Of a stretch of 64,000 bases of DNA, positions 1-64,000 are shown piece after piece; positions within the stretch are counted from its first letter, which is position 1; each line of letters opens with the position of its first letter. Source of the DNA: Octopus bimaculoides (Eukaryota). The stretch spans positions 15,378,607 through 15,442,606 of the forward strand of contig NC_068984.1 of the NCBI RefSeq assembly GCF_001194135.2, given 5' to 3'. A program made the translations under genes and the position numbers. The notes under the pieces are model-generated. The model was not told the DNA's origin, made no database searches, and saw nothing but the letters and a program-made list of their open reading frames with translations.

Positions 1-825
1 GACTGCTGAGGACATGCGTAAGCTTGCAAGGAATGAAGCCAGTATGTTCCGATGGATGTGTAATGTCAGTGTGCATACTCGACAGAGTGTAAGTACCTTA
101 AGAGAAAAGTTGGACCTAAGAAGCATCAGATGTGGTGTGCAAGAGAGATGACTGTGCTGGTATGGTCATGTGTTGTGAATGGATGAGGACAGCTGTGTGA
201 AAAAGTGCCACACCCTAGCGCTTGAGGGAACCTGTGGAAGAGGTAGATACAGGAAGACCTGGGATGAGGTGGTGAAGCACGACCTTCGAACATTAGGCCT
301 CACCGAGCAATGACTAGTGACCGAGACCATTGGAAATATGCTGTGCTTGAGAAGACCCGGCAAGTCAAGTGAGACCATAATCCGTGGCCTTCTGCCAGGG
401 GTGTAACCAGCCTACTTATGCGTACCTTCCCTTCATTAGACACTAAACTCTGCTTGCGAAGACCTGTTGAGGCAAGTGAGATCGAAATTGAAATCAAAAT
501 CAAATTCGATGACTGGCACCCATCCTAGTGGAGCGCTAACAGCACCATTCAAGCGTGGTCGTTGCCAGAGCAGCTGACTGGCTTCCGTGCAGGTGGCACG
601 TAAAAAACACTATTCGAGCGTAATCGTTACCAGCGTCACCTTACTGGCATGTGAAAAATATTCGAGCGAGGTCGTTGCCAGTGGCGCTGGATTGGGTCCT
701 GTGCAGGTGACACGTAAAACACACCATTTGAGCGTGGCCGTTGCCAGTACCGCCTGACTGGCCTTCGTGCTGGTGGCACGTAAAAGCAGGAGTGGTTAGC
801 TTTAGGAAGGGCATCCAGCTGTAGA
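1..825 (+). mobile_element. RTE-clade LINE 3' end (degenerate ORF2 C-terminus plus 3'UTR)
   Basis: Frame 2 reads SMFRWMCNV...ER*LCWYGHVL*M...GRGRYRKTWDEVVKHDL, matching the RTE LRWFGHV..GRPRKxW region, with in-frame TGA stops. The UTR runs into TTAGGAAGGGCATCCAGCTGTAGA. Confidence 0.85.
545..790 (+). repeat. About four ~65-nt tandem units in the RTE 3'UTR
   Basis: Recurring GAGCGTGGTCGTTGCCAG...ACTGGC...GTGCnGGTGGCACGTAAAA; also present at ~24590-24700. Confidence 0.8.
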
Positions 826-2517
826 NNNNNNNNNNNNNNNNNNNNNNNNNNNNNNNNNNNNNNNNNNNNNNNNNNNNNNNNNNNNNNNNNNNNNNNNNNN
901 NNNNNNNNNNNNNNNNNNNNNNNNNNNNNNNNNNNNNNNNNNNNNNNNNNNNNNNNNNNNNNNNNNNNNNNNNNNNNNNNNNNNNNNNNNNNNNNNNNNN
1001 NNNNNNNNNNNNNNNNNNNNNNNNNNNNNNNNNNNNNNNNNNNNNNNNNNNNNNNNNNNNNNNNNNNNNNNNNNNNNNNNNNNNNNNNNNNNNNNNNNNN
1101 NNNNNNNNNNNNNNNNNNNNNNNNNNNNNNNNNNNNNNNNNNNNNNNNNNNNNNNNNNNNNNNNNNNNNNNNNNNNNNNNNNNNNNNNNNNNNNNNNNNN
1201 NNNNNNNNNNNNNNNNNNNNNNNNNNNNNNNNNNNNNNNNNNNNNNNNNNNNNNNNNNNNNNNNNNNNNNNNNNNNNNNNNNNNNNNNNNNNNNNNNNNN
1301 NNNNNNNNNNNNNNNNNNNNNNNNNNNNNNNNNNNNNNNNNNNNNNNNNNNNNNNNNNNNNNNNNNNNNNNNNNNNNNNNNNNNNNNNNNNNNNNNNNNN
1401 NNNNNNNNNNNNNNNNNNNNNNNNNNNNNTATATATGCATATGTGGGCACAGGACGTCATGAAACGTGTACAACCAAAAATACGAAGTACGAGTGCATGG
1501 AATATGAACTATTTTTTCGAACAACGAAAGACACAAATGGAGGACAGGACAAACAACATAAAGAACGATTCTTCATCGGTTGCTGGCTGTTTTTCTACTC
1601 TAGTATTTCGAGCATTTAACAACAATATACGCTTTCGATAAAACAGTTGCTCCCGCAAAGCAAATTAAATAAAATTTGGGATTTTGCGGAGGGTCAAAAT
1701 TGGTGACACAAACAGGACAGTGAAAACAAACAGGAAGGGTGCTAAACCTAAACGAGTTTGTGGTGGCGAACGCGTAAATCAAGCTTGGACAGGAGACTGG
1801 CAAGAATACGTCTTCCTTGTTCCAGCTACAACAGAGAGAAAGAAACACAAGTTAGGAGAAGAAAGATGGCCGATGGTCACGTGGAACTTTAGGTATTTTC
1901 GCCTCGTGGAGCTTTAGGTATTTTCGCTCAATAAACACTCACAACGCCCGGTCTGGGAATCGAAACCACGATCCTATGACCGCGAGTCCGCTGCCCTAAC
2001 CACTGGGCCATTGCGCCTCCACCCACCAGAATAAAATAGTAATTAAAAAGATCCATACATAAAAAATGGTTGAGAACACCTGGACTAAACCCTTCAGGGT
2101 GGTGCTGTAGCATGGCAGTCACCCAATGACTGAAACAATTAAAAGAATAAAAGAATAACATTCAGAAACGCATCAGTTCGGTCTGTTGCCGTTTTCATCC
2201 GGTTTTTACAACCAAAAATGCAGTGGACCAACCATACAAATACCCTGGTTGATGTTTAACCCCCAAATCTGTCTTTATGAAACAGATTTTTGATTAAAGG
2301 CGTTCTTGTTGCGAACATTCCGTCTATTTTTGTAGACAGTGTGTAGTCGAATGTAACCCTTTGTTTTTGAGACAGTAAGGTGTGACTTGAAGGAGATTTT
2401 GCTGCTATTTTTAGCAGGTCGGGTGACCACGTTCAGACTCTTGGTTGGCTCTTCTGATGTTGTTGCTATTTCTGCAATTCATACATATCATCCCACTGTA
2501 ATTGCTGCTGCTGCTGC

Positions 2518-2548
<31 letters not shown>

Positions 2549-3056
2549 CTAACCACAATCAAAACCCACAACCGACGCCGCCGCCATCATTTTTTTCTCT
2601 ATTACTATTCCTACTCCTACCACTACCACCACTACTAATACTAATACTACTTCTGCTGCTGCTTTCACCACCTTCATGGCCATCACTACAACTATCTCTA
2701 GGTCTGCCACTACTACCACGACAACCACCATCACACCCTCCCTCTCCACCCCTCCCCCATCCTCATCACCACTCCTCCTCCTCCTCTNNNNNNNNNNNNN
2801 NNNNNNNNNNNNNNNNNNNNNNNNNNNNNNNNNNNNNNNNNNNNNNNNNNNNNNNNNNNNNNNNNNNNNNNNNNNNNNNNNNNNNNNNNNNNNNNNNNNN
2901 NNNNNNNNNNNNNNNNNNNNNNNNNNNNNNNNNNNNNNNNNNNNNNNNNNNNNNNNNNNNNNNNNNNNNNNNNNNNNNNNNNNNNNNNNNNNNNNNNNNN
3001 NNNNNNNNNNNNNNNNNNNNNNNNNNNNNNNNNNNNNNNNNNNNNNNNNNNNNNNN

Positions 3057-3131
<75 letters not shown>

Positions 3132-4065
3132 CTGCCCGATCAAGGTTGGTGTGTGTTTAGCGGGAGCGACCGACGATCAGCAGTAACATAAATTACGTGG
3201 GTTGATTTGATTAACCAGTTGTGATGCAAGATGCATTCCCGGTAGAATTTGGACTGTCTGTCTTCTGTCAAATTGGTTTCTGTTGACGAGACACAGTTTA
3301 GGTGAAAGGGAGTGGGAAACTGAGTGGGGGTCATTCATTTTGCAATAGTATTAAAGACCCTAATGAGTAATGAAGTAATTTAAATCCGAAATCGAAACTA
3401 AAGGTTAATTCTTATATACAATCACCGAAGCATTAAAATAAAAGACTTGTTTTCCCTCATATTCACATATGTTTGCAAGTGTTATTCAAATTTTGAAACT
3501 GAATCGAAACTATACAGCGAGTTCTGTTCATAACCAAACTGTTTTTCTATATTACATTGCTTGCTGGACACATAATACGTCACCCTGCTCAACACCATAA
3601 CATGGCGGTAATAATATTGGCTTCGGATTTTGGCACAAGGCCATTAATTTTGGCGTGGGGGTGGTTAGGCGATTACATCGACACCCGGTGTTTGATTGAT
3701 ATTTATTTTATCGACCCCGAAGGGATGAAAGGCAAAATTGACCTCGGCGGAATCTGAACTCAAAACGGAAAGACGGACGAAATGGCGTAAAGCTTTCTTT
3801 GTCCGGCGTGCTAACGATTCTGCCAGCTGCTGCCTTACAATTATGGTGATATTAAACTCATTAACGAAAGATTCTCTATGAGAAAGCTAGACTTGCTTAT
3901 AATAGCAGTTAGATTTCCTCAAATTCCACTCTACCGTTTTTAATAAATAAAAGGAACAACACATTTAATGATGTGATGTCATACATACATATATGTAATG
4001 TGTCAGCGGGTGGGTGCGGTGCTCCAGCATGGCCACAGTCAAATGGCTGAAACAAAAAAATATAT

Positions 4066-4455
4066 GCGCAGGAGTGTCTGTGTGATAAGTAGCTTGCTTA
4101 CGAACCACATGGTTCTGGGTTCAGTCCCACTGCGTGGCACTTTGGGCAAGTGTCTTCTACTATAGCCTCGGGCCGACCAAAGCCTTGTGAGTGGATTTGG
4201 TAGACGGAAACTGAAAGAAGCCCGTCATATATATGTATGTGTGTGTATATGTTGTGTATCTGTGTTTGTCCCCACAACATCGCTTGACAACCGATGCTGG
4301 TGTGTTTCGGTGTCCGTAACCTAGCGGTTCGGCAAAACAGCCCGATAGAATAAGTACTAGGCTTACAAAGAATAAGAGCTGGGGGTCGATTTGATTCGAC
4401 TAAAGGCGGTGCTCCAGCATGGCCGCAGTCAAATGACTGAAACAAGTAAAAGAAT
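4066..4455 (+). mobile_element. tRNA-type SINE family 1, full copy
   Basis: A-box-like head, GGTTCAGTCCC B-box, central microsatellite, tail ...GGCGGTGCTCCAGCATGGCCGCAGTCAAATGACTGAAAC. Confidence 0.85.
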
Positions 4456-4477
4456 AACAGCATATATATATATAGAA

Positions 4478-4517
<40 letters not shown>

Positions 4518-6081
4518 GCACACACACACATACACACATATACACATATTTTCTTTCCCTCTCACTTTCTCTTCCACACACACCGCTGTCCCCCGACCCC
4601 ATGCTTGTCTGCAGATGTTCATCCACATCAAACCTCACCTGGATGGGAGGGCGCTGCCCCTCCCCCTCCTCTGACTGCTTATATAAGAAGAAATTTCTTA
4701 CAACCATACATCCAATGCGTGTGCGTTGTCCGTGTGTGCGTATGTGTGTGTATGCGTGTGTGTATGTGTCTATGTGCGTGTTGTATGTATGTGTGCATCT
4801 GTTTTACTGTATGTAGTTTGCAGGATATTCTGGAGATAAAAGGTATATAGGTAAAGTGATAAAGAAGTAACGAGCGGTTTCTAAAAATAAGTGAAGGTAA
4901 ACATTTTTGTCAGTAACAGAACCTAGGTACCTTTTGGTGTATCAATTTACCTGCAAGTGATTTCTTCTCTTGAAGAGAATGTAATATTTATATGCATTGA
5001 TAGAAGATATTCGTTTTCAATTATTTTACTGGGGAGTAAACGACTGACATCTAGTTGCTAGGTTCTTAGAATTGGTGCTTGCAGGGNNNNNNNNNNNNNN
5101 NNNNNNNNNNNNNNNNNNNNNNNNNNNNNNNNNNNNNNGGAGAGAGCAGGAGACAGGCATACAGACAAATATTGAGAGAGAGAGAGAGAGAGAGGAAAAC
5201 CTACACCGAATAGACAAGGTGTAGTCTATTTTTAGTGCTGTTACTTACTCCATTCATACTTTCTCTTCTGTTGGCATTTGCACAAATTTTACTTCCGTCA
5301 GTGGATGGTAAATTCACAAATAAACGGTGCTTGATGATCGGGCATCCTAACACACTTGATACTTGTGCCATACTTCTTCGGAAAGCGACAATAACAATGT
5401 TTTAAACTTTATTGAAGGATCAATTAGCCAAAGTGATGGATGATGAGATTGTGATATTTCCTATTTTGTTATCAATCCTGTCAACCCAACATATGTAGCA
5501 TTGCCAAAAAACCGCAACACTAAGGCTAGAATTCATTTTGAGATCCTAAAAACACTTTAGTTCTGATCAACTACTAACCCTCTACAAGACCCCCAGGAAA
5601 CCTAACACTAGAATACGACTCGCATCAGTTGGTCGACTTTGAGTAACGTGAAATAAAGTGTCTTACTTAAGGACTCGGCGCACCGCCTGGAATCGAACTC
5701 ACAACTGTGAGCTGAATGCCCGAACCTATAAGCCATGCGCCTTCATGACTTTGAAGCTACACACACAAACATCTAAAAGTAGAGCATTTAATTGAGTGGA
5801 AAAGATCCTCTCACCAACAGACTTCAACCACTGGCTCATCAGCGGGGTCTAATGTCTTTCTCTTTGCTTCATGTATCTCTACAACAACGGTGTCTGTTCT
5901 TTTGAAATAACCATCTGCTTACCTTATTCTAAATAAATCTGTTCACCCCACTCATCTTTATTCTTCTCAATGTCTTCCTAGCCCTGTCACGCCGTATTCC
6001 CGCAATAGCAGAAATAGGTTATACGTCATATCTGCTGGATTTCAGGTAAAGCAGTAATTAACAATACACATAGAAAATGAA

Positions 6082-6147
6082 GATGCAGCCGATTTTGTCC
6101 ATTAGATGCAGCCGATTTTGTCCATTAGAGGCAGCCGATTTTGTCCA
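6082..6147. repeat. 23-bp tandem repeat x~3 (GATGCAGCCGATTTTGTCCATTA)
   Basis: Directly visible. Confidence 0.9.
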
Positions 6148-6384
6148 GAGCCTATTTCTGACCTATGTATACTGTAGCTTGCTATCAATAAATAAATACT
6201 ATAGAGCCCAGTGCATTGATTTACCCAGGGGCTTATAATGCTGTTAAGACAGCCCTGACTCCACCCGTCACTCTTACTGCATCTACTTCCCAGATATACT
6301 AAACTGTTTATGCGTTCCTTCCCCCATCAAATTGCAATCCTCTGAAATCCTTTACCAGCCACTTTTTTTCCCCCTTGTACACCG

Positions 6385-7515
6385 ACCTACACATGAAATT
6401 AACTGCATTAATCTTACCGTTCTGTCGTCGAGAACTCAGATCGCAAAGTGCCTGAAGAAACGCCGATAAGCATTTAGTCCGAGGCGCTAACGATTCTTCC
6501 AGCTCACACTCTTCATATAAATATTGATTTTTAACAGGCACAAGGCTAATCTAGGAAATATTGGTTCCAAATTTTGGCACAAGGACAGCAAGTTCTGGGG
6601 AGGGAGTTAGTGCTCAACTGATATTTTATCAGTTCTAAAAGGATGAAAGGTAAAGTAGACCTCGGTGGAATTTGAACTCAGAACGTAAAGATAGACGAAA
6701 TGCCGCTAAGCATTTTGCCCGGTGTGTTAACGATTCTGCCAGCTCGCTGCATTAAATCTAAGCAATATTAGTTTCACATTTTGGTACGAGGCCAGTATTT
6801 CTGGGGAGGGGTAAGTTGATTACATTTACCCCAGTGCTCAACTGGTACTTATTTTATCGATCCCTAAAAGGATGAAGGGTAAAGTCGACCTCGGTAGAAT
6901 TTGAACTCAGAACATAAATGCCGCTAAGCATTTCGCTTAGCGGCATTTCGCTTAGCGGCATATCGCTTAGCGGCATTTCGCTTAGCGGCATTTCGCTTAG
7001 CGGCATTTCGCTTAGCGGCATTTCGCCCGGCGTGCTAACGTTTCTGCCAGCTCACCGCCTTGCCTTCACAGAAATATTCTATTCTACTCTAGGCACAAGG
7101 CCCGAAATTTTTGGGTAGGAGGCCAGTCGATTAGAACGACCCCAGTATACAAGTGGTACTTAATTTAACGACCACCGAAAGGATGGAAGGCAATGTCGAC
7201 CTCGGCGTAATTTGAACTCAGAACATAAAGACAGACGAAATACCGCTAAACATTTCGCCCGGCATGCTAACGTTTCTTATTTCTTTACTGCCCACAAGGG
7301 GCTAAACATAGAGGGGACAAACAAGGACAGACAAAGGGATTAAGTCGATTTACATTGATCACCAGTGCGTAACTGGTACTTAATTTATCGACCCCGAAAG
7401 GATGAAAGGCAAAGTCGACCTCGGCGGAATTTGAACTCAGAACGTAACGGCAAACGAAATACCTCTAAGCATTTCGTCCGGCGTGCTAACGTTTCTGCCA
7501 GATCGCCGTCTCGCC
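6385..7515 (-). mobile_element. Head-to-tail array of about five family-3 SINE monomers
   Basis: Repeating (+ strand) ATCGACCCCGAAAGGATGAAAGGCAAAGTCGACCTCGGCGGAATTTGAACTCAGAAC...GCTAACGATTCTGCCAGCT at ~200-300 nt spacing. Single copies at 3600-3835(-), 17328-17515(+) and 51460-51690(-). Confidence 0.8.
6928..7017. repeat. 15-bp tandem repeat x6 (GCATTTCGCTTAGCG)
   Basis: Six near-perfect units inside a family-3 SINE head. Confidence 0.95.
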
Positions 7516-10500
7516 TTCATAGAAATATTGATCGACAACTGGCACAAGTCTAATCAAGAAAATATATCAATATATTATTCCCGCTGAAATTAGCCGTGCC
7601 TTTTTATGGTTTTTTTTTTTTGTTTAACTTATTTATTTTTGATTCTTTATGTTTTCTGCGAAATATTCTATATCTACAAAATAATTCCAACGAGACAGCT
7701 TTATGATAACTCGAACTCATATAATTCTAAAAGCATGACTCAACCCATGAAGCATCCACCTGTTGTGGGATAGGTTCCGACTACTCATGAGTGAAACGTC
7801 GATTNNNNNNNNNNNNNNNNNNNNNNNNNNNNNNNNNNNNNNNNNNNNNNNNNNNNNNNNNNNNNNNNNNNNNNNNNNNNNNNNNNNNNNNNNNNNNNNN
7901 NNNNNNNNNNNNNNNNNNNNNNNNNNNNNNNNNNNNNNNNNNNNNNNNNNNNNNNNNNNNNNNNNNNNNNNNNNNNNNNNNNNNNNNNNNNNNNNNNNNN
8001 NNNNNNNNNNNNNNNNNNNNNNNNNNNNNNNNNNNNNNNNNNNNNNNNNNNNNNNNNNNNNNNNNNNNNNNNNNNNNNNNNNNNNNNNNNNNNNNNNNNN
8101 NNNNNNNNNNNNNNNNNNNNNNNNNNNNNNNNNNNNNNNNNNNNNNNNNNNNNNNNNNNNNNNNNNNNNNNNNNNNNNNNNNNNNNNNNNNNNNNNNNNN
8201 NNNNNNNNNNNNNNNNNNNNNNNNNNNNNNNNNNNNNNNNNNNNNNNNNNNNNNNNNNNNNNNNNNNNNNNNNNNNNNNNNNNNNNNNNNNNNNNNNNNN
8301 NNNNNNNNNNNNNNNNNNNNNNNNNNNNNNNNNNNNNNNNNNNNNNNNNNNNNNNNNNNNNNNNNNNNNNNNNNNNNNNNNNNNNNNNNNNNNNNNNNNN
8401 NNNNNNNNNNNNNNNNNNNNNNNNNNNNNNNNNNNNNNNNNNNNNNNNNNNNNNNNNNNNNNNNNNNNNNNNNNNNNNNNNNNNNNNNNNNNNNNNNNNN
8501 NNNNNNNNNNNNNNNNNNNNNNNNNNNNNNNNNNNNNNNNNNNNNNNNNNNNNNNNNNNNNGGTCGGCCCGAGGCTATAGTAGAAGACACTTGCCCAAGG
8601 TGCCACGCAGTGGGAATGAACCCGAAGCCTACTTACCACACAGTTACTTACCACACAGCCACTCCTGCGCCTTTGGAATTTAAAATTTTTAAATGCTGAT
8701 TGTTTTTGCAGATTCGGAATCTTTGCACTCGAAAAGATGGGTTTCTGTAGAAAAAAATAAATAAATAACCGAAAGGGTTCCATGTCCTTTACCTCCGCCC
8801 ATTGTGGTATTAAAGCGAATGATAGATTGAATTTATTATACATTTGGTGGTCAGTTTATGTAATTTTTTTTTTTTTTACATAATGACCACACTATTGTAA
8901 TATTGTAATATTTCGGGATGGTCATTTGTTTTTTCTTGCCAAGCACTATTCGTTCTTTACTCGTTTATTATTGTTCTTATATTATCTTACATTGTCTTTC
9001 TATTGTGACACCATAGAAAGACATAATGGACTAAACAGAACAGGAGGAGACACGTGGGATGGAAGAGTCGCTGAAGAGGTTACAGGTGTGTGACGAAAGA
9101 TTTCCAGACAATGGTGGCTTTACAGAACATATAAAGGTTGTGGCACATTTCGTGGTTTATCATTGCCTACCACACCACACGGAGCTTAGTTTAGCCTATG
9201 GGAGTAACTGAATTGAGTCTATTCAACAGGCTTCTGCACAGTTTACATCTATAAAATTCCACTTGTAAGGCATTGGTCACCTCGAGGTTACGGAGAAGTT
9301 TACTTTTCCAAGTAACTGTGCAGCGGAGTCGAACCCAGAACCATGTGGGTGCAAACTGAGCATTTTAACTACACTGCAATACCTGCAGTTACTCGTATAT
9401 TCTTAAGCGACATATAACAATTGTTGAGGTTTAAGGAGAACATTAAGATGTTGTACTTCCGTTTTATTGTTGCTGCTCCCCTCCTCTTATCCTTTTTCTC
9501 TGTATCATGAAGAGAAATCTTATTTCCATTCACCGAAAGAAGCCCTTAAAATATGTTAGTTTCCTTAACATTTTCAAAATTTAATAAAACTAGGCTCCTT
9601 TCTTCTGATCAGTTTGCTGGATGCTGCAGTAATAGTTAAACATCAATCAAAACAAATCAAGATTTATCTGCTTTCTCATCTATTCACCACCACTTACACT
9701 CTCTTTCCATCAATAACACATACATAAATTTGTTCTTCTTGTACATATATCTTGCATACATTTGATCTTTTCTATCTCTATATATATATGTATTGATATT
9801 GAGGAAATCAGTTTGTTTTTATTACATTGCTATTTGAGGCATGAAATTTTAAGTAATAATTCATTTAGATTATTACGCATATTTTTTATGCTTCATTTGC
9901 TGGATCAACATTTTCAAGTAAAGCCGTAACATCTTCAAGGTCATTTATTAAATACAGTTTATGGGTTGCAATTGTACAAACTAAATTCAATGAAACAAAA
10001 GTATTGTAGATGGAAATAAAGCAATTTTAAAGTTAGATATCCATCAGTGTCTGTTGAAGGTGAAGCAGATAACGAGTGGAAACTTGTGCATGACACCGTC
10101 ACACATAACTCGTATTAAATGGAGACGACAGCATAAAGACTCAATTCTTTTTTTCTCATATCAAAGGAACACACTTGTTCTTCTACCTCACCGTTTCTAG
10201 TCATGAAGTAACTCAAGAGAAAAAAAAAACTTCAAAATTGCAGCATATGTTAGTCCTCAAATGTTCTGATGATTTACATGGCGTCGTCTTAAAGCATAGA
10301 CACACTCAGTAGCGCAGCTGAAGGGGGGGGGCGACGTTGGGTGAGAAATCCGCTTCGGACGGTACTTTTATAGGTTTGGCTCTTATGGGTCTGCTGTATA
10401 AGACTTTATGGAGAGGGTGGGGCGGCAAACTCAAGAGATGCCCCGGACGGCACACACTCGAGCTATGCATACTGGATACTTGCACAGGGATCCCACAGAT

Positions 10501-12199
10501 CTAGGGGCTCAATATTAATCTATGCATGCTGTGGCTATCGACTAGTGAATTATATATATATATTCCCCCAATGCATTGCCTTGCTCTGGAGGCTTATATT
10601 GCTGTTTAGCCGACCCTACTAGACCTCGCGCAGTTATTTCTCTATTGAACTAGCCTTCTCGAATTGGTAAAACACACACACACACACACACACGCATATA
10701 TATACTTACATACATACATAAAGTTAAGTAATAGTTCGAAATATTTCAACTATTTTGGAATATTTATATTATCTAGATTGATCCGTTTTCTTTCCATTTA
10801 AACTTTTTATCTGAAATAAATTGCTTTAAGGGTTGCCAATTTAAGCGTACAGCCCTGCTTCAACGTTACGCCATTTCTTAATGTTGAAATACATAAAAAA
10901 AAAACATAATAAAAGCTTCTTTCATTTACAAACCGTAGATTCTGGCCCCATCGTCTTTTTCATATACCTACTTTTACTAATTCAACACAAACACTTCCCA
11001 ATGAGCGGTCTTTCTTGAAACTTATACTGCTTATCTTCATAAGACCCACAATAAACATTACGCACAGGGTGAATTGTCAGAATAAAGACACCTGTGTTGC
11101 ATCCTAAAAGAAATTCTTGGGGCGTGTTTACTTAATGGTTAGCGGAATACTGTATATTCCTAACGGATTTAAACATTGAAGCAAATACATAAACGTCAGC
11201 TGGAGATTGTGAAAGTCATTTTCATTCTCAAACAACCAAAATGTCAAATTGAACAAGTTGCAGCTTTGAAATTAAATGTTAAGACGTTGTCAGACGATAT
11301 GTTTTACTAAAAATCTGCTAATTTTGTTTTGCAGAATTTAATAATTTAAATAAAACAGAATATTGGAAATGTGCGAAAATTTAAATGAAGGAAACAATTT
11401 TTCATACACATGTACCACCTCCATATATCTGAATATGTACATATATTCATTCACACATACATACGCACGCACACACACACACACACATACACATACATAC
11501 GTACATATATACACACATGTATATGTTCTTTTTATCATACTTATATTGTCTGGTAGTTTGAAATTAAAAAGAAGTTAAACACTCCAAAATAGCTTTCCAG
11601 AATTTAATCTGAGCAAATCAAGAAAAAGAAATTCATTGAATACAGCCATCTGTTTGTGAGGGCAAAGTGTGGAACGCGTTACTTGGAAATGTGACCAATA
11701 TAATAAAACGCTGTAAGGACCATGCGATGCGAAGTGACGAGAATGGCTCTTTAGTACATCACACAGTCCTTACAATAAATACATAAATTGAAGGGTACAT
11801 ATAAGTCCCAGAGGGAAAAAGGAGACATAACCGCGTAGAATGATTAAGAGAAAATTTATTGATATGTTAACGTGTATCTGTGAGTGCGTCGGGTATACAG
11901 AATAATAGACAGGCCGTCATAAGAACAAATGTATGTGTGCGTGTAAGCATAGATGTACGCGTGTGTTAAGAACATATAAGAATGGCAATAAAGAAAAAGA
12001 CAGTGAAAGAGTCTATAGCCATCGAAGTGAGGACTTCATAGACACACAAAAAAAGATCCAGTTTTGGATCTGTTATAACGTCAAATTCATGTAGATTTAT
12101 TTGACAGGTAGAATTATTTTCATTTCAAAGAAGCCTTTAGTTATTATCCAATGCGAAACTTTAATATTCAGACGAGACTTTCAAGATAATTTAACCTTA

Positions 12200-12960
12200 T
12201 TCCATTAACTTTACATATGTAGTGTCATGAATAGTGACGATTTGCTTTTTGGCTTTGCTACAATGGCCTGAGGAACCGAAGATTTTTTTTCAAAACTGAA
12301 ATCCTTTGACCAACTTCATTGCCTAACATGATTTCGAAAGATTATCAACGAGTGGTCAATAATGCTGTTAGAATATTTTCTCCAAATTCATCTCAAATGA
12401 TTTTTGACTTTTCCATTTCTCCCTTGTATATTTCGATCTTTTCAAACAAACGCCTGTGACAACAATACGAAAATCTCGCAGAATTTGCATCGGAGGTGCA
12501 CACAATTGTAGCCATTGCATTTATACTAGTCTTAAATGTTGTAAATTTCTTTCGAATACTCATGCAACAATTACAAGTTTCTTTAAGAAGAACCAACCAT
12601 TCTTAGATTATGTAGAGAATATGTGGTTTGGATGCACAAACTGTCGCATTGTCCACTGCTCGACTTTGCGATGGTCATACACTTTGGAATTAGATTTTCT
12701 GTAGTATTGAAAGGTGCCTCTAAAACAAATAATTCTTGTGAAGGTTGGTACCAATCAATCAGCAGATTGAACGAAAAATCACATCCTGCAATCTGGGAAA
12801 TTTTCAGTAATCTTGAAAAATCAACAGTAAAAAAAAAAAGCGTAATAACACAACTATATATCGATGATGCAGGCATTCCATATCAATAAGAAATATTATA
12901 ATAATAGAGTAGAAAGAATTCAATGCATCATCAATGAATATAAAAATCTCAAAATATTCA
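12200..12960 (+). pseudogene. MULE/Mutator-like transposase relic
   Basis: Broken frames give NQPFLDYVENMWFG and KTNNSCEGWYQSISRLNEKSHPAIWEIFSNLEK, resembling the FLDY..W / RTNNxxEGWH..HP.IW motifs. Boundaries are approximate. Confidence 0.65.
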
Positions 12961-15129
12961 ATTATTTAAGAGCTATTGATCTATTGCCCATAATTTATCA
13001 TTTTAGAATGCTTCTTCCGCCCTTCAATTTAAAATAATGCTATCTCCTGTTTACTACGTATTTTCCTTTTAGATTAATTTTTTAAAAGTAAATTTTTGTT
13101 TTTTTTTTCTTCGTGTATGTATTGAGTAAATTTGATNNNNNNNNNNNNNNNNNNNNNNNNNNNNNNNNNNNNNNNNNNNNNNNNNNNNNNNNNNNNNNNN
13201 NNNNNNNNNNNNNNNNNNNNNNNNNNNNNNNNNNNNNNNNNNNNNNNNNNNNNNNNNNNNNNNNNNNNNNNNNNNNNNNNNNNNNNNNNNNNNNNNNNNN
13301 NNNNNNNNNNNNNNNNNNNNNNNNNNNNNNNNNNNNNNNNNNNNNNNNNNNNNNNNNNNNNNNNNNNNNNNNNNNNNNNNNNNNNNNNNNNNNNNNNNNN
13401 NNNNNNNNNNNGGCGACATATCTTCCTGCGATGAATTTACCAGATACCGTTACAAAGTTGAAGGCAAACCTAATTAAACATAAATAAGTAAATTTAACAT
13501 AAAAAGAATTAATATAGGCGCAGGTATGGTTGTGTAATTAAGAAACTCGTTTTGCAGCCACGTGGTTTTGGGTTCGGTCCCACTTTGTGGCACTTTGGGG
13601 AAGTATCCTTTTCAATAGTCCCGGGTGCTAAATTTTTTTCCCACGAGAGTTCTGGATCCCAGTAATGAACGCATTTGCATACGGCCAATCAGAGCTCATC
13701 TTGACCATGTCAAGTTAACAAGCACACTCTACCAAGTAAACTCAAGACGAAGAACAGTGTTGTAAGTCGACCGATCGCCAAGTTATGCCTGATTTTAGAA
13801 GGAGACAAGTAATTGGATAGATTTGCATCTCTACCTATTATCGGATTTTGTTAGGGCCCCAAGTGGTAAAGATGTGGATGGGGAAAATGTGGGTAGGGGG
13901 TGATGTGCTCGCAACTTACTTTATTACAGAGTAAACAACAATACAAATTACTACGCAGAGGCAGCCATGGTTGAAACACGAACAAGAACAACAAGCATTA
14001 TTAAAAGAGAAAAGAAGTATGGTCATTCCTTACCCAAGTGACCTTATCTTATCGCCCATCACTTGTTATGCGCTCATAAATTAGTTTGATAGTTGAGCTC
14101 TGATTGGTTCTATGCAAATGAGTTTATAACTTAGGTCCGGAACTCTCGTGGGGAAAAAAAATTCGCGCCCCGAGCCGACCAGTGCCTTGTGAGTGAATCT
14201 GGAAGGCAGAAACTGTGTAGAATTCCATTGTATACGTATAAGTGTATGAATGAATGTGTGTGTTTTTGTGTCTGTGTTTATCTCTGCCCCCACCACATGA
14301 AAACCGATGTTTGTTTATATCCCCGTTATTTAGTTCGACAAAAAGACCAATAAAATAAGTACCAGATTCAAAAGTGACTCCTGGGGTCGATTTGTTTGAC
14401 TAAAACCCTCCAAGGCAGTGTTCCGGCATGGCCGCAGTCAATGACTAAAAACAAGTAAAAGATACAATTAAAAAAATGACTCGCTAGCTTAGGAAAGAAA
14501 AGTCTTAGTATGTGACTGAGTAACGATTTCACACACCTAGCTCCTGACTTGCCCACACGGTTTAGCGGTGAACGGTTCGTTGGTTTTTTGGTGGGATAAT
14601 TTGACAGCGAAATATTTTCACGGGCGTATATTTGTCATTTGCTTTATTACTTCTTGCATACAAATTTATAATGTAATATAGTCATCTCCATCAAAATGTA
14701 TTGTTTCTCCCGTTAACAAAACATTTTAATATACAAAACTGTTTTTGCAGGGAAAGGGAATACAAATACAGAATAAATTGACCTTGAATTCTCTATTTTA
14801 TCATATTATTATTTACTTAGTTGTTTATTTTTCTGACCGCATTATTTTCAACTATTCAAGTTAACAATTAAGAATTCTATTATTTATTCTTGGAACAAAG
14901 CTTTTAACTATAAAACAGATGATGGACGATTACGAATTACTCTTCTCTTTCGCTCGACATTTCATCCTTCGAATTGTGAAAACATTCATTGCCGGCAATA
15001 GCAACGATTTTCTCTGATTCTGCCGTATAACGAGAGAAGTAACAACGAAACAAGAAGAGTTTTTAAAACTCTAGCATGATAATTCTGCACATGATGTATT
15101 TTATGAGAAAAATGTATGATTTTTGGTTT

Positions 15130-15960
15130 CGGATATGAAATTCATACTTTCCAACGTTTAGAGGTAAGAGATGTACGGTTCTTTAGTTTCCTGGAGTGTG
15201 ACGCCCCATGACGGCAAAAATGTCGGACACCGAGAGGATACTGTCGGCTGAAGAAGTGACGCATTTCTTTAGATTTAGAGCTGGAAGTTCGAATCGATGC
15301 TGTACAGTGAAAAGAATGAGAATGTACATTTGGAGTGCAAAGAGAAATAGTGGAGGTAGTTGTGGGAGTTAGTGCGTTTGTAGTGGAGAGAGGACAGGTG
15401 GAAATTATTGATCGTGACAGAGATATCAAGGAAGCAAATGGAGGTATTTGATATGGTACAAGTGAATTCTAAGAAAGAGTAGAATCTACCGACATATTGT
15501 TGATTGTTGTGGCGTGAATGAGGTTTGTGTAATTCAGAGCCATCTTAGTACCCATAGCTACCTCTCTCAAATGTTGATAAAACTCGTCAGGAAAGAAGAG
15601 GCAATTAACAGTGAGGACGAAAGCAATCAGGTGATGAAGGTTAGTGGTATTGAGTAGGAGAAGGGAGCTGCATATGAGGATGGGCTAAAAGCAGATTCTT
15701 CGTCGCTGTGGGAAAGACTGTGTTGAGTGATTTGAGGCTCGTGGTGGTAAATAGAACTTAGGAATGTACAGCGGGAATAGCAAACGAGTTAAAGGGATTC
15801 AGAGCATGGTTGGTGCCCTTAATATGTGTTAGGAAAGCAGAGATAAGGAGTTATAGCAGTTTATTGAGGAACATGGAGAAAGGTTGGGTGAGACAGTCTC
15901 TGGCAAAGACGATAGGACAGTTGTGGATAGTCGACTTTAAGGATTCTGGAGATGAAATAG
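15130..15960 (-). pseudogene. Penelope-like retroelement relic (RT plus pre-GIY-YIG region), internally deleted
   Basis: LISAFLTHIKGTNHAL (~15800-15846), LFFPDEFYQHLREVAMGTKMALNYTNL (~15520-15600; PLE GxAMGxxMxPxYANL motif), and STCPLSTTNA...HSFHCTAS (~15290-15400). Confidence 0.7.
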
Positions 15961-17516
15961 TGACGGTACACTCATATACTACGTATGTGAGTCCATGTTT
16001 ATGTCCTGTAACTTAGCTATTCAACAAAGTGTTCAATAAGTGAAAGATATAGTGGAGCCGATATGATCAATTAAAACCAGCATAGCCGCAGACCAATGAC
16101 TAAAACTATTTGCTACTACTCAAATAGTTATGGGACTCCATTGTAGACAAAGAAAAAAATAACAACTAAAGTTTCTAAGACTGCTGTAATGTTTAAACTA
16201 ATTCGACATAAATGCGTTTTTCCAAATATTTATTCTGTTGAGTAATAGCGGTGAATATGATTTTTAAAAAAAAGAAAAGTAAGAAAGAAAGAAAGAAAGA
16301 AAGAGAAACACGCAAAATGAAGAAAACTCAGTAACTGTATAATTTAGTAATAACAATTAACAGAGCTTCAGAATTTTTCAAACAACTGAACTTTACATTT
16401 AAAATTAAGAATAGTTTTGTCTTGTGCTATACAAAGAATCATACGCACAAGAGTTGTTTTGAAGAATTTGGAAGTAAACATTTTCCTAAAACTAACATAC
16501 ACGTAATACAATCCAAGAGTTTGTAGGTGTCAATAAGCTTCGTTACCGTGCATATACTTGGCGTATTTATATTTTATTTTAAGGAAACTGTTAAGTTGTT
16601 ATGATAATTTATTGTTATAACCAGCAAACGTAAGCCGTTCGTTATAATACCATCGTAGCATAACTGCTTTTCCATTCACCTTGCTGTGGCTCCTGGTTTT
16701 CATCAGTCGTTATTTTGCAGACGATAGACAGCTTTTTGACGTCATCAGTGAATGTAAATAGTTTTCTTTATTAAAAGAATTTCGTTTGCTTTTTCTGACA
16801 TTCTTCCGCTTACCTTTCTTACTATTCAGTTCTTTGCCATCCATGTCTGAGAGCATTCTTAACTTTGACGCAAATATGCTTGCAGGAATAAATAAACATG
16901 TGTGTTATTTTTGCATAGAAGTTGCGAATTATATTTACTAAATTTATTGTTGCTTATGCGGCAATGGAAATGGGTTTGGGAAACAAGGGGTACACCAGAG
17001 TCCTTGAGGTTGAAATTGGGAAGACGGAGAAAGATTAGACGCTGTTAGAGCCCCTCCTCTGGGAGCTGAAAAGTAGGGAAGCACCGTCCCCTTACGTAAC
17101 CCACCGCATTTCCATCACTTATCTTATTATTATTAATACTCATTCAGTTTCATTAAGAGAAAAACGAACTGAATGGTTTTGTTAGGAAAACTAAATGACG
17201 ACGAGAAGTAATTTGTTGCGATGCCAGATTAGCTGTCCCCGAAAAACAGTTGCTGCTGCTGCTGCTGGAGGTCCTAGAAGACGTCATTTCTTTTCATGAT
17301 TATCATCATCGTTGTTGTTATTGTTATAAGGCAGCGAGCTGGTCAAATCGTTACTGAGTCGTTATGTTCTGAGTTCAAATTCCGCCGAAGTCGACTTTGC
17401 CTTTTATCCTTTCGGGGTCGATAAATTAAGTACCAATGAAACACTAAGGTTGATGTAATCGACTAGTCCCTTCTCGCCAAATTTCAGGTCTTGTGCCTTT
17501 AGTAGAAAGGATTGTA

Positions 17517-17550
<34 letters not shown>

Positions 17551-18465
17551 CTGGGGTCGATTTGCTCGACTAAAGGCGGTGCTCCAGCATGGCCGGAGTC
17601 AAAGGACTGAAACATGTAAAAGAGTAAAAAGAGAGAGTATTAGTATTATTACAAGGCGGCGGAGACAGAGCTACCAGAATAGTTAGCGCGTCGAACAAAA
17701 TGCTTAACAGCGTTTCTTCCGGCTCTTTACATTCTGAATGTATATATCACCGAAATTAACATTACCTATCTTCCCTCTACAATCTATGGCGTCAACTAAC
17801 TCTCACACCACAAAATTGCTGGCCTTGTGCATAAATTATTATTGTATAGGCGCAAGTGTGGCTGTATGAGTTAAGAAATTTACTTCCCAACCACTTGGAT
17901 TCGCGTTCAATCCGACTGCAAAGCATCTAGGGCGAGTGTCTTCTACTATAGCCCCGGGCCGATCAGACAGAAATTAAAATAATATGTACGTGTGTATATC
18001 TGTGAGTGTGTGTGAATGTTTGCGTCATTTTGTCATGACATCACGTGATAGTTGTAAAAGAGTGCCGTCCATTTTCAATATTCTTCGAAAACATGCCCAG
18101 CCAGATGTCTAGAAATATCAACTTGCTTGGAAACAAGCGACGGTTGACAACGTGAAGAACATCCGACTGTAGAAAATGGGTCTCGATGAACTCCGTGGAA
18201 ATTGTGATGGCTTTTGGTTGATAAGGAATGAGTGTATCCATCCTTGTATTTTTTACCCTTGCTTTCTGTATGTTCCTTCTTCGACTTCATGTATGTATGT
18301 TATATTATATTATATTACATAAAACACACACACACACGCACACACATATATATACTTGAAAATTACAGAAAAACAAAAGACGAAGACGGGTGTATGAAAC
18401 AACACGTAGGTGTATTAGTTTGACGCTCGGGAAAGTGAGAAAGTCTTTTACGTTTCGAACCTACG

Positions 18466-18499
<34 letters not shown>

Positions 18500-21400
18500 G
18501 CATGTATGTATGCTATATAGATATGTGTGTATGTGTTATAAAGATATATATCATTGTTTTATATGTATGTACGTAATGTTATATAATAAATCTATAAATA
18601 AATTATTTGCTCCATCAGGAAACAAAATGATTTTCCCAACAAAGTTCAGTGCGTTTGTGTTTCCGCAGAAGATGCAATTAATTTGCTGATGAGCAAGATA
18701 TACTTTTTGTTATGAAGGTAACTAAAGTATACAGACGAGTACAGACTACACTATGTTACTAGTTAAATCAATAACAATGAATCATTGTTTGAATAAAGAA
18801 AATGAATAATTTATATGTAGTCAATAAAAAAATATGAACCAGTTTGAAATCCAAAGGAAATTAGAATAATAAATATTTGAATATCATTTAGAAAAGCAAC
18901 TTTAAAATAAAACCTTAAGTTGTAGATAACGATGTTTGCACACATTAAATACATTGTTTTTAGCATCGTTATTACGTCTGTCGTATCGAGCGTCCACATT
19001 TACTTCAACTAATAATTTCAGATCATTACCTGGACTATGGTTGGGTGGTAGATTGACGCATGAAAATAGAGGACTAAGCTAAATGCTTGGTAAGTTAACT
19101 CAATACTAGAATCAGCAGAAATCCAAGAGATGTTCACAGTTAATATTATTGGGTTCAAAGAAGGCAAAGCAGTTATAAAGTAAAATTTATAGAGTGAAAA
19201 TATAACGTTTCCGATATAGATCCTAGTGGGTGTCTAATTGCAACACCAGTGATTGCTCACTCAATGTTTTCTTATATCAACGGCGACGGATTTTATCATA
19301 ATAAACAGTTTCCACTGAGTACATGCTACTGACGAAGCCTAAGAAGATAAAAATGTGCATCTAGCGATGTCAGCACTCCGGTGGAGGACTGATTGAAGGG
19401 TAGGTTTATAATGCTGATTTCAAAAATAAAAGTACAATAACTGAGAGGACTATGGCGGCGTGCCATGAGAGAAATAACAGACAGACGCACCATAAACAGT
19501 ACTTCTACTCAAGAAAAAATTCATAATATTCAGAAGTATTTGAGGCATCGATCTTTGTACTTTCGTTAATAACATTAAGAAATATAGGCTTGAGAGGAAA
19601 ATTTGATCTTGAGGAAATTTCAACTTATTTGAGGTCATTTTGTGTACATATATATACACACACACATATATGTATGTATATATTTATATATCTGTGTATG
19701 TATATATATATGTGTGTGTGTATACATGTTTATATGTATATGTGTGAGTATATGTTTATATATATATATATTCGTGAAGGCGCATGGCTTAGTGGTTTGG
19801 GTGTTGCACTCACGATTGCGAGATCGTGGGTTCGATTCCCAGACAGGGCGTCGTGTTGTGTTCTTGAGCAAAGCACTTTATTTGACGTTGCTCTGCGATC
19901 ATTTCGACATCTGACATGTGGCACCCCGTTCCACTTGTACAGGTAATGTCGATTTGATGGAAGGAGTGAGCTTATGTCTACACAAATATTTATTTGATTA
20001 CTATAAACAAATCCTGTGTGTGTTTGTTCAGTAAAGAAATTGTCGAACCCTCATACGTCGTCCACTTGGCTGAAACACATAAATAAATAAATAAATAAAT
20101 ATATATATGTATATATATATATATGTATCCCCATGGCCAAACACATTCTCGCAGAATACTGGAAATTACACTTATTTACAACTACCACACCATGTCAAGA
20201 CAAGGAGACGTATATATTTATTTACACGATGGGCTTCTTACAGTTTCCATCTACCAAGTTTACTTGCAAAACTTTGGTTGGCATGGAATAATAGAAAACA
20301 CTTTCCCAAGGTGCCATGCAGTAGGACTGAACCTGAGACTGTGTGGATGGGAAACGCCTAAATGTTCACTTTGATTATCAATTATTCAAACTTGTACTGG
20401 CCCAAATTCTTTGTAACTATTTTTCATTGTATTAAAACCTGCTCGAAGCAGATCTTGTTAAGCTATGCAAGTAATGTCCAATAATAGAGAAGCTCTTTCA
20501 TAAATGTCCTCTTGCCTGCATAGTTCAGCCTTAATTCTTAATTTATCAAAGTTATTTCTTTTTCTTTGAGAAAGTCGCTAACATTTACCACTAGGTTTTA
20601 GTTTTCTTTCTCCAACTAAGAGGAAAATTTCACATGAAAAGTATTTTTGCACTTGTCATTCAGTACATAACCTCACACCACCACCTTATGGAACATATAC
20701 TCTCTTTACAATATTTCTTGTGGATAAAATCTCTCAGGCTTATAAAGCATCCGGAGTTAAAACTTACATCTTAAAAGCCAAATTTACAGAAAGGATAAAA
20801 ATACTTACAACTATGTCATCGTTTGGATTAATAAGTGGCGAAATAAATAGATAGAGAAGAGATTAAGAAGATTCTCAAAAATTACATTTTAAACGATATT
20901 TTTTCATCTCACCAAATAAAATTTAGCGCTTAACTATTTTCATGATACTGAAGACGTCGATACAAAATTAACCTAGATTTACATTCGTACCTGTTGTTGT
21001 GGAAATATTAATCATTGTAATCTGAAATAGATTACACGAGATGAACTCATACTTGCGTGAAGCAAACCAATTCTGACTGTAACTCGATATTGTTGCTTGC
21101 ATTATTCAACAAAAAAACTGTAATAGTTGATGTTAAGTATTCACACCTCCCGTCTTTAATCAGAACGGAACTAACAGGACTATTATTGGACACTTGCTAT
21201 GAAAATTGAAATTTATGGACAAAAAAAAAAAAAAGAAGACAAGTATTTGTGTAAAGTCATGTTTGACGTGTTCAAGTACATTCGGACGTGATAAGACATT
21301 CCGCTGTGGAAATAGTCCCGAGAGAAAATTCTCCTTTTAGACATGTGAAGATACATTTCTGGGCTGTGAATGACGCCATGGATCGTAGGACGCATGTGTT

Positions 21401-22562
21401 TCCGCGTTTTCTCGCTTCGTCAGCAACGAAAACCAACTCTGTCACTCATAGCCTGATGAGAATAAAATTATTCCTTCTAAAACAGCATATGGTAAGTATG
21501 TTGGTGTCTGTAAAGCTTAGTTAAGCTAGAATTAAATAAATGATGCTGCACGAAGCAGCGTTGAATAAAAAAAATATACGTGTACAGTCATATTTGACAC
21601 ATTCAAGTGCATTCGTATTTCAAAGAGATTAAAATTTCAATGCTTTAGTTAGTTACTATAAAACAATTACTACGTAATGGAAAAATAATTTTGGTTGCAT
21701 CGACAACCAGTCCTTCCACACTCACACAACAGTAACAATATCAGCTATGTAATTGACACAATAGCTATTATTAATTAATTGACAGAGAGAAAAATCATGT
21801 GTATAAAATATAAACATTTATTATTATTCATCACATGATGGACTTTCAACTTTTGTATGAATTTTTCAAGTTAGTATATTATATTATCATAGGATTTCCT
21901 TTCTCAGTTGGATAGACTGTGATGAGTTAACAGTTATTTATCCAACACAACACACTGCCCGTCTACATCATTGCTAAGCTTCAGTACAAGAAAATGCTAG
22001 AATTATCATCATGAAGATGCCGTTAGTGTTTATGTTGTCTCTTCCCGTTTCAAGATTTATTTTAAAATTTTCTTTATATCCCTAGGTTCTTCCTATCTAG
22101 CTAGGCTGCGTAGGAAGGAAGTAAATATTATCAGCAGAAGGTGAAATAAAGAAATACAAAAATAACAACATAAACAATTGTATTACGTGATTATATAACT
22201 AGACTAGCAGCAAGGAATTTGAATCATATTTAGAAAGTTCTAACAGCTGCATATTTTTTCAACACGTCTTTCAGTTGATGCTAGATTCCTTTCCGGTTAC
22301 AAACAAGCAAAGTTACCAGGTTTAAAATACTCCTGAGAAAAGGAGACAATAGAAAGAGCTTCTATATATCCACATATTATCCAGTCAGCAATTAAATAAA
22401 GTAATGTCAGTAATGAACTTAAACATTGTAGAGGAGGAGGAATAAAACTGAATATACACACGAATTCTTCCATTTTTTTTATTGTTTCGTTTTCCTAAAT
22501 TACATTGGCCGGGGGAGGGGGAGCGATGCAAACAGAAAAAATGGCACTCAAAACATAAGTAT

Positions 22563-22924
22563 ATACTCTTTTACTTGTTTCAGTCATTTGACTGCGGCCA
22601 TGCTGGAGCACCGCCTTTGGTCGAGCAAATCGACCCCAGGACTTATTCTTTGTAAGCCTAGTACTTATTCTATCGGTCTCTTTTGCCGAACCGCTATGTT
22701 ACGGGGACCTTAACACACCAGCATCGGTTGTCAAGCGATGTTGGTGGAACAAACACATATTTACATGTATATACGACGCGCTTCTTTCAGTTTCCGTCTA
22801 CTAAATCCATCCACTCACAAGGCTTTGGTCGGCCCGAGGCTATAGTAGAAGACACTTGCCCAAGGTGCCACGCAGTGGGACTGAACTCAGAACTATGTGG
22901 TTGGTAAGCAAGCTACTTACCACA
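22563..22924 (-). mobile_element. SINE family 1, full copy
   Basis: Reverse-complement match to 4066-4455 along its whole length. Confidence 0.85.
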
Positions 22925-23098
22925 TTTTTTTTTATTAATATTTAGTAGAAGCACAGAGTGACTCAAAAGCCGACAGTTTCGTGCATCAGTACTGATCAAA
23001 CTGGTTACAGATGAAGGGGTTAAATATTTATATACCGGTGTATTTGTTCCAGAACGATCCAGGAAAATACCATTATCGCTGGTATATAAATTTACAGT

Positions 23099-23453
23099 GG
23101 AGGCGCAATGGCCCAGTGGTTAGGGCAGCGGACTCGCGGTTTCGATTCCCAGACCAGGCGTTGTGAGTGTTTATTGAGCGAAAACACCTAAAGCTCCACG
23201 GGGCTCCGGCAGGGGATGGTGGCGAACCCTGCTGTACTCTTTCACCACAACTTTCTCTCACTCTTTCTTCCTGTTTCTGTTGTACCTATATTTCAAAGGG
23301 CCAGCCTTGTCACGCTGAATATCTCCGAGAACTACGTTAAGGGTACACGTTTCTGTGGAGTGCTCAGCCACTTGCACGTTAATTTCACGAGCAGGCTGTT
23401 CCGTTGATCGGATCAACTGGAACCCTCGTCGTCGTAAGCGACGGAGTGCCAAC
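23099..23453 (+). mobile_element. tRNA-type SINE family 2, full copy
   Basis: TGGCCCAGTGG A-box, GTTTCGATTCC B-box, tail CACTTGCACGTTAATTTCACGAGC...CGACGGAGTGCC. Other copies at 1880-2019(-), 5610-5745(-), 19787-19985(+) and 26440-26800(-). Confidence 0.85.
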
Positions 23454-23944
23454 ATAAATTTATAACTTCTTGATTTGTAACTAGTTTGGTAGGTGCTAAC
23501 GCTCGAAAATCTCAGTCCTTGACTCACTCTGTTGCTTCTAGTAAATATCTAAAATATGCACGTACACACCCAGAGACCTTTCACTTTCGTTTACCAAATC
23601 CACTCACATGGTTTTGATCAACCCGGGGCTGTAGTAGAAAAGACTTGCCCAAAGTGCCTGCCGCGAAGAAGGGCTAAACCCGTGACCACATTGTTGGGAA
23701 GGTAATTAACCACATTGTGAGATGGTTTAAAGTGATTAGGTTCAGTTAGTTAATATGCATAAAGGAAATATCTCAATTTCGTCAAGTGGGATTCAAACAA
23801 AGTTTTCTAGTTACTTGTGCCAAGCTGTTTTTAGTTAACTATGCAAATTAAGTAATTATATATTCAAATCTCAAACGTAAAAATTATACACACTTTCTCA
23901 AATAACATTCCTCAGTAAACTTTTACCATACAACAAAACTACAT

Positions 23945-24320
23945 AGCGTGGGTGCGTCGTAAGAAGTTTGTTTCCCAACCACATGGATCTTGGTTCAGTC
24001 CCACTGCGTAGCACCTTGGGCAAGTGTCTTCTGCAATGGGCTGACCAAAGCCTTGTGAGTGGATTTGGTAGACGGAAACTGAAAGAAGCCCGTCGTGTAA
24101 ATATATATATATATATATATACACACACACGTGTCTTTGTCCCCCAACATTGCTTGACAACTGAATTTGAGTTTACGTCCCCGTAACTTAGCGGTTCGGC
24201 AAAATGACCGACAGAATGAGTACCAGGCTTAAAAGAAAATACTGGGGTCCATTCATACGACTAAAAATTCTCTAAGGTGCTGCCCCAGCTTGGTCGCGGT
24301 CTAATGACAAACAAGTTAAA
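23945..24320 (+). mobile_element. SINE family 1, diverged full copy
   Basis: Colinear with 4066-4455. Confidence 0.8.
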
Positions 24321-24574
24321 GGAATAAAAAAATTATACGCAGCTATATCTACATAACAATATTGCCGCTAAGTATTCTTGGCAATTTTCTTGTCTGCGGA
24401 GGCGCGTGGCTTAGTGGTTAGCGTATGCAGCTGATGATCGTAAGGTCGTGAGTTCTATTTTCAACGGCGCGCTGTGTCCTTGAGCAAGACACTTTATTTC
24501 ATGTTGCTCCAATCTAGTCAGTGGGCAAAAACAAATAGCGAAGACCTGTTGAGACATGTGAAGTCGTTGTCGTG

Positions 24575-24845
24575 GCCGATGACAGTACCGTCTGATTGGC
24601 ACCCGTGCCGGTGGCACGTAAGAAGCACCATTCGAGCGTGGTCGTTGCCAGTACTGCCTGACTGGCCTTCGTGCCGGTGGCACGCAAAAAGCACCCACTA
24701 CACTCTCGGAGTGGTTGGCATTAGGAAGGGCATTCAGCTGTAGAAACTTTGCCAGATCGGATTGGAGCCTGGTGCAGCCTTCTGGCTAGCCAGCACTCAG
24801 TCAAACCCAGCATGGAAAGCGGACATTAAACGACGACGATGACGA
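24575..24845 (+). mobile_element. RTE 3' end with (GAC/GAT)n tail nested inside a family-2 SINE
   Basis: Same UTR as 545-825; SINE head at 24398-24545 and SINE tail at 24848-24987 on either side. Confidence 0.75.
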
Positions 24846-27800
24846 TTTCAAAGGGCCAGCATTGTTACATTCTGTGTAACACTGAATCTCCGTGAGAACT
24901 TCGTGATGTGTATGCCTGTCTCGGCCACTTGCACGTTAATTTCACGATCAACTGGAACACTCGTCGTCGTAACCGACGGAGCGCCAGTTTTTATTTTCCT
25001 ATATAGCACTTTTGTTATTCAGAAAATCTATGCACACCAGTGGAAAATCTGGCTTATTCCATTTTCCAAAATAGAGAAACGACTAAGCAATAATGTATCG
25101 ATTCATTCTTAATACATTTAGGTAGATTCGAACTTGAATATCTGATCACTATTGCTTCTCATTATCGAAGACCCTCCCCATTTTAGCCGATGTGTGTTCA
25201 CACGATCATGTTCCAATCCTGCCAGAACGTATTAATAATAGACAGATACGTTACTGTTCAGATTATCGCGTTTCTACGTGCACGCCATGAATTATAAACA
25301 ACCAAAGAATTTAGCGAAATATGCCAGATGGTTCAAACCTTCATAATTTATAAATAAAACCATTTTTGAAAAACGACCTCGTGTCAATCGGTACAAAGAT
25401 CATAGATGCTGTACGTATAAATATACAAACACACATTCGTTGAATGTAGAACTCAAAAATATTCCGCGTTTAATCTATCTTTTACTGTCATTTGACTGCG
25501 GCCATGCTAGAGAATGCTTCGAAGAATTTTTAGTCGAATGAATCGACTTTTATTTCTTTTAAGCCTAGAACTTATTCTATTGGTCTCTTTAGCCGAACCA
25601 CTACATTACGGGGACGTAAACACACTAACACCGGTTGTCATGAACGAACAGACTGAAAGACACACGACAGACTTCTTTCAGTTTCCGTCTCCCAAATCCA
25701 CTCACAAGGCTTTGGTCACCCAAGGATATTAAAATATAAAACACTCGCCCAAGATATCACGAACCATGCGGCTGAGAAGCAACACTTCTTGCCACATTGT
25801 TTTTTTTTTTTATTATTCAAAATCTAAGACAGCTGACCAGTTTTTGTTTCCAATACACCGTATTGGGTATCTTTCAATGAAAATACATATTTATAGAAGA
25901 AGGGGGAAAAAATCCAGCAATAGGCCGTCGCATTCAAAGTAGCCAACAATGGCGAAGAATTACACAAACTGAGTAAGCGAAAATAATTCGTTATGAGATC
26001 ACTTTCGAATTTTCCAAAATAATTCAATTTCATCATTTGGTGCATTTGTTTTTATGCCTATCATCACCACCACCATCATCATCATCATCCTCATATGCTT
26101 GCGCAGGAATGGCTCTATAGTTAACAAGCTCGCTTTGCAACTAAATGGTCTCGGGTTCAGTTCCACTGCGCTTTTACAGCAGTCCCGGGCCACCAATGCC
26201 TTCTGAGTAAATTTAGGAGAAGATGGCTGTATGGAAAACCCTTGTATTGATGCATCTTTGCCCTTCAGACAACCGCTGAAGTATCATTTACGTCCCTGTA
26301 ACAGCGATTCTACAAGAGAACTACAGAATAAGACACTTAAAAAAACGTACAGGGGTCGATCTGTTCGACTAAAACCCTTCAGAGCGACCAGAGTCCAATG
26401 ATTAAAACCTTCAGGGTTGGGCGGTACCCAAGTGCCAATTAGCTTGCAGGACAAAACACCGCAACTGAGTGGACAAGTAGTATTCGATGTAACTGCCACT
26501 CCATCGGTTATGATAACGAGGTTTCCAGTTGATCCAATGAATGGAACAGCCTGCTCGTGGAATTAGCGTGCAAGTGGTTGAGCACTCCACAAACACCCGT
26601 ACTCGAAGCTTAGTTAGTTCTCAGGGAGATTCAGCGTGACGAGGATGGCCCCTGCGAATATCAGGCGCAACTCATTTTCACCAGCTGAGTGAACTGGAGC
26701 AACGTGAAATAAAGTGTCTTGCTCAAGGATATATTGTGCCGCCAGAAATCGAACTGTTTTAAGACCGTGAGCCGAATACCAAAACCAATAAGCTACATGC
26801 CTTCACAATGTTCGATAGAAAATCAGTTATGGCAGGCAGGTTTCTAGCTAAGAATGAAAAAAAGAAAAAAAAAAAAACCTTGGAGAGTTACTCTCGTCAT
26901 TGCTGCAGGATTTATTCGGGTGTCCTCAATCATGTGTTTTATTCAACTGTGGCCATGCTGGGGCAACACCTTGAAGATTGAACAAAACGACTTATTCTTA
27001 AGTCTGGCATTTATTGTATGCGTCTCTCTTTGCTGAAACGCTAAGTTGCGGAGTTTTGGAAGGCAATACCAACACACTGTCCACACACGCGATGAGCTTC
27101 TTTCAATTTCCATCCACCAAATTCACTCACAAGGCATCGGAATGCCCAAGGATAAAGTAGACAATTGGCCGAGGTCCCGCGCAGCAGGACTGAATCTGAA
27201 ACCGAAGTGAACTTAACCACACAGCCATGCCAGAGCCTAAGAATATTCTTGCAGGAGAAATTAGTAAAATCGATTTTAATATATAACACTTGGGTAAATT
27301 AAAATACATAACATTTAATTTAACAGCGTTAAAAAAACTGGTCATAATTCATAATTACCTTTTATACCGTTTTTTTTCATGAAATTGAAATGTTGAAAAT
27401 ATTGAATAACACATAACAATTGCAGACAGAAAGTAATTAGATTTCAGATCAGTATACAGATTTTCGAAGAATGTTAGAAATTTTCCACATTTTACTATAT
27501 ATCATCATCGCTTAACGTCCACTTTCCATGCTAGCATCGGTTGGACGATTTGACAGGACTGGCGAACCAGATGGCTGCACCAGGCTCCAATCTGATCTGG
27601 CAGAGTTTCTACAGCTGGATGCCCTTCCTAACACCAACCACTCCGAGACAAACACCTTATTTGTAGGTTAACAAAGCAACCAATGGTTTCATGAAGATAA
27701 AACTCTTAACACTTATCAAGCTTATCACATTGGGACATTTGCAATCGACTCCAAAATGAAGACGATTACCAAGTCATTCAGTTCGATATTAGCATATACA

Positions 27801-28260
27801 TATATATCATTTATTTAACGGGCACAATACGTCTTTAAGTGCTACTAATAGTTTCATATGTTGAGAAATATCTCAAACATATTCATCAGGCACAAACCTA
27901 TATGCTGCCTTCTCAGTTTTCTTTTTTTGCGTTTCTTATTCAATTTTTTTTAGTTCGTTATATGTGGTTTGTGGCTGATGAATATGTTAGATATTTTTTA
28001 ACATATAGAGCTATTAGTAACACTCAAAGAAATGTATTGTGTCCTTTAAATAAATAATATTTATCTCACCAGATGGAGTACTTTTCTTGTTGAATCTTCT
28101 ATCACAGAAAGTACAGTGTATATATATATCGCATAAGCCTTACGATATTAATATCCTGGTTTAGAACTCAATATACGTATGTTTCTGGACTGAGCGCTTA
28201 GAAGATCGTTTATTCTTTTGTCGTCACTTCTATGTATATATGTATGCATGCATATGTATG

Positions 28261-28295
<35 letters not shown>

Positions 28296-28540
28296 ATTTT
28301 GCTTTTGTAGAAGACGGAAACAAAGCTCGTCATATGTGTATTGGTATGTGTGTGCACCTTTGTGCTTATCTCCCACCACTACTTAACCGGTGTTGGTGTG
28401 TTTACGTCCCCATAATCTAGCGGCTCGGCAAAAAGAAACGATAGAATAAATACCAATTAATTCGACTAAAAATTTTTGAAGATGGTGTCCCACCATGGCC
28501 GCAATGTTATGACACAAAAGTAAAAGATTTTTTTTAAAAA

Positions 28541-28907
28541 AGGAGTGGCTGTGTGGTAAGTAGCTTGCTTACCAAACACATGGTTCCGGATTCAGTCTCA
28601 CTGTGTGGCACCTTGGGCAAGTGTCTTGTACTATAGCCTCGGGCCGACCAAAGCCCTGTGAGTGCATTTGGTAGACGGAAACTGAAAGAAGCCCGTCATA
28701 TATATGTATGTGTGTGTATATGTGTGTTTGCCCCCCCCAACATCGTTTGACAACCGATGGTGTGTTTCCGTCCCCGTAACTTTGCGGTTCAGGAAAATAG
28801 ACCGATAGAATAAGCACTAGGCTTTCAAGGAACAAGTCCTGGGGTTGATTTGCTCGACTAAAGGCGGTGCTCCAGCATGGCCACAATCAAATAACTGAAA
28901 CAAGTCA
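28541..28907 (+). mobile_element. SINE family 1, full copy
   Basis: Colinear with 4066-4455. Partial copies near 8562-8671, 14160-14465, 17850-17965, 20210-20355, 25480-25790, 27080-27235, 33370-33625 and 35925-36075. Confidence 0.85.
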
Positions 28908-29260
28908 AAAAAAAAAAAAAAATGGTTGGCGTTAGGAAAGGCATCTAGTCATAGAAACCATGCCACAACAGATAACTGGAGTATGGTGCAGATCTCTGCT
29001 TTGCCAGCTCCTGTCAAACCATCCAACCCATGCCAGCATGGTAAATGGACATTAAATAATGATATATACATTGCATAAGTAAATTTTTTGATATTTTCGT
29101 TTTTAAAAAAATTCACAATCCCCTGTATCTAATATACAAAAGCTACCTTACCAGATGAAACAAAAGGTTAAGAGAATCTTTCCTGTACTGCTTTCATTTA
29201 TCAGTTGCTTCATTAAAAACAGTTAATTTTATTACACTAGCAATTGCCAACAGAAGTCAT

Positions 29261-29490
29261 AAATACTACTAAACCTTGGGTGAGGTATTATGCCGGTAAT
29301 AATAAACACATGCACTGGTTCGGTCCTTTATTGCTATTGTTAGTTAATCCACTAATAAATCTATGAATAAGTTGTTAGATTTGTTAGCAGAGTAACTAAC
29401 CCATCAACTAACAGTAGCAATAAAGGACCAAACCAGTGCGTGTGTTTATTATTACTGGCATAATGCCCATCCCAAGGTTCGATAGTATTT
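29261..29490. mobile_element. Fold-back element/MITE with ~85-bp terminal inverted repeats
   Basis: 29261-29345 is the reverse complement of 29406-29490 with a few mismatches, mostly transitions. Confidence 0.8.
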
Positions 29491-29920
29491 CTTTCAATAC
29501 ACAAATTCACATCAAGAATCTTGCAAACCGAATACGACATATATAAAGTAATTCATGAAAAATAAAACAAAAAATGCAATTTACTTCAAAGTTTGTGCAA
29601 AATAAATAAAGTAATTATGAATCGAGGTGCAAGTGTACCCCCCGAGACAAATGTAGTCAAGATCAAAACAGTTGTAATAATGACTATGGTCTCTTTTAGA
29701 GTGTCGCAGATTCCATTTTGAAACAAATGATGAAAGATAAAACAAGTTAGAGAAAGTGAAGCATGTTCCAATTATTCTGAAGCATTTACTTATTCACTTC
29801 AGTAATTCAGTGAAGCCAAGTTTTATGGGTGTGGTGTCGACAATGAGGTTTACATTTCCTGTTATTGCTAGTTTCATTTATAATTATACTGCCTTCCTCA
29901 TAGATTACTCTTAAGAGTGA

Positions 29921-30220
29921 AGGCACGTGGCTTAGTGGTTAGGGCATTCGGCTCACAATTGTAAGGTCGTGAGTTCGATTCCTGGCGACATGTTCTGTCC
30001 TTGAGCAAGACACTTTATTTCACGTTGCTCCAGTCCACTCAGCTGGCAAAAATGAGTAGTACCTGTATTTCAAAGAGCCAACTTTGTCACATCCTGTATC
30101 TCCCAGAGAACTAACTACATTAAGGGTACACGTGTCTGCAGTCACTTGCACGTTAATTTCACGAGCAAGCTGTTCCGTTGATCGTATCAGCTGGGACCCT
30201 CGTCGTAACCAACGGAGTGC
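29921..30220 (+). mobile_element. SINE family 2 copy with a 13-bp target-site duplication
   Basis: ATTACTCTTAAGA at 29904-29916 and again at 30225-30237. Confidence 0.85.
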
Positions 30221-30597
30221 TCCTATTACTCTTAAGAAAAGCCAGAGCTTATTATAATATACATATATATATATATACAAGATATATTTTTCTGATATTT
30301 TTCAGTTCCACCAAAATTGGTTCACACAAGTACAAGAATCTGACCGGCCGCCATCACTTTGTGCCAGTCACCATCGAGAATTGGGTGTTCTTAGACCCCA
30401 CAGAGCTGATTTTCTCCAGGAAAATCAGGATAACTGCAGCCCATATGAGAAATGAGCCCCGCAAAATGGAGTGACTGCTGCAGTCAGTGTCACTAACCAT
30501 TCTCCATGCCACTTAATTCTGTATACAACCTGCTACTCTCCCCCCACCACACTTTTTCCCACATTTGTTTCCTTGGTGAGTTATGGGCTGTTTTCCC

Positions 30598-30629
<32 letters not shown>

Positions 30630-30639
30630 CTTTTAATGT

Positions 30640-31125
30640 AGATTATTTACATTTGACGGACATTTGTCCTCATCGTTTGTTGTTAACATGTTTCGCCATC
30701 CTTCATCAGGTGTCTTGGGGAAAATTTCGAACCTGGGTTCTCATTCCTAAGGTATTTTTCGATGTTAATACTATTATTCAGGCCACTGCTTGGAATCAAA
30801 CTCGGAATCTTGGGGTTAGTAGCCCATGCTCTTAACCACTATCCCATATGGCCATGGGCATATGGCGTAGTGTTTAAGAGCGCGGGCTACTAACCCCAAG
30901 ATTCCAAGTTTGATTCCAGGCAGTGACCTGAATAATAATAATAACAACAACAACAACATTGAAAAGTACCTTAGGAATGAGAACCCAGGTTCGAAATTTC
31001 CCCAAGACACCTGATGAAAGCTGGAGAGTATCAGCCGCAACGTGTTAACAACAAACAAGACGAGGACAAATAGCCATCAAATGTAAATAATGTACATAAT
31101 TCCTCATCTCTTAAATATAGAACTC
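30640..31125. mobile_element. Palindromic head-to-head dimer of a tRNA-headed element with hammerhead-like cores
   Basis: 30640-30852 is the reverse complement of 30856-31095. Each arm has an A-box (TGGCGTAGTG/TGGGATAGTGG), a B-box-like AGTTTGATTCC, an (AAT)n spacer and GACAC-CTGATGA...G(A/C)AAC. Confidence 0.8.
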
Positions 31126-31239
31126 TACTTTAAATTTGTTTACTTTCTTTTCTTCCTGTTCAAATAATGTTACTAAAAACAAAGTTCAGTTTTAAAAAAA
31201 GAATATACAAATAAATACAATACACAAGAATTCTTTCAA

Positions 31240-31815
31240 ATTCTGGCAGAAGGCCAGCAATCTTAGGGCAGAAGGACTCAATTACATCAACCCTAGTACT
31301 AAACTCATATTTATTTTATCGACCCTGAAAAGATGAAAGGTAAAGATTGAACTCGCAACATAAAGAGTCAGACGAAATGCCACCATGCATTTTGTTTGAA
31401 GTGCTATCAATTCTGCTAGCACACTGCCTTAATAATAATGGTTTCAAATTTCAGCACAAAGCCAGCAATTTTGGAGGGGGGATCGATTACATCCACCTCA
31501 GTTCTCAACAAGTACTTTCTTTATCAACATCAAAAGGATGAAAGGCAAAGCCAACTCCGGCAGGATTTGAACTCAGAATGCAAAGATGGACAAAATGTTG
31601 CTAAGCATTTTGCCAGATCGCTTCAATAACAGCAGCAGCAGCAGCAATAATAATTTTGGCACAAGGCCAGGAATTTTGTAGGGAAGAGATAAGTCGATTA
31701 TAGCAACCTAAAAAGGGCGAAAAGTAAAACTGGTCTTGGTGAATTTGAACCCAGAACATAAAGAGCTGGAAGCAAACCTGTCACCAAGCATTTTGTTTAC
31801 CAGCTCACCACCTTT
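31240..31815 (-). mobile_element. Array of three diverged family-3 SINE monomers
   Basis: Three successive AAAGGATGAAAGG/GAACTC/TTCTGC(C/T)AGC-like blocks. Confidence 0.7.
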
Positions 31816-31891
31816 ACAACAACAACAACAACAACAGGGTGGAAGAAAAAAAAAGGAAAATGTGAATGTGATAAACTTCATGTACAAGTGT

Positions 31892-31897
31892 TTTATT
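31892..31897 (-). terminator. Candidate poly(A) signal for the Y2 isoform (another AATAAA at 32035-32040)
   Basis: AATAAA on the minus strand at the end of a SINE-free ~700-nt 3'UTR-like tract; SINEs resume just beyond it. Confidence 0.5.
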
Positions 31898-32595
31898 AAC
31901 ATTTTAATTTTATCGTACTGTACCTGTATTAGTATGGTTTCCACTGCATACTAATTGAGAAGCAAGAGTTTAACTTTTTTTTTTTTTTTTAAGTGAGATT
32001 TCTCATTTTGAACTCAGCATACTCAACAAGAAATTTTATTCTCACATTCTGTCAATACTGTTTGTCATCATAAAAAAAAAAAAAAAATATAAATAAAATT
32101 AGTCCAGTCCAGTTTTCTGCTCAAGCCTCGACCCACTCTATATTTAATAATGTCTATGTATGCACGTTTTTTTTTTCTTTTTTCATTGTGAATTTTTTTT
32201 CTTGGAGCCTATGATGGGAAAGATGTGGTGTAGAGAGGACATTTCTCTCTCTCTCTCATTATTTTGTACTGTACAAAGGAGGAAAACGGTCTTCTTTTTA
32301 CATTTCAAACTCATCCTCCACATTTTAGTTGAAAGGGTTAATTAAAAAAAAAATTTTTTTTGTAAATGTTAATAGCTATCTTAACAGTTTGAGATGAAAT
32401 TAAAACCTGACCACTAAATAGCTGTTAACGTGTACCTTACAGAACAAATTAGCAAACACAATTAGCATTGTATTACAACTGTTGTTCATCAGGAAGAAAG
32501 ACAGAGGGAAGAAGAGAAAACCAAAGGTGGTTGTTACCATTAGAAGACAATGCCAAGTCAGAGGTGCTTAATGTTGGGGAGAATTACTTTGTCCA

Positions 32596-32772
32596 TTATC
32601 TACTTAAACTATGTGACCTAGCACGTCCACCCAAAAAGCAGGACTTTTTAAAAAATGGATCCTTCAAAGCTTCTTTTAGTGTTATTCGCGCCAGGGGATC
32701 ATATCGTAGCATCTTCCAAATCAAATCAAACAGAAGCACGTGGTCCTCATTGTTGGGCTCCATTATGTACCG
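32596..32772 (-). CDS. CLK2: CLK distal terminal exon Y2 (58 aa): [41 protein letters not shown]...RARSHSLSR*
   Basis: ttttaatccag|CGG acceptor, phase 0; second copy of subdomain XI; TAA stop. Confidence 0.92.
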   Translation of the reverse strand, partial: RYIMEPNNEDHVLLFDLIWKMLRYDPLARITLKEALKDPFFKKSCFLGGRARSHSLSR

Positions 32773-35700
32773 CTGGATTAAAAAAAAACGAAAAGTAGAC
32801 ATTATTAATGTAAGTAAATAAGCATATGGCCATACAGGCAATTTTCTGAAAATATTATTATTGAGTTTCAATATTTTGAAGAATGAAATAGAGACTACAA
32901 TAAAAAGAGAAACTGTTGTCCAAACAGATTAAATTTTATATGCAATTGTAGGATATCAAAATATAAAGGGAACTTGCATTTATTTATCAAGCTTGATATT
33001 TTAAAGAATACGTTTTACTGAATAGAGTTTTTTTTTTTTTTTCCCCCCATCATTAAGAAAGAAAAGAGAAAAGAAATTAACATGAAATATATCTTCAGAG
33101 AAGTCAAGTCATGAGGTCATAACCATTAATATTGAAGAAGAGAAGAAGAGAAAAAAGGGGATAAAATCATTCAGTTCTGGATTTGATTTGATAAACATTA
33201 TGGAAGAAACAAAGAAAAAGACAAAGAGAAAAAGAAAAGAAAAGAAAAAAGTGAAAATTATTTCAACTCTAAAATCTTGTACTCTTATAAAACCCATGTA
33301 AAAGGTTTTCTTTCTATTGCAATACAATTGTTCCTTCCTAAACAATAAACAAACACATCTTTTATCTTTTACTGGTTTCAGTCATTAGACTGTGGCCATG
33401 CTGGAGCACCACCTTGAAGAGTTTATAGACAAATGAATCAACCTCAGTGCTTATTTTTTTTAAAGCCTGGCACTTATTCTATCAGTCTCCTTTGCTGAAC
33501 TGCTAAGTAACAGGGATGTAAACATAAAAACACCGATTGTCAAGCGGTGGAGAAAGGGCAAACACAGGCACATACACAAAGGTATATGATGGGCTTCTTT
33601 CAGTTTCCATCTACCAAATCCACCCAAAAAGCAAAACTGAGGCAGACACAGGCACAAAAACCAGTGAATTGTCTAAATGGTTCCCGAAAGTTTGAAACTG
33701 AATATATGCAGCAGCCGTGGAATCAACTGGCACTGCGGATACTTAGTACTGCTTCCAAGCACGCAGTTTCACAGTGATCCTCTGACCACTGTTTTGTTTA
33801 TTTTCTTTTGTCTTACAGTTTAGTATTTATGAGATTGTATGTATTCACCATTATCTACTATGTATAATTGTAAAGCAATGGTATATTTTATTGGTAGCTA
33901 ACACAGGTGTTCATATGACTGACCAAGTTGAAATTCATCTAATGTAGTTCCTGTGCATATGCCACAGAGCCATCTCCTCTTTCTTTGGGTGGTAATCAAT
34001 TTAACGCCACTACCTGAGCAGCCCTTGATTCATTGCAAATATTTAGACCAAGCCATGCTTCCAGTAGCAGTTATCATCACCTTATGTCACTGGCACCCTC
34101 TAAATCTTCCTATAAGTAAATGACCAATCTCAACTCGCAGGACAATCCTTCTTCCTCTTTTCTAACATCTGTGGACTCTGATCCAAACATCACATCTAAT
34201 TCACAAACCATACATCCTATTCCCCATAGACAAATCTCTCAACCTATATTCAGTCAACCTAACAATGTCCCTTACCTTCATACAACTCAGCACACATGTT
34301 GTCCCCATTTGAGACAGCTACTATCCTACTACACTCGTTACCTCAAAGGTGATGGAGATAACCATAAACAACCACCTTCTCTAACACCTTGAATCTTTTC
34401 CCCTCTTTAATGAATGACAGAAATTCATAAATCCAGATCTACTGGAAACATGTCACTCATCAGGGATGGACTTGATAGGAAAAGCGAGTGGATTGCCGTG
34501 ATCTACTAAGCTAAACTGTACAAACTAACAGAACAAATCCCTTTTTTTTTTTTAACGCACAAACACACACTTGCAAAGGCTGGAATCAATTTTCTTTTGT
34601 TTTTTTAATTCAGTCAAATCTATGGAGTAAATTAAGTTGGTACATTGAAGCATTTACTGAAGTATTATTAATGCATTAATTCCAATGAGGAATCCAAATT
34701 TGTATGAGGATTCAGTTATCCCAGCTATGTACTTGCTATATTACACTGTTTAAATAGAAAACAATGACGTTTCGTTGACTCAATCAATCACAGTCATATA
34801 AAATTAAATTTAATTTTACTGGGGTCTTTTTTTCTTGGTTAAACTGTGCATCCAAATGCTAAAAAGAACAGTATCCNNNNNNNNNNNNNNNNNNNNNNNN
34901 NNNNNNNNNNNNNNNNNNNNNNNNNNNNNNNNNNNNNNNNNNNNNNNNNNNNNNNNNNNNNNNNNNNNNNNNNNNNNNNNNNNNNNNNNNNNNNNNNNNN
35001 NNNNNNNNNNNNNNNNNNNNNNNNNNNNNNNNNNNNNNNNNNNNNNNNNNNNNNNNNNNNNNNNNNNNNNNNNNNNNNNNNNNNNNNNNNNNNNNNNNNN
35101 NNNNNNNNNNNNNNNNNNNNNNNNNNNNNNNNNNNNNNNNNNNNNNNNNNNNNNNNNNNNNNNNNNNNNNNNNNNNNNNNNNNNNNNNNNNNNNNNNNNN
35201 NNNNNNNNNNNNNNNNNNNNNNNNNNNNNNNNNNNNNNNNNNNNNNNNNNNNNNNNNNNNNNNNNNNNNNNNNNNNNNNNNNNNNNNNNNNNNNNNNNNN
35301 NNNNNNNNNNNNNNNNNNNNNNNNNNNNNNNNNNNNNNNNNNNNNNNNNNNNNNNNNNNNNNNNNNNNNNNNNNNNNNNNNNNNNNNNNNNNNNNNNNNN
35401 NNNNNNNNNNNNNNNNNNNNNNNNNNNNNNNNNNNNNNNNNNNNNNNNNNNNNNNNNNNNNNNNNNNNNNNNNNNNNNNNNNNNNNNNNNNNNNNNNNNN
35501 NNNNNNNNNNNNNNNNNNNNNNNNNNNNNNNNNNNNNNNNNNNNAAAAAAAAAAAAAAAAAAAAATCTTAAATAAATAATACAAATAATCTAATACACAT
35601 AAATAAGGAAAGTTATCGCTGAACATCTCGATGTCGAGAACTTTGCTTGCTTTCCTTGGAAAACAAAACAGAAAAATTATACAATATTTATTCATAATAT

Positions 35701-38700
35701 TTTAAATGAGAAATTCTTCTAATTTGGCATGCATATTTAGCTATGAAAATTTGCAATTGCAAGTAAAATTACAATGGCTACCTGCAAAGTACTAATGTAT
35801 TCACAGCAACTAGTCTGAGATAAACTGATAAGAAATATGGCATATTGAATAAATAATGTTCCTAAACAACATAGTTGACTATTACAGTAAATGATGTTCG
35901 AAGTGATAAGAAAGTATTTATGTAATCATGGCTGAGTGGCAACAAGTTTGCTTCCCAACCACATGGTTTCAAGTTCAGTACCAATGCATAGTGCCTTGGC
36001 CAAGTGCCTTCTACTATAGCCCCAGGTCAACCAAAGCCTTGCAAAAGGATTTGGTAGATGGAGACTGTATGGGTGTCACCATCATGTAATTGGTGTCATT
36101 TCTTTCCAACCATCCATGAAAATGCATAGGTTGGTGACAGGAAAGGAATCCAACCGAAGTAAAATCTGCCTTTAGCATTCTGATTACTCTGTGAGATGTA
36201 TTGCTTACATATTCACATTGTTTTGAATTAATCATGTATTATCTCATAGCTTTGAGATGTCAAGAATAACATTGTAGAGTAGATGTAAGAGGCTGGATTT
36301 CGTTATAAAACAGGTAGAACATCTGGGCTGGATATGACCAGTTTAACTGCTAAAGGTCTAACAAATTCTGTCCAGCACATATGAACATGGAAAAGTTAAT
36401 GTTAAAACAATGATGACATCTGGCTAATCCTGAAGCTATTTCTTATGATGATGATGATGATCATCATCATCATCATCGTTTAACGTCCGCTTTCCATGCT
36501 AGCATGGGTTGGACAATTTGATTGAGGACTGGTGAAACCTGATGGCAACACCAGGCTCCAATCTAATTTGGCAGAGTTTCTACAGCTGGATGCCCTTCCT
36601 AATGCCAACCACTCAGAGAGTGTAGTGGGTGCTTTTACGTGTCACCCGCAATATCATTAAATCATTCATTTGTAAAATATTGATTACATCCTAGTCTTCA
36701 TATGTCACTTTACAAAGATGGCAATTTCTATATGATTCTATTCATAATAAAATTAAAGGTAAATCTTGACATTTGTCAAGCATTTCAAACTCTCACCCAC
36801 CCCCAATATAGCTTAAGATATCTAATTCTACAATACAACAGATCTCTTTATTGCCAAAATCACTTGAAATTCCATAAGGAAACTACTCTAGATGTTATTT
36901 CCTGTTTGTTTTTTGTTTTTTCTCAAAGAGGATGATTCTGTAAATGTGTAAAGTTTCCATAGGTTAAGGCAGCTGCTTTTGTAGCATAAATACTATTCCT
37001 ACCACTATCAACCAATAAATAAAGACAACAGTAATAGTTGTGTGGATAAGGTGTTTACGTCGCAACCATGCAGTTCCAGGTTCAACTCCACTGCCTGTCT
37101 TCATGGGCAAGTATGTCTTTTATCATTGCCATGAGCTGGCTAACACTGCAAATGGAATTTGTTAAACAGAAACTGCTGTAAATGTGTGTGTAAAATTAAT
37201 ATTTGGCAGAAGTAACAGAGTGACTTAATGGCCAAGAGTTTTGTGCGTTATACACACACGTGTATACCTTTCACCAATATGTATGTGACAGCAAAATCCC
37301 AAGAAGCAGTACTTGTTAAAGTCTTTTGTGATATATGGTTCAGCAGTGAGTTAAAGGCACTCCCATGTCACTCACGCCCTCAAAAATGTGGTGAACCAGT
37401 GATTAGTTAATCTGAAAATCACTTGACTTTCAAATTGGCTATTCTATGAGAATGATTTAAAAGGAATAAGCCATATTGCTCACTGTACCTGTACATTACT
37501 TTTTACTAGTTTATGACAGCAGATGTTCTGTGTTCTCTATCAAAACAAAATTCTTGTTTTTGTACACCACCAAGCAAATAACCCAATCAAGACTTGATGC
37601 TTGAACAAGTCCTAGCCATGGTGGGGAAATCAATGAATAATGTGTGAATTTGAATTTATCCTTTTCACAGATGTAGTCTTGTGAAAGTTGTATACTTCAT
37701 AATGCACCACTCAGATGATCAACAACATATTGACCATCTTAATGTTCAAGCAACTCATTGTATTTCAGCAATGCAAGGCAATTATGAAAGCGAAACACAA
37801 GAGACAACAATGACAGTAAAATTACATTGAAACTGATTATAGAAAACATCACACAGTTTATATATAAAGTTGGTATGTGGAAAATAGTCTTGGTCACCCT
37901 GAGAGAATTATTGGTGCCAAAGTTTTAAAGAAAGCACAAAATCATTAACAGTGAGATTATGATTTCTATTCTTGCGAGCATCAACCATTTGCTAGAACTT
38001 ATATTTTGAGACTTCTCATTTAAAAATTATTGAATGTCACAGCTCAATACAGACTTTAGGTGGATTGGTTGCCAACAAAATTGTAATAAGAATCAAAATC
38101 ACAATCTTCCAACTGTTGATAATGTACAAGAAAATATTTTTACAGACTAAGTTTAGAATAAGAACATTTTAGGTTGATTAGCATAACTTTCGTCAAATTA
38201 ATAAAAAAAAATTATTTTCGACTGTGTGTGTGCGTATGTAAATATTAAACTGGAATTATGCTTTTAATTCAGTTTGCAACAACTGACTGTAATACAATGG
38301 ATGGAATAGTTTAATAGTTTTGACTCCATTTTACCATATTAATTTGAATACCTGTGCGAATAGAGATACTTCAATATTAAGAAAGAGAAATCTAAATGAG
38401 TATCTTTAAGTGTGTGATAATTAGGTGAACTACATGTGTATCTAGTCTGGTGTAGAAATGAGTGAAAGCAAAGCGTGTGGATGTATGCAAAGATGAAAGA
38501 AGAAAAAAATGGTTGGGTGGAATTAAGTAATGCACTGTTACAAGCTCCTAAGTCATAACTTCAAATTCAGGTTGTTCCCAAGTGCTTCTAAGTAAGGAAC
38601 TTTCTTTGCTCCATCCACCTTATTGTCATTAAGAGATACCTGATTTTCTGGGTTAGAGTCAAAATGGCTGATCCTCCGTTAATGAAAGGTCAAGCAACTG

Positions 38701-41156
38701 ACCATCAGATCAATATGAGGGGGTTAAAGGCGTCACAGTTTGTTGACAGTTATCTATTTACAAACTGTTATTATGTCTATGACACTCAACTCCAGCCAGT
38801 CCAAGCCACTGAGCTGTATGTAGACACCATGAAGAGATACATCTCACTGCTGTAAGCAGTAAGAAGTCTGTACCCTCAAATACTCTGCCAATAGTTCCAA
38901 ACTCAAACCTCAGGCAATCTCCTGGGGCCAATAGTTCTAATCATTTATTGATACACGAATTTGATTAAAAGTTAAGATATCCAATGTAAAACTGAAGTAA
39001 ATATTATTATTATTATTATTATTATCTGTATTCTGAATTGTTACAGTAATAAAAGAAAGACAATAAATATAGTAGCAACACAAACAACTTGAAATGACAA
39101 CCTACACCCCACCCCTCCAACAGATTATTTTTCACTGTTAGTAGAGATAATTAGAGGTAATAGTGATACTAGTGGAAGAGATAGCTGCTGTCATTACCAT
39201 GAAATGTGAAGTGAAGTGAATACAAGTGGTGGGTTGGGTGAAAATGGGAGAATAACATGCTCAAGTTTAAAGTCCCATGCAACTATTAATGTTGGAGATG
39301 ATCACCTGGCAAGTAGCTGTAGCTGACATCAGATTTGCCTGGACCCTCACTCTTTGTTTTCACACAGTCACGGTCACCATGGTTTTCAGATGATAACTCA
39401 CTGCCCTGGTAACTTTTGCGCCGGTCCAGCATCCTTGGTTCCTTCGGCACGGATGGCTTGTGCTCTAGATGTGGTTGCTCTTTTAATAAGGGTTTGAAGA
39501 AAGGGTGAGCAAGTGTTTCCGCAAGAGTTATCCTGTAATGAGGCTCATACTCAAGCATCTTTTCAATGAGATCAAAGAGCTGAAGATGTTGGATCCCTTT
39601 GTCTCTTAAATAGTGCTGTAAGGAAGAAAGAGGGAGGCACACGTCACATAGAGGGGATTGGTAAAAGGTTATTGTATCTAAACTTGGTGATGTTGCCCAT
39701 TCTGCAAAGCTGTAATAGGTCAGTTTACATCAATCATTAAAAACATCCAAGCTATTTTAAATTAGTGTGACACTACCAAAATGATGAAAGCAGGCTGTTA
39801 ATAAAATTTCCCTGAAATAGCAATTGGTGTAAATAGCTTTGACAGTATTCTTTAAACACTGAGATGATATGTTCAAATTTATACATCTTAAAAGATTTCT
39901 ATTTTATTTAGAAATAAATATAAAATGGTTTTCTACAAAAATCAAGACTGACAAGAACTAAGGTATAAAAAAAAAAAATTTTACAAAAAAAAATAATAAT
40001 AATAATAATACTAATTTTACAAAGAAAAAAATAAAAGTTGAGCAGAAGTTAGCTAACTCTAAAAAACATATCACAATAAAAAATATTCTGTGAAAATCTG
40101 CTCTTTCTAATAATAGTTTTCTCAAATATTACCTTTAACTGTAATAAGAATAAATTTCTAATAAACATGTAAATTTTTAATATTCTAGATGAAAAAGAAC
40201 ATTATTTCCACCCATCCAATTTATTTATTCTTTATCTAATAGAGAAATAGCTAACATAACTAAAACTTTTGGTAGCATGTTTGCTTTCCTTGGCCGTAGC
40301 AACAGTTATCCAGGTATGATATTTTTAGAACCACTTAGAAAAGCTGCAAGATGTAATAATATCTACACACATGGTTTTGGAATTACTGATTCCTAGAGCT
40401 AGCTACTAAATACACTTGGTTACATTTGTTTTCAAGGTGTACTAAACTAATATGGAAGGAGGGAAGGTGTAAATAAGCAAATAGTATTATTTCAGTCATC
40501 AATATTTTACTATTCATGCGCACAATCACATTAGTACCTGAATATTAGTAACTTGGAATATCATTTCATCTCAACTAATACCACAACAATCAGTTTTCTT
40601 TTTTCACTTTTTATATACCTTCATCACATTGGTACAAATATGAAAACTTCAAAGGACGGACATAGCAAATGAAATATTAGTCTAGGCAAGGTTTTGTTTT
40701 CCAAGCAACATATCCACATAGTTTACAATATTTTCCCATGAAAAATGAAGGGGACATTAAAGATAGACACTGCTAATAAGCATACAAAAAGGACACACAT
40801 GCTCACTTCAAAAATGGGTTTAAATGGTTTTATGGTATGTATGTCAGTATATATAAATTGACTAGTAATAATGGCTCTACATCTTTGCTTCTTGCATTAA
40901 CTACCATAATGAAACAGAAGTGTATCTACAGAATAAGTTCATCATTCTTTTTTTTTATTATTATGAACAATGCATCTCAAATGTTACTCTGATATAATCC
41001 TTGACAGAAACACAAATGATACTTTCTCCCAAGAAAGACTCAAATGAAATTTCTACAAGAAAGGTTTAAAAAAAACAACAACAAAATAATCATGAACAGG
41101 ATGGATGGATGGATNNNNNNNNNNNNNNNNNNNNNNNNNNNNNNNNNNNNNNNNNN

Positions 41157-41189
<33 letters not shown>

Positions 41190-44100
41190 TTATGTGTTTC
41201 AGCCAAGTGGCTGCGGTCATGCTGGTGCACCACCGTGGGTGCACTATATATATATAGTTAAATATAATATAGACACAAAAGAATATGATACTAGTAAAGG
41301 AATGTTTCTCTAACTGAAAATATGAAAACATATATGGAGGAGGGGGAGTTCAAACATGACCTGATCCTAAGGAGGTGGATAAGTTCTTCTGGTATAAAGA
41401 TTTTGATATTGCTAAAACATATTACATCTATATATGTGATGTAATAAGCAAACCTGGGGACAACAAAGATTCAACAGTGAGATAAAAATAAAAGAGAACA
41501 ATGCATGTGGATAGACTGGGGAATGTAAATTGAGAAGTTTAGCATGAAAGAAGAGAAGGGAATTTACCCTTTGCAGAAAGAACGCCAACAATTTTTGCAT
41601 TCAAATTTTTGAAATAAACATTTTTTCTAGAGAAAACTTTAGACATCTTAACTCTAGGATCAGTTAACAGAAAGACATTATTCAAATGGCGTTAGGAAGG
41701 GCATCCAGCTGTAGAAACTCTGCCAAATCAGACTGGAGCCTGGTGTTGCCATCCGGTTTCACCAGTCCTCAGTCAAATCGTCCAACCCATGCTAGCATGG
41801 AAAGCGGACGTTAAACGATGATGATGATGATGATGATGATATTGAGCAGGGTGAACAACAAATTTGAGAATGAAAGGAATTACTTATCAAAAACATGCTA
41901 ATTTGGTTGCATACTGCAAACAGAAAATTAAACTTCAGAATTTTCAGATTCAATTAAATAAAATCATGTTCTCTTAAATTTTTCAACTGAATCAGTAAAG
42001 GCTATGATAAAAAGGGCAGTGACAGAACGATATGGATGGTCACCAGAAAGAATGGAGATGTTCAAAGATTAACATAGTCTTGGTGACCTGAAATATACAG
42101 GCTACCATTACAATAATAAATTAAGCCATATTATTTAAATAAGAATCGACATCACAAATATACGTATGACTAGTTTAATAATGCTAAATGGCAATGTATG
42201 GCTCAATATAACAGGTAAATTGACATAAAACCTACAAGTACAGAAATATTGACTACAGTATTACAATCATAATTGCAATCTATATTAGTATCAAAATAAT
42301 CTTCACACTAATTTGAAATGAAAATATTTAACTATCATAAGTATAGCTGTTTCTAATAACTTTATAAGGATTCTAATGTTATATCCTTCTAAATATCGAC
42401 ACCCAAGAAAAATGGACATTTAGATAAAGAAGTACAAAATGAATACAAATGGACAAGAGAGCCTGTATGTTTGGCGAGTTAAACAAGAGCTTTCAGGTAC
42501 GTAAATTCTAACTATTTAGAAGAAGGGAAGAAAAAGAAAAAAAACAGACTAGAGAGAAGGTACCCCATGAAAAATAGTGTTTGATTCATCTTTTGCTTAT
42601 TACATCATTTGTTCCATCAGTCATATAGGATTTATAAGTTGCACAAAACACATAATCTTTACATTTTAAGTATTCTAATCAAAGGAAAAATTTCTTTTAA
42701 TCATGAAATATTCTAAATTGTCTTCCTGTGGGGCAATTAATATTTTAAAAAAAAGACAAATGGATGCAAAGAAAAAGTTTTATGAATCTGTAAATGGGCT
42801 CTGTATAATGAATTTTAAATGGAATGTCAAAAATATAAGTGACGAGACGAGTCATGCTATTTGACAGTAAAAACATTTATCCTCACATAAAAGACGATTT
42901 TTGTTAAATAAATGATTTACTGTTATTGTTTGCCATACACAAGTTCAGAAGTTGTCAATGTTGCAAAAAATATAAGGTATTCTGTTTAATTATATATTAA
43001 CTCGAAACAAAGTTTAAGCCGCTAGCTTGTGAAAAGTAAAAGCAGTAGCCATGCGAAAATGGCAAATTATTAATCATTTGAAAATAAAAATAGCTTCTAA
43101 ATATGCAAAACAATGGAACAAAATTCATTTAAAAAGACAATTGGGTGATTACATACAATGAAGTTATTTAAAAACACGTTATAACATAAAACAGTAAAAA
43201 TACATGTATATAAAAGAGACAAAAAAAAAAACAAGAGAAAGGTTTAAAAAATAAAATCACACAAAAATTTTTAATTTGATTTCTGTGCAAGAAGAAAATA
43301 ATGTAAAAAAAATTTTTCATTTAGCCCCCATGCTTTTTGAAATAAACAGAAACATGCCAAAGAAAAAATTTATTGTGGGAAAATGTGTAATAAAAGTCAA
43401 TTTTGTTTTTTGTTTTTTTTTTAAATTTTAGANNNNNNNNNNTGTTTAAAATCTTGAATTTTCTGGGAGCAGGAGATGTTAGACAAAAAAAAACTAGTTT
43501 TTCAGAAACGAGTCCAACATTCGGAGGGGCCTGAATCTATTGGTTTTTAACTTGTTGGATCTGGAGGAAGGAACAAGGCACACAAATTCCTAGAATAGTG
43601 GAATTGATGCCAACACCTGTGAGAAACATAATCAAGCTGCAAGTTCCAGAGGGTTAACTTTAAGGGGACAGAAAGGACAGAGCACAGCAAGGATGATGGG
43701 AAAAGGAGAGGTGAGTGAGATGGGAGTGCCTGAGTGAGGCAGAGAGGCGACAGTACACATGTGGGCCAGAGGCTAGAGTGAATAACTTTATGCCAATCAA
43801 TCAGGTGGCTCTTTCCTGAATGTAGTCTGGGAAGGATGTTTATAATGTTAAGACAATTTGAAATACAGGAGTAAGCCTTACCTCCAAAATAAACAATACA
43901 AGAGAAATTGTTGGGGGAAAGCAGATTTGTTATACTAGTAATTAATGGGTTAATGAGGTGTGGGGGATATTAGGATGGAATTAAAAGTTCTAAGTTGAAA
44001 TAAGCCTCCTTTGTAAGCAATGAAAACCTTGTCACAGTCAATTAAGATCAACCAAAAACATGAAGTTGAAACAGAAGGGTTTAAGTTCCAGATACTAACT

Positions 44101-47100
44101 CAAGGTGAATATAGTGAAAATTAGAGCATAAGTAACGAGTAGAATGTTACAAACGTTAATTAGAAAAACATTCAGATTCATTATTAAAAACTGAAAGGGG
44201 CTCAATATTATGTATGCAAATATATTCAATGGATATAGATTAGCTTGATTAATGCTACAAACAATTTTAAAATCTACCTCTTGCATTAGTACAACCAACA
44301 GTCCAATTGGTTAAGGACCAAAGATTGTCTGAATAGGCCTTGAGAAATACTAGTATGTCTTAGGGGCAGAGTAAATAATAGCTCAATGTCTGTTGCAGTA
44401 AGCGGATAGTAGTTTTATTGATAACAAAACCTGTTAGATACTGGAGTAATTTCAAATCAACAAAGACAACTTTTTCTTACAATATAAAAAGGGAGGAACA
44501 ACCTATAATTCATTGGATATGAACACAAACTAGAACCAAAATGAAAGTGGATTGAGGAAGTAACTACATCCAAGAGGATTAGTTGTTGCAATAAAGACAA
44601 GGATATGATGTGTATAGATTATGCATGCTAAGAAAAGAAAAATAAAACAGGGCAAAAAAAAAAATCGAGAAGTATGCTAATATGCATATCCTCCCAGCCC
44701 ACAGAAGTATGGAAAAATGCATATTAAGTTGCTGTTATTGCTGCTGGCAGAGCTAAAAGACATGAGATAATTAAAAAGTAGAATTACTAGTCTAATTGTA
44801 TTGATACAAGTGTTACATATGTTATTAACATTAGAGCTAAAAACAATAGAAGTATTGATTGTGCAACAAGCTCTAGTGTTTTGCTCATTATATGCACTTG
44901 CACAAACACATTCTGCGGCTGTACATGTACATATATATATATATATATATANNNNNNNNNNNNNNNNNNNNNNNNNNNNNNNNNNNNNNNNNNNNNNNNN
45001 NNNNNNNNNNNNNNNNNNNNNNNNNNNNNNNNNNNNNNNNNNNNNNNNNNNNNNNNNNNNNNNNNNNNNNNNNNNNNNNNNNNNNNNNNNNNNNNNNNNN
45101 NNNNNNNNNNNNNNNNNNNNNNNNNNNNNNNNNNNNNNNNNNNNNNNNNNNNNNNNNNNNNNNNNNNNNNNNNNNNNNNNNNNNNNNNNNNNNNNNNNNN
45201 NNNNNNNNNNNNNNNNNNNNNNNNNNNNNNNNNNNNNNNNNNNNNNNNNNNNNNNNNNNNNNNNNNNNNNNNNNNNNNNNNNNNNNNNNNNNNNNNNNNN
45301 NNNNNNNNNNNNNNNNNNNNNNNNNNNNNNNNNNNNNNNNNNNNNNNNNNNNNNNNNNNNNNNNNNNNNNNNNNGTATTCTGTTTACATATTAAGTTGTT
45401 GCCTTCATTCCTAACATAAACACAAATCCTAGTGAGGTTTATAAATGACCCATGTTACTTGACTGATACCATTTTATCAGTCCCAGAAGACTCGGCAGGC
45501 TTTGTAAAGAATCATAACAATATACCACAAGGCATTTGTCTTAAACTCATCTAATTTCTGCCAATCCACTATCTGGAACAATCGAATGTTAAAAGGAGAT
45601 TTGTAAATTACAAATCCACTATGTTTACAAAAATTGTAAAATATTAACTTTGATTCCCCTCCTCCTCCTCCTCCCATAGGTTAAACACATTTTGAAAAGG
45701 AATCAGCTAAATAACTTGTTACTCACCTTAAGTGGTTTGCAATTTTCCCGAATATACCGCCCAGATGAGTTTTTTTCATCCCAGTCCAGTTTCCCATGGT
45801 AGAAATACTTGCTTTTTCTTTGGAGATAAATATGGGGAGTGTGGGGTTAGGGATTAGAAAAACAAACAAACAAACAAAGCCGTATGAGCTAATGAGAATA
45901 GCCATGCAGCATGCTACCCAAGTCAAACTACATTCAGTTCAATGGAAACAACTAATAAAAGGTAAGTTATATTAGTATTGAAACAAATTATGAATGCTGG
46001 CAGCAAAAAGAAAAGTGGTAAACTAATCAACTAAAGAGACAAAAATTTATGGGGTGGGAACTTGGGTTGTTACCAAGAGCTTGTACTAAATATGCTGGGA
46101 GATTAATAAATAACAAATTAGAAGTTTGGTCAGAAGAATAAAAATACAAACAGAACTTGCAGGCAGATTCAAGGATCCACAAAACACATGCATTGCCCCA
46201 CTGGCAACTACTACCAAATTTAAATGGCTAACTGAAGAAACAATTGAAAGGAAATTTGAACAAGCAAGTAAACAACATTAGTCCCCAGTGAAAAGATTTT
46301 AAGTGCTGAGCTTAAATAAAAAAATTGTGAATTAAGATTATTGAAAGAGTACATGGAAAACTATCTAGTCAGGAATGGATTAAAATAGAGTTAAACCAAA
46401 ATATAACTATTCTAGAAATATCAGTGTCACCTCCCAAAGAAGGCTTACAAGATAAGATTTTTACTTCTTCAGATATAACCTTAGAAAATTTTGGAAAAGA
46501 TCACCTTGAGAAAATAATTTGTATATTTTAGGACATTTTTTTTATTAAGTTGACACATAAATAAATGAAACTTGGCAATTTTGTTTATCCCCCAAAAAAC
46601 GAAGCTTGTTTTCAACGAAGAGATTTTACATTAGAAAGAGTTTAAGTTTAGAAATGTATTTATTACCTACAAGACAACACACCAAAAGTGTTGTGAACAA
46701 ATTAGTTGTTACCTGCTGGCACATTGCCCAAACATCATACACTTCAGTGGTTTCTTACAGTTGGAAAATAGTAAGTCATGCACTATAGTGCACTTATGGT
46801 AGTAGTTACAGAGAAGGCTGAGCATGTACTTACATAAAGTGGTTTACAGTTCTCCCTTACATATCTCCCAGCAGAAGTAGTCGAGTCCCAATCAAGGCGA
46901 CCATGCCAGAAGTAATTTGTTCTTAAAACAATAGGAACAAAATGACAAGTGAATTTTATTATAATTAAAGTTTACTTCAGGGTTATTATAATTTGAAAAT
47001 AAATCATCATTTATGAATTTTCTTTAAACTTGTGTTTCAAAATCAACAATGTCTTTGACTCATGTAATATTTACTCAATGTAAATTGCACAAGATGCCAC

Positions 47101-47703
47101 AGAATCATTTTAAATCTACTAAATATTACAACAGGAATACAAAATACATTCCATGTAAATTGTCTTTTCTTTTCTTTTTTTTTTTTGTTAATTGCACTTT
47201 GAAGAAACAAATAAACTGGTGCTTTTACACAAAAATAATTTGTATTTATTTGTTCAGCCAAAGTTCCACTGACAGCCTCTTGTCACTCTCACAGACAGTG
47301 AACCAATGATTATCCCACTGGAAAACTGTAACCAACAATGCTACAGTTCATAAAATGCAATTTAAAGTTTAAAAGATCGGTTATAACAGGACTTTGTTAT
47401 AAAAACAAAAAATTTGCTTGAAGTTGTTTGATATGCAAGTAATTACATTTTATCATATTTGAGCCATGACACTACCTTATAAACTAATTTATGAAATCAT
47501 TTTATCATATTGTCAATACAACTTTTATTGACATCTTGTGTACATTTCAACATTTCTGCATTCTTTTAATAAGCAGGTAATTACATTGCTATATTCTATC
47601 CCTACATTATTAATTGTATCTAACCCTATTGAATTATATAAGAAATTAATACCCTAAAAAAATCTAGCATGCTTTTATCTCCTAGCATTTATGCACTGAT
47701 GTA

Positions 47704-47745
<42 letters not shown>

Positions 47746-50700
47746 TTTAACAATAATTTACAATATTAATATTCTAAAGTTGGACTGATTCCAAGAGTTC
47801 ACTGAACTACTTTTAGAAATAAATACCTATGTATTTCTGCTGCACATCAAACATAAATATCAATTACAGGAAAATTTCTTTATGAAATTTGGACTAATTA
47901 AATTAGGGAGAAAGATAATAATAAAAAGAAACACCAATATGAAATGTCATGATACACTTTTGAAAATATAATTGCTTAACAATTAAAGTAATATATGTTG
48001 TAATAAATGTTAATGATTCATTATGCAACACCCCACCCCACCCAATATTACTGTCAAATTTAAAGTTAGAAAAAATATATTTATAAAATAATCACAGTTT
48101 ATCAATTAAAATATTATTTCACCTATTTAAGTTAGATTTTTGTTCTATAACCATCCTTTCTAATGTCCAATATTATTAACTTTAAGTCAATAAGCTTACC
48201 GAGATCTTTTTGCCATCCGATATGGTATACTGCCCAGTATCCGTTCCATCATTGCCAAATGCTCCTTATTGTCATGTGTCTAACCCAAAACAAAAAAGTA
48301 AATGTCAAAGCAGCCAATACAAGGTTAATTGTGTGTTCACACTAAATATATTTAAGACAAAATACAAAGATTAACAAGTATAATATATATTTTAAAAAAA
48401 TAACATTTTGCTAAGAAGTAGAATTAAAAAACAAAAATACATGTCAGCATGTCTATGTATAATTTCAAGAAAATATACAAAACTAAATCAATAATGTTGC
48501 CTATTCTATTGACTATAGAACAACAGTAATAGTCATAATGGTTTGCAAGAATTACAGTAAAATCAAATTCAGGATAAAATTCATATAGAGGCTGAAAAGA
48601 ATACTCGCAAAATAGCAAATAGCAAGTAAGTGTAACTTTGACAGGCAAAAAGTTTAATTAATAAACATCATACTATTATATAATTTAATAAACATTAAAA
48701 AAATAAGCATTAAAGCAATTTACCTGAAATAATGTGTATCCTGTGTATAGCTCAAACATGATACAACCTATACTCCACACATCACAGGGTTGAGACCAAC
48801 CTAATTCTAAAATTACAAAGAGAAAAATATCAGTTATGCAGAAAATTATTGCAGAGACACAGAGATATCATCTTTTTTTAATGTCTGCCTTCCATGTTGG
48901 CATACATATAAATACAAAGAAGTATTGATAGATAAATACAAATCATTGCAAGAAAAAAAATTCTTAATGTAAGGGCTGATTAAATCTAGCTTTACTTCTT
49001 ATTTAAGATCAAGGTCAGTCTTTGTATGAGACAAAGTCAGCAAAGAAAATTTCATTGAAAGGTTTCAACCAAGATTTATGGAATTTAAAACTAACATCAT
49101 TTAATGTTCGTATTCCATGCTGGCATGGGTTGGGTGGTTTGACAGAACTTGCTCCAGTGACTGCTTTGGCATGGTTTCTACAGCTACTATGACGTCCTAG
49201 CTCATCAGGCTACATTTGTTCTCAAAACCTCAAGTATACATATAGTTGATGTTCACTTCCAGTTATTGTAGCAACTTAACCCAGGTGAAGAATCTAAGTT
49301 GGTACACAGATCTCTCTCTCTCTTCAGCCAGGTAACCTTGTACTTCTTCAACAGCAAGAAACCTGTTTCTGTGTCTGTCTCACTATAGCCTTTCATCATC
49401 CGACACAAGATCACTTCCTCTTGAAAGTGTTTTTTTTTTTTTTTTTTTTTTTTTGTCTTGCAAGTACTTGGTGACCCTATCAGTGCAGGTGCTACTTAAA
49501 AGCACCCAGTCCACACTGTAAAGTGGTTGGTGTTTGGAAGGGCATCCAGCTGTAAAAACCTTGCCAAAACTGACCTTAACTGTACTTGTGCCACGTAAAA
49601 AGCACTAAGTCCACTCTGCTGAGTGGATGGTGTTAGGAAGGACAACCAGCTGTAAAATTCCTGCCAAAACAGTCACAGAAGTCCGGTGCAGGCTTCTGCC
49701 TGGCCGGCTCTTGTGAAATCATCCCACCCATGCTAGCATGGAACACGAACATTAAACAACGATGATGATGATGATGATGATGAATCACCAAAGCTGCAAT
49801 ACTTAAAACCAGGTAAATCTATCTGTTGAGAGCTAAGTGTATTGATCTCAGAAACAAGACTTACAGTTGCACTGAACTCGTCAGCAAGTTGTCCCATTTA
49901 TGCTCACAAAAAAAGGTAAATGATTCATAACAACTTTAATGCTCAAGTATCATTAGAATCATTACATCAGCATCTGGTGAATCCAGAATGTGGGCTCCAG
50001 CAGGGCAACATTTTCAATAGGGAACCAACCACATTCCAAAGTGAATGTGTATTGCTTTTACCAAACTAACTAAGTTTTATTCCAAAAGTTTCAAATCTAA
50101 ACCCATTCAAATTAAAGTAATTTCACTACTTCAACTGTAATATGGAACTTCTACTGGAGAAACCACAACACTCCAGAAAGTACAATTAAAATAACAAGCA
50201 ATAAAGACTAACACTTCATATAAGTGGGTGGTGGTGATAAAACATTTTTATATTTTCAAAATGTCCAAGACCCATTTTCCAAACTTTCACCATTTAATTC
50301 TTTTTAAGTTCTAAGTTTCTGAATGGATGGATAGAGTATCAATGATGAATCAGTCATGTACTGGCAATTGAATTGTGTCTGAAGTTGAGTTCATTTATCA
50401 AGCTCATCATTTTCGATCGATACTTCTCCAGCTGTTACAAATTAATTCCTTTTGTATCGTCTGAGAAACTATCTATAAAACTGCAATAAATGTAAACAAG
50501 GCTAGCAATTCCCAAGTAAAAGAAAACCATAATACACTTACCCAAAATAACTTCAGGAGCTCTATAATGCCTCGTTGATACAATAGTGCTGTGGTGTTCA
50601 TGATCAAATGTTGCAGATCCAAAGTCTATTAATCTTATATCTGTATTTTTTACTCTCCGCATATCTCGCCTCTAGAAAATGTAAAATACGAAACAAAGAT

Positions 50701-50764
50701 GAAAAACATATTTCATGAGAAAATAATTACAATCAAGCACATGCTCTCAATTATGTACAGATTG

Positions 50765-50802
<38 letters not shown>

Positions 50803-53800
50803 GATGCAGATAAAAACAATATTACCTTTTTAGCATTATATGATACTTCAAAATCGGAGTTAACGAAAAGTATGTTTTCTGGTTTCAAGTCTGTATGCGT
50901 GAGCTGGTTCTCATGGAGGACTAAAAAAGAGGGGAAAAGGCTATTTACTGTTTTGTACAAACACACAGAGATTATAACTTTATAATCAAAATAAACTAAC
51001 CATTTAATAATTCTAACCATTTTAGTTTGAACGAATTAAATATTTGCTTACTGAAATAAAGAAAAGACCCATATGGGAAAATTTTATTGTTAAATTATAA
51101 TCTAAGAATGAAAACTAATTCAATTGGTAAGATGTAAAATAAATGTATTCATCAAAGTAAAACTCCAGGAATAAGTCTACGTTAATCAAACCTTTCTCAT
51201 CAATCTGTCCTTTCTGCCACCACTACAACCGCTAGTACCCTACAGAGACACCTGGGTGCATATCCCACCCCCACCATTTCTCATCCAACTAACCTTATCT
51301 TCCCAGAACAGCAACCCTTCCTACCTATGCCTTCAACCCCGCCTTGAGCCTCAGGACTCACAAGTCCAGTTAGCTGGTTTCAATGGCACATGAGTAACTG
51401 AGATTACAATACTCTCCCTGAATGGGACGCCAGTCCATGGTAGGGGCTCAAGGCCGGCAATTTTTTTGAGAAAAGAGGAAGTCAATTACATTGACCCAGT
51501 ACTAGTCTGGTATTTTATTTTATCAGCCCCCCCCCCCCCCNNNNNNNNNNNNNNNNNNNNNNNNNNNNNNNNNNNNNNNNNNNAAGGGGATGAAAGATAA
51601 AGTTGGCCTTGGTGAGATTTGAACTCAAAATGTAGCGAACCACAAGAAATGCTTAGCATTTTGTCCAATATGGTAACAATTCAGCCAGCTCACCAATGTT
51701 TTCCCTATGGATATCAACTGACAGTTATTCAAGCTAAACAGCAATCATATCAATTTCAGTCTTGCAAAGCATTACAAAAGTCACAGATACACCTTGTTCC
51801 CCTGACTACATGAAAAATGAAAAGGTTCATGGATTATAAAAACAGAAATTTATTGAAACTTACAATTTACTGCATAGCACAACTGATAGGAGATATTTCG
51901 AACTTGATCGAGAGGATATGGATAATAAGTGTTGTCTTTCTGCAGAAGAAAAGTTTTTAAAATTGCATTAAGTAACATGTGCAGACGTATGCAGACTAAT
52001 AATATAAATCTCACATCTTAGGCATATTACCCACACCACCACCAATTAAAATTAAAAGATAAAAAAAAAACAAAAAAAATTTAAATATTAAACATAGCAA
52101 ATTAAATTTGGTAAAAGAACTCATTTTTCTGTAACTTACCAAAAAATCAAATACACTAAGACCAAGCATATCAAATGCTATACACATATGCCCATGATAA
52201 TCGAACCAATCCAGCATCCGTACACACAAACTGAAAAAGAAATTATAAATTTAAACTTACAAACTGTGTCTAGACAAAGAGAAAAAGAAGAAAAAATCCT
52301 TATGCAATAATCCTATTCACTCCCCAGACCTTTATTTCAAAAGTTTTTGGAAAATTTTACATTTCAGATTCAACTCTTTCATATTTATGTATGCACATGC
52401 AAACAAGTTGCAATGTTTCCTGCATGAATGCAACGCATGAACTGCATGTTTAAGACATAATTGAGCATAAATAAATTAAATAATAATATAAATTTTACAT
52501 TTTGTATGGGACTGTTAAAAGGAGAGTATATACATACTGTATGTATTCTGTTTACAGCTTTGATTTTTAAAATATGCTCTGACATAAGTAGCAGGGAGTT
52601 TACCATGATGCATAATGCATCTATGTACAAAGAGAAGCTGAAGGTTCACCTCTGGTTAAAATCTAACTTTAAACAGTTACAAAAAAAAATAATAATAAAA
52701 TGTGTGTGTGTGTGTGTGCGCGTGTACGTGTGCATATACATACACACATATACACACACATGCAAATTGAGTTGATGCCAATCCATTAAATACAAGACTT
52801 GTATTGATTTATTCTATATTGTTCAGCTGACATTTTACTTATGGAATCAGATTAATGGTCTGGGTTGAACTGTGACTTGTTTTTTTTGTTTTTTTTTAAA
52901 TATTAAAATTACTAATAGATAATAAAACTAGGATTAAAGAAAAAAAAACGTATCCCCACCTTGTACCAACTAATTCTTCCAGCTGTTTCTCTTTCAGTTT
53001 ACCTAAGTTTACTACAATTACACCAATACTCTGCTACTTGGAATTTTCTACCTTAATCTTACTTCAAGCTATTCTCCTCCTGCTATGACTTGCTTTGCCA
53101 GAGAGATGAAGAAAGTCACATATATCCCCCATACACCACCACCCCACTACTAATCTATCTTGAACATCATTTTCCCTTCAAACAGTAATTTTCTAAATGA
53201 AACACAAATTTAGTCATTACCTTGCAGTGTATTTGGATACACACACACACACACACACACANNNNNNNNNNNNNNNNNNNNNNNNNNNNNNNNNNNNNNN
53301 NNNNNNNNNNNNNNNNNNNNNNNNNNNNNNNNNNNNNNNNNNNNNNNNNNNNNNNNNNNNNNNNNNNNNNNNNNNNNNNNNNNNNNNNNNNNNNNNNNNN
53401 NNNNNNNNNNNNNNNNNNNNNNNNNNNNNNNNNNNNNNNNNNNNNNNNNNNNNNNNNNNNNNNNNNNNNNNNNNNNNNNNNNNNNNNNNNNNNNNNNNNN
53501 NNNNNNNNNNNNNNNNNNNNNNNNNNNNNNNNNNNNNNNNNNNNNNNNNNNNNNGACGAAACTCTCATAAAATACATGTCCCATAAGAAAATTCTTTTGG
53601 AAAAATGAGCAGAAAAATCTCATAATGAAAAGCTCTTATTAATAACAATCACCAACAACACTTCAATGGTTGTGTGGTCATTCTCAATGTGCTAAAAATA
53701 GCAACCATCTCTTTAATCACACCATACTGCCTTAAGAAAGAAGGACACACTGGGCAACATAGTTCTAGATATACAAAATGATGACTGAAATGCCAGACCA

Positions 53801-56800
53801 CAACAACATCTCTTGAACTGAATACCAGTAATACCATGAGGATAACATGTTCAGGAAATTACAAGCTGATTAATCACATCAGCGTAACTGGTACTGTAGA
53901 ACATGCTAACACTAAAAATGAATGAGAACATTGATATAATTTCATCTCTTTGGAAATGAACAGAAAATAATACATCCTGTGGACACATCCATCAACATCA
54001 GGCTGTTTAGTTGAAGAAAAATGATGGAGACTGGTTATCCAGGAGGCTAAGAATTAGCAGCTAAATCACTCTCAAATTCCACCATACCACCTTAGACAAC
54101 ACATTAAACAGTATGGTCCTAGGTACACTGTGCATAGAAAACAATAGGATAGTTATGTTTAGAATGCTTCAATCTTGATTGAGTAGATTTTTGATCATAA
54201 GCCTTCTCAATCAAAGCTGACTCGGGGGTCAAACAACAAGATAAACATCCTATATAACAAGGAAACTAGTATACTCAATAAATACCCAGATAGAGCCCAT
54301 TCAAGAATATATAATACTAAACTGTCTACTTTTAACATTTCTAGAACTGAAATCCAAACTATGAAGGAATTAATTCTTCGTTCAAGTCTTCACAATCAAC
54401 ACATTTTGTTTTCACACACTGACAAATTATCAAATAATTTTATTGACAATAAAAATCATTAGAAGACAAAAACTTTTAAATTTCATAAACATTCTTCATT
54501 GGGTGGTAAAATAATTTATCCCAGCCTAATCTACTGCAATCAAATTATAGTTTTATATATGTGAACATTTAACTGAATTTTCAATTTATTTTCCACTAAT
54601 TAATGCAGAGAAGCCATTCATTTAGATAAAAAAAAATATATGACAGAAAGCTATCAAGCATGGTTGTGCAGTTAAGAGCGTCACTTCATAGCCACATGTT
54701 TCCAGGTTTGACCCACTGTTCAACACTTTGAACAGAATTACTTCTAGCTTCAGGTTAACCAATGCACTAGGAGTGAAATTTGGTGGGTGGAAACTGCAGA
54801 AGTTGTAGGTGTATGTAATTGCATGTGGGTTGCTTGAGTGACAAGCCAACACTGCTTGTCAGAGCCAAAGATAATTGTAGATTATTCTAGACTTGCTGAT
54901 AAGTATTGTTGATATAAAGTCAAGCATACAAAACTTTTATGTATGAGGAAATCATCTGCCTTACCTACATGCAATTATACCAACCTCTACATACAACTAA
55001 TGCATCTTTTTTGCAAGGAAAAAAAAAAACAAATTACAAATGTGTACATCAGTGCAGGTACCATGTGGTATTTATATCCACCTTTAGTGAGTTTAACTCA
55101 ATAGGTGAATTTAGATGTTTAAATAAAGACATCTATAAAAGAAGTACAAGAATAAGTAAGGACATTAATATAATTGACAAAAACCAATAAAGTGCCCTAG
55201 AATGGTCGCAGTTTAAAGACTGAAACCAGTAAAAGAATAATCTGGATGACATACTAACCAATATTTTTATACTAGAGACCCCACATAAAATTTCATTGTT
55301 CATGCACTTTTAATCAACTCAAAATCCAGAGAATGGATCACATTGTATGATCATCATGATTAATCCCATAAAACTGCTTGTTTTATCAGAAGGAGGAGGA
55401 AAAGCAAGGAATGTACTTAATTTTGAAATATTAAATAATTGGAAGAGAATATTAAAATGTTACTAAGGCAAGGAACAGAAAAACATGCAATATCCACAAA
55501 TGTATTTACTAATTATTGAAATCAAAATTAAGGTACAAAAAATTATTTTAATGTTGTATTGCGTATAATTCCCCCATGCTAAATGTAATTGATATAGACA
55601 TTTCAATACACCCATAAAAGGATGTATTAAGAAAGGGAGTAATCTTAAACATATATCCCTCATTGTAATATGCAGTAAAATGTTGATAAAATATTTCAAG
55701 AGAAGAGAGAGAAAATAGGCCACAATTCACCAAAACTTACTTGATTTCAACTTCATTTATATACTTTTTTTTTTTTTTTTAATTCACACAAAATATATAT
55801 TTCAATCTGTTCTAATATTAGAATTCTAAGTTTGTAGAAATACACAAGAAACTAAATAACACTTTGTTAACACCATTCAAGAAGATATATTACAAAATAA
55901 TTGTTTGAATTAGTCTCATAGAATATTAGTACAACAGGTAAATAATTCCTGTGAGATATGGCTGGAAATGGGTAATGGAGTGTGATTGGCAGCATTAACA
56001 CAACCATTTGCATCAGCATAGAACTACTTACGGCCCACGAGAGCGTTGCCTGGAATATCTTGAACGTCGGCTTGCAAAAAAACAAAAATTCAAAGCTTTT
56101 TCACAAACAAAATTAATTGCAGCACATGCATTTATGGAAAGCTTGTGAAGAGAGTGACTGAGTAAATTTAATGTCCATAACTTGGAGAAAAGTTGGAGAA
56201 ACTAGTTGTAAGAGTAACTGCTTTATTAGAACACGTACCAATAATTTAAAAGATTATTAATTTAAAACCTAAAATGAGAGTTAGAAAATTAACCTTAGTA
56301 AATGGAGACCTACATGAATGTTGCAAAGTGGGTGAAATCTCAACAATTTAATCATCTTTAAACATCTTGAGAATTTTTGCTATTTGCTGTGTAAATGTTC
56401 AAAATGATAATTATATACAAATTATCTATAACCAAATATTAATTTAACTAAGATCAGAATTTGATTCCCATTCCTTAACACCATTAATTATTCTGAAAAA
56501 GGCATGAACAAAATGTTCTTCATCAGCTACTCAATCTTTAGGACTTTATACATTGAAGAAATCAATTATCAAAAATAGATGTCAGTATTTTGTTTATTTA
56601 CTTTTTAAATACAATCTTACTAAGTCAAAACAAGGGAAAATAAGACATCTAACAACATTTACTATTAAAATGAGTTAGTTACGTTCATATAAAAAGGAAA
56701 GAGTAATCTAGCTCAAATTTCTAGACAAGAGGAAGAGATGGTGGTGGTGGCGGCGAGGGGGGGGGACTAAAAATTATATGAAGTGTAAGGACTAAGGGAA

Positions 56801-58212
56801 GTACTTGTCACTATCTCCTATTATGGTGAGTAATATGTGTACAGCTTAGTTCCCTCTGCCAGCCTAAATATATTGTATATGGAGAGGGGATAGAGGCACT
56901 TAGCAGGAGAGAACTGAAGTAGCTGTACAGCTTGTTGAAAATGGCTCTGGTGGTAAAAACTGCTTAGACAACGAGAATATTTATGTTATCAGAAAATTAA
57001 CTGAAATAACCTTCAATCATGTGGCCGATGTAGTTAGGCTTAGTAACCTATTAGCTAAGTTCATTACAGTATTACAAAAGAATACAGACAAGATAACAAG
57101 GCAAAGGAAAAATACTCTCTATAAATAGGTACTACTAGAATGAATAATTGAAACATTGGTTCTTTAAAGCTGGTAGTATATCAAATCACAGCAAAAAGAG
57201 AAAAACCTAAGAAAAATAAACAAAATATTCACTACATAAAACCAAAATTGNNNNNNNNNNNNNNNNNNNNNNNNNNNNNNNNNNNNNNNNNNNNNNNNNN
57301 NNNNNNNNNNNNNNNNNNNNTTTTTTTTTTTCTAATGGCATATCTCATGGGAGGGAGAATCGATATGCAGATTTCTCGGTACATCTTTACTTTCCATCAG
57401 GTAATAAACTTTCTAATTTCCAAGTATATTGCATTAAATTTTATGAAATTATTGTTATATAAATTTAAATAACAAAGCAGGTTTTTTGATGATTCTACAT
57501 TCATTAAATTTTTTTTTTTAATGTTTAGCTAGAAATTTAGAGATTGCAACTTAATGAATGGTAGTCAGCAAAGTTTCCATCCTATTGTTATTATCTGATA
57601 CAAAAGCAAACATAAATGTGTAAAAGTTTCTTTCACAAACATCTGTAACAGAACTCAATAAACATAATAAATTCTTCAGGGATTAGCATGTATTACTAAC
57701 AATTATGCAGGGTAAGTCAGTAGATAATATTAAAAAATCAAAATTACAAAGGAAGCATAATTATGAGAACAATTCACACATGTTTGAGGATTACAAACAA
57801 GAGAGTACTCAATACATGTAACAGAGTTTAAATGGAAAGGCTAAGGTGTAACTACTCAATGCTTATTCATTTTCAGTTGTTGCATATGTTGTTATTTTTT
57901 TACTCACTTGAATTATCACAATTAACAACAGAATGAATCATAACTATATATAGCTTGGCTTTTTGCCTGGTCTCCAAGAACCCATATATATTAAAGGGAG
58001 GAGAACCGAATGCAGAATGCATGGTACCAAATGGATACCCCCAAAGCATTGTGCCAATGCTCTAACAATCCACCAGTTCATCACCCTAAATTGCTGCTAT
58101 ATATTTAACGAGCCCAGAAGTATGGATGGCAACGGTGACCTGGTTGGGATTTGAACTCAGAGGGCAGAAGGCCAGAACAAACAGTGATTCAAAGAACTCT
58201 GTGAATTCAGCA

Positions 58213-58264
<52 letters not shown>

Positions 58265-59076
58265 CCTTATCCCTTTACCTAGAATCACTGCTCTACTCTA
58301 TCTCCTATCCCTCCTTGATTATAGGGGCCACTTTAGCCTTGAAACTACAAGGTGATCTTCACTAGTCCAGTACCATGAAAAAAATTCTATACAATGTCAA
58401 GTGGTTGGTGTTAGGAAGGGNNNNNNNNNNNNNNNNNNNNNNNNNNNNNNNNNNNNNNNNNNNNNNNNNNNNNNNNNNNNNNNNNNTATATATATATATA
58501 TATATAGCTTCTTCTTATATAGTATAATCTTACTTAGTATATAGTATCAGTTACCACACTAATAAAACTATTTAATAAACAATTTAATAAACTATTTAAT
58601 AAACTATTTAATAAACAATAAAATCATTATTTGAGAAGCCATTAACTCAGGCAATTCTAAAATTCATAGTGTGAGTGTGAAAGAGAGAGAAAAGAACTCA
58701 GTTATAAGAAAGGCAGTATTTAAGTAAAAAGTTTATGGTATTGTGAAGTGATGCTCATAAAATGCAGAGTAAACAGAATTACAGAGATGAGCATTTAAAA
58801 AAATACAAAAAAAAATGTATATGAAACAAAAACAATGCACTTGTACATTATTTTTCACACTTTGCTATTTAGCCTCATCTTTACTTCTAAACATTTTATC
58901 ACATTATTACAAGTAGATTGTTACAAAGCAAGTATCTTACTATACATCCTGACCTTTTGTGACCTAAATAGACAGCCTGACTATCAGTACTTTGTGCATT
59001 GTTATAGGAATTTTGTTACGAAAGAGATTCTGATTCTTTGGTTAAAGGATGTAACTTAAGTTTAGAAACAAAATAT

Positions 59077-59114
<38 letters not shown>

Positions 59115-62100
59115 CATACATATATATATACATACATACATATATGTGTGTGTGTGTGTGTGTAGTAAGAATCATTCTTTGGCAGATGAAACTTTTTCAA
59201 TTTCCAATGAAATAATTACATTTCGAGAATAACAACACATATGCCCATGCCAGCATAGTTAAATAGTTTATTGTGCAAATGTGATTCTGGGTTTGACCTC
59301 CACTACACAGCAGTTTTGGCAAGTGACTTGTATGCAAATTCAACTTATAACAGAAAGACATCTATGAAATTTGGCAGAATGAAAACGGGCACAATCCTGC
59401 AGCATGTGTATATGCACATGTTGTCTACTTGTCCTGTAATTTAGCGATTTAAGAAAAAACCTCTGAAGGTGATATTCCAGCATGAGTAAAACAAGTTAAA
59501 GAATATACACATTAGATAAGCAAAATCTTGGCCTGTTTGAAGAACTGTTTTTTATTAAAGATTATAATTTCTCTCTCTCATGTGTACAAGCAAGTGGAAA
59601 TGCATTTTTAGAAACTACCAAGGCTTCCTTTTGTAAGCATACAATAGTTTTGCAAAACTGGGAATTGACAAAAGAGATCCTATGCTGCAAACATACACTC
59701 GCACAACCTTTAATTTTTTCAATAAAAATCAATAGAAAATAGCAAAATGTACGGGAGTTATTAAAACTGAAGCACAAAATCGTTTAAAGATATGTTTGAA
59801 AACCTACAAAGTGCAAAGCAACAACCCTAGCAAACAATAGCAGGAAGAAGGGGAAATTTTAATGAGTTTAGGCTTAGCTTAAATTAAAAAAAGGAAGTAA
59901 AACGCCCTTTGATGCTCATCTAATTTCTGTAACAATAAGCAAATGAGAAAGAAATATCAGCTGTGCTGAATAGTGAGTATAAGACCTGGTATCTTTTATC
60001 TCAATAAACTAAGTAGAATTAAGTGTTTTGGTTTGAGAAACAACACATCACATGACTCAAGATCTAATAGACAGATAACAGTGTTCCATCTACTGAGTAA
60101 AGATAGTAGCTCATTAAATTAAATAAAAATAGGCTTGGCTATACAGCCATGAACTATACAAGTAATGACTGCTTGTCTACTGTTTCTTACAGATATTGGC
60201 TGCAAAGTAGAATTGTAGAAACTATCAAGCAAGAACAGTTCAAATGGTGCAGTATTTGTATCTAAAGCTATTATAAAGAGCATAAAATTGAGAGTAAACA
60301 AATGACCAACAAGCTGAATTATTATCCACCGGTATCTGGTCACACATGTTTTTATGTCAAAGACAATTAACTCTCAATGGTCCAAACTAATAATCTGCAA
60401 ATAGCTACCAAAAATGAAGTATACATAATTCACTGAAGGAAACAAGAGGCACTTCAATTGACAGTCGTATCGTGATTAACAAGCAGCACTATTTTCAAAT
60501 TTCTTTCATAAGCAAACTATGGGAGATCCAAGAGAAATATCCTTTAATTTGACATCTTGAAAACTTAAATCAGCTGCAGCAATAGTGGTAGTTAAGAAAA
60601 TGTATATCAATATATGCTCTGCTGCAACAAACTTCAAACTGTGTCAGCAATGTATATTGCAAATAAACAGGTTCACTTTCACAGTCATGAATTAAGAAAG
60701 TGAATTTGTAAATGGTATCTATACAAACAAAGCTACACATACACAAGAAACAAAATACTTGTGTAGATATTATCAAAGAAGCAATTACCAAAATAAATTC
60801 CTAAATTATCCTTAAGGTTATACCTCTTATATACACACATGATAAAAAAAATTTGTGAGCTAAAATGGAAAATAGTCGATGAAAAAATTCAGAAGTTCAG
60901 CAATTGCAAATCTATTTTTATGAACATTATATCAACTACATTGCTACATGACTATTGAACTGTGTCAACTTTTACAATAACAATAGCTCTTCATTTACAT
61001 AACAGAGCATTTCCAATTTCTTCCTTCTTGCTCTGAGCCAGCTAAGAATACTTGTAACATTTAACTATACATCAATAACAACCATAATGAAATACTAACA
61101 CCATAGGGTGGAAAATTTAACAAAATGACATTATAGTTGGTGCTGTTTAGTATCAAATCAGCCTTGGTCAAGTAGAGTTACAGTCAAAGGCATTCAAGCC
61201 ATCATCATTCAGCCTTTAACATCAAGGACAGCATCATTCAATATTATCCTGGTTTCACATCTTGGCATTTTGCTTTAAGGCAATTTGGTCATTTCTTCTA
61301 GACAGTCAAGTAGCTACATAAAGACTCTCCAATTATCAGATGAGCTAGATAATTCAATTGTAACTGAACATTTATTATTCTATTTTCTCGCGTTTCCTGA
61401 CACTCCTCAAGCTTGATTAATTCAATGCAATGTGAATAAACAAGCATTACAGTTGACAATAAATGCTAAAGGGTTTTTAAAAAAGGATAAATAGTGGAAG
61501 CTAGTCTGCTAATATCCAATCAGCATTGTTCATGCTCAATGATCCTGCAGTTATCTGATAGTTTACAAATACTTTCACTCAGAAAAACATAATTCACCAA
61601 TACAATTAAGGAAGGACTCTTTAGTCTAGCTTCAGCAACACAATGAAAAACAAGATACATTTTTCTGCACCGTTTATAGATTGTTGCAACATATCAGAAT
61701 GAGGGAGATTCTTATGGAACTGAATGAAAATGCTTTTATGACACAAAATAGAGAAGATATCTTCATTTAATATATCCAACTTTTTTTTTCCCCCAGCTAA
61801 AAAAGCATTTCTACAGCCAAAAATAAAATAAAATAGAGCGAATTTTAGCCAAAGACCATAACAAGAAATGGTCTTATTTTCATGTGAGAAATATAAATGA
61901 AGTGCAGGAAAGAAAAAGTTGTGCAAAGAATAATGGGCGTTTAAGCATAAACTTTTCATAAATAGCAAATAATAAACAAGAAGACCATGCTAACATTTAA
62001 AATCGAACTTTGTTGCTGCAAAAAGAGAAAGATATTAGATATGAAGACAATTCCCTTAGTCTAAAGAACCTACCTCGCAACATCCTTCACCTCAACACAT

Positions 62101-62140
62101 TTCCCAAAGGTGCCTTCACCAAGGGTCTGAATAATTTCAT
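32596..62140 (-). CDS. CLK2: CLK/Doa-family (LAMMER) dual-specificity kinase, multi-exon, 5' part outside window
   Basis: Spliced exons give [53 protein letters not shown] and RITL..HPFF/DPFF in the correct order, with matching phases and GT-AG sites. The symbol is nominal; this is probably the invertebrate CLK/Doa orthologue. Confidence 0.97.
36460..36650 (-). mobile_element. RTE 3'-end copy with (GAT)n tail in the Y1-Y2 intron
   Basis: Reverse complement of ...CATGCTAGCATGGAAAGCGGACGTTAAACGATGATG. Confidence 0.85.
38944..38949 (-). terminator. Candidate poly(A) signal for the Y1 isoform
   Basis: AATAAA on the minus strand ~340 nt after the Y1 stop. Confidence 0.45.
39286..39615 (-). CDS. 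CLK2: CLK proximal terminal exon Y1 (109 aa): [40 protein letters not shown]...GDHLQH*
   Basis: tccttacag|CAC acceptor, phase 0; kinase subdomain XI motif; TAA at 39286-39288. Confidence 0.92.
   Translation of the reverse strand, partial: HYLRDKGIQHLQLFDLIEKMLEYEPHYRITLAETLAHPFFKPLLKEQPHLEHKPSVPKEPRMLDRRKSYQGSELSSENHGDRDCVKTKSEGPGKSDVSYSYLPGDHLQH
41687..41840 (+). mobile_element. RTE 3'-end copy with (GAT)n tail in the X2-Y1 intron
   Basis: GGCGTTAGGAAGGGCATCCAGCTGTAGAAAC...GTTAAACGATGATG. Further copies at ~27501-27648(-), ~28923-29065(+), ~49095-49170(-) and ~49480-49782(+). Confidence 0.85.
45727..45817 (-). CDS. CLK2: CLK alternative exon X2 (paralogue of X1): [30 protein letters not shown]
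   Basis: ctccaaag|A...AAG|gtgagt; 91 nt, phase 2 to 0; ctaat/ctaac branch-like motifs ~35-45 nt upstream. Confidence 0.92.
46834..46921 (-). CDS. CLK2: CLK alternative exon X1: [29 protein letters not shown]
   Basis: ttttaag|A...TAT|gtaagt; 88 nt, phase 2 to 0. Confidence 0.93.
48200..48279 (-). CDS. CLK2: CLK exon, LAMMER motif: [26 protein letters not shown](R)
   Basis: ggttag|ACA...TCTCG|gtaagc; 80 nt, phase 0 to 2. Confidence 0.97.
48724..48806 (-). CDS. CLK2: CLK exon: [28 protein letters not shown]
   Basis: ttttag|AA...CAG|gtaaa; 83 nt, phase 1 to 0. Confidence 0.97.
50542..50671 (-). CDS. CLK2: CLK exon, DFG/activation segment: [43 protein letters not shown]
   Basis: ttctag|AGG...TTGG|gtaagt; 130 nt, phase 0 to 1. 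Confidence 0.97.
50826..50920 (-). CDS. CLK2: CLK exon, catalytic loop: (F)[31 protein letters not shown]
   Basis: ttttag|TC...AAG|gtaat; 95 nt, phase 1 to 0. Confidence 0.97.
51864..51939 (-). CDS. CLK2: CLK exon: [25 protein letters not shown]
   Basis: ctgcag|AAAGAC...AATT|gtaagt; 76 nt, phase 0 to 1. Confidence 0.95.
52140..52230 (-). CDS. CLK2: CLK exon: [30 protein letters not shown]
   Basis: tttcag|...TTG|gtaagt; 91 nt, phase 2 to 0. Confidence 0.97.
53262..53554. other. Assembly gap that may hide the missing VALKIIKN/alphaC exon (alternatives 57251-57320, 58421-58487)
   Basis: No exon encoding VALK..KYREAAKLE was found between 52231 and 62073 on manual reading. Confidence 0.5.
56032..56070 (-). 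CDS. CLK2: Putative 39-nt cassette microexon encoding [12 protein letters not shown]
   Basis: ttttttttgcaag|CCGACGTTCAAGATATTCCAGGCAACGCTCTCGTGGGCC|gtaagt. The phase-2 frame required by the flanking exons gives an RS-rich peptide with no stop. Confidence 0.75.
62074..62140 (-). CDS. CLK2: CLK exon, Gly-rich loop: (Y)[21 protein letters not shown](S/R)
   Basis: tttcag|ATGAAATT...GCGAG|gtaggt; 67 nt, phase 1 to 2. Confidence 0.95.
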
Positions 62141-63617
62141 CTGAAATTAAATATAATGCTCAAATAATCCCTAGTATATGACAAATGGTACTGGTTAATT
62201 ACCAGTTTAGAAAAACACTTCATAGCAATGCAACAAGAGGCTGGCAGCGAAACTACATAAAAACGGTATTTATCTTATTTTGAAAACTGAAAGGCTCAAT
62301 GGATGAGAGTAAGTTACAGTTTTACAGCAATATAGTTTTCATCCATTAGGATAGATTTAACACACTTTTGAAGTAGACAAATTAGCTTCATACTTGGGGT
62401 AAATGAATAAGACTTATGACAAATATATTTTAAGCTATCAAATATGCACTGAAGCATCCAAATAAAGTACCTCATATATGAGAGGTCAGAGAACTTTAAA
62501 ATAGTTTTTCATAGTAAATGCTTTAATGTATCCTAATATATTTCAACTAGTGATTGCTTTTCAACTAGCTTCTTAAAGCTATAAGCTATATATATGTATG
62601 GACATATAAAAATGCAAAAGTATTTTTTTTTTAAATAAAAGCTAGTATTGTTGTTCTGAAATGATGTTGAAAAGTATAATGAATACATTAAAGTCTTCGT
62701 TAAAAAATGTCTAAGGTGTGTATTTATCTGTACACATCACAGTATCTTCCAATATTATATGAAAATGTCAGATGTGTCCTTAAAGATTTTGACATATCTA
62801 ATGAAACAAATTCTAATTTTCGTAGTTATATTCAGTTCAATGTATCAGATATGTTTCTAAGGCATGTAAAACATTAAGGACTGAAAATTTAATATATATA
62901 TATATATATNNNNNNNNNNNNNNNNNNNNNNNNNNNNNNNNNNNNNNNNNNNNNNNNNNNNNNNNNNNNNNNNNNNNNNNNNNNNNNNNNNNNNNNNNNN
63001 NNNNNNNNNNNNNNNNNNNNNNNNNNNNNNNNNNNNNNNNNNNNNNNNNNNNNNNNNNNNNNNNNNNNNNNNNNNNNNNNNNNNNNNNNNNNNNNNNNNN
63101 NNNNNNNNNNNNNNNNNNNNNNNNNNNNNNNNNNNNNNNNNNNNNNNNNNNNNNNNNNNNNNNNNNNNNNNNNNNNNNNNNNNNNNNNNNNNNNNNNNNN
63201 NNNNNNNNNNNNNNNNNNNNNNNNNNNNNNNNNNNNNNNNNNNNNNNNNNNNNNNNNNNNNNNNNNNNNNNNNNNNNNNNNNNNNNNNNNNNNNNNNNNN
63301 NNNNNNNNNNNNNNNNNNNNNNNNNNNNNNNNNNNNNNNNNNNNNNNNNNNNNNNNNNNNNNNNNNNNNNNNNNNNNNNNNNNNNNNNNNNNNNNNNNNN
63401 NNNNNNNNNNNNNNNNNNNNNNNNNNAATTTCTTAAAATCAAAATAAATAATTAAATTTATCAAAAGGTGGGAGAATTTAATGAAACGCAAAAAAAAAAT
63501 TTTATGAGACAAATTATGTTTTGGAGAAATTGAAAATAAAAAAGCTATCGCCCCAGTTGATTTAGAAACAAAAATATGCTAGATATTTCATACAGGGATA
63601 TGAAATATATATATATG

Positions 63618-63648
<31 letters not shown>

Positions 63649-64000
63649 ATATCAAGAGTAGTCTAGTATACAACACTTGATTTTTAAGCTACACTGCAGA
63701 CGTGGAAGACGCAAATTCTTGTTTCAAGTGTTTATAATAACAAAAAATAATATGGAAATATCTTCAGTATAATTTAAATCCACTGAACATCATTAAATTA
63801 ATTAATTATTTAGTATTAAAACTAACATTATTTCAAGTTTACATCTTCTACAACACAGTTTAAATCTTAAAAAGGGCATTGAAAATATGAGAATTAAAAA
63901 AAAAATTTAAACCAACTACTCATTGATTGTAACTAAAATTTGCTAACTCTATCCAAACAATTACTATATTAAAAAATCAATTTGTCCTAATTGTATTTCA

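Follow-up and report, generated by a model that had tools for sequence, protein, structure and literature searches.

We propose, with high confidence, that the Octopus bimaculoides CLK2 gene makes two consecutive exon choices near its 3’ end. The first is a choice between two versions of one coding exon, X1 or X2; in the second, a cassette exon, Y1, is either included or skipped, and with it changes the reading frame of the last exon, Y2. By its sequence, the window (the whole stretch of 64,000 nucleotides that we analyzed) is the 3’ two-thirds of this gene, which encodes a Doa-type LAMMER kinase and lies on the minus strand. The features that we refer to throughout are these:

48200..48279, minus strand: constant exon of 80 nt (tblastn, sequence reading and transcript mapping)
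46834..46921, minus strand: X1, 88 nt, encoding 29 residues (transcripts L001, L002 and L006)
45727..45817, minus strand: X2, 91 nt, encoding 30 residues (public models P0177, P0297, P0300 and P0312)
39306..39615, minus strand: Y1, cassette exon of 310 nt (3n+1), with limits from transcript L002 at 99% identity
39286..39305, minus strand: read-through of Y1, GDHLQH and then TAA at 39288-39286, intronic in every transcript or model found
39256..39305, minus strand: intron block after the Y1 donor, conserved in octopus and squid (three-way alignment and motif counts)
34877..35544, no strand: assembly gap of 668 N in the Y1-Y2 intron (comparison with the O. vulgaris locus)
32596..32772, minus strand: Y2, coding part of the shared terminal exon (translation, transcripts and public models)
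32193..32595, minus strand: shared 3’UTR, extending at least this far (the alignment of transcript L002 runs to 32193)

Gene identity

The assignment to CLK2 comes from a tblastn exon map, the residues of which exactly match O. bimaculoides CLK2 models. Those octopus models were reached with a long protein query; short queries yielded no cephalopod CLK of full length, all their listed matches staying below about 1.75 times the length of the query. The kinase domain is of the CMGC type and closest to the CLKs, Pfam PF00069 is recorded on the octopus models, and human CLK2 is the best solved-structure match for both X1-Y1 and X2-Y2 (E about 1e-40). The octopus kinase shares with human CLK1, CLK2 and CLK3 and with Drosophila Doa the 11-residue LAMMER motif, the HTDLKPEN loop, the MAPK-like insert and helix alpha-H. 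The HTD catalytic loop (11 residues) is encoded at 50918-50829. The LAMMER signature, in helix alpha-G, is present, with a 16-residue stretch encoded by exon 48279-48200; that constant exon encodes in all 26 residues followed by (R), and it ends in a phase-2 donor, CG|gtaagc. The N-terminal RS-rich domain lies outside the window, and is found in models P0303 and P0178 of the same gene and in the O. vulgaris locus L004 (30259-43795). A kinase of the CLK/LAMMER family is predicted to have SR-protein kinase activity.

Two duplicated exon positions

The original prediction held that Y1 and Y2 both begin in phase 0 and both supply kinase subdomain XI before diverging into different tails, and minus-strand translation bears this out. 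After the acceptor cttacag| at 39615, Y1 translates into a first segment of 44 residues, continues through DRRKSYQG, and reads literally to YLPGDHLQH*; it encodes subdomain XI (HYLRDKG and a further 28 residues) and a basic tail of ~62 aa that contains RRKS. After the acceptor aatccag| at 32772, Y2 translates into 58 residues, with subdomain XI and the ancestral 11-residue end that includes RSHSLSR, and stops at the TAA at 32598-32596. Over 32 aa, the two cores share 65.6% identity, and they find each other within the window by tblastn with an E of about 1e-9, so that the likeness is not a chance one. Key CLK/Doa subdomain XI residues are retained in Y1 (the HPFF motif and the Arg of RITL), and its match to human CLK2 is as good as that of Y2. 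In an AlphaFold model, the core of Y1 is folded, with helices at residues 329-341, 352-356 and 359-367, and its tail (residues 377-432) has pLDDT below 50.

The resemblance of the Y2 tail to the Doa C-terminus, stated in the original prediction, proved correct: a tephritid fly Doa ends in …RERSHSLSR, as do many arthropod, brachiopod and nemertean CLK/Doa proteins, and the protostome-wide …RSHSLSR end also closes Y2. It is by this tail motif only that Y2 is marked as ancestral. A labelling of X2/Y2 as canonical and X1/Y1 as derived, taken from a comparison with human CLK1, was dropped, both sets scoring alike against CLK2 structures.

The duplication of the last exon had thus been recognized, and that of the preceding exon had been missed. 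X1 and X2 lie together on one gap-free contig, both need one carried base, and X2 has 65-68% amino acid identity with X1. X1 is 100% identical to its O. vulgaris counterpart, and it matches that of the gastropod Elysia in 28/29 aa. In CLK structures, the piece corresponding to the X exons forms the beta-pair of the MAPK-like insert, with a conserved Trp, and the CLK-specific helix alpha-H (PMC2667211). The use of X1 and X2 is mutually exclusive because both together, or neither, shift the reading frame (frames computed from the window); joint use leads to a premature stop, which lies 52 or 362 nt ahead of the final junction.

Y1 is spliced into Y2

Y1 is an optional internal cassette exon, and it is terminal in no transcript or model found. 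Its donor, TTGCCAG|gtgatc, lies 18 nt upstream of its literal stop. The junction from Y1 to Y2 is present in four independent RNA-derived contigs: L001, L002 (Logan SRR3401912, 98-99% identical to the window exons), and the squid-like metatranscriptome contigs L006 and L007. Y1 is also spliced to Y2 in all 20 of the Y1-containing public models read, which come from O. bimaculoides, O. vulgaris, O. sinensis and Argonauta. When Y1 is included, Y2 is read in the +1 frame for 8 codons (AVHNGAQQ) up to a TGA at 32749-32747, 23 nt inside Y2, and the last 11 residues of the Y1-isoform protein end there. The four X/Y combinations, rebuilt from the window alone, all stop inside Y2, and all four are present in public octopus models. 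For subdomain XI, each model or transcript has X1 or X2, and Y1 or Y2, as coding sequence; one mRNA can nevertheless contain both Y1 and Y2, in which case Y2 is out of frame.

Skipping of Y1 is indicated by the predicted models P0298, P0304 and P0312, and by purifying selection on the own frame of Y2. Exact look-ups of P0304, and of P0206 and P0200, gave no recorded gene. We found no direct junction from an X exon to Y2 in the RNA contigs. Two scans of metagenome contigs for that junction or for the start of Y2 gave seven matches, all unrelated chance ones; the metatranscriptome contigs named above are outside the collection scanned.

Conservation and origin

Between O. bimaculoides and O. vulgaris, the exons are 99-100% identical and the introns 88-96.5%; Y2 is 99.4% identical, and the 3’UTR stretch 96.8%. 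Against squid, dN/dS is 0.08-0.10 for Y1 and 0.11-0.18 for Y2 in its own frame: Y1 and Y2 are both coding and under purifying selection. The 310 nt length of Y1 recurs in the squid genomic contig L008.

The order X1-X2-Y1-Y2 is found in O. vulgaris and in the bivalve Mactra, both gapless, and in Elysia, where two short N runs of the locus lie outside the stretch from X1 to Y2. The brachiopod Lingula has X1 and X2 and a single Y. The arthropod and vertebrate CLK/Doa sequences retrieved are different, with only X2-type and single Y-type exons. A comparison of this kind had been suggested for telling an ancient from a lineage-specific duplication, and it yields a Y pair shared by cephalopods, a bivalve and a gastropod, with Y single in Lingula and in the retrieved arthropod and vertebrate sequences. 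Among the sequences retrieved, all those of the X1 type are from lophotrochozoans, and all those of the Y1 type from molluscs. In neighbour-joining trees, built on about 30-45 residues and without support values, the Y1 sequences form one monophyletic group and the X1 sequences another; the common motif of the Y1 group is HYL[RK]DKG. Squid-like transcripts carry a third Y-type exon, which we looked for in octopus and did not find.

The molluscan Y1 exons differ in how they end. In Mactra, Y1 has its own in-exon stop, where the annotated gene also ends; in Elysia, a long ORF starts with Y1 and runs for more than 230 codons. Judging from these two, the alternative terminal exon that the original prediction described may be the ancestral state.

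Candidate Rbfox-type control of Y1

Downstream of the Y1 donor, the octopus intron has UGCAUG at +25 (39281-39276) and GCAUG at +46 (39260-39256), and squid has a (U)GCAUG pair at +28/+53. On the minus strand of the window, the background is 0.28 per kb for TGCATG and 1.0 per kb for GCATG. GCAUG is bound by Rbfox proteins (PMC11874969). As in Rbfox-dependent cassette exons, conserved (U)GCAUG is found in the proximal downstream intron, with two GCAUG at most 55 nt downstream of the Y1 donor kept between octopus and squid; the likeness of the mollusc Y1 to those exons differs in being one of motif resemblance only. The UGCAUG/GCAUG pair is thus a candidate for Rbfox-type splicing enhancers.

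Proposed mechanism and alternatives

We propose that, through old tandem exon duplications, each of the last two coding exons came to exist in two versions, in the order X1, X2, Y1, Y2. With Y1 included, the kinase acquires its last fold helices together with a disordered basic RRKS tail; the 3n+1 length of Y1 puts Y2 out of frame, translation stops after 8 codons, and the kinase-coding sequence of Y2 becomes 3’UTR. With Y1 skipped, Y2 would be in frame and provide the same helices with the ancestral …RxRSHSLSR end. One gene would in this way produce four kinase C-lobes (X1/X2 x Y1/Y2) with one common 3’UTR. Through the (U)GCAUG pair conserved downstream of Y1, a factor of the Rbfox type may promote Y1 inclusion. 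We infer that the isoforms may differ in docking or regulation, because the X choice changes the CLK-specific alpha-H/MAPK-insert surface, and the Y choice changes the tail and the alpha-I region.

The original prediction was instead a choice between alternative last exons, each with its own stop and its own downstream hexamer, so that the 3’UTR would be swapped along with the tail. Y1 would be read through its donor to the TAA at 39288-39286 and polyadenylated near the AATAAA at 38949. The literal stops do exist, and so do the poly(A) hexamers (AATAAA/ATTAAA), at 38949 downstream of Y1 and at 32148 and others downstream of Y2, but the Y1 stop is intronic in the transcripts and models. The same read-through is possible in squid L008 (GDHCLQH*). 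GDH(C)LQH* is conserved in octopus and squid apart from a 3-nt indel that keeps the frame, and this would fit a minor Y1-terminal isoform; the stop of Mactra Y1 and the long ORF of Elysia Y1 would fit a terminal Y1 in the ancestor. Against this, 0/4 RNA contigs and 0/20 Y1-containing models end after Y1. All of them continue into Y2 and have the 3’UTR in common, which does not support the swap of 3’UTRs; no sequence ending in …LPGDHLQH* is found among the RNA contigs and public models. The conservation also runs past the stop into the UGCAUG, so that coding alone does not explain it. The hexamer after Y1 is a single one, 337 nt downstream, and hexamers are weak evidence because they occur about 2.1 times per kb on the minus strand. 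We consider alternative last exons in octopus unlikely. A mini-ORF adjoining the assembly gap (13 residues) was also considered as an extra terminal exon; we found no phase-compatible donor for it, and it is used in no transcript or model.

A second alternative to the cassette and frame switch is that Y1 inclusion is non-productive, with Y1 as a poison-like exon that tunes the kinase level and gives no distinct functional protein. Mammalian CLK kinases do regulate their own splicing (CLK1 exon 4), which provides a precedent, and Y1 inclusion does alter the reading frame of Y2. Here, though, the stop of the Y1 form falls inside the last exon, 23 nt downstream of the last junction, so that the usual trigger for decay is absent and NMD is not expected. 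The subdomain XI residues that Y1 retains, its match to human CLK2, equal to that of Y2, its low dN/dS, and its presence in cephalopods, bivalves and a gastropod also argue for a functional protein, and we regard a purely regulatory Y1 as very improbable.

There are 14 N runs in the window, and different scaffold contigs carry Y1 and Y2, as could result if contigs of a paralogous CLK or of a second haplotype had been scaffolded across N gaps into false duplicate exons, but such an artefact is almost inconceivable given the same four exons in the same order in gapless O. vulgaris and Mactra and in Elysia, the single gap-free contig that X1 and X2 share, the occurrence of Y1 and Y2 together inside single RNA contigs, and the identity of only about 65% between copies, which are therefore not haplotypes. 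In the gapless O. vulgaris locus, the flanks of the Y1-Y2 gap are collinear and keep their order and orientation, with a distance of 672 nt between them (vs the 668 N estimated). That 672-nt stretch has no kinase-like ORF, and is AT-rich, of low complexity and microsatellite-bearing. The gap leaves the frame unaffected, as no exon touches it. The newer O. bimaculoides assembly, GCA_001194135.2, is 100% identical to the window, including the Ns of the gap. Because assembly gaps affect the O. bimaculoides models of CLK2, these call for cautious use.

Relation to known systems

JNK exons 6a/6b and the alternative exons of p38-alpha are known substitutions of duplicated exons in a kinase domain. 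FYN exons 7A/7B (FynB/FynT) are another tandem-duplicated exon substitution of this kind (PMC9741552). The octopus exons have in common with these three systems that homologous neighbouring exons encode the same piece of the kinase fold, with one coding per mRNA, and that they are ancient, under purifying selection, and presumed to adjust docking or regulation and not catalysis. They differ in having two consecutive duplicated positions, X1-X2-Y1-Y2, and in that Y1 and Y2 occur in the same mRNA, with exclusivity achieved by the frameshift and the early Y2 stop.

Drosophila pip, for which PMC9013439 cites mutually exclusive homologous terminal exons from tandem duplication, similarly has duplicated 3’ coding exons and alternative C-termini. 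The bivalve and gastropod Y1, with its own stop, may by analogy work like the pip-type exons. The cephalopod Y1 is different, as it has an internal donor and is joined to Y2, with poly(A) site and 3’UTR in common.

With homologous neighbours in the same phase, one coding copy per mRNA, and both copies conserved and under purifying selection, the octopus CLK2 exon pairs are a tandem-duplicated exon substitution, the forms of which are already annotated in databases and for which we found no describing paper. Known Doa isoform diversity is N-terminal, and our literature search found no description of a C-terminal exon duplication in CLK/Doa.

Implications

More tentatively, it is possible that a two-position CLK exon-swap module predates the split of cephalopods, bivalves and gastropods, that it provides molluscs with four kinases of different partners or regulation, and that in cephalopods Y1 turned from a terminal exon into an Rbfox-type frame-shifting cassette. 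By phosphorylating SR proteins, CLK kinases determine which splice sites are chosen. If the proposal is true, the module could switch the splicing programme in a tissue-specific way, since CLK itself controls splicing. Y1 would be an example of a terminal exon that becomes a cassette and yet gives an alternative C-terminus, by means of its 3n+1 length and an early stop in the shared exon. In crystal structures of CLK1 and CLK3, the LAMMER motif is buried by helix alpha-H, which also obstructs the docking groove of the SRPK type (PMC2667211). A conserved swap of this CLK-specific surface and of the C-terminal tail would be a natural experiment on their roles.

Gene identity and exon map

The tblastn exon map places a CLK/LAMMER kinase on the minus strand of the window. 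Because O. bimaculoides CLK2 models match the window residue for residue (…PRMLDRRKS…, …KKSCFLGG…), and because chromosome CM046604.1 of GCA_001194135.2 is 100% identical to it, Ns included, we assign the sequence to O. bimaculoides CLK2. Both C-terminal versions of the kinase match the sequences of human CLK2 crystal structures, with E ~1e-40.

Exons of CLK2 in the window. The first four were placed by tblastn; X1 and X2 lie on one gap-free contig.
62138-62082, minus strand: exon with GEGTFGK
50918-50829, minus strand: exon with HTDLKPEN
from 50671 on, minus strand: exon with DFGSA…APEVIL
48279-48200, minus strand: exon with the LAMMER signature
46921-46834, minus strand: X1, 88 nt
45817-45727, minus strand: X2, 91 nt

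The exon for the beta3 lysine and helix alpha-C is missing from the window, and its position in the gapless O. vulgaris locus (L004, 70485-70601) maps into the gap at 53262-53554. The O. bimaculoides model XP_014781440.2, which lacks these residues, does not represent a real isoform in this respect, the exon having been lost in the assembly gap. A 42-nt alternative micro-exon (56031-56072, minus strand) adds an RS-rich insert between beta2 and beta3, in the N-lobe of this SR-protein kinase; some octopus models include the micro-exon and others do not, and the squid-like transcript P0179 has a similar insert. Upstream of the range of the window, the gene has no fewer than three alternative N-termini (L004 58479-58517 and 47843-48046 in O. 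vulgaris): an RS domain, MKVDVLTAYKEW…, and a short MGDEIRWGGHKQQ start used by the RNA-derived contig L002. The M[KR]VDVL… start occurs in bivalve models too.

Y1 is spliced into Y2 and shifts its frame

In minus-strand translation, Y1 and Y2 both start in phase 0 after good acceptors (cttacag| at 39615 and aatccag| at 32772), and the peptide of each finds the exon of the other in the window by tblastn (E ~1e-9, 65.6% identity over 32 residues). These three properties exclude chance and establish the duplication of the subdomain XI exon that the original prediction had read from the sequence. Y2 ends in …RARSHSLSR. The likeness to the Doa C-terminus given in the original prediction was correct: …RERSHSLSR is found in fly Doa and in many arthropod, brachiopod and nemertean CLKs, and Y2 carries the ancestral tail. 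Compared with squid-like transcripts, Y1 has a dN/dS of 0.08-0.10, and Y2, which is 3'UTR in those transcripts, has a dN/dS of 0.11-0.18 in its own frame. By these ratios both exons are coding.

Junctions were read from four RNA-derived contigs: L002 (Logan SRR3401912, 2059 nt, 98-99% identical to the window exons), L001 from a JGI metatranscriptome, and L006 and L007 from another, these last three coming from a more distant, squid-like cephalopod. In all four, Y1 is joined to Y2. The donor of this junction, …TACTTGCCAG|gtgatc, lies within the originally proposed Y1, so the Y1 exon is 39615-39306, 310 nt long (3n+1). When Y1 is included, Y2 is read in the +1 frame and translation stops at a TGA (32749-32747) 23 nt into the last exon. 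All 20 of the Y1-containing public models that we read (O. bimaculoides, O. vulgaris, O. sinensis and Argonauta hians) have this ending, and none has the ending …LPGDHLQH*. In none of these contigs and models is Y1 a terminal exon. The proposal that the two exons supply subdomain XI and the tail alternatively is kept, but the terminal exon and separate 3'UTR proposed for Y1 are contradicted by the four contigs and 20 models. As Y1 is spliced to Y2, the 3'UTR is common to both forms, and the kinase-coding sequence of Y2 is left untranslated when Y1 is included.

In squid-like transcripts there is a third Y1-like exon, "Y0", between X1 and Y1 (L006 ~1440-1630, JGI 3300018952), which contains a stop codon well ahead of two junctions. 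No exon of this type was found in octopus.

The Y1-Y2 intron contains 668 Ns (34877-35544), which a newer O. bimaculoides assembly keeps unchanged. Since this gap is intronic, no reading frame crosses it. The O. vulgaris locus, with zero N, is collinear with the window (35547 corresponds to L004 88644 and 34876 to 89317), which places Y1 and Y2 in one locus, in the order and orientation of the window. The O. vulgaris stretch matching the gap is 672 nt long and AT-rich with a microsatellite, and a search of it for kinase-like ORFs found none. Adjoining the gap (35613-35654, minus strand), a short ORF after an acceptor-like ccaag is reminiscent of CLK C-terminal ends. O. vulgaris keeps it, with 97.5% identity across 121 nt and TAG as the stop; it appears in no transcript or model, and a search for a phase-compatible donor found none.

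X1 and X2 are exclusive by frame

X1 and X2 are 65-68% identical, and each needs a single base carried over from the donor at 48200 (CG|gtaagc). The reading frame is kept only when exactly one of them is used, which makes the two mutually exclusive by frame; with both included, translation ends prematurely, 52 or 362 nt upstream of the final junction. All four X/Y combinations are represented in public models, the two with in-frame Y2 as predicted gene models, and X1 with Y1 is the combination of 4/4 RNA contigs.

X/Y combinations in public models.
X1-Y1: XP_014781440.2 (example)
X2-Y1: XP_014781432.1 (example)
X1-Y2: UniProt A0A0L8IAH8; O. vulgaris X10
X2-Y2: O. sinensis XP_029635633.2

In the CLK1 and CLK3 structures (PMC2667211), the MAPK-like insert contributes a two-strand sheet to the X region, which also contains a conserved Trp packed against the LAMMER helix; its third element, the CLK-specific helix alpha-H, lies over the SRPK-type docking groove. 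The X2-Y1 isoform P0177 was modelled with AlphaFold from a 40-sequence alignment (mean pLDDT 70.7, pTM 0.70). In this model, the X2 segment forms strands at ~296-301 and a helix at 308-316, and Y1 forms helices at 329-341, 352-356 and 359-367. Disorder is probable for the tail of Y1 (377-432, with RRKS at 386), where pLDDT is below 50. We infer that docking or phospho-regulation differs among the isoforms.

Conservation and possible control

The four exons share 99-100% identity in O. bimaculoides and O. vulgaris, and the introns 88-96.5%. The 1-kb X1-X2 intron is unusually alike in the two species (96.5%, versus 88-93% for other introns). Five intronic islands on the minus strand (46300-45800, 43200-42900, 40600-40400, 39850-39616 and 35900-35650) have at least 98/100 bases identical between these species, against a median of 93, several of them with GCATG; they showed neither an ORF nor any likeness to kinases.

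Octopus and squid share a conserved block in the first ~30 nt of the intron after Y1, GTGATCA(CTG)TCTCCAACATT…TTGCATG. Downstream of Y1, octopus has a UGCAUG at +25 and a second GCAUG at +46, for which the squid positions are +28 and +53; the minus-strand background is 0.28 per kb for TGCATG and 1.0 per kb for GCATG. For X1 there is one GCATG, at +53; for X2 there are two, at -97 and -90. Rbfox bound downstream of an exon favours its inclusion. These proteins bind GCAUG (PMC11874969), and with the motif downstream of X1 and Y1 and upstream of X2, Rbfox-type binding at these candidate sites would favour X1 together with Y1. A minor read-through isoform, GDH(C)LQH*, is another possible reason for the conserved block after Y1.

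A SINE-like 154-nt inverted repeat pair (36454-36607 and 41687-41840, 95% complementary, ~5 kb apart) surrounds Y1. In the pre-mRNA the copies could base-pair around Y1, which might affect exon looping, back-splicing or RNA editing. O. vulgaris has neither copy at the matching sites, and the pair is outside the conserved mechanism.

Age and novelty of the duplications

In the bivalve Mactra antiquata, whose locus is gapless, X1, X2, Y1 and Y2 follow one another in the octopus order, as they do in the gastropod Elysia chlorotica, where two short N runs both fall outside the X1-Y2 interval and X1 is identical to octopus X1 at 28/29 residues. Ruditapes models include X1+Y2-type and X2+Y1-type isoforms. 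The brachiopod Lingula has X1 and X2 with a single Y, a nemertean model has an X1-type exon, and the arthropod and vertebrate sequences retrieved have X2-type and single Y-type exons only. By neighbour-joining of these short sequences, in trees without support values, the Y1 exons cluster (sharing HYL[RK]DKG and a one-residue deletion) and so do the X1 exons (YFWHG). This distribution and these groups indicate that the X pair is older than molluscs, and that the Y pair was already there in the common ancestor of cephalopods, bivalves and gastropods, if not before. The Mactra Y1 contains a stop, and the annotated gene ends there; in Elysia, Y1 opens a long ORF. The alternative terminal exon may thus be the older state of Y1, with the cephalopod cassette a later change. 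The Elysia Y1 ORF is very long, with a 666-residue product called there (L010 38466-40625). Elysia Y2 occurs twice (L010 43340-43567 and 45635-45862), 100% identical and 2.3 kb apart, through a recent duplication or through duplication in the assembly.

Alternative use of tandem-duplicated homologous exons is well known, as inside the kinase domain of FYN (7A/7B; PMC9741552), and homologous mutually exclusive terminal exons are a known kind (PMC9013439). The CLK2 X/Y isoforms are already in automatic annotations; in the literature searched, no description of them turned up for CLK/Doa of any animal. What is unusual in CLK2 is that two adjacent positions are duplicated, with interleaved order, that Y1 and Y2 are made exclusive by a frame-shift, and that the arrangement is conserved to such depth in a kinase that itself controls splicing.

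What the first reader, a model, noticed from the sequence alone, without database searches (positions are those of the whole stretch)
32596..46921. Interleaved X1-X2-Y1-Y2 architecture: combinatorial or coupled C-lobe isoforms
Seen: the order is X1,X2,Y1,Y2, not X1,Y1,X2,Y2, so a single block duplication cannot explain it. Four in-frame proteins are possible. Inference: either two independent exon duplications, or long-range coupled splicing/polyadenylation (e.g. X1-Y1 versus X2-Y2) that preserves co-evolved packing between the MAPK-like insertion and alphaH/alphaI. Gaps at 44952-45374 and 34877-35544 could hide further copies.
Basis: inference. Interest (0 to 1): 0.72.

Follow-up and report, generated by a model that had tools for sequence, protein, structure and literature searches.

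The report
Octopus CLK kinase alternative C-lobe exons
The 3' half of an octopus CLK2/Doa-type splicing kinase gene carries two old tandem exon duplications that give four kinase isoforms; the feature is real and public octopus annotations already contain all four, so the two choices are not strictly coupled.

Summary
On the minus strand the window holds the 3' half of a CLK/LAMMER kinase gene, most likely from Octopus bimaculoides. After the [11 protein letters not shown] exon come X1 (46921-46834, 88 nt), X2 (45817-45727, 91 nt), Y1 (39615-39306, 310 nt) and Y2 (32772-32596). All have AG/GT splice sites.

X1 and X2 must be used one at a time. Using both or neither gives an immediate stop codon.

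Y1 is not an alternative polyadenylation exon. It is a frame-shifting cassette. When it is included it is spliced on to Y2, which is then read out of frame for 8 codons (AVHNGAQQ*) and serves as 3'UTR. When it is skipped, X joins Y2 in frame and the protein ends in the family-typical RSHSLSR.

Annotated O. sinensis and O. vulgaris isoforms include X1-Y1, X2-Y1, X1-Y2 and X2-Y2. X and Y are adjacent in the mRNA, so each combination is a single splice junction. Strict X1-Y1/X2-Y2 coupling is therefore not supported.

A gap-free Argonauta locus has the same four exons and no more. Another cephalopod-like relative has a third copy, Y0.

X1, X2 and Y1 show strongly reduced synonymous change and conserved flanking introns, which is typical of regulated exons. 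I found no paper describing this. I rate it a new member of a known kind, of moderate interest.

The parts
48200..48279 (-). Constitutive LAMMER exon ([26 protein letters not shown]). It ends with two bases (CG) of a split codon.
   Evidence: collinear with transcripts L004, L001 and L002
46834..46921 (-). X1, an 88-nt alternative exon for the MAPK-like insertion. It is the derived sequence type ([13 protein letters not shown]...CKPLY).
   Evidence: present in octopus transcript L004 at 98.9% and in annotated isoforms P0240, P0242, P0243, P0248, P0249, P0253
45727..45817 (-). X2, a 91-nt alternative exon for the same segment. It is the family-typical type ([13 protein letters not shown]...CKPLK).
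   Evidence: 141 of 148 CLK homologues are closer to X2 than to X1; used in annotated isoforms P0241, P0244-P0247, P0250, P0251; conserved in Argonauta
39306..39615 (-). Y1, a 310-nt cassette exon. It encodes alternative alphaH/alphaI helices plus a tail about 60 residues long. Its donor is CCAG|gtgatc. Including it shifts the reading frame of Y2.
   Evidence: (99% identical to L004, spliced to Y2); omega 0.03 for the core and 0.12-0.19 for the tail
32596..32772 (-). Y2, the coding part of the constant last exon. Read in frame 0 it gives [11 protein letters not shown]...RARSHSLSR*.
   Evidence: omega 0.1-0.2 in frame 0, about 0.5-1 in the other frames; in-frame use in P0243 and P0251
32747..32749 (-). 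TGA stop codon reached in the +1 frame of Y2 when Y1 is included (...[11 protein letters not shown]).
   Evidence: P0242 ends AVHNGAQQ
32040..32595 (-). 3'UTR of the last exon. Polyadenylation-signal candidates lie at 32148 (ATTAAA) and 32040 (AATAAA).
   Evidence: L004 aligns down to 32193; signals
46704..46833 (-). Intron block just downstream of X1, conserved between octopus and Argonauta.
   Evidence: the block 46947-46704 is 89% identical
45818..46255 (-). Intron block upstream of X2, conserved between octopus and Argonauta.
   Evidence: the block 46255-45675 is 75% identical
40145..40510 (-). Conserved non-coding intron element 0.5-0.9 kb upstream of Y1. A core of about 130 nt is about 90% identical to Argonauta, and no frame is open.
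39038..39305 (-). Conserved intron block downstream of Y1. A matching conserved block lies upstream of Y1 at 39616-39697.
   Evidence: the block 39697-39038 is 82% identical
48725..48816 (-). Constitutive exon ([28 protein letters not shown]), listed for context.
50542..50673 (-). Constitutive DFG / activation-segment exon, listed for context.

Best explanation
This is the 3' half of the single CLK2/Doa-type LAMMER kinase gene of an octopus, most likely O. bimaculoides. Two neighbouring C-lobe exons were each duplicated in tandem, independently and long ago.

The exon for the MAPK-like insertion exists as X1 and X2, of 88 and 91 nt. Both lengths are 1 mod 3, so exactly one must be spliced in. 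Using both gives [13 protein letters not shown], and using neither gives a stop within four codons.

The exon for the last helices exists as Y1 and Y2. Y2 is the original last exon. Y1 is an upstream 310-nt cassette. If Y1 is included, it supplies the helices and a new conserved tail, and translation ends 8 codons into Y2 in the wrong frame, so Y2 becomes 3'UTR. If Y1 is skipped, X joins Y2 in frame and the protein ends with the conserved RSHSLSR.

The two choices combine freely enough that all four X-to-Y junctions appear in annotated octopus isoforms.

What is shown: the exon structure, the frame arithmetic, the X1-Y1-Y2 transcripts, the purifying selection, and the annotated four combinations. 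What is inferred: that the isoforms differ functionally, at the surface of the MAPK-like insert and in the C-terminal tail, and that the choices are regulated through the exons and their flanking intron elements.
For: -
- The octopus transcript L004 (SRR3401912, named as an octopus sample in PMC11662614) reads LAMMER-X1-Y1-Y2 and ends AVHNGAEQ*. Transcripts of a relative, L001-L003, show the same Y1-to-Y2 junction.
- The Y2 frame-0 ORF is intact in four sequences, with omega 0.1-0.2, against 0.5-1.0 in the other frames.
- X1 has omega 0.04, the Y1 core 0.03 and the Y1 tail 0.12-0.19.
- X2 matches the family consensus better than X1 in 141 of 148 homologues.
- Annotated isoforms cover all four pairs: X1-Y1 (P0240, P0242, P0248, P0249, P0253), X2-Y1 (P0241, P0244-P0247, P0250), X1-Y2 (P0243) and X2-Y2 (P0251).
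- Argonauta hians has the same four exons in the same order, with intact splice sites.
- Between octopus and Argonauta, synonymous differences are 2 of 35 sites in X1+X2 and 8.5 of 63 in Y1, against 46 of 122 in constitutive exons (P about 1e-5 each). Y2 has 14.5 of 36, like the constitutive exons. Conserved intron blocks flank X1, X2 and Y1 only.
Against: - I saw no read-level data. The X2-containing and in-frame-Y2 isoforms are known to me only as annotation models from O. sinensis and O. vulgaris.
- Every assembled transcript I could retrieve uses X1 and includes Y1.
- O. bimaculoides has only the X1-Y1 model among the listed members (P0242).
- Argonauta X2 carries non-conservative changes at conserved positions (LDW to LKW, CKPL to CKPF). 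These leave its omega near 0.9 on a very low dS.
- I found no conserved RNA pairing that would enforce mutual exclusion.
Confidence: 0.85

Rival explanations
1. Coupled choice: X1 is used only, or mostly, with Y1 and X2 with Y2. This would preserve co-evolved packing between the MAPK-like insertion and the last helices.
For: - All retrieved assembled transcripts pair X1 with Y1, or with Y0 in a relative.
- X2 and the ends of Y2 (the RY start and the RSHSLSR end) both look family-typical.
- The last residue of X and the first residue of Y differ in step: PLY-HY versus PLK-RY.
Against: - X2-Y1 is the most frequent annotated form, and X1-Y2 is also annotated.
- In other invertebrate transcriptomes, X1-like exons join RY...RSHSLSR-type Y exons (P0016, P0042, P0037).
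- The helix core of Y1, not Y2, is the more family-typical (120 versus 27 homologues). There is therefore no clean split into an ancestral pair and a derived pair.
- X and Y are adjacent exons, so no long-range mechanism is needed or implied.
Confidence: 0.1
2. X2, and/or Y2 read in frame, are not protein-coding alternatives. They would be relics or 'poison' exons used for unproductive splicing, in the way CLK genes regulate themselves.
For: - Including both X exons gives an immediate stop codon.
- CLK genes are known for autoregulatory splicing; this comes from general knowledge and was not tested here.
- No assembled transcript with X2 was retrieved.
- Argonauta X2 shows relaxed-looking amino-acid changes.
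Against: - In the frame used when X1 is skipped, X2 keeps an open frame and about 83% identity to arthropod Doa, although its synonymous sites are saturated against X1.
- Y2 frame 0 has omega 0.1-0.2 and a conserved stop position.
- Annotated proteins use both exons in frame.
Confidence: 0.05
3. Assembly artefact: the duplicated exons are collapsed or duplicated haplotypes, or are mis-joined across the N runs, and more copies are hidden in the gaps.
For: - The region holds four N runs.
- One real exon of this gene, the beta3/alphaC exon, is missing from the window.
Against: - The copies are deeply diverged: X1 and X2 share 19 of 29 residues, and synonymous sites are saturated.
- The same order is seen in the gap-free Argonauta locus.
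- Transcripts are collinear across the gaps.
- The gaps are flanked by simple repeats.
Confidence: 0.02

Closest known systems
Mutually exclusive duplicated exons in other CMGC kinases (JNK/MAPK8-10 exon 6a/6b; p38alpha/MAPK14 CSBP1/CSBP2). Recalled from general knowledge, not tested here.
   Same: Tandemly duplicated, homologous exons inside the C-lobe of a CMGC kinase. Exactly one is used, giving isoforms with an altered surface but the same fold.
   Different: The kinase family, the segment (here the MAPK-like insertion after alphaG) and the lineage (cephalopods) all differ. Here a second duplicated exon lies directly next to the first.
Tandem exon duplication-derived substitutions as a class (PMC8373072)
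   Same: Old duplications, both copies under purifying selection, and homologous substitution of a protein segment.
   Different: The Y pair is not mutually exclusive. The upstream copy is a frame-shifting cassette that turns the downstream homologous copy into 3'UTR.
Human CLK1/CLK3 kinase domains (PMC2667211)
   Same: The [11 protein letters not shown] alphaG helix, the HTD catalytic loop, the MAPK-like insertion with its conserved Trp, and the C-terminal helices. Y2 has its best solved-structure matches to CLK1, CLK4, CLK2 and CLK3.
   Different: I found no report of alternative versions of these two exons in the CLK papers I searched. The known CLK isoform regulation, from my own knowledge, acts elsewhere, through exon 4 skipping and intron retention.
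Drosophila Doa isoforms
   Same: The orthologous LAMMER kinase, with many isoforms. A 15-insect survey lists Doa among genes with mutually exclusive exons (PMC3303723). It shares the C-terminal RSHSLSR-type ending seen in arthropod homologues.
   Different: From my own knowledge, Doa isoforms differ mainly in N-terminal non-catalytic exons driven by alternative promoters. I found no evidence that the kinase C-lobe is varied there.
Stacked alternative 3' exons of tropomyosin genes (exons 9a-9d). Recalled, not tested.
   Same: Homologous alternative C-terminal exons, where an upstream coding exon can be followed by a downstream one that serves as UTR.
   Different: An unrelated protein. In the octopus gene, translation ends through a frame shift into the downstream copy.

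Membership tests
CLK / LAMMER (Doa) protein kinase | [11 protein letters not shown] signature in helix alphaG | tested here: met
   The exon 48279-48200 translates to [26 protein letters not shown]. The motif definition is from PMC2667211.
CLK / LAMMER (Doa) protein kinase | HTD (instead of HRD) catalytic loop, and DFG | tested here: met
   [13 protein letters not shown] at 50918-50826 and [26 protein letters not shown] at 50671-50543.
CLK / LAMMER (Doa) protein kinase | MAPK-like insertion after alphaG, with the conserved Trp that packs on alphaG | tested here: met
   Both X1 (RLDWD) and X2 (KLDWD) keep the Trp and the G-R-Y-V/I...CKPL segment. Mapping to CLK1 residues 400-437 follows PMC2667211.
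CLK / LAMMER (Doa) protein kinase | Complete catalytic core, including the beta3 Lys and alphaC Glu | tested here: inconclusive
   The exon [30 protein letters not shown]... is present in octopus transcript L004 and in O. sinensis proteins. It is absent from the readable window, so it is presumably in a gap, probably 53262-53554.
CLK / LAMMER (Doa) protein kinase | Closest relatives and solved structures are CLKs | tested here: met
   PDB hits are CLK1, CLK4, CLK2 and CLK3. Homologues are named CLK2 or Doa. The 90% cluster holds 'CLK2' of O. bimaculoides, O. sinensis, O. vulgaris and Argonauta.
Mutually exclusive exon pair from tandem exon duplication (X1/X2) | Adjacent homologous exons with the same phases and intact AG/GT sites | tested here: met
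   They share 19 of 29 residues. Both start in phase 2 and end in phase 0.
Mutually exclusive exon pair from tandem exon duplication (X1/X2) | Using both or neither destroys the reading frame | tested here: met
   88 and 91 nt are both 1 mod 3. Using both gives a stop 14 codons into X2. Using neither gives a stop within four codons in Y1 or Y2 (sequence).
Mutually exclusive exon pair from tandem exon duplication (X1/X2) | Mature products carry exactly one copy | tested here: met
   The 14 annotated cephalopod CLK2 proteins I read, and all transcripts, have X1 or X2 and never both. This is annotation-level evidence for X2.
Mutually exclusive exon pair from tandem exon duplication (X1/X2) | A dedicated exclusion mechanism (competing RNA pairing, steric hindrance or incompatible splice-site types) | tested here: inconclusive
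   The intron between the copies is about 1 kb, so there is no steric block. Both donors are GT, U2-like. The inverted matches found are at chance level, and the duplex predictions are not consistent between octopus and Argonauta.
Frame-shifting cassette exon upstream of a homologous last exon (Y1/Y2) | The upstream copy has both an acceptor and a used donor, and is spliced to the last exon | tested here: met
   L004, L001, L002 and L006 all contain the Y1|Y2 junction ...TTGCCAG|CGGTACATAATGG.
Frame-shifting cassette exon upstream of a homologous last exon (Y1/Y2) | The skipped form exists and the last exon is selected as coding sequence | tested here: met
   P0243 (X1-Y2) and P0251 (X2-Y2). 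Y2 frame 0 has omega 0.1-0.2.
Coupled (co-ordinated) alternative splicing of two sites | Only the cognate combinations occur | tested here: not met
   All four combinations are annotated. X2-Y1 is the commonest among the listed models. Quantitative bias was not tested.

The most novel reading that the evidence does not exclude
The four isoforms may not be used at random. The X and Y choices could be quantitatively linked, or switched by tissue or temperature, through the unusually constrained exon sequences and the conserved intron elements. That would give an ectothermic cephalopod a tunable set of CLK 'thermometer' kinases that differ at the MAPK-like insert surface and in the C-terminal tail.
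Probability: 0.2. Interest if true: 0.6.

Novelty: new member of a known kind. Interest (0 to 1): 0.36.

Why it matters
CLK kinases control alternative splicing. The recent CLK papers I retrieved treat them as temperature sensors, and report that molluscs have only one CLK gene (PMC12795684).

Here that single gene diversifies its catalytic domain itself. It does so at the insertion that buries the LAMMER helix and at the C-terminal helices and tail, rather than through gene duplication.

The Y arrangement is a tidy example of how a duplicated last exon can become alternative without mutual exclusion. The first copy included ends translation, and the later copy becomes UTR. A relative has extended this to three copies.

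There is also a practical point. The O. bimaculoides reference protein XP_014781440.2 represents only one of the four forms. It also lacks an essential kinase exon because of an assembly gap.

Tried and rejected
- **Metagenome scan.** I scanned metagenome contigs for the start of Y2, to see every exon joined to it. It returned 0 hits, because the JGI metatranscriptome contigs that carry the gene are not in that collection.
- **Protein searches for X2 isoforms.** Searches with X2-containing queries returned no octopus X2 protein. This is not evidence of absence. The octopus CLK2 cluster was not returned at all, and only appeared through an exact-sequence cluster look-up.
- **Search for Y0 in the window.** I used tblastn at E<5 and blastn with 7-nt words against the Y0 exon and its intron from the relative. 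Nothing was found. The conserved block 40145-40510 is not a decayed Y0.
- **Search for MXE isoform pairs in other species.** I looked among the retrieved homologues for an identical core with a different X. Only cross-species matches turned up.
- **Docking/selector RNA pairing.** The inverted matches in 45380-48200 are at chance level: an 11-nt perfect match is expected about once. Duplex energies between conserved intron blocks gave no pair with a strong z-score in both octopus and Argonauta.
- **Rfam.** A scan of 30000-50000 gave no family at gathering score.
- **Alternative polyadenylation after Y1.** The nearest AATAAA is 340 nt beyond the read-through stop, and all transcripts splice Y1 to Y2. 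I rejected this as the main mode.
- **Structure prediction of the four combinations.** Not run. The tool returns confidence values and no contacts, so it could not separate the hypotheses.

Full report
**What is there**

The window is AT-rich eukaryotic DNA (about 35% G+C) with 14 N runs. Between 62140 and 32193 the minus strand carries a CLK/LAMMER kinase gene. tblastn with CLK homologues finds these exons, listed in transcript order from high to low coordinates:
- GEGTFGK at 62138-62076
- [14 protein letters not shown] at 52229-52140
- [10 protein letters not shown] at about 51936-51868
- HTDLKPEN at 50918-50826
- DFG...HYRAPE at 50671-50543
- [12 protein letters not shown] at 48816-48725
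- [16 protein letters not shown] at 48279-48200
- two copies of the next exon
- two copies of the last coding exon

Y2 has its best solved-structure matches to CLK1, CLK4, CLK2 and CLK3.

**Exact anatomy**

The LAMMER exon ends with CG, two bases of a split codon.

| Exon | Coordinates | Length | Splice sites | Encodes |
|---|---|---|---|---|
| X1 | 46921-46834 | 88 nt | ttttaag\|A...TAT\|gtaagt | [29 protein letters not shown] |
| X2 | 45817-45727 | 91 nt | tccaaag\|A...AAG\|gtgagt | [30 protein letters not shown] |
| Y1 | 39615-39306 | 310 nt | cttacag\|CAC...CCAG\|gtgatc | alternative last helices plus a long tail |
| Y2 | 32772-32596 | 177 nt | aatccag\|CGG TAC...AGA TAA | [11 protein letters not shown]...RARSHSLSR* |

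Both X exons end in phase 0 and both Y exons start in phase 0.

Because 88 and 91 are both 1 mod 3, using both X exons gives [13 protein letters not shown]. Using neither gives a stop within four codons. The X pair thus has the arithmetic of mutually exclusive exons.

By the CLK1 structure paper, [11 protein letters not shown] is helix alphaG. The MAPK-like insertion spans residues 400-432, with a two-strand sheet, Trp419 and the CLK-specific helix alphaH (PMC2667211). X covers about residues 408-437. Y covers the remaining helices and the C-terminus.

**The organism**

A Logan contig from SRR3401912 (L004) matches the window's exons at 97-100%. A virome paper describes that run as an octopus metatranscriptome (PMC11662614).

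The 90% protein cluster of L004's ORF holds 'CLK2' proteins of O. bimaculoides, O. sinensis, O. vulgaris and Argonauta hians. The window shares the [10 protein letters not shown] and AVHNGAQQ variants with the O. bimaculoides protein XP_014781440.2 (P0242). The O. sinensis and O. vulgaris proteins read KEPRIVDRRK instead. P0242 also lacks the same exon that the window lacks. The window is therefore most likely O. bimaculoides.

**How Y1 and Y2 are really used**

The octopus transcript L004 reads LAMMER-X1-Y1-Y2, and its ORF ends ...SYSYLPAVHNGAEQ*. Transcripts of a more distant relative end ...YLPAVHNGARL* (L001-L003, from JGI samples 3300019054 and 3300018952).

This tail is the start of Y2 read in the +1 frame. 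The Y1 donor (CCAG|gt, phase 1) is joined to the Y2 acceptor. In the window this gives G|CG GTA CAT AAT GGA GCC CAA CAA TGA, with the stop at 32749-32747.

Y1 is therefore an internal cassette exon, not an alternative polyadenylation exon. Y2 is the constant last exon. It is coding when Y1 is skipped, and 3'UTR after 8 codons when Y1 is included.

The frame-0 ORF of Y2 is nevertheless intact in the window, in L004, in L001 and in L002. It ends at the same RSHSLSR* and has omega of 0.1-0.2, against 0.5-1.0 in the other two frames. It must therefore also be translated in frame.

RSHSLSR is the C-terminal ending of many arthropod Doa/CLK2 homologues and of other invertebrate homologues.

**Are all four combinations used?**

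The cluster look-up gave 14 annotated cephalopod proteins.

| Combination | Annotated proteins |
|---|---|
| X1-Y1 | P0240, P0248, P0249, P0253 (O. vulgaris / O. sinensis); P0242 (O. bimaculoides); P0252 (Argonauta) |
| X2-Y1 | P0241, P0245, P0247, P0250 (O. sinensis); P0244, P0246 (O. vulgaris) |
| X1-Y2 | P0243 (O. vulgaris CAI9721972.1) |
| X2-Y2 | P0251 (O. sinensis XP_029635633.2) |

Their exon boundaries are exactly those predicted above.

X and Y are adjacent in the mRNA, so each combination is defined by one intron and one junction. No long-range information is needed, and short reads can settle it. Strict coupling of X1 with Y1 and X2 with Y2 is contradicted at annotation level.

I could not see reads, so a quantitative bias is not excluded. 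All assembled transcripts I retrieved were X1 plus Y1.

**Age and selection**

Synonymous sites are saturated between X1 and X2 (pS 0.94) and between Y1 and Y2 (pS 0.97). These are two old, separate duplications. A single block duplication cannot give the order X1, X2, Y1, Y2.

The gap-free Argonauta hians locus (L013, no N) has LAMMER at 68016, X1 at 69236-69322, X2 at 70110-70199, Y1 at 73688-~73997 and Y2 at 79785-79958. It has conserved splice sites and no further copies. Both duplications therefore predate the Octopus-Argonauta split.

The relative behind L001-L003 has X1, Y1 and Y2. It also has a third copy, Y0 (188 nt, [51 protein letters not shown]), with its own stop codon. Y0 lies 1.1 kb upstream of Y1. 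When it is included, both Y1 and Y2 follow as UTR. Y0 is absent from the readable window and from Argonauta.

Of 148 CLK homologues, 141 are closer to X2 than to X1. X2 therefore keeps the family-typical sequence and X1 is the derived type. In contrast, 120 are closer to the helix core of Y1 than to that of Y2, while Y2 keeps the typical RY start and RSHSLSR end. There is no clean 'ancestral pair versus derived pair'.

X1-like exons (YFWHGRLxWD...CKPLY) occur in other, unidentified invertebrate transcriptomes. There they are joined to RY...ERSHSLSR-type Y exons (P0016, P0037, P0042).

**Signs of regulation**

Synonymous differences between octopus and Argonauta are as follows.

| Exons | Synonymous differences / sites | Fraction | Binomial P vs constitutive |
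|---|---|---|---|
| Seven constitutive exons | 46 / 122 | 0.38 | - |
| X1 + X2 | 2 / 35 | 0.06 | 1.6e-5 |
| Y1 | 8.5 / 63 | 0.13 | 1.1e-5 |
| Y2 | 14.5 / 36 | 0.40 | not different (0.64) |

Conserved intron sequence flanks X1, X2 and Y1, but not the constitutive exons:
- 130 nt downstream of X1
- about 440 nt upstream of X2
- 82 nt upstream and 268 nt downstream of Y1
- a separate 366-nt element at 40145-40510

This is the usual signature of regulated alternative exons.

I found no convincing conserved docking/selector pairing. The only exclusion mechanism shown by the sequence is the reading frame, with a premature stop if both or neither X exon is used.

**The gaps**

The four N runs inside the finding are intronic and flanked by simple repeats. 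Exon order across them agrees with L004 and with Argonauta.

Gaps in this scaffold do hide exons, though. The beta3/alphaC exon ([39 protein letters not shown]; L004 nt 382-498) has no match in the window. It must lie between 56031 and 52232, where the 53262-53554 run is. The O. bimaculoides reference protein lacks it too.

**Comparison and novelty**

The X pair is a standard mutually exclusive pair from tandem exon duplication. It resembles the duplicated C-lobe exons of JNK and p38 (recalled from my own knowledge) and the class reviewed in PMC8373072.

The Y stack is a less common arrangement: a frame-shifting cassette that demotes its downstream homologue to UTR. It is still ordinary cassette splicing.

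My full-text searches found no description of alternative C-lobe exons in CLK/Doa or in cephalopods. A phylogenetic study reports a single CLK gene in molluscs (PMC12795684). The isoforms themselves are already present in public annotation of O. sinensis and O. vulgaris.

I therefore rate this a new member of a known kind: real, well supported and of moderate interest.

Noticed in passing
window 52233-56030 (N run 53262-53554): The exon encoding the beta3 Lys and alphaC ([39 protein letters not shown]) is present in octopus transcript L004 and in O. sinensis proteins. It has no match in the window. The O. bimaculoides reference protein XP_014781440.2 (P0242) lacks it too, so that model describes a kinase without its catalytic lysine because of an assembly gap.
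   Followed up: yes
window 56031-56072 (-): A 42-nt RS-rich micro-exon ([14 protein letters not shown]) lies between the glycine-loop exon and the missing beta3 exon. It is included in some annotated O. sinensis isoforms and skipped in others and in L004. This is a third alternative site in the same gene.
   Followed up: partly
window 36454-36607 and 41687-41840: Two copies of a SINE-like dispersed repeat lie in opposite orientation on either side of Y1. They are 154 nt long and 95% complementary, with 5.1 kb between them. In the pre-mRNA they could pair and loop out Y1, or serve as an RNA-editing substrate. The element has at least 8 copies in the window, so the arrangement may be chance.
   Followed up: partly
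window 40145-40510 (-); L013 72983-73337: A non-coding intron element is conserved between Octopus and Argonauta (79% overall, with a core of about 130 nt at about 90%), 0.5-0.9 kb upstream of Y1. It has no open frame, no Rfam match and no similarity to Y0.
   Followed up: partly
L002 1441-1628; L006 1-169: A cephalopod-like relative has a third Y-type exon, Y0 (188 nt, with its own stop codon), 1.1 kb upstream of Y1. Transcripts X1-Y0-Y1-Y2 exist in which both later copies are untranslated. Y0 is absent from the readable window and from Argonauta.
   Followed up: yes
window 46834-46921, 45727-45817, 39306-39615 versus L013: Synonymous divergence between Octopus and Argonauta is 3-7 times lower in X1, X2 and Y1 than in the neighbouring constitutive exons. 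X1 differs at 1 of 87 bases, whereas the LAMMER exon differs at 10 of 78 with no amino-acid change.
   Followed up: yes
L013 70110-70199: Argonauta X2 reads [30 protein letters not shown]. The otherwise invariant LDW has become LKW and CKPL has become CKPF. This may reflect relaxed or changed constraint on X2 in that lineage.
   Followed up: no
P0015, P0016, P0037, P0042, P0053, P0101 (L008 for P0016): X1-like exons (YFWHGRLxWD...CKPLY) occur in transcripts of other unidentified invertebrates, joined to RY...RSHSLSR-type last exons. The X1 type, and perhaps the X duplication, may therefore be older than cephalopods.
   Followed up: partly
L009/L010 449-748: A genomic contig of a more distant species carries a Y1-type exon ([41 protein letters not shown]...) followed by a different long tail. 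The Y1 type is therefore not confined to octopods.
   Followed up: no
window 34877-35544, 41115-41156, 44952-45374, 53262-53554, 58421-58486: These N runs abut (TA)n, (CA)n or poly-A tracts, so the assembly broke at simple repeats.
   Followed up: yes

Follow-up and report, generated by a model that had tools for sequence, protein, structure and literature searches.

The 64-kb window of the Octopus bimaculoides genome analysed here carries, on its reverse strand, exons of a protein kinase gene. The CLK/LAMMER signature (11 residues) and HTDLKPEN were both found in the gene, together with the CLK hallmark stretches, one of 21 residues and LDWD. Its best relatives of solved structure are CLK2, CLK4, CLK3 and CLK1 (E 1e-54 to 1e-60; CLK2, E 4.5e-60), and by the features defined in PMC2667211 its sequence identifies it as a CLK/LAMMER dual-specificity kinase. 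No N-lobe exon (NGQIAALK...) and no N-terminal exons could be located within the window; they probably lie in assembly gaps or beyond it.

A constitutive upstream exon (48200..48279, reverse strand, as are all features below; ttag/ACACAT...CTCG/gtaagc) encodes 26 residues with the LAMMER motif plus the split codon CG, and aligns to positions 974-1053 of the transcript contig L001. It donates to one of two exons, X1 (46834..46921, 88 nt; ttttaag/A...TAT/gtaagt), spliced in L001, or X2 (45727..45817, 91 nt; ccaaag/A...AAG/gtgagt), present in annotated isoforms; they encode (R) followed by 29 and 30 residues, respectively. Both complete the split codon as CG/A and end in phase 0, both are 3n+1 in length with equal entry and exit phases, and the canonical AG and GT sites and the phases agree with the preliminary description of this DNA. 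The spacer of 1016 nt (46833-45818) holds no other coding exon.

X1 and X2 are identical at 19/29 residues and 55/87 nucleotides, with pS of 0.94 (synonymous sites saturated) and pN of 0.22, confirming that their synonymous positions have diverged, as had been claimed. Each matches human CLK1 at residues ~403-437 (tblastn, E ~1e-8), the numbering of the query agreeing with Trp419 in PMC2667211. The homology is far above chance, because five further genomes contain both exon types as a pair, in the same arrangement. By these alignments X1 and X2 are tandem-duplicated homologous exons of one CLK gene, as first proposed.

Mapped through PMC2667211, the segment covers CLK1 ~408-437, made up of the beta-sheet half of the MAPK-like insertion, Trp419 and helix alphaH. 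The earlier placement inside the MAPK-like insertion was mostly correct, its limits, between alphaG and alphaH, being too narrow, since X1/X2 holds Trp419 and alphaH itself. In CLK1, Trp419 is invariant and packs on the LAMMER helix, and alphaH is CLK-specific (PMC2667211). The proposal that switching the exon retunes substrate docking, through a docking surface shaped by the insertion, found no support: according to the same paper, the insertion covers the LAMMER helix and closes off the SRPK-type docking groove, with no mention of it forming a docking surface. The two exons have the core residues YF.HG.LDWD and GRY.RENCKPL in common. At a conserved set of positions, X2 differs from X1 by a basic cluster (K-x-K vs T-N), Y vs W, the loop E-K-N-S vs S/P-T-T-S and a final K/R vs Y, X1 being shorter by one residue; the net charge of X2 is ~+3 above X1. 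The differing residues are predicted to be on the surface, and the X1 and X2 kinases may differ in function.

Downstream we detected a second alternative module, formed by the cassette exon A (39306..39615, 310 nt, 3n+1), an alternative copy of the last kinase helices with its own tail, and the terminal exon B (coding part 32596..32772, 3' UTR running on to at least 32193). Exon B reads RYIMEP...RARSHSLSR* in the absence of A and AVHNGAQQ* after A, the inclusion of A shifting B out of frame. The A/B switch would exchange the final kinase helices together with the C-terminal tail, so that the C-lobe exists in four variants, and all four combinations of X1 or X2 with A or B are annotated among octopod isoforms. 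This module is an addition to the preliminary description, which covered X1/X2 only. A cephalopod-like transcript stacks three C-terminal copies (A', A and B); no relic of the third copy A' was found in Octopus or Argonauta, and a conserved intronic block at 40510-40145 has no open frame.

The finding of two consecutive coding segments, each in two copies within 15 kb, could suggest two partly duplicated neighbouring genes rather than alternative exons. We regard this as scarcely credible, as the order is X1-X2-A-B and not X-A-X-B, the window has a single set of kinase exons upstream of the pair, X1, A and B follow the one upstream exon in the spliced contig L001 (39306 to 32772 for the A-B junction), and the N-terminal parts are common to all four combinations.

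Alternative use of X1 and X2, proposed earlier from the genomic letters, is supported by annotated isoforms and, for X1, by transcript contigs. Exactly one exon of the pair is present in 20/20 kinase-bearing annotated octopod isoforms retrieved from O. bimaculoides, O. sinensis, O. vulgaris and Argonauta (9 with X1, 11 with X2), none having both or neither; X1/X2 isoforms are thus already present in public annotation. The three transcript contigs likewise have one exon of the pair per molecule, X1 being directly spliced in L001 and L003/L004: L001 runs from the upstream exon through X1 to the next exon with X2 left out, and L003 joins the upstream exon to X1 and skips X2. A short-query protein search and a metagenome-contig scan for the upstream-X2-A junction detected no cephalopod transcript contig with X2, cephalopod X2 use being represented only in predicted or deposited isoform models. 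The candidate P0430 for such a junction was rejected, being merely a genomic ORF of exon A. The sole Argonauta product seen uses X1.

Since both exons are 3n+1, including both or neither makes an early stop. When X1 and X2 are joined, the stop falls inside X2 (an 18-letter translated stretch), in agreement with the frame shift noted initially; when both are skipped, it falls 2-3 codons into the following exon. With exon A present, double inclusion places the stop 359 nt before the last junction and double skipping 300 nt before it, beyond the limit applied here for nonsense-mediated decay (NMD; a premature stop preceding the final exon junction by >50 nt). For X1+X2+B the stop is merely 49 nt before the last junction, and in the B form skipping both exons it falls in the last exon; frame policing is incomplete when exon A is skipped. 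The reading frame is the simplest account of the exclusivity, because both double inclusion and double skipping create early stops. Exclusivity would be enforced at least by reading frame, and most double-inclusion and double-skipping products would be targets for NMD, which is predicted to police the aberrant transcripts.

Two other mechanisms were considered and ruled out. Steric hindrance, for which we took a donor-to-branch-point distance of at most ~60 nt, is incompatible with the 1016-nt intron in Octopus, as the preliminary description had argued from the spacer, and with the 577-4161 nt in other species. U2/U12 incompatibility does not apply, all four sites being GT-AG with U2-type donors (GTAAGT and GTGAGT).

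Vertebrate CLK genes regulate their own splicing, and with A present both aberrant patterns in the octopus gene stop 300-359 nt before the last junction. The pair could on these grounds serve also, or mainly, for dosage control by regulated unproductive splicing, two proteins not being the main point. We consider this unlikely: the residues specific to the X1 and X2 types are conserved across phyla, a sign that selection acts on two separate proteins, and no double-inclusion product is found among 20 isoforms or the contigs.

The search for both exons in other genomes found the pair in a bivalve (Mactra) and a gastropod (Elysia), and the genomic loci compared also included Argonauta, a brachiopod (Lingula) and one barnacle. 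The order upstream exon-X1-X2-(A)-B with canonical splice sites is kept in Argonauta, Mactra, Elysia and Lingula, where X1 is 88 nt and X2 91 nt, except for the 94-nt X2 of Mactra. Neither copy is frameshifted or absent in the related octopod Argonauta, both being open and spliceable there. X1-type isoforms were detected in Ruditapes, Mactra, Lineus, Ostrea, Tegillarca, Pomacea, Gigantopelta and Plakobranchus, and X2-type products in oyster and unionid. The one barnacle locus examined has a single exon of X2 type; all arthropod and vertebrate matches are X2-type, and the pair is absent from those examined. Besides molluscs, X1/X2 was seen in a brachiopod and a nemertean and in no other group. 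By this sequence distribution the pair is at least as old as the common ancestor of molluscs and brachiopods; the octopod-only framing of the preliminary description was too narrow because the pair, found also in bivalve, gastropod and brachiopod, predates that split. The duplication probably took place in an early lophotrochozoan, X2 representing the putative ancestral sequence type and X1 a derived copy that would now be more constrained.

Between Octopus and Elysia, pN is 0.03 for X1 (pS saturated) and 0.21 for X2, the X1 type being very strongly conserved in molluscs. Both exons are open, correctly sized and spliceable across several phyla, which implies long-term purifying selection on both, as had been suggested from the Octopus copies. 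Between Octopus and Argonauta, pS is 0.055 (X1) and 0.06 (X2) vs 0.65 in the constitutive upstream exon, a difference that indicates RNA-level constraint on the pair. Compared with its Octopus counterpart, Argonauta X2 has 4 nonsynonymous changes and 1 synonymous change, among them D>K in LDWD, a motif that is invariant elsewhere; with only the X1 product seen in this species, X2 may be relaxing in Argonauta.

These changes, along with the missing X2-bearing transcript contig for cephalopods, could suggest that one of the copies has become a relic, decaying or no longer used (in cephalopods most likely X2), and that its isoforms are annotation artefacts. Such a reading is very improbable, as in Octopus, Argonauta, Elysia and Lingula alike X2 keeps an open frame of 91 nt with both splice sites, is located within a conserved block of 585 nt, and has synonymous divergence ten times below that of its constitutive neighbour. 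Isoform models containing it were made separately for O. bimaculoides and O. sinensis, and the oyster and unionid products are X2-type.

The block conserved between Octopus and Argonauta (45675..46255, 75% over 585 nt) comprises X2 and ~440 nt of the upstream intron. The intron search for docking/selector pairings, proposed in the preliminary description, detected one octopod-conserved candidate long-range helix and no second selector for the pair, leaving one selector-like arm and not one per exon. The 5' arm (46745..46831) begins at intron position +3 to +7 past the X1 donor, and the 3' arm (46177..46264) lies inside the conserved block, ~400 nt upstream of X2, the two forming an interrupted duplex of ~40 bp adjoining the X1 donor. 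Homologous helices arise in independent folds of Octopus and Argonauta, and of 503 and 353 intronic windows scanned in the two species, the one holding the 3' arm pairs best with the 5' arm (z -4.4 and -3.9). This empirical window scan replaced RNAduplex on long arms with mononucleotide shuffles, which was too permissive. The 39 pairs of the helix show 3 one-sided changes, 1 compensatory change and 0 broken pairs between the two octopods. A further X1 pairing (46881-46863 with 46103-46085), found in Octopus only, was dropped, having two mismatches in Argonauta. In Mactra, Elysia and Lingula the donor-arm partner scan gave no counterpart whose position was consistent; the best partners there lie in different introns with z near the expectation for the best of several hundred, and we therefore do not claim deep conservation of the helix.

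The choice between X1 and X2 is probably regulated, and the candidate helix may take part in it: when formed, it would hinder the X1 donor and so favour X2. The exclusivity itself might come primarily from competing docking/selector RNA structures, with the reading frame as back-up, and the octopod-conserved duplex beside the X1 donor, the strongly suppressed synonymous change in both exons and the conserved intron islands are consistent with this possibility. We hold it as a tentative alternative of limited likelihood, given the single selector-like arm rather than one per exon, no positionally conserved equivalent in bivalve, gastropod or brachiopod, and support from two species, too few to tell structural constraint from conservation by descent.

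Taken together with the observed anatomy, homology, frame logic, isoform content and phylogenetic spread, we consider it highly probable that X1 and X2 are tandem exons used one per mRNA, with frame-enforced exclusivity, a probably regulated choice and an early-lophotrochozoan origin, and with A/B as a second switch. The mechanism is not of a new kind. The pair's age, two-module layout and RNA-level constraint seem to be undescribed, a full-text literature search having found no paper on any of them.

CLK kinases control alternative splicing throughout eukaryotes, and the alternative splicing known for CLK/Doa genes is elsewhere in the gene (skipping of exon 4 in CLK1, intron retention, and alternative promoters for Doa). 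At the X1/X2 position, human CLK1-4 and Drosophila Doa have a single X2-type exon. These genes are orthologous to the octopus gene, having the same 11-residue signature, the MAPK-like insertion with its invariant Trp and alphaH, and the octopus B form shares the ...RSHSLSR-type C-terminus with them. The alternative exons of MAPK8 (JNK1) and MAPK14 (p38 alpha) are in or near the MAPK-insert region. Like X1/X2, they are adjacent homologous exons of near-equal length that swap a kinase C-lobe segment, ancient and conserved, with one exon per transcript as in the annotated X1/X2 isoforms, and they also belong to CMGC kinases (PMC8373072), whereas X1/X2 belong to the CLK/LAMMER family; the human catalogue of tandem-exon-duplication substitutions lists no CLK event (PMC8373072). 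The betaI/betaII exons of PRKCB (PMC8373072) resemble A/B as homologous alternative C-terminal exons completing or wrapping the kinase domain, but the octopus upstream copy A is a 3n+1 cassette and exon B is read in two frames. The arthropod docking/selector systems of Dscam exon 6 and 14-3-3 xi likewise have conserved intronic complements hundreds of nucleotides apart beside alternative exons, with one selector per variant, unlike the one candidate duplex at the X1 donor in two octopods.

Recent work treats CLKs as temperature-sensitive regulators and counts the MAPK-like insertion among three sites at which CLKs recurrently diverge from one another (PMC12795684). As a speculative and rather improbable extension, X1/X2 and A/B might form an ancient four-state CLK C-lobe switch set by RNA structure and by CLK activity on SR proteins, a self-regulating and possibly temperature-responsive circuit in ectotherms since the Cambrian, with X1 and X2 kinases differing in partner binding or thermal behaviour.

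The highly probable reading, of exclusive tandem exons with a second switch downstream, would mean that a large animal clade has kept two versions of the MAPK-like insertion element in one gene for about half a billion years. X1/X2 would join, as a very old lophotrochozoan case, the few examples listed so far of tandem-duplicated exons that switch a segment within a kinase domain, and would offer kinase variants occurring naturally as a pair (or quartet) with which to probe the role of the CLK-specific surface.

The minus strand of the window (33% G+C and 14 runs of N, as in a draft assembly) contains the kinase portion of a CLK/LAMMER kinase gene. Kinase exons, located with a tblastn probe and by reading the sequence, lie at 62140-62074, 52230-52140, 51940-51864, 50920-50829, 50671-50542 and 48806-48724, followed by the upstream exon with the LAMMER motif at 48279-48200. 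The C-terminal part matches the solved structures of human CLK2, CLK4, CLK3 and CLK1 (E 1e-54 to 1e-60), and the closest database proteins are Octopus CLK2 isoforms. In its diagnostic residues the gene agrees with the O. bimaculoides entries and differs from those of O. vulgaris and O. sinensis. Two homologous exons follow on the same strand, X1 (46921-46834, 88 nt, ttttaag/A...TAT/gtaagt) and X2 (45817-45727, 91 nt, ccaaag/A...AAG/gtgagt), spaced by 1016 nt. Both end in phase 0 after completing the split codon CG/A that the upstream exon begins, and they share 19/29 residues and 55/87 nt. The preliminary description had every detail of the pair right, from coordinates and peptides to splice sites, phase and spacing. 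X1 and X2 are a real, anciently duplicated exon pair, mutually exclusive in the annotated isoforms and transcript contigs examined.

The N-lobe exon (NGQIAALK...) had no tblastn match between 62074 and 52230, probably owing to an assembly gap; the same segment is missing from the O. bimaculoides model XP_014781440.2 (P0223). The retrieved octopus isoforms P0217, P0228 and P0230 differ from P0097 and P0098 by an alternative arginine/serine-rich insert in the kinase N-lobe, near 62074 (VKDVA[[14 protein letters not shown]]NGQIAALK in one form, different in the other), and an insert of similar kind is present in P0102. X1 also contains a donor-like internal GTAAGG at 46860-46855 (..AGATAT/GTAAGGGAG..), which is kept in Argonauta; the transcript contigs showed no use of it.

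The question whether X1 and X2 are used ALTERNATIVELY was addressed with assembled transcripts and annotated isoforms. A 2059-nt assembled RNA contig of a close relative (L001), with exons 94-100% identical to the window, aligns to 48279-48200, 46921-46834 (X1), 39615-39306 and 32772-32193, so that X1 is included and X2 skipped. In two metatranscriptome contigs of a cephalopod-like organism (83% identical) the upstream exon is joined to an X1-type segment. Database isoforms of O. bimaculoides, O. sinensis, O. vulgaris and Argonauta hians contain X1 (9) or X2 (11), with 0 containing both and 0 neither, and RefSeq has listed such isoforms from its first O. bimaculoides annotation onward. Two dedicated searches found no X2-containing cephalopod transcript contig, and the evidence for X2 use in cephalopods thus consists of RefSeq and GenBank models. 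Spliced transcripts L012 and L018 (JGI Ga0099805) join an X1-type segment to a B-type end (..RSHSLSR, the ending of terminal exon B), and their upstream exon is almost identical to the octopus one.

The Argonauta genome keeps the order of upstream exon, X1, X2, cassette exon A and terminal exon B, the 88 and 91 nt sizes and all splice sites, so neither X exon is frameshifted or absent in this related octopod. The same order recurs in the bivalve Mactra (X1 88 nt, X2 94 nt) and the gastropod Elysia (88 and 91 nt, with one residue of X1 different from Octopus), each with A and B. The brachiopod Lingula has X1 (88 nt), X2 (91 nt) and B, and no detectable A. Ruditapes isoforms combine X1-type with B-type and X2-type with A-type, the nemertean Lineus has an X1-like form, and the 30-residue X1 peptide, searched against 1.84 billion representative proteins, detected X1-type segments in Plakobranchus, Gigantopelta, Pomacea, Ostrea and Tegillarca. 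Every CLK retrieved from arthropods and vertebrates is of the X2 type, and the barnacle locus (n=1) has a single X2-type exon and nothing X1-like, in an outgroup sampling that is thin (one genome and protein lists). Most simply read, the duplication took place in an early lophotrochozoan, at the latest before molluscs split from brachiopods; X2 would have retained the ancestral sequence, with X1 as the derived copy. Contig L008 (10064-10752; ENA ERZ25333528, 31% G+C) holds a compact CLK gene without the tandem pair, in which a single X1-type exon is directly followed by a B-type exon; several related short ORFs occur in metagenomes.

A dN/dS-type comparison gave pN far below saturated pS, both for X1 against X2 (pN 0.22, pS 0.94) and for X1 between Octopus and Elysia (pN 0.03), in line with the purifying selection initially proposed; for X2 between Octopus and Elysia, pN is 0.21. 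Judged by these rates, X1 is extremely constrained in molluscs, and X2 less. Between Octopus and Argonauta, pS is 0.65 in the constitutive upstream exon, 0.055 in X1, 0.06 in X2 and 0.18 in A, i.e., synonymous change in X1 and X2 is suppressed about tenfold relative to the upstream exon. Conserved intron islands surround X1 (244 nt, 89%) and X2 (585 nt, 75%), while the remaining introns are unalignable. The suppression and the islands together indicate RNA-level constraint on X1 and X2, the usual pattern in regulated alternative exons. Argonauta X2 differs from that of Octopus by 4 nonsynonymous changes and 1 synonymous change, among them D>K in the otherwise invariant LDWD, which reflects either relaxation or adaptation, the counts being too small to separate them.

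Steric exclusion is ruled out by X1-X2 intron lengths of 577-4161 nt across species, which upholds the early argument from the 1016-nt Octopus spacer. U2/U12 incompatibility is likewise ruled out, every splice site being U2-type GT-AG. The claim that joining both exons shifts the frame, so that they must be mutually exclusive or feed NMD, holds in its frame logic, and the early stops were computed: with A present, joined X1+X2 gives a stop 359 nt ahead of the last junction, and skipping both gives RTI* with a stop 300 nt ahead, so both transcripts are expected NMD substrates. NMD policing would be incomplete, because without A the stops lie 49 nt ahead of the last junction or inside the last exon. 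The 3n+1 exon sizes, conserved across phyla, fit a frame lock.

Folded independently, the X1-intron-X2 segments of Octopus and Argonauta each pair 46831-46745, which begins at +3 to +7 of the intron after the X1 donor, with a conserved block at 46264-46177. The helices common to both species are ACAUGC/GCAUGU, UAACUACUACC/GGUAGUAGUU and ACUG.AAGAAAC/GUUUCUUCAGU. When every 90-nt window from the upstream exon to exon A was scanned, the homologous block came out as the best partner in each of the two species (rank 1/503, z -4.4, and 1/353, z -3.9). The two-species arm alignment has 39 long-range pairs with 3 one-sided changes and 1 compensatory change, all pair-keeping, and 0 broken pairs. Such a helix would hinder U1 access to the X1 donor and favour X2; other roles are possible. 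The suggested search for docking/selector pairings gave one duplex, beside the X1 donor in Octopus and Argonauta; in Mactra, Elysia and Lingula the same scan placed the partner at no consistent position. Since its support comes from two related species, we regard the helix as a candidate at the octopod level rather than a conserved docking/selector system.

A second module lies downstream on the minus strand. The 310-nt cassette exon A (39615-39306), with its own tail, and the terminal exon B (coding part 32772-32596, ending ...RARSHSLSR*) are homologous, each encoding the last kinase helices. Several database matches share the ending of B, which we take to be common to Doa and other invertebrate CLKs. 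The length of A is 3n+1: inclusion of A puts B out of frame, to read AVHNGAQQ*, and with A skipped the X exon joins B in frame, which gives exon B two translated frames according to isoform. All four combinations (X1+A, X2+A, X1+B, X2+B) are annotated. A cephalopod-like transcript (L003 1441-2112, and L004) has three homologous C-terminal copies one after another: A', which has a stop of its own, followed by A and B; no relic of A' was found in Octopus or Argonauta.

Upstream of A, a 370-nt intronic block (40145-40510, minus strand), 79% identical between Octopus and Argonauta and with no open reading frame, may be a regulatory element for A inclusion. In P0243 (Ostrea), P0251 (Pomacea), P0236 (Plakobranchus) and P0239 (Gigantopelta), the X1+A form runs into a very long C-terminal extension (946-1288 aa); their RefSeq names, "cyclin-dependent kinase-like 5" or "titin-like", look like misnaming of CLK isoforms. 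The Elysia contig L006 has exon B twice (43340-43471 and 45635-45766), 2.3 kb apart and with identical protein, the second copy being either very recent or a product of the assembly.

By alignment, the X exon spans approximately CLK1 residues 408-437, a numbering that agrees with Trp419 in the CLK1 structure. Residues 409-418 make up the two-strand beta-sheet in the MAPK-like insertion, Trp419, which is strictly conserved, packs against the LAMMER helix, and 424-432 form the CLK-specific helix alphaH; the insertion shields the LAMMER helix from solvent, and the groove that serves SRPK1 for substrate docking lies beneath alphaH (PMC2667211). The core residues are the same in X1 and X2. The two types differ at the N-terminal basic cluster, where their lengths are also one residue apart, at Y/W, in the loop that joins Trp to alphaH (EKNS vs S/P-TTS) and at the last residue (K/R vs Y), and the net charge counted from the sequences is about +4 in X2 and +1 in X1. 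These residue and charge differences make it plausible that the swap alters surface properties. Retuned substrate docking, as first suggested, is not the role that the structural literature gives this insertion (PMC2667211).

Tandem duplication is a known source of homologous, mutually exclusive exons, typically ancient ones, and the human catalogue of such exons includes the CMGC kinases MAPK8 and MAPK14 and a C-terminal pair in PRKCB, while CLK is absent from it (PMC8373072). A recent CLK phylogeny assigns molluscs a single CLK gene and describes the MAPK-like insertion as a hotspot of CLK divergence, with no mention of alternative exons there (PMC12795684). Full-text searches gave no description of the CLK X1/X2 event; neither the pair's age, nor the A/B module paired with it, nor the constraint at the RNA level seems to have been described. 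X1 and X2 themselves belong to the known class of tandem-duplicated exclusive exons.

Follow-up and report, generated by a model that had tools for sequence, protein, structure and literature searches.

CLK kinases, the genes of which are known for self-regulated splicing, set how SR proteins are phosphorylated and hence which splice sites are chosen genome-wide; skipping of exon 4 of CLK1 truncates the kinase. In the SRPK kinases, a constitutive spacer of ~250 residues lies between the lobes and governs localisation. The SRPK1 insertion is mentioned in PMC2667211, where the catalytic-domain insertions of the CLK family are given as a MAPK-like insert with helix alphaH and a beta7/beta8 hairpin. 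Micro-exons are exons of 51 nt or less (PMC4317164), and the eMIC domain of splicing factors that control neural ones is reported to be ancestral to bilaterians (PMC8797185). The micro-exon of the octopus CLK2 gene that is analysed here, which places an RS insert in the catalytic N-lobe, is already contained in database gene models; no published description of an RS microexon in CLK was found in a literature search.

A 39-nt exon in the kinase domain of CLK2/Doa

The 64-kb stretch of Octopus bimaculoides DNA that was analysed (the window) holds, on its minus strand, most of the kinase-domain portion of the gene for the LAMMER kinase CLK2/Doa. The best protein database matches for the encoded kinase carry the names CLK2 or Doa, and the top PDB matches of the kinase domain are CLK2 (3NR9, E = 2.8e-163), followed by CLK3, CLK4 and CLK1. 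Both of the features that define CLK/LAMMER kinases, the alphaG signature and the HTD catalytic loop (PMC2667211), are encoded: the LAMMER signature of helix alphaG by the exon at 48279..48200 (minus strand), and HTD in place of HRD in the catalytic loop by the exon at 50920..50826 (minus strand). An N-terminal Arg/Ser-rich region (MPKSRRRRRSPSRDS...RSYKRKKYRRSYRHHR...) is present in the full-length proteins of O. bimaculoides and O. sinensis and is encoded outside the window; an alternative N-terminus that is RS-less (MKVDVL...) occurs among CLK2 isoforms.

The cassette exon (56032..56070, minus strand; C CGA CGU UCA AGA UAU UCC AGG CAA CGC UCU CGU GGG CC) is flanked by uuuuugcaAG on its 5' side and GUAAGU on its 3' side. 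Upstream of it is the constitutive exon of the Gly-rich loop (62074..62140, minus strand), which encodes beta1-beta2 and ends with two nucleotides (AG) of a split codon, and the next exon present in the window (LCVRMLDWF...; 52140..52230, minus strand) starts with one nucleotide of a split codon. The 39 nt are split as 1 + 36 + 2 nt, matching the phases of the neighbouring exons, with no stop codon and with the frame preserved. The frame-preserving, RS-rich exon with a gtaagt donor that had been noticed in the preliminary description is thus borne out on the minus strand in the required phase. Its length, canonical AG/GU boundaries and preserved frame are those of a cassette micro-exon. The 5' splice site GUAAGU (56026..56031, minus strand) is identical in O. 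sinensis and Argonauta; the same donor is found in five of the 12 mapped exons of the CLK2 gene and so is not distinctive of this one. As a combination of features, the exon is unique in the 64 kb: no other open, frame-preserving segment of 9-60 nt bounded by AG...GTAAGT and encoding at least 50% Arg/Ser was found on either strand.

In the peptide encoded by the exon, 9 of 12 residues are R or S, with six overlapping RS/SR dipeptides. An RS domain comprises tens of residues dominated by such dipeptides, and the insert has 13-14 residues; what the exon encodes is RS-like, and falls far short of a true RS domain.

The window does not contain a VALK-like coding sequence that could be detected by tblastn with human CLK1, Drosophila Doa or short VALK peptides, or by regular-expression matching along the minus strand. 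Among its 14 N gaps, however, is one of 293 N (53262..53554, unstranded) that conceals the 117-nt beta3/alphaC (VALK) exon: in alignment, its two sides fall at L003:69133 and L003:69409 of the O. sinensis locus, where the VALK exon is located at L003:69243-69356. The O. bimaculoides RefSeq protein fuses the 39-nt exon straight to LCVRML, and it is only because of the assembly gap that this protein is without beta3 and the catalytic lysine. Since the VALK exon falls after the 39-nt exon, inside the gap, the RS insert belongs to the beta2-beta3 turn and not to the alphaC-beta4 loop, a choice that the preliminary description had left undecided for want of the VALK exon and that the O. sinensis locus settles. 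That description had the exon follow the one of the Gly loop, with the RS peptide within the N-lobe of the catalytic domain, and this is supported: in the alignment to CLK2, the insert corresponds to a gap within DHRRGGAR of the human protein. In an AlphaFold model of a squid-like protein, the insert lies between a strand at 163-170 and a strand at 188-194, with lowered pLDDT (68-77).

In a window with 14 N gaps and a RefSeq protein that is demonstrably wrong at this very site, an exon from the N-terminal RS region might have been misplaced into the kinase-domain introns by faulty assembly or annotation. Such an artefact is scarcely credible, because the chromosome-scale assemblies of Argonauta hians and O. 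sinensis, like a contiguous mRNA contig, all have the exons in this one order (Gly-loop, 39-nt, VALK), which refutes it in practice; moreover, no copy of the exon peptide occurs in the RS region at the N-terminus of the Octopus protein.

Conservation and alternative use of the exon

The preliminary description had made the exon stand or fall by the conservation of its sequence and splice sites, and both are kept in other cephalopods: an identical or homologous exon is present at the matching position in three other cephalopod sequences. Orthologous 39-nt exons are located at L003:66591-66629 (O. sinensis) and L004:54165-54203, and in Argonauta hians the exon occupies the same intron, with AG and GUAAGU both kept. 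Two mRNA contigs of a marine metatranscriptome (L001 and L002), attributable to a non-octopod cephalopod whose protein is 85% identical to that of Octopus, contain between the same two exons a 33-nt homologue that encodes RSRSRYSKSRGS and has an identical core, UCAAGAUAUUCCA. The exon is thus retained across deeply diverged cephalopods, from octopods to a non-octopod. Intron identity between O. bimaculoides and O. sinensis is uninformative in this respect, with a background of 94% versus 96-98.5% at the exon.

Between Octopus and Argonauta, the exon has 10 nucleotide differences, which in the RS frame amount to five synonymous and two non-synonymous codon changes (the corresponding figures for the other two reading frames are 0 and 7), and over the first 10 codons all five changes are synonymous with none in amino acids. 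On this codon comparison, the RS coding frame is under purifying selection. The last three codons vary (RGP, QSS, RGS), as does exon length (39 versus 33 nt), so that constraint applies only to the RSRYS core and to a general Arg/Ser character.

The same comparison bears on the possibility that the exon is an autoregulatory sensor, in which SR proteins would bind the purine-containing core UCAAGAUAUUC and their phosphorylation state would set inclusion, giving CLK activity a feedback on the composition of its own kinase domain, comparable to the control of CLK1 exon 4 in mammals. Octopus, Argonauta and the squid-like mRNA share a core of 11-13 nt, UCAAGAUAUUC(C)A, without any difference, three synonymous third positions included, whereas codons beside it change synonymously, which hints at an overlapping constraint at the RNA level such as an exonic enhancer; enhancers are generally required by small exons (PMC4317164). 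The argument is carried by three synonymous sites only, however, and both products are full-length kinases, without an on/off output like that of the truncated CLK1 isoform, so that a sensor function is considered distinctly improbable.

At the orthologous intron of Mactra (a clam) and Elysia (a sea slug), no small RS-coding exon bounded by AG/GU and in phase was found, nor was any counterpart of the conserved island of O. bimaculoides detected by blastn at these loci; the exon thus looks cephalopod-specific. Among ~230 measurable CLK/Doa sequences, an RS-like peptide at the beta2-beta3 position was confined to P0004 and the Octopus isoforms. Another protein search, for which the N-lobe and the insert were used together, yielded nothing but short fragments from outside the cephalopods and added no insert-bearing sequence. 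The beta2-beta3 loop of LAMMER kinases, a site that tolerates differences in length, is mostly 13-15 residues long, in some 18-20, and in one 62; this longest insert (P0172) is rich in Ser, with Arg in short runs, and is without RS repeats.

Such variability of loop length would suit a neutral expansion, in which a tolerant beta2-beta3 turn acquired an exon by chance exonisation and the included and skipped forms are splicing noise. In a clam gene model, the same intron has an 18-nt exon (PSVQM) of unrelated sequence, which suggests that small exons are easily gained there, and conservation of the cephalopod exon does not extend to its 3' end. Against this stand the retention of exon, frame and splice sites in three cephalopod lineages, the first 10 codons, with five synonymous changes and no non-synonymous one, the strong conservation of the intronic flanks, and the fact that the exon is single copy and not repeat-derived. 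Neutrality throughout is accordingly judged very unlikely.

Inclusion and skipping were judged from gene models, supplemented by a single assembled mRNA species. Among the O. sinensis RefSeq isoforms listed, six (X1, X2, X6, X7, X8 and X14) include the exact peptide, which follows VKDVA, and two (X4 and X11) skip the exon. The O. bimaculoides protein XP_014781440.2 also contains the exact peptide, and the exon is skipped in every O. vulgaris isoform listed and in the Argonauta model; in Argonauta, inclusion and skipping are each in frame. The isoform models give no exclusive pairing of the exon with the RS-less N-terminus. When the exon is included, the RS peptide is at the tip of the beta2-beta3 hairpin, and when it is skipped, the turn is an ordinary short one; both products are complete kinases, 13 residues apart. 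It is highly probable from the conserved sequence and the gene models that the 39-nt exon is genuine, codes for protein under selection and is used alternatively.

Conserved intronic blocks and putative regulation

The introns on either side of the exon were examined for conserved blocks and candidate regulatory motifs. Immediately upstream is the 3' splice region (56071..56095, minus strand), a U-rich tract (cuuugaauuuuuguuuuuuUGCaAG) with its AG at 56072-56071 and a UGC at 56076-56074, one base upstream of the AG. Further upstream, a block at 56101..56130 (minus strand; UGCAUGUGCUGCAAUUAAUUUUGUUUGUGA) that is nearly invariant between Octopus and Argonauta (alignment A1) holds a UGCAUG (56130-56125), 55-60 nt from the 3' splice site, as well as a branch-point-like UUAAU motif (56116-56112). 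The downstream flank (55817..56025, minus strand; AGUUCUAUGCUGAUGCAAAUGGUUGUGUU...) is also conserved and belongs to a 362-nt island (56178-55817) in which the exon itself is located, one of ~5 alignable islands in ~10 kb between O. bimaculoides and Argonauta. Downstream of the 5' splice site by 542 nt, a second UGCAUG (55489-55484) opens a small conserved island (55451..55490, minus strand) with 87.5% identity over 40 nt to Argonauta, in an intron that around it is otherwise unalignable between the two. A stable RNA structure was rejected as the cause of flank conservation (folding z = +0.42 in Octopus and -1.44 in Argonauta). A repeat or transposon origin of the exon was likewise rejected, the 362-nt island being single copy.

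Both UGCAUG elements are conserved in O. sinensis and Argonauta, on a background of 0.28 TGCATG per kb on the minus strand; the flanking introns thus have the conserved (U)GCAUG that is expected of Rbfox targets. By the usual position rule for Rbfox, an upstream UGCAUG leads to repression rather than neural activation, and a downstream one fits activation. By this rule, the nearer element would predict repression, and the second, 542 nt downstream, would fit activation. The UGCAUG that the preliminary description had attributed to Rbfox is present and conserved, but its position upstream of the exon would by this rule predict repression of inclusion.

The UGC next to the AG had been taken as a signal for SRRM4. 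In the corresponding hypothesis, it recruits Srrm234-eMIC, and the exon is a neural microexon that is included in neurons only. The UGC one base before the AG, the U-rich tract and the consensus GUAAGU donor are all features listed for SRRM3/4- or eMIC-dependent exons (bioRxiv 10.1101/2024.09.17.613571; PMC8797185), and conserved intron flanks are typical of regulated microexons. O. bimaculoides and O. sinensis both have the UGC (UUUUUGCAAG), but it is replaced by UAC in Argonauta (UUACAAG), where the exon itself, the AG and the U-tract are conserved and another UGC is found ~33 nt upstream of the AG. A long AG-exclusion zone and a UCUC-rich tract are expected of eMIC exons (PMC8797185; bioRxiv 10.1101/2024.09.17.613571), whereas here the nearest AG further upstream is at 56097-56096, leaving an AG-free zone of only ~24 nt, and the U-rich tract has G interruptions and no UCUC. 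The length of 39 nt also exceeds the 3-27 nt class that is the most eMIC-dependent. UGC is also noted to be neither strictly necessary nor sufficient (bioRxiv 10.1101/2024.09.17.613571). An eMIC-dependent neural microexon is on these grounds rather unlikely; a contribution of SRRM/eMIC to inclusion is possible, if weakly supported, and preferential neural use of the exon, by whatever regulator, is regarded as doubtful.

Possible role of the insert and comparison with known systems

The best overall explanation, and as a whole a reasonably probable one, is an optional, cephalopod-conserved cassette exon of CLK2/Doa that may act as an auxiliary RS handle. The insert would be a solvent-exposed, flexible and phosphorylatable Arg/Ser motif, a small addition to the catalytic domain that may leave catalysis itself unchanged. 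The beta2-beta3 turn of a kinase is far from the phospho-acceptor site, a geometry by which a role of the insert as a pseudosubstrate in cis is unlikely. Its likeliest role would be as a substrate, phosphorylated by CLK in trans or by SRPK-type kinases. CLK2, CLK3 and DOA favour Arg at P-3 and P+1 (PMC2667211), and candidate serines that match the Arg preference are found in RQRSR (Octopus), RQRS (Argonauta) and RSRSR (squid-like). Phosphorylation of the insert might adjust how the kinase engages SR proteins or RS-binding partners and, through this, where it is localised. The insert could supplement the N-terminal RS region, or partly substitute for it in isoforms with the RS-less N-terminus, and its inclusion is probably set by the conserved flanking intronic blocks, the two Rbfox-type UGCAUG elements among them. 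This mechanism of the RS handle is held to be rather less likely than not.

A stronger version, in which Rbfox and/or Srrm234-eMIC switch the exon on in cephalopod neurons and the self-phosphorylated RS loop re-targets the kinase (to speckles, SR-protein partners or transportin-SR) or alters its choice of substrates, is speculative and seems improbable. If it were true, a lineage-specific neural microexon would re-tune a splicing kinase and feed into the unusual RNA-level regulation of the cephalopod nervous system. As an auxiliary RS handle, the optional exon would place in the catalytic domain a motif of the type that the kinase itself phosphorylates, a compact and experimentally tractable means of changing location or binding. 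Were inclusion tissue-regulated, the exon would clearly exemplify how a lineage-specific microexon can act on a core regulator of splicing, and would offer a clean test system for a minimal RS motif apart from the N-terminal RS region; were inclusion uniform and the isoforms alike, it would be one more tolerated variant of a surface loop.

Human CLK1-4 and Drosophila Doa belong to the same kinase family as the octopus protein and likewise have their RS region N-terminal to the kinase domain. The known insertions of the CLK catalytic domain are constitutive, in the C-lobe and not Arg/Ser-rich, whereas the octopus insert is optional, in the beta2-beta3 turn of the N-lobe, and RS-like. Neural microexons that depend on SRRM4/Srrm234-eMIC or RBFOX resemble the octopus exon in being short, a multiple of three in length, placed in surface loops and flanked by conserved introns, and they share with it a UGC by the AG (in the Octopus species) and a conserved UGCAUG nearby. 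Unlike classic neural microexons, the octopus exon is longer than 3-27 nt, lacks the UGC in Argonauta, and has its proximal UGCAUG upstream. The SRPK1 spacer and CLK1 exon 4 are precedents for SR-protein kinases that are likewise modulated by a non-catalytic insertion or by splicing of their own transcripts; in contrast to CLK1 exon 4, the octopus exon distinguishes two isoforms that are both complete kinases.

A 39-nt exon between the Gly-loop and VALK exons

A 39-nt exon of the CLK2/Doa gene (56070..56032, minus strand) is an alternative, lineage-specific micro-exon; its inclusion gives the N-lobe of a CLK kinase an RS-like loop. The window, AT-rich animal DNA interrupted by 14 runs of N, was searched by tblastn with the CLK1 and Doa kinase domains, giving a series of CLK/LAMMER kinase exons on the minus strand: the Gly-loop exon (62140..62074, 67 nt), the LCVRMLDWF... 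or LCVRML exon (52230..52140, 91 nt), the KDNTYY... exon (51939..51864, 76 nt) and the one after it (50920..50826, 95 nt), the RRDMRRVK...DFG...APEVIL exon (50671..50542, 130 nt) and the one after it (48806..48724, 83 nt), and an 80-nt exon (48279..48200) that precedes two alternative exons and two versions of the C-terminal exon. Octopus CLK2 proteins found by database search match the joined translation at 86-89% identity, a value depressed by the absence from it of the VALK exon, which codes beta3/alphaC with the catalytic lysine; the C-terminal residues PRMLDRRK are those of O. bimaculoides entries (PRIVDRRK in O. sinensis and O. vulgaris). Together these matches identify the gene, by sequence comparison, as the O. 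bimaculoides CLK2/Doa orthologue, of which human CLK2 structures are the closest solved relatives (E = 2.8e-163).

The minus strand at the small exon reads ...aaugcaugugcugcaauuaauuuuguuugugaaaaagcuuugaauuuuuguuuuuuugcaAG, then the exon itself, CCGACGUUCAAGAUAUUCCAGGCAACGCUCUCGUGGGCC, then GUAAGUaguu.... The Gly-loop exon ends in ...GUU GCG AG/guaggu, leaving over two codon bases, and the LCVRML exon supplies a single base, U, ahead of UUG UGU. In that phase the small exon gives AG+C = S, 12 residues and CC+N = P, free of stops and with the frame kept. UGC (56076-56074) lies near its AG, and UGCAUG (56130-56125) 55-60 nt before it. The coordinates and readings of the exon in the preliminary description all proved correct against this sequence and the neighbouring exon phases; the UGCAUG is present too, upstream of the exon, a location left unstated there. 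A chance test of in-phase open segments of 9-60 nt bounded by AG...GTAAGT, covering the 64 kb in both orientations, found 19, with at least 50% Arg+Ser only in the small exon and a shorter version nested within it. Internal AGs at 56049 and 56058 (minus strand) would yield 18-nt (QRSRG) and 27-nt (YSRQRSRG) in-frame versions with the same donor, used by no gene model.

The small exon is real. Among the listed members of two Octopus clusters, its peptide is present in O. sinensis RefSeq isoforms X1, X2, X6, X7, X8 and X14 and skipped in X4 and X11; it is also skipped in all listed O. vulgaris isoforms and in the Argonauta hians model. Proteins with the small exon could be found because it is already in public gene models. 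The loci of O. sinensis (L003) and Argonauta hians (L004) have the same exon order, namely Gly-loop, 39-nt RS-coding (L003:66591-66629; L004:54165-54203), 117-nt VALK (...DPEGK) and LCVRML; thus the exon is conserved at the same place in other cephalopods. The O. bimaculoides RefSeq protein XP_014781440.2 joins the small-exon peptide directly to LCVRMLDWF, and the beta3 lysine region is missing. The window flanks of an N gap at 53262-53554 (293 N) align to L003:69133 and L003:69409, and the VALK exon is L003:69243-69356, which places this exon, unlocated in the preliminary description, after the small exon and within the gap. By this alignment an assembly gap accounts for the "missing VALK exon"; XP_014781440.2 lacks beta3 only because of it, and the join of the small exon to LCVRML is an annotation artefact, not biology.

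P0004, a match in the first protein search, has an RS-like insert between the peptides of the same two exons. Its coding sequence is in two intron-less contigs of 2.6 kb from JGI sample 3300018952 (L001 and L002), which are almost the same in sequence; their A-rich 3' end indicates that they are assembled mRNAs. Because P0004 is 85% identical to Octopus CLK2, versus about 71% for bivalves, and the alternative N-terminus MKVDVLTAYKEWANMPTSSTDS is common to P0004 and Octopus isoforms, the source is likely a non-octopod cephalopod, probably a squid or cuttlefish. The insert is 33 nt (A UCA CGA UCA AGA UAU UCC AAA UCC AGA GGA UC), and its core UCAAGAUAUUCCA is identical in Octopus.

Constraint, age and flanking signals

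Between O. bimaculoides and Argonauta, 10 of the 39 positions of the small exon differ. Five changed codons are synonymous in the RS frame (CGA>CGG, CGU>CGG, UCC>UCA, CGC>CGU, UCU>UCA), against two that replace the amino acid; neither alternative frame has a synonymous change (7/7 changed codons alter the amino acid in each). The protein is identical over codons 1-10, and the last three codons vary (RG+P in Octopus, QS+S in Argonauta, RG+S in the squid-like mRNA). The upstream exon of Argonauta ends in CG and its VALK exon begins with A, and both inclusion and skipping (R) are in frame. Such a substitution pattern argues for a translated, functionally constrained exon.

The intron position is common to the clam Mactra antiquata and the sea slug Elysia chlorotica. 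Neither the 7-kb intron of Mactra nor the 5-kb intron of Elysia contains an in-phase, AG/GU-bounded RS-coding segment, or sequence like the conserved island that surrounds the small exon. On this limited sample of one clam and one sea slug outside the cephalopods, the exon appears to be a cephalopod innovation. In Mactra, a gene model places a different, unrelated exon of 18 nt, also in phase (PSVQM; U CCC AGU GUA CAA AUG AG, L005:12714-12731 of the Mactra locus), in the orthologous intron, which suggests that small exons may have been gained repeatedly in the Gly-loop/beta3 intron. Full-text literature searches on microexons, octopus/cephalopod CLK2 and LAMMER-kinase inserts found no paper describing the small exon; O. 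bimaculoides is covered by a 2026 preprint on tissue-specific splicing, which leaves CLK unmentioned.

Comparison of O. bimaculoides with Argonauta over the ~10 kb that separates the Gly-loop and LCVRML exons gave only a few alignable islands (minus strand): 62226-61893, around the Gly-loop exon; 59012-58834 (78% identity); 56927-56661 (73% identity); 56178-55817, comprising the small exon and its flanks (about 110 nt on the upstream side, 215 nt on the downstream side); and 55490-55451, 542 nt downstream of the small exon. The second and third, in the same large intron and with no annotated coding use, could be regulatory elements or unannotated (e.g. non-productive) exons. The island at 56178-55817 is single copy, ruling out a repeat as its origin.

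RBFOX motifs are enriched beside alternative micro-exons (<=51 nt), a class to which the exons enhanced by RBFOX often belong (PMC4317164). Octopus and Argonauta hardly differ in the upstream block AAUGCAUGUG(C/A)UGCAAUUAAUU(U/G)UGUUUGUGAAA, which includes UGCAUG, and a second UGCAUG, likewise conserved, starts the small island 542 nt downstream. TGCATG occurs 17 times in about 60 kb on the strand of the small exon (0.28 per kb), six times between the Gly-loop and LCVRML exons, where conservation is confined to the pair closest to the small exon. Given this conservation and the rarity of the motif, Rbfox-type control is a reasonable hypothesis. An Rbfox site usually represses from upstream and activates from downstream; by this rule the downstream UGCAUG would activate the small exon, but the upstream one, proposed earlier as the Rbfox site and indeed conserved, would repress it.

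The SRRM4/eMIC reading, put forward from the UGC before the AG, appears weaker than the Rbfox-type one. The eMIC signature comprises long AG-exclusion zones, UCUC tracts and UGC near the 3' splice site (PMC8797185; bioRxiv 10.1101/2024.09.17.613571), although UGC is not strictly required (bioRxiv 10.1101/2024.09.17.613571). The UGC adjoining the AG is present in Octopus but is UAC in Argonauta, and in O. bimaculoides the AG-free zone is short, the nearest upstream AG being just 24 nt off, and the tract is U-rich, not UCUC-rich. Its length of 39 nt qualifies the exon as a micro-exon under the 51-nt definition, not under the 27-nt one. Folding of the small exon with its flanks gave no unusually stable RNA structure (z = +0.42 in Octopus, -1.44 in Argonauta).

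Other alternative exons and repeats

Alternative exons a (46921..46834, 88 nt) and b (45817..45727, 91 nt), on the minus strand, are mutually exclusive, and both together would shift the frame; both versions are used among Octopus isoforms. Their peptides form the MAPK-like insert peculiar to CLK kinases; this insert includes helix alphaH and lies over the SRPK-type docking groove (PMC2667211). Argonauta, Mactra and Elysia have the pair too, the first exon in Elysia being 97% identical to Octopus, so the pair is ancient in molluscs. The last coding exon (helix alphaI and tail) is tandemly duplicated (minus strand; first version 39615..39306, 310 nt; second version 32772..32596, 177 nt). Inclusion of the first copy brings in an internal donor (CCAG/gugauc) that splices to the second copy in another frame; when it is skipped, the second copy ends in ...RARSHSLSR and a stop, the typical ending in other molluscs. 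The squid-like mRNA has three C-terminal exon copies in series (L001:1441-2113), Elysia has both kinds, and Mactra has a single match, nearer to the first copy. A SINE-like repeat of about 320 bp is present in many copies and both orientations (e.g. 28569-28886, with about 9 other places, e.g. 4098-4427, 22593-22907, 23972-24265, 33391-33626), and the ORF list repeatedly contains its translations (...SQGFGRPEAIVEDTCPRCHAVGLNPEPCG...).

The RS-like insert in the kinase fold

Aligned to human CLK2 (3NR9), the insert falls at a gap in the DHRRGGAR turn, between VVQCVD (beta2) and VALKII (beta3). The RS peptide thus lies within the catalytic N-lobe, as the preliminary description held, and of the two sites considered there it occupies the beta2-beta3 turn, not alphaC-beta4. 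An AlphaFold model of P0004 (56-sequence alignment) has a mean pLDDT of 66, owing to a disordered N-terminus; the insert, between strands 163-170 and 188-194, has pLDDT 68-77 versus 83-89 in the adjacent strands and is predicted, at lower confidence, to be a protruding loop. Loop length was counted from the Gly motif to the (A/V)xK motif. Of about 230 measurable CLK/Doa sequences, nearly all have 13-15 residues, a few have 18-20 and a single one has 62; among these, an RS-like loop was found in cephalopod sequences only. Length variation is seen across eukaryotes (P0172, P0144, P0207, P0211 and others, with 18-20 residues in several environmental sequences), and the 62-residue insert, in one fragment, is Ser-rich. 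Because of this variation the beta2-beta3 turn of LAMMER kinases seems generally permissive for insertions.

The sites preferred by CLK2, CLK3 and DOA have Arg at P-3 and P+1 (PMC2667211), and a serine fitting the CLK preference is found in RQRSR (Octopus), RQRS (Argonauta) and RSRSR (squid-like). On the best mechanistic reading, the insert would be an exposed, phosphorylatable mini-RS motif that may modulate partner binding or localisation, leaving catalytic chemistry unaltered. A cis pseudosubstrate role, also raised earlier, is unlikely because the beta2-beta3 turn of kinases generally is far from the phospho-acceptor site. Gene models combine the small exon with both N-termini, RS-rich and RS-less (MKVDVL...), and the sole real mRNA carrying the insert has the RS-less one; compensation by the small exon for an RS-less N-terminus is compatible with this squid-like mRNA, though not demonstrated by it. 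The CLK-specific insertions known so far are constitutive and lie in the C-lobe (PMC2667211), whereas the octopus insert is optional and lies in the beta2-beta3 turn of the N-lobe.
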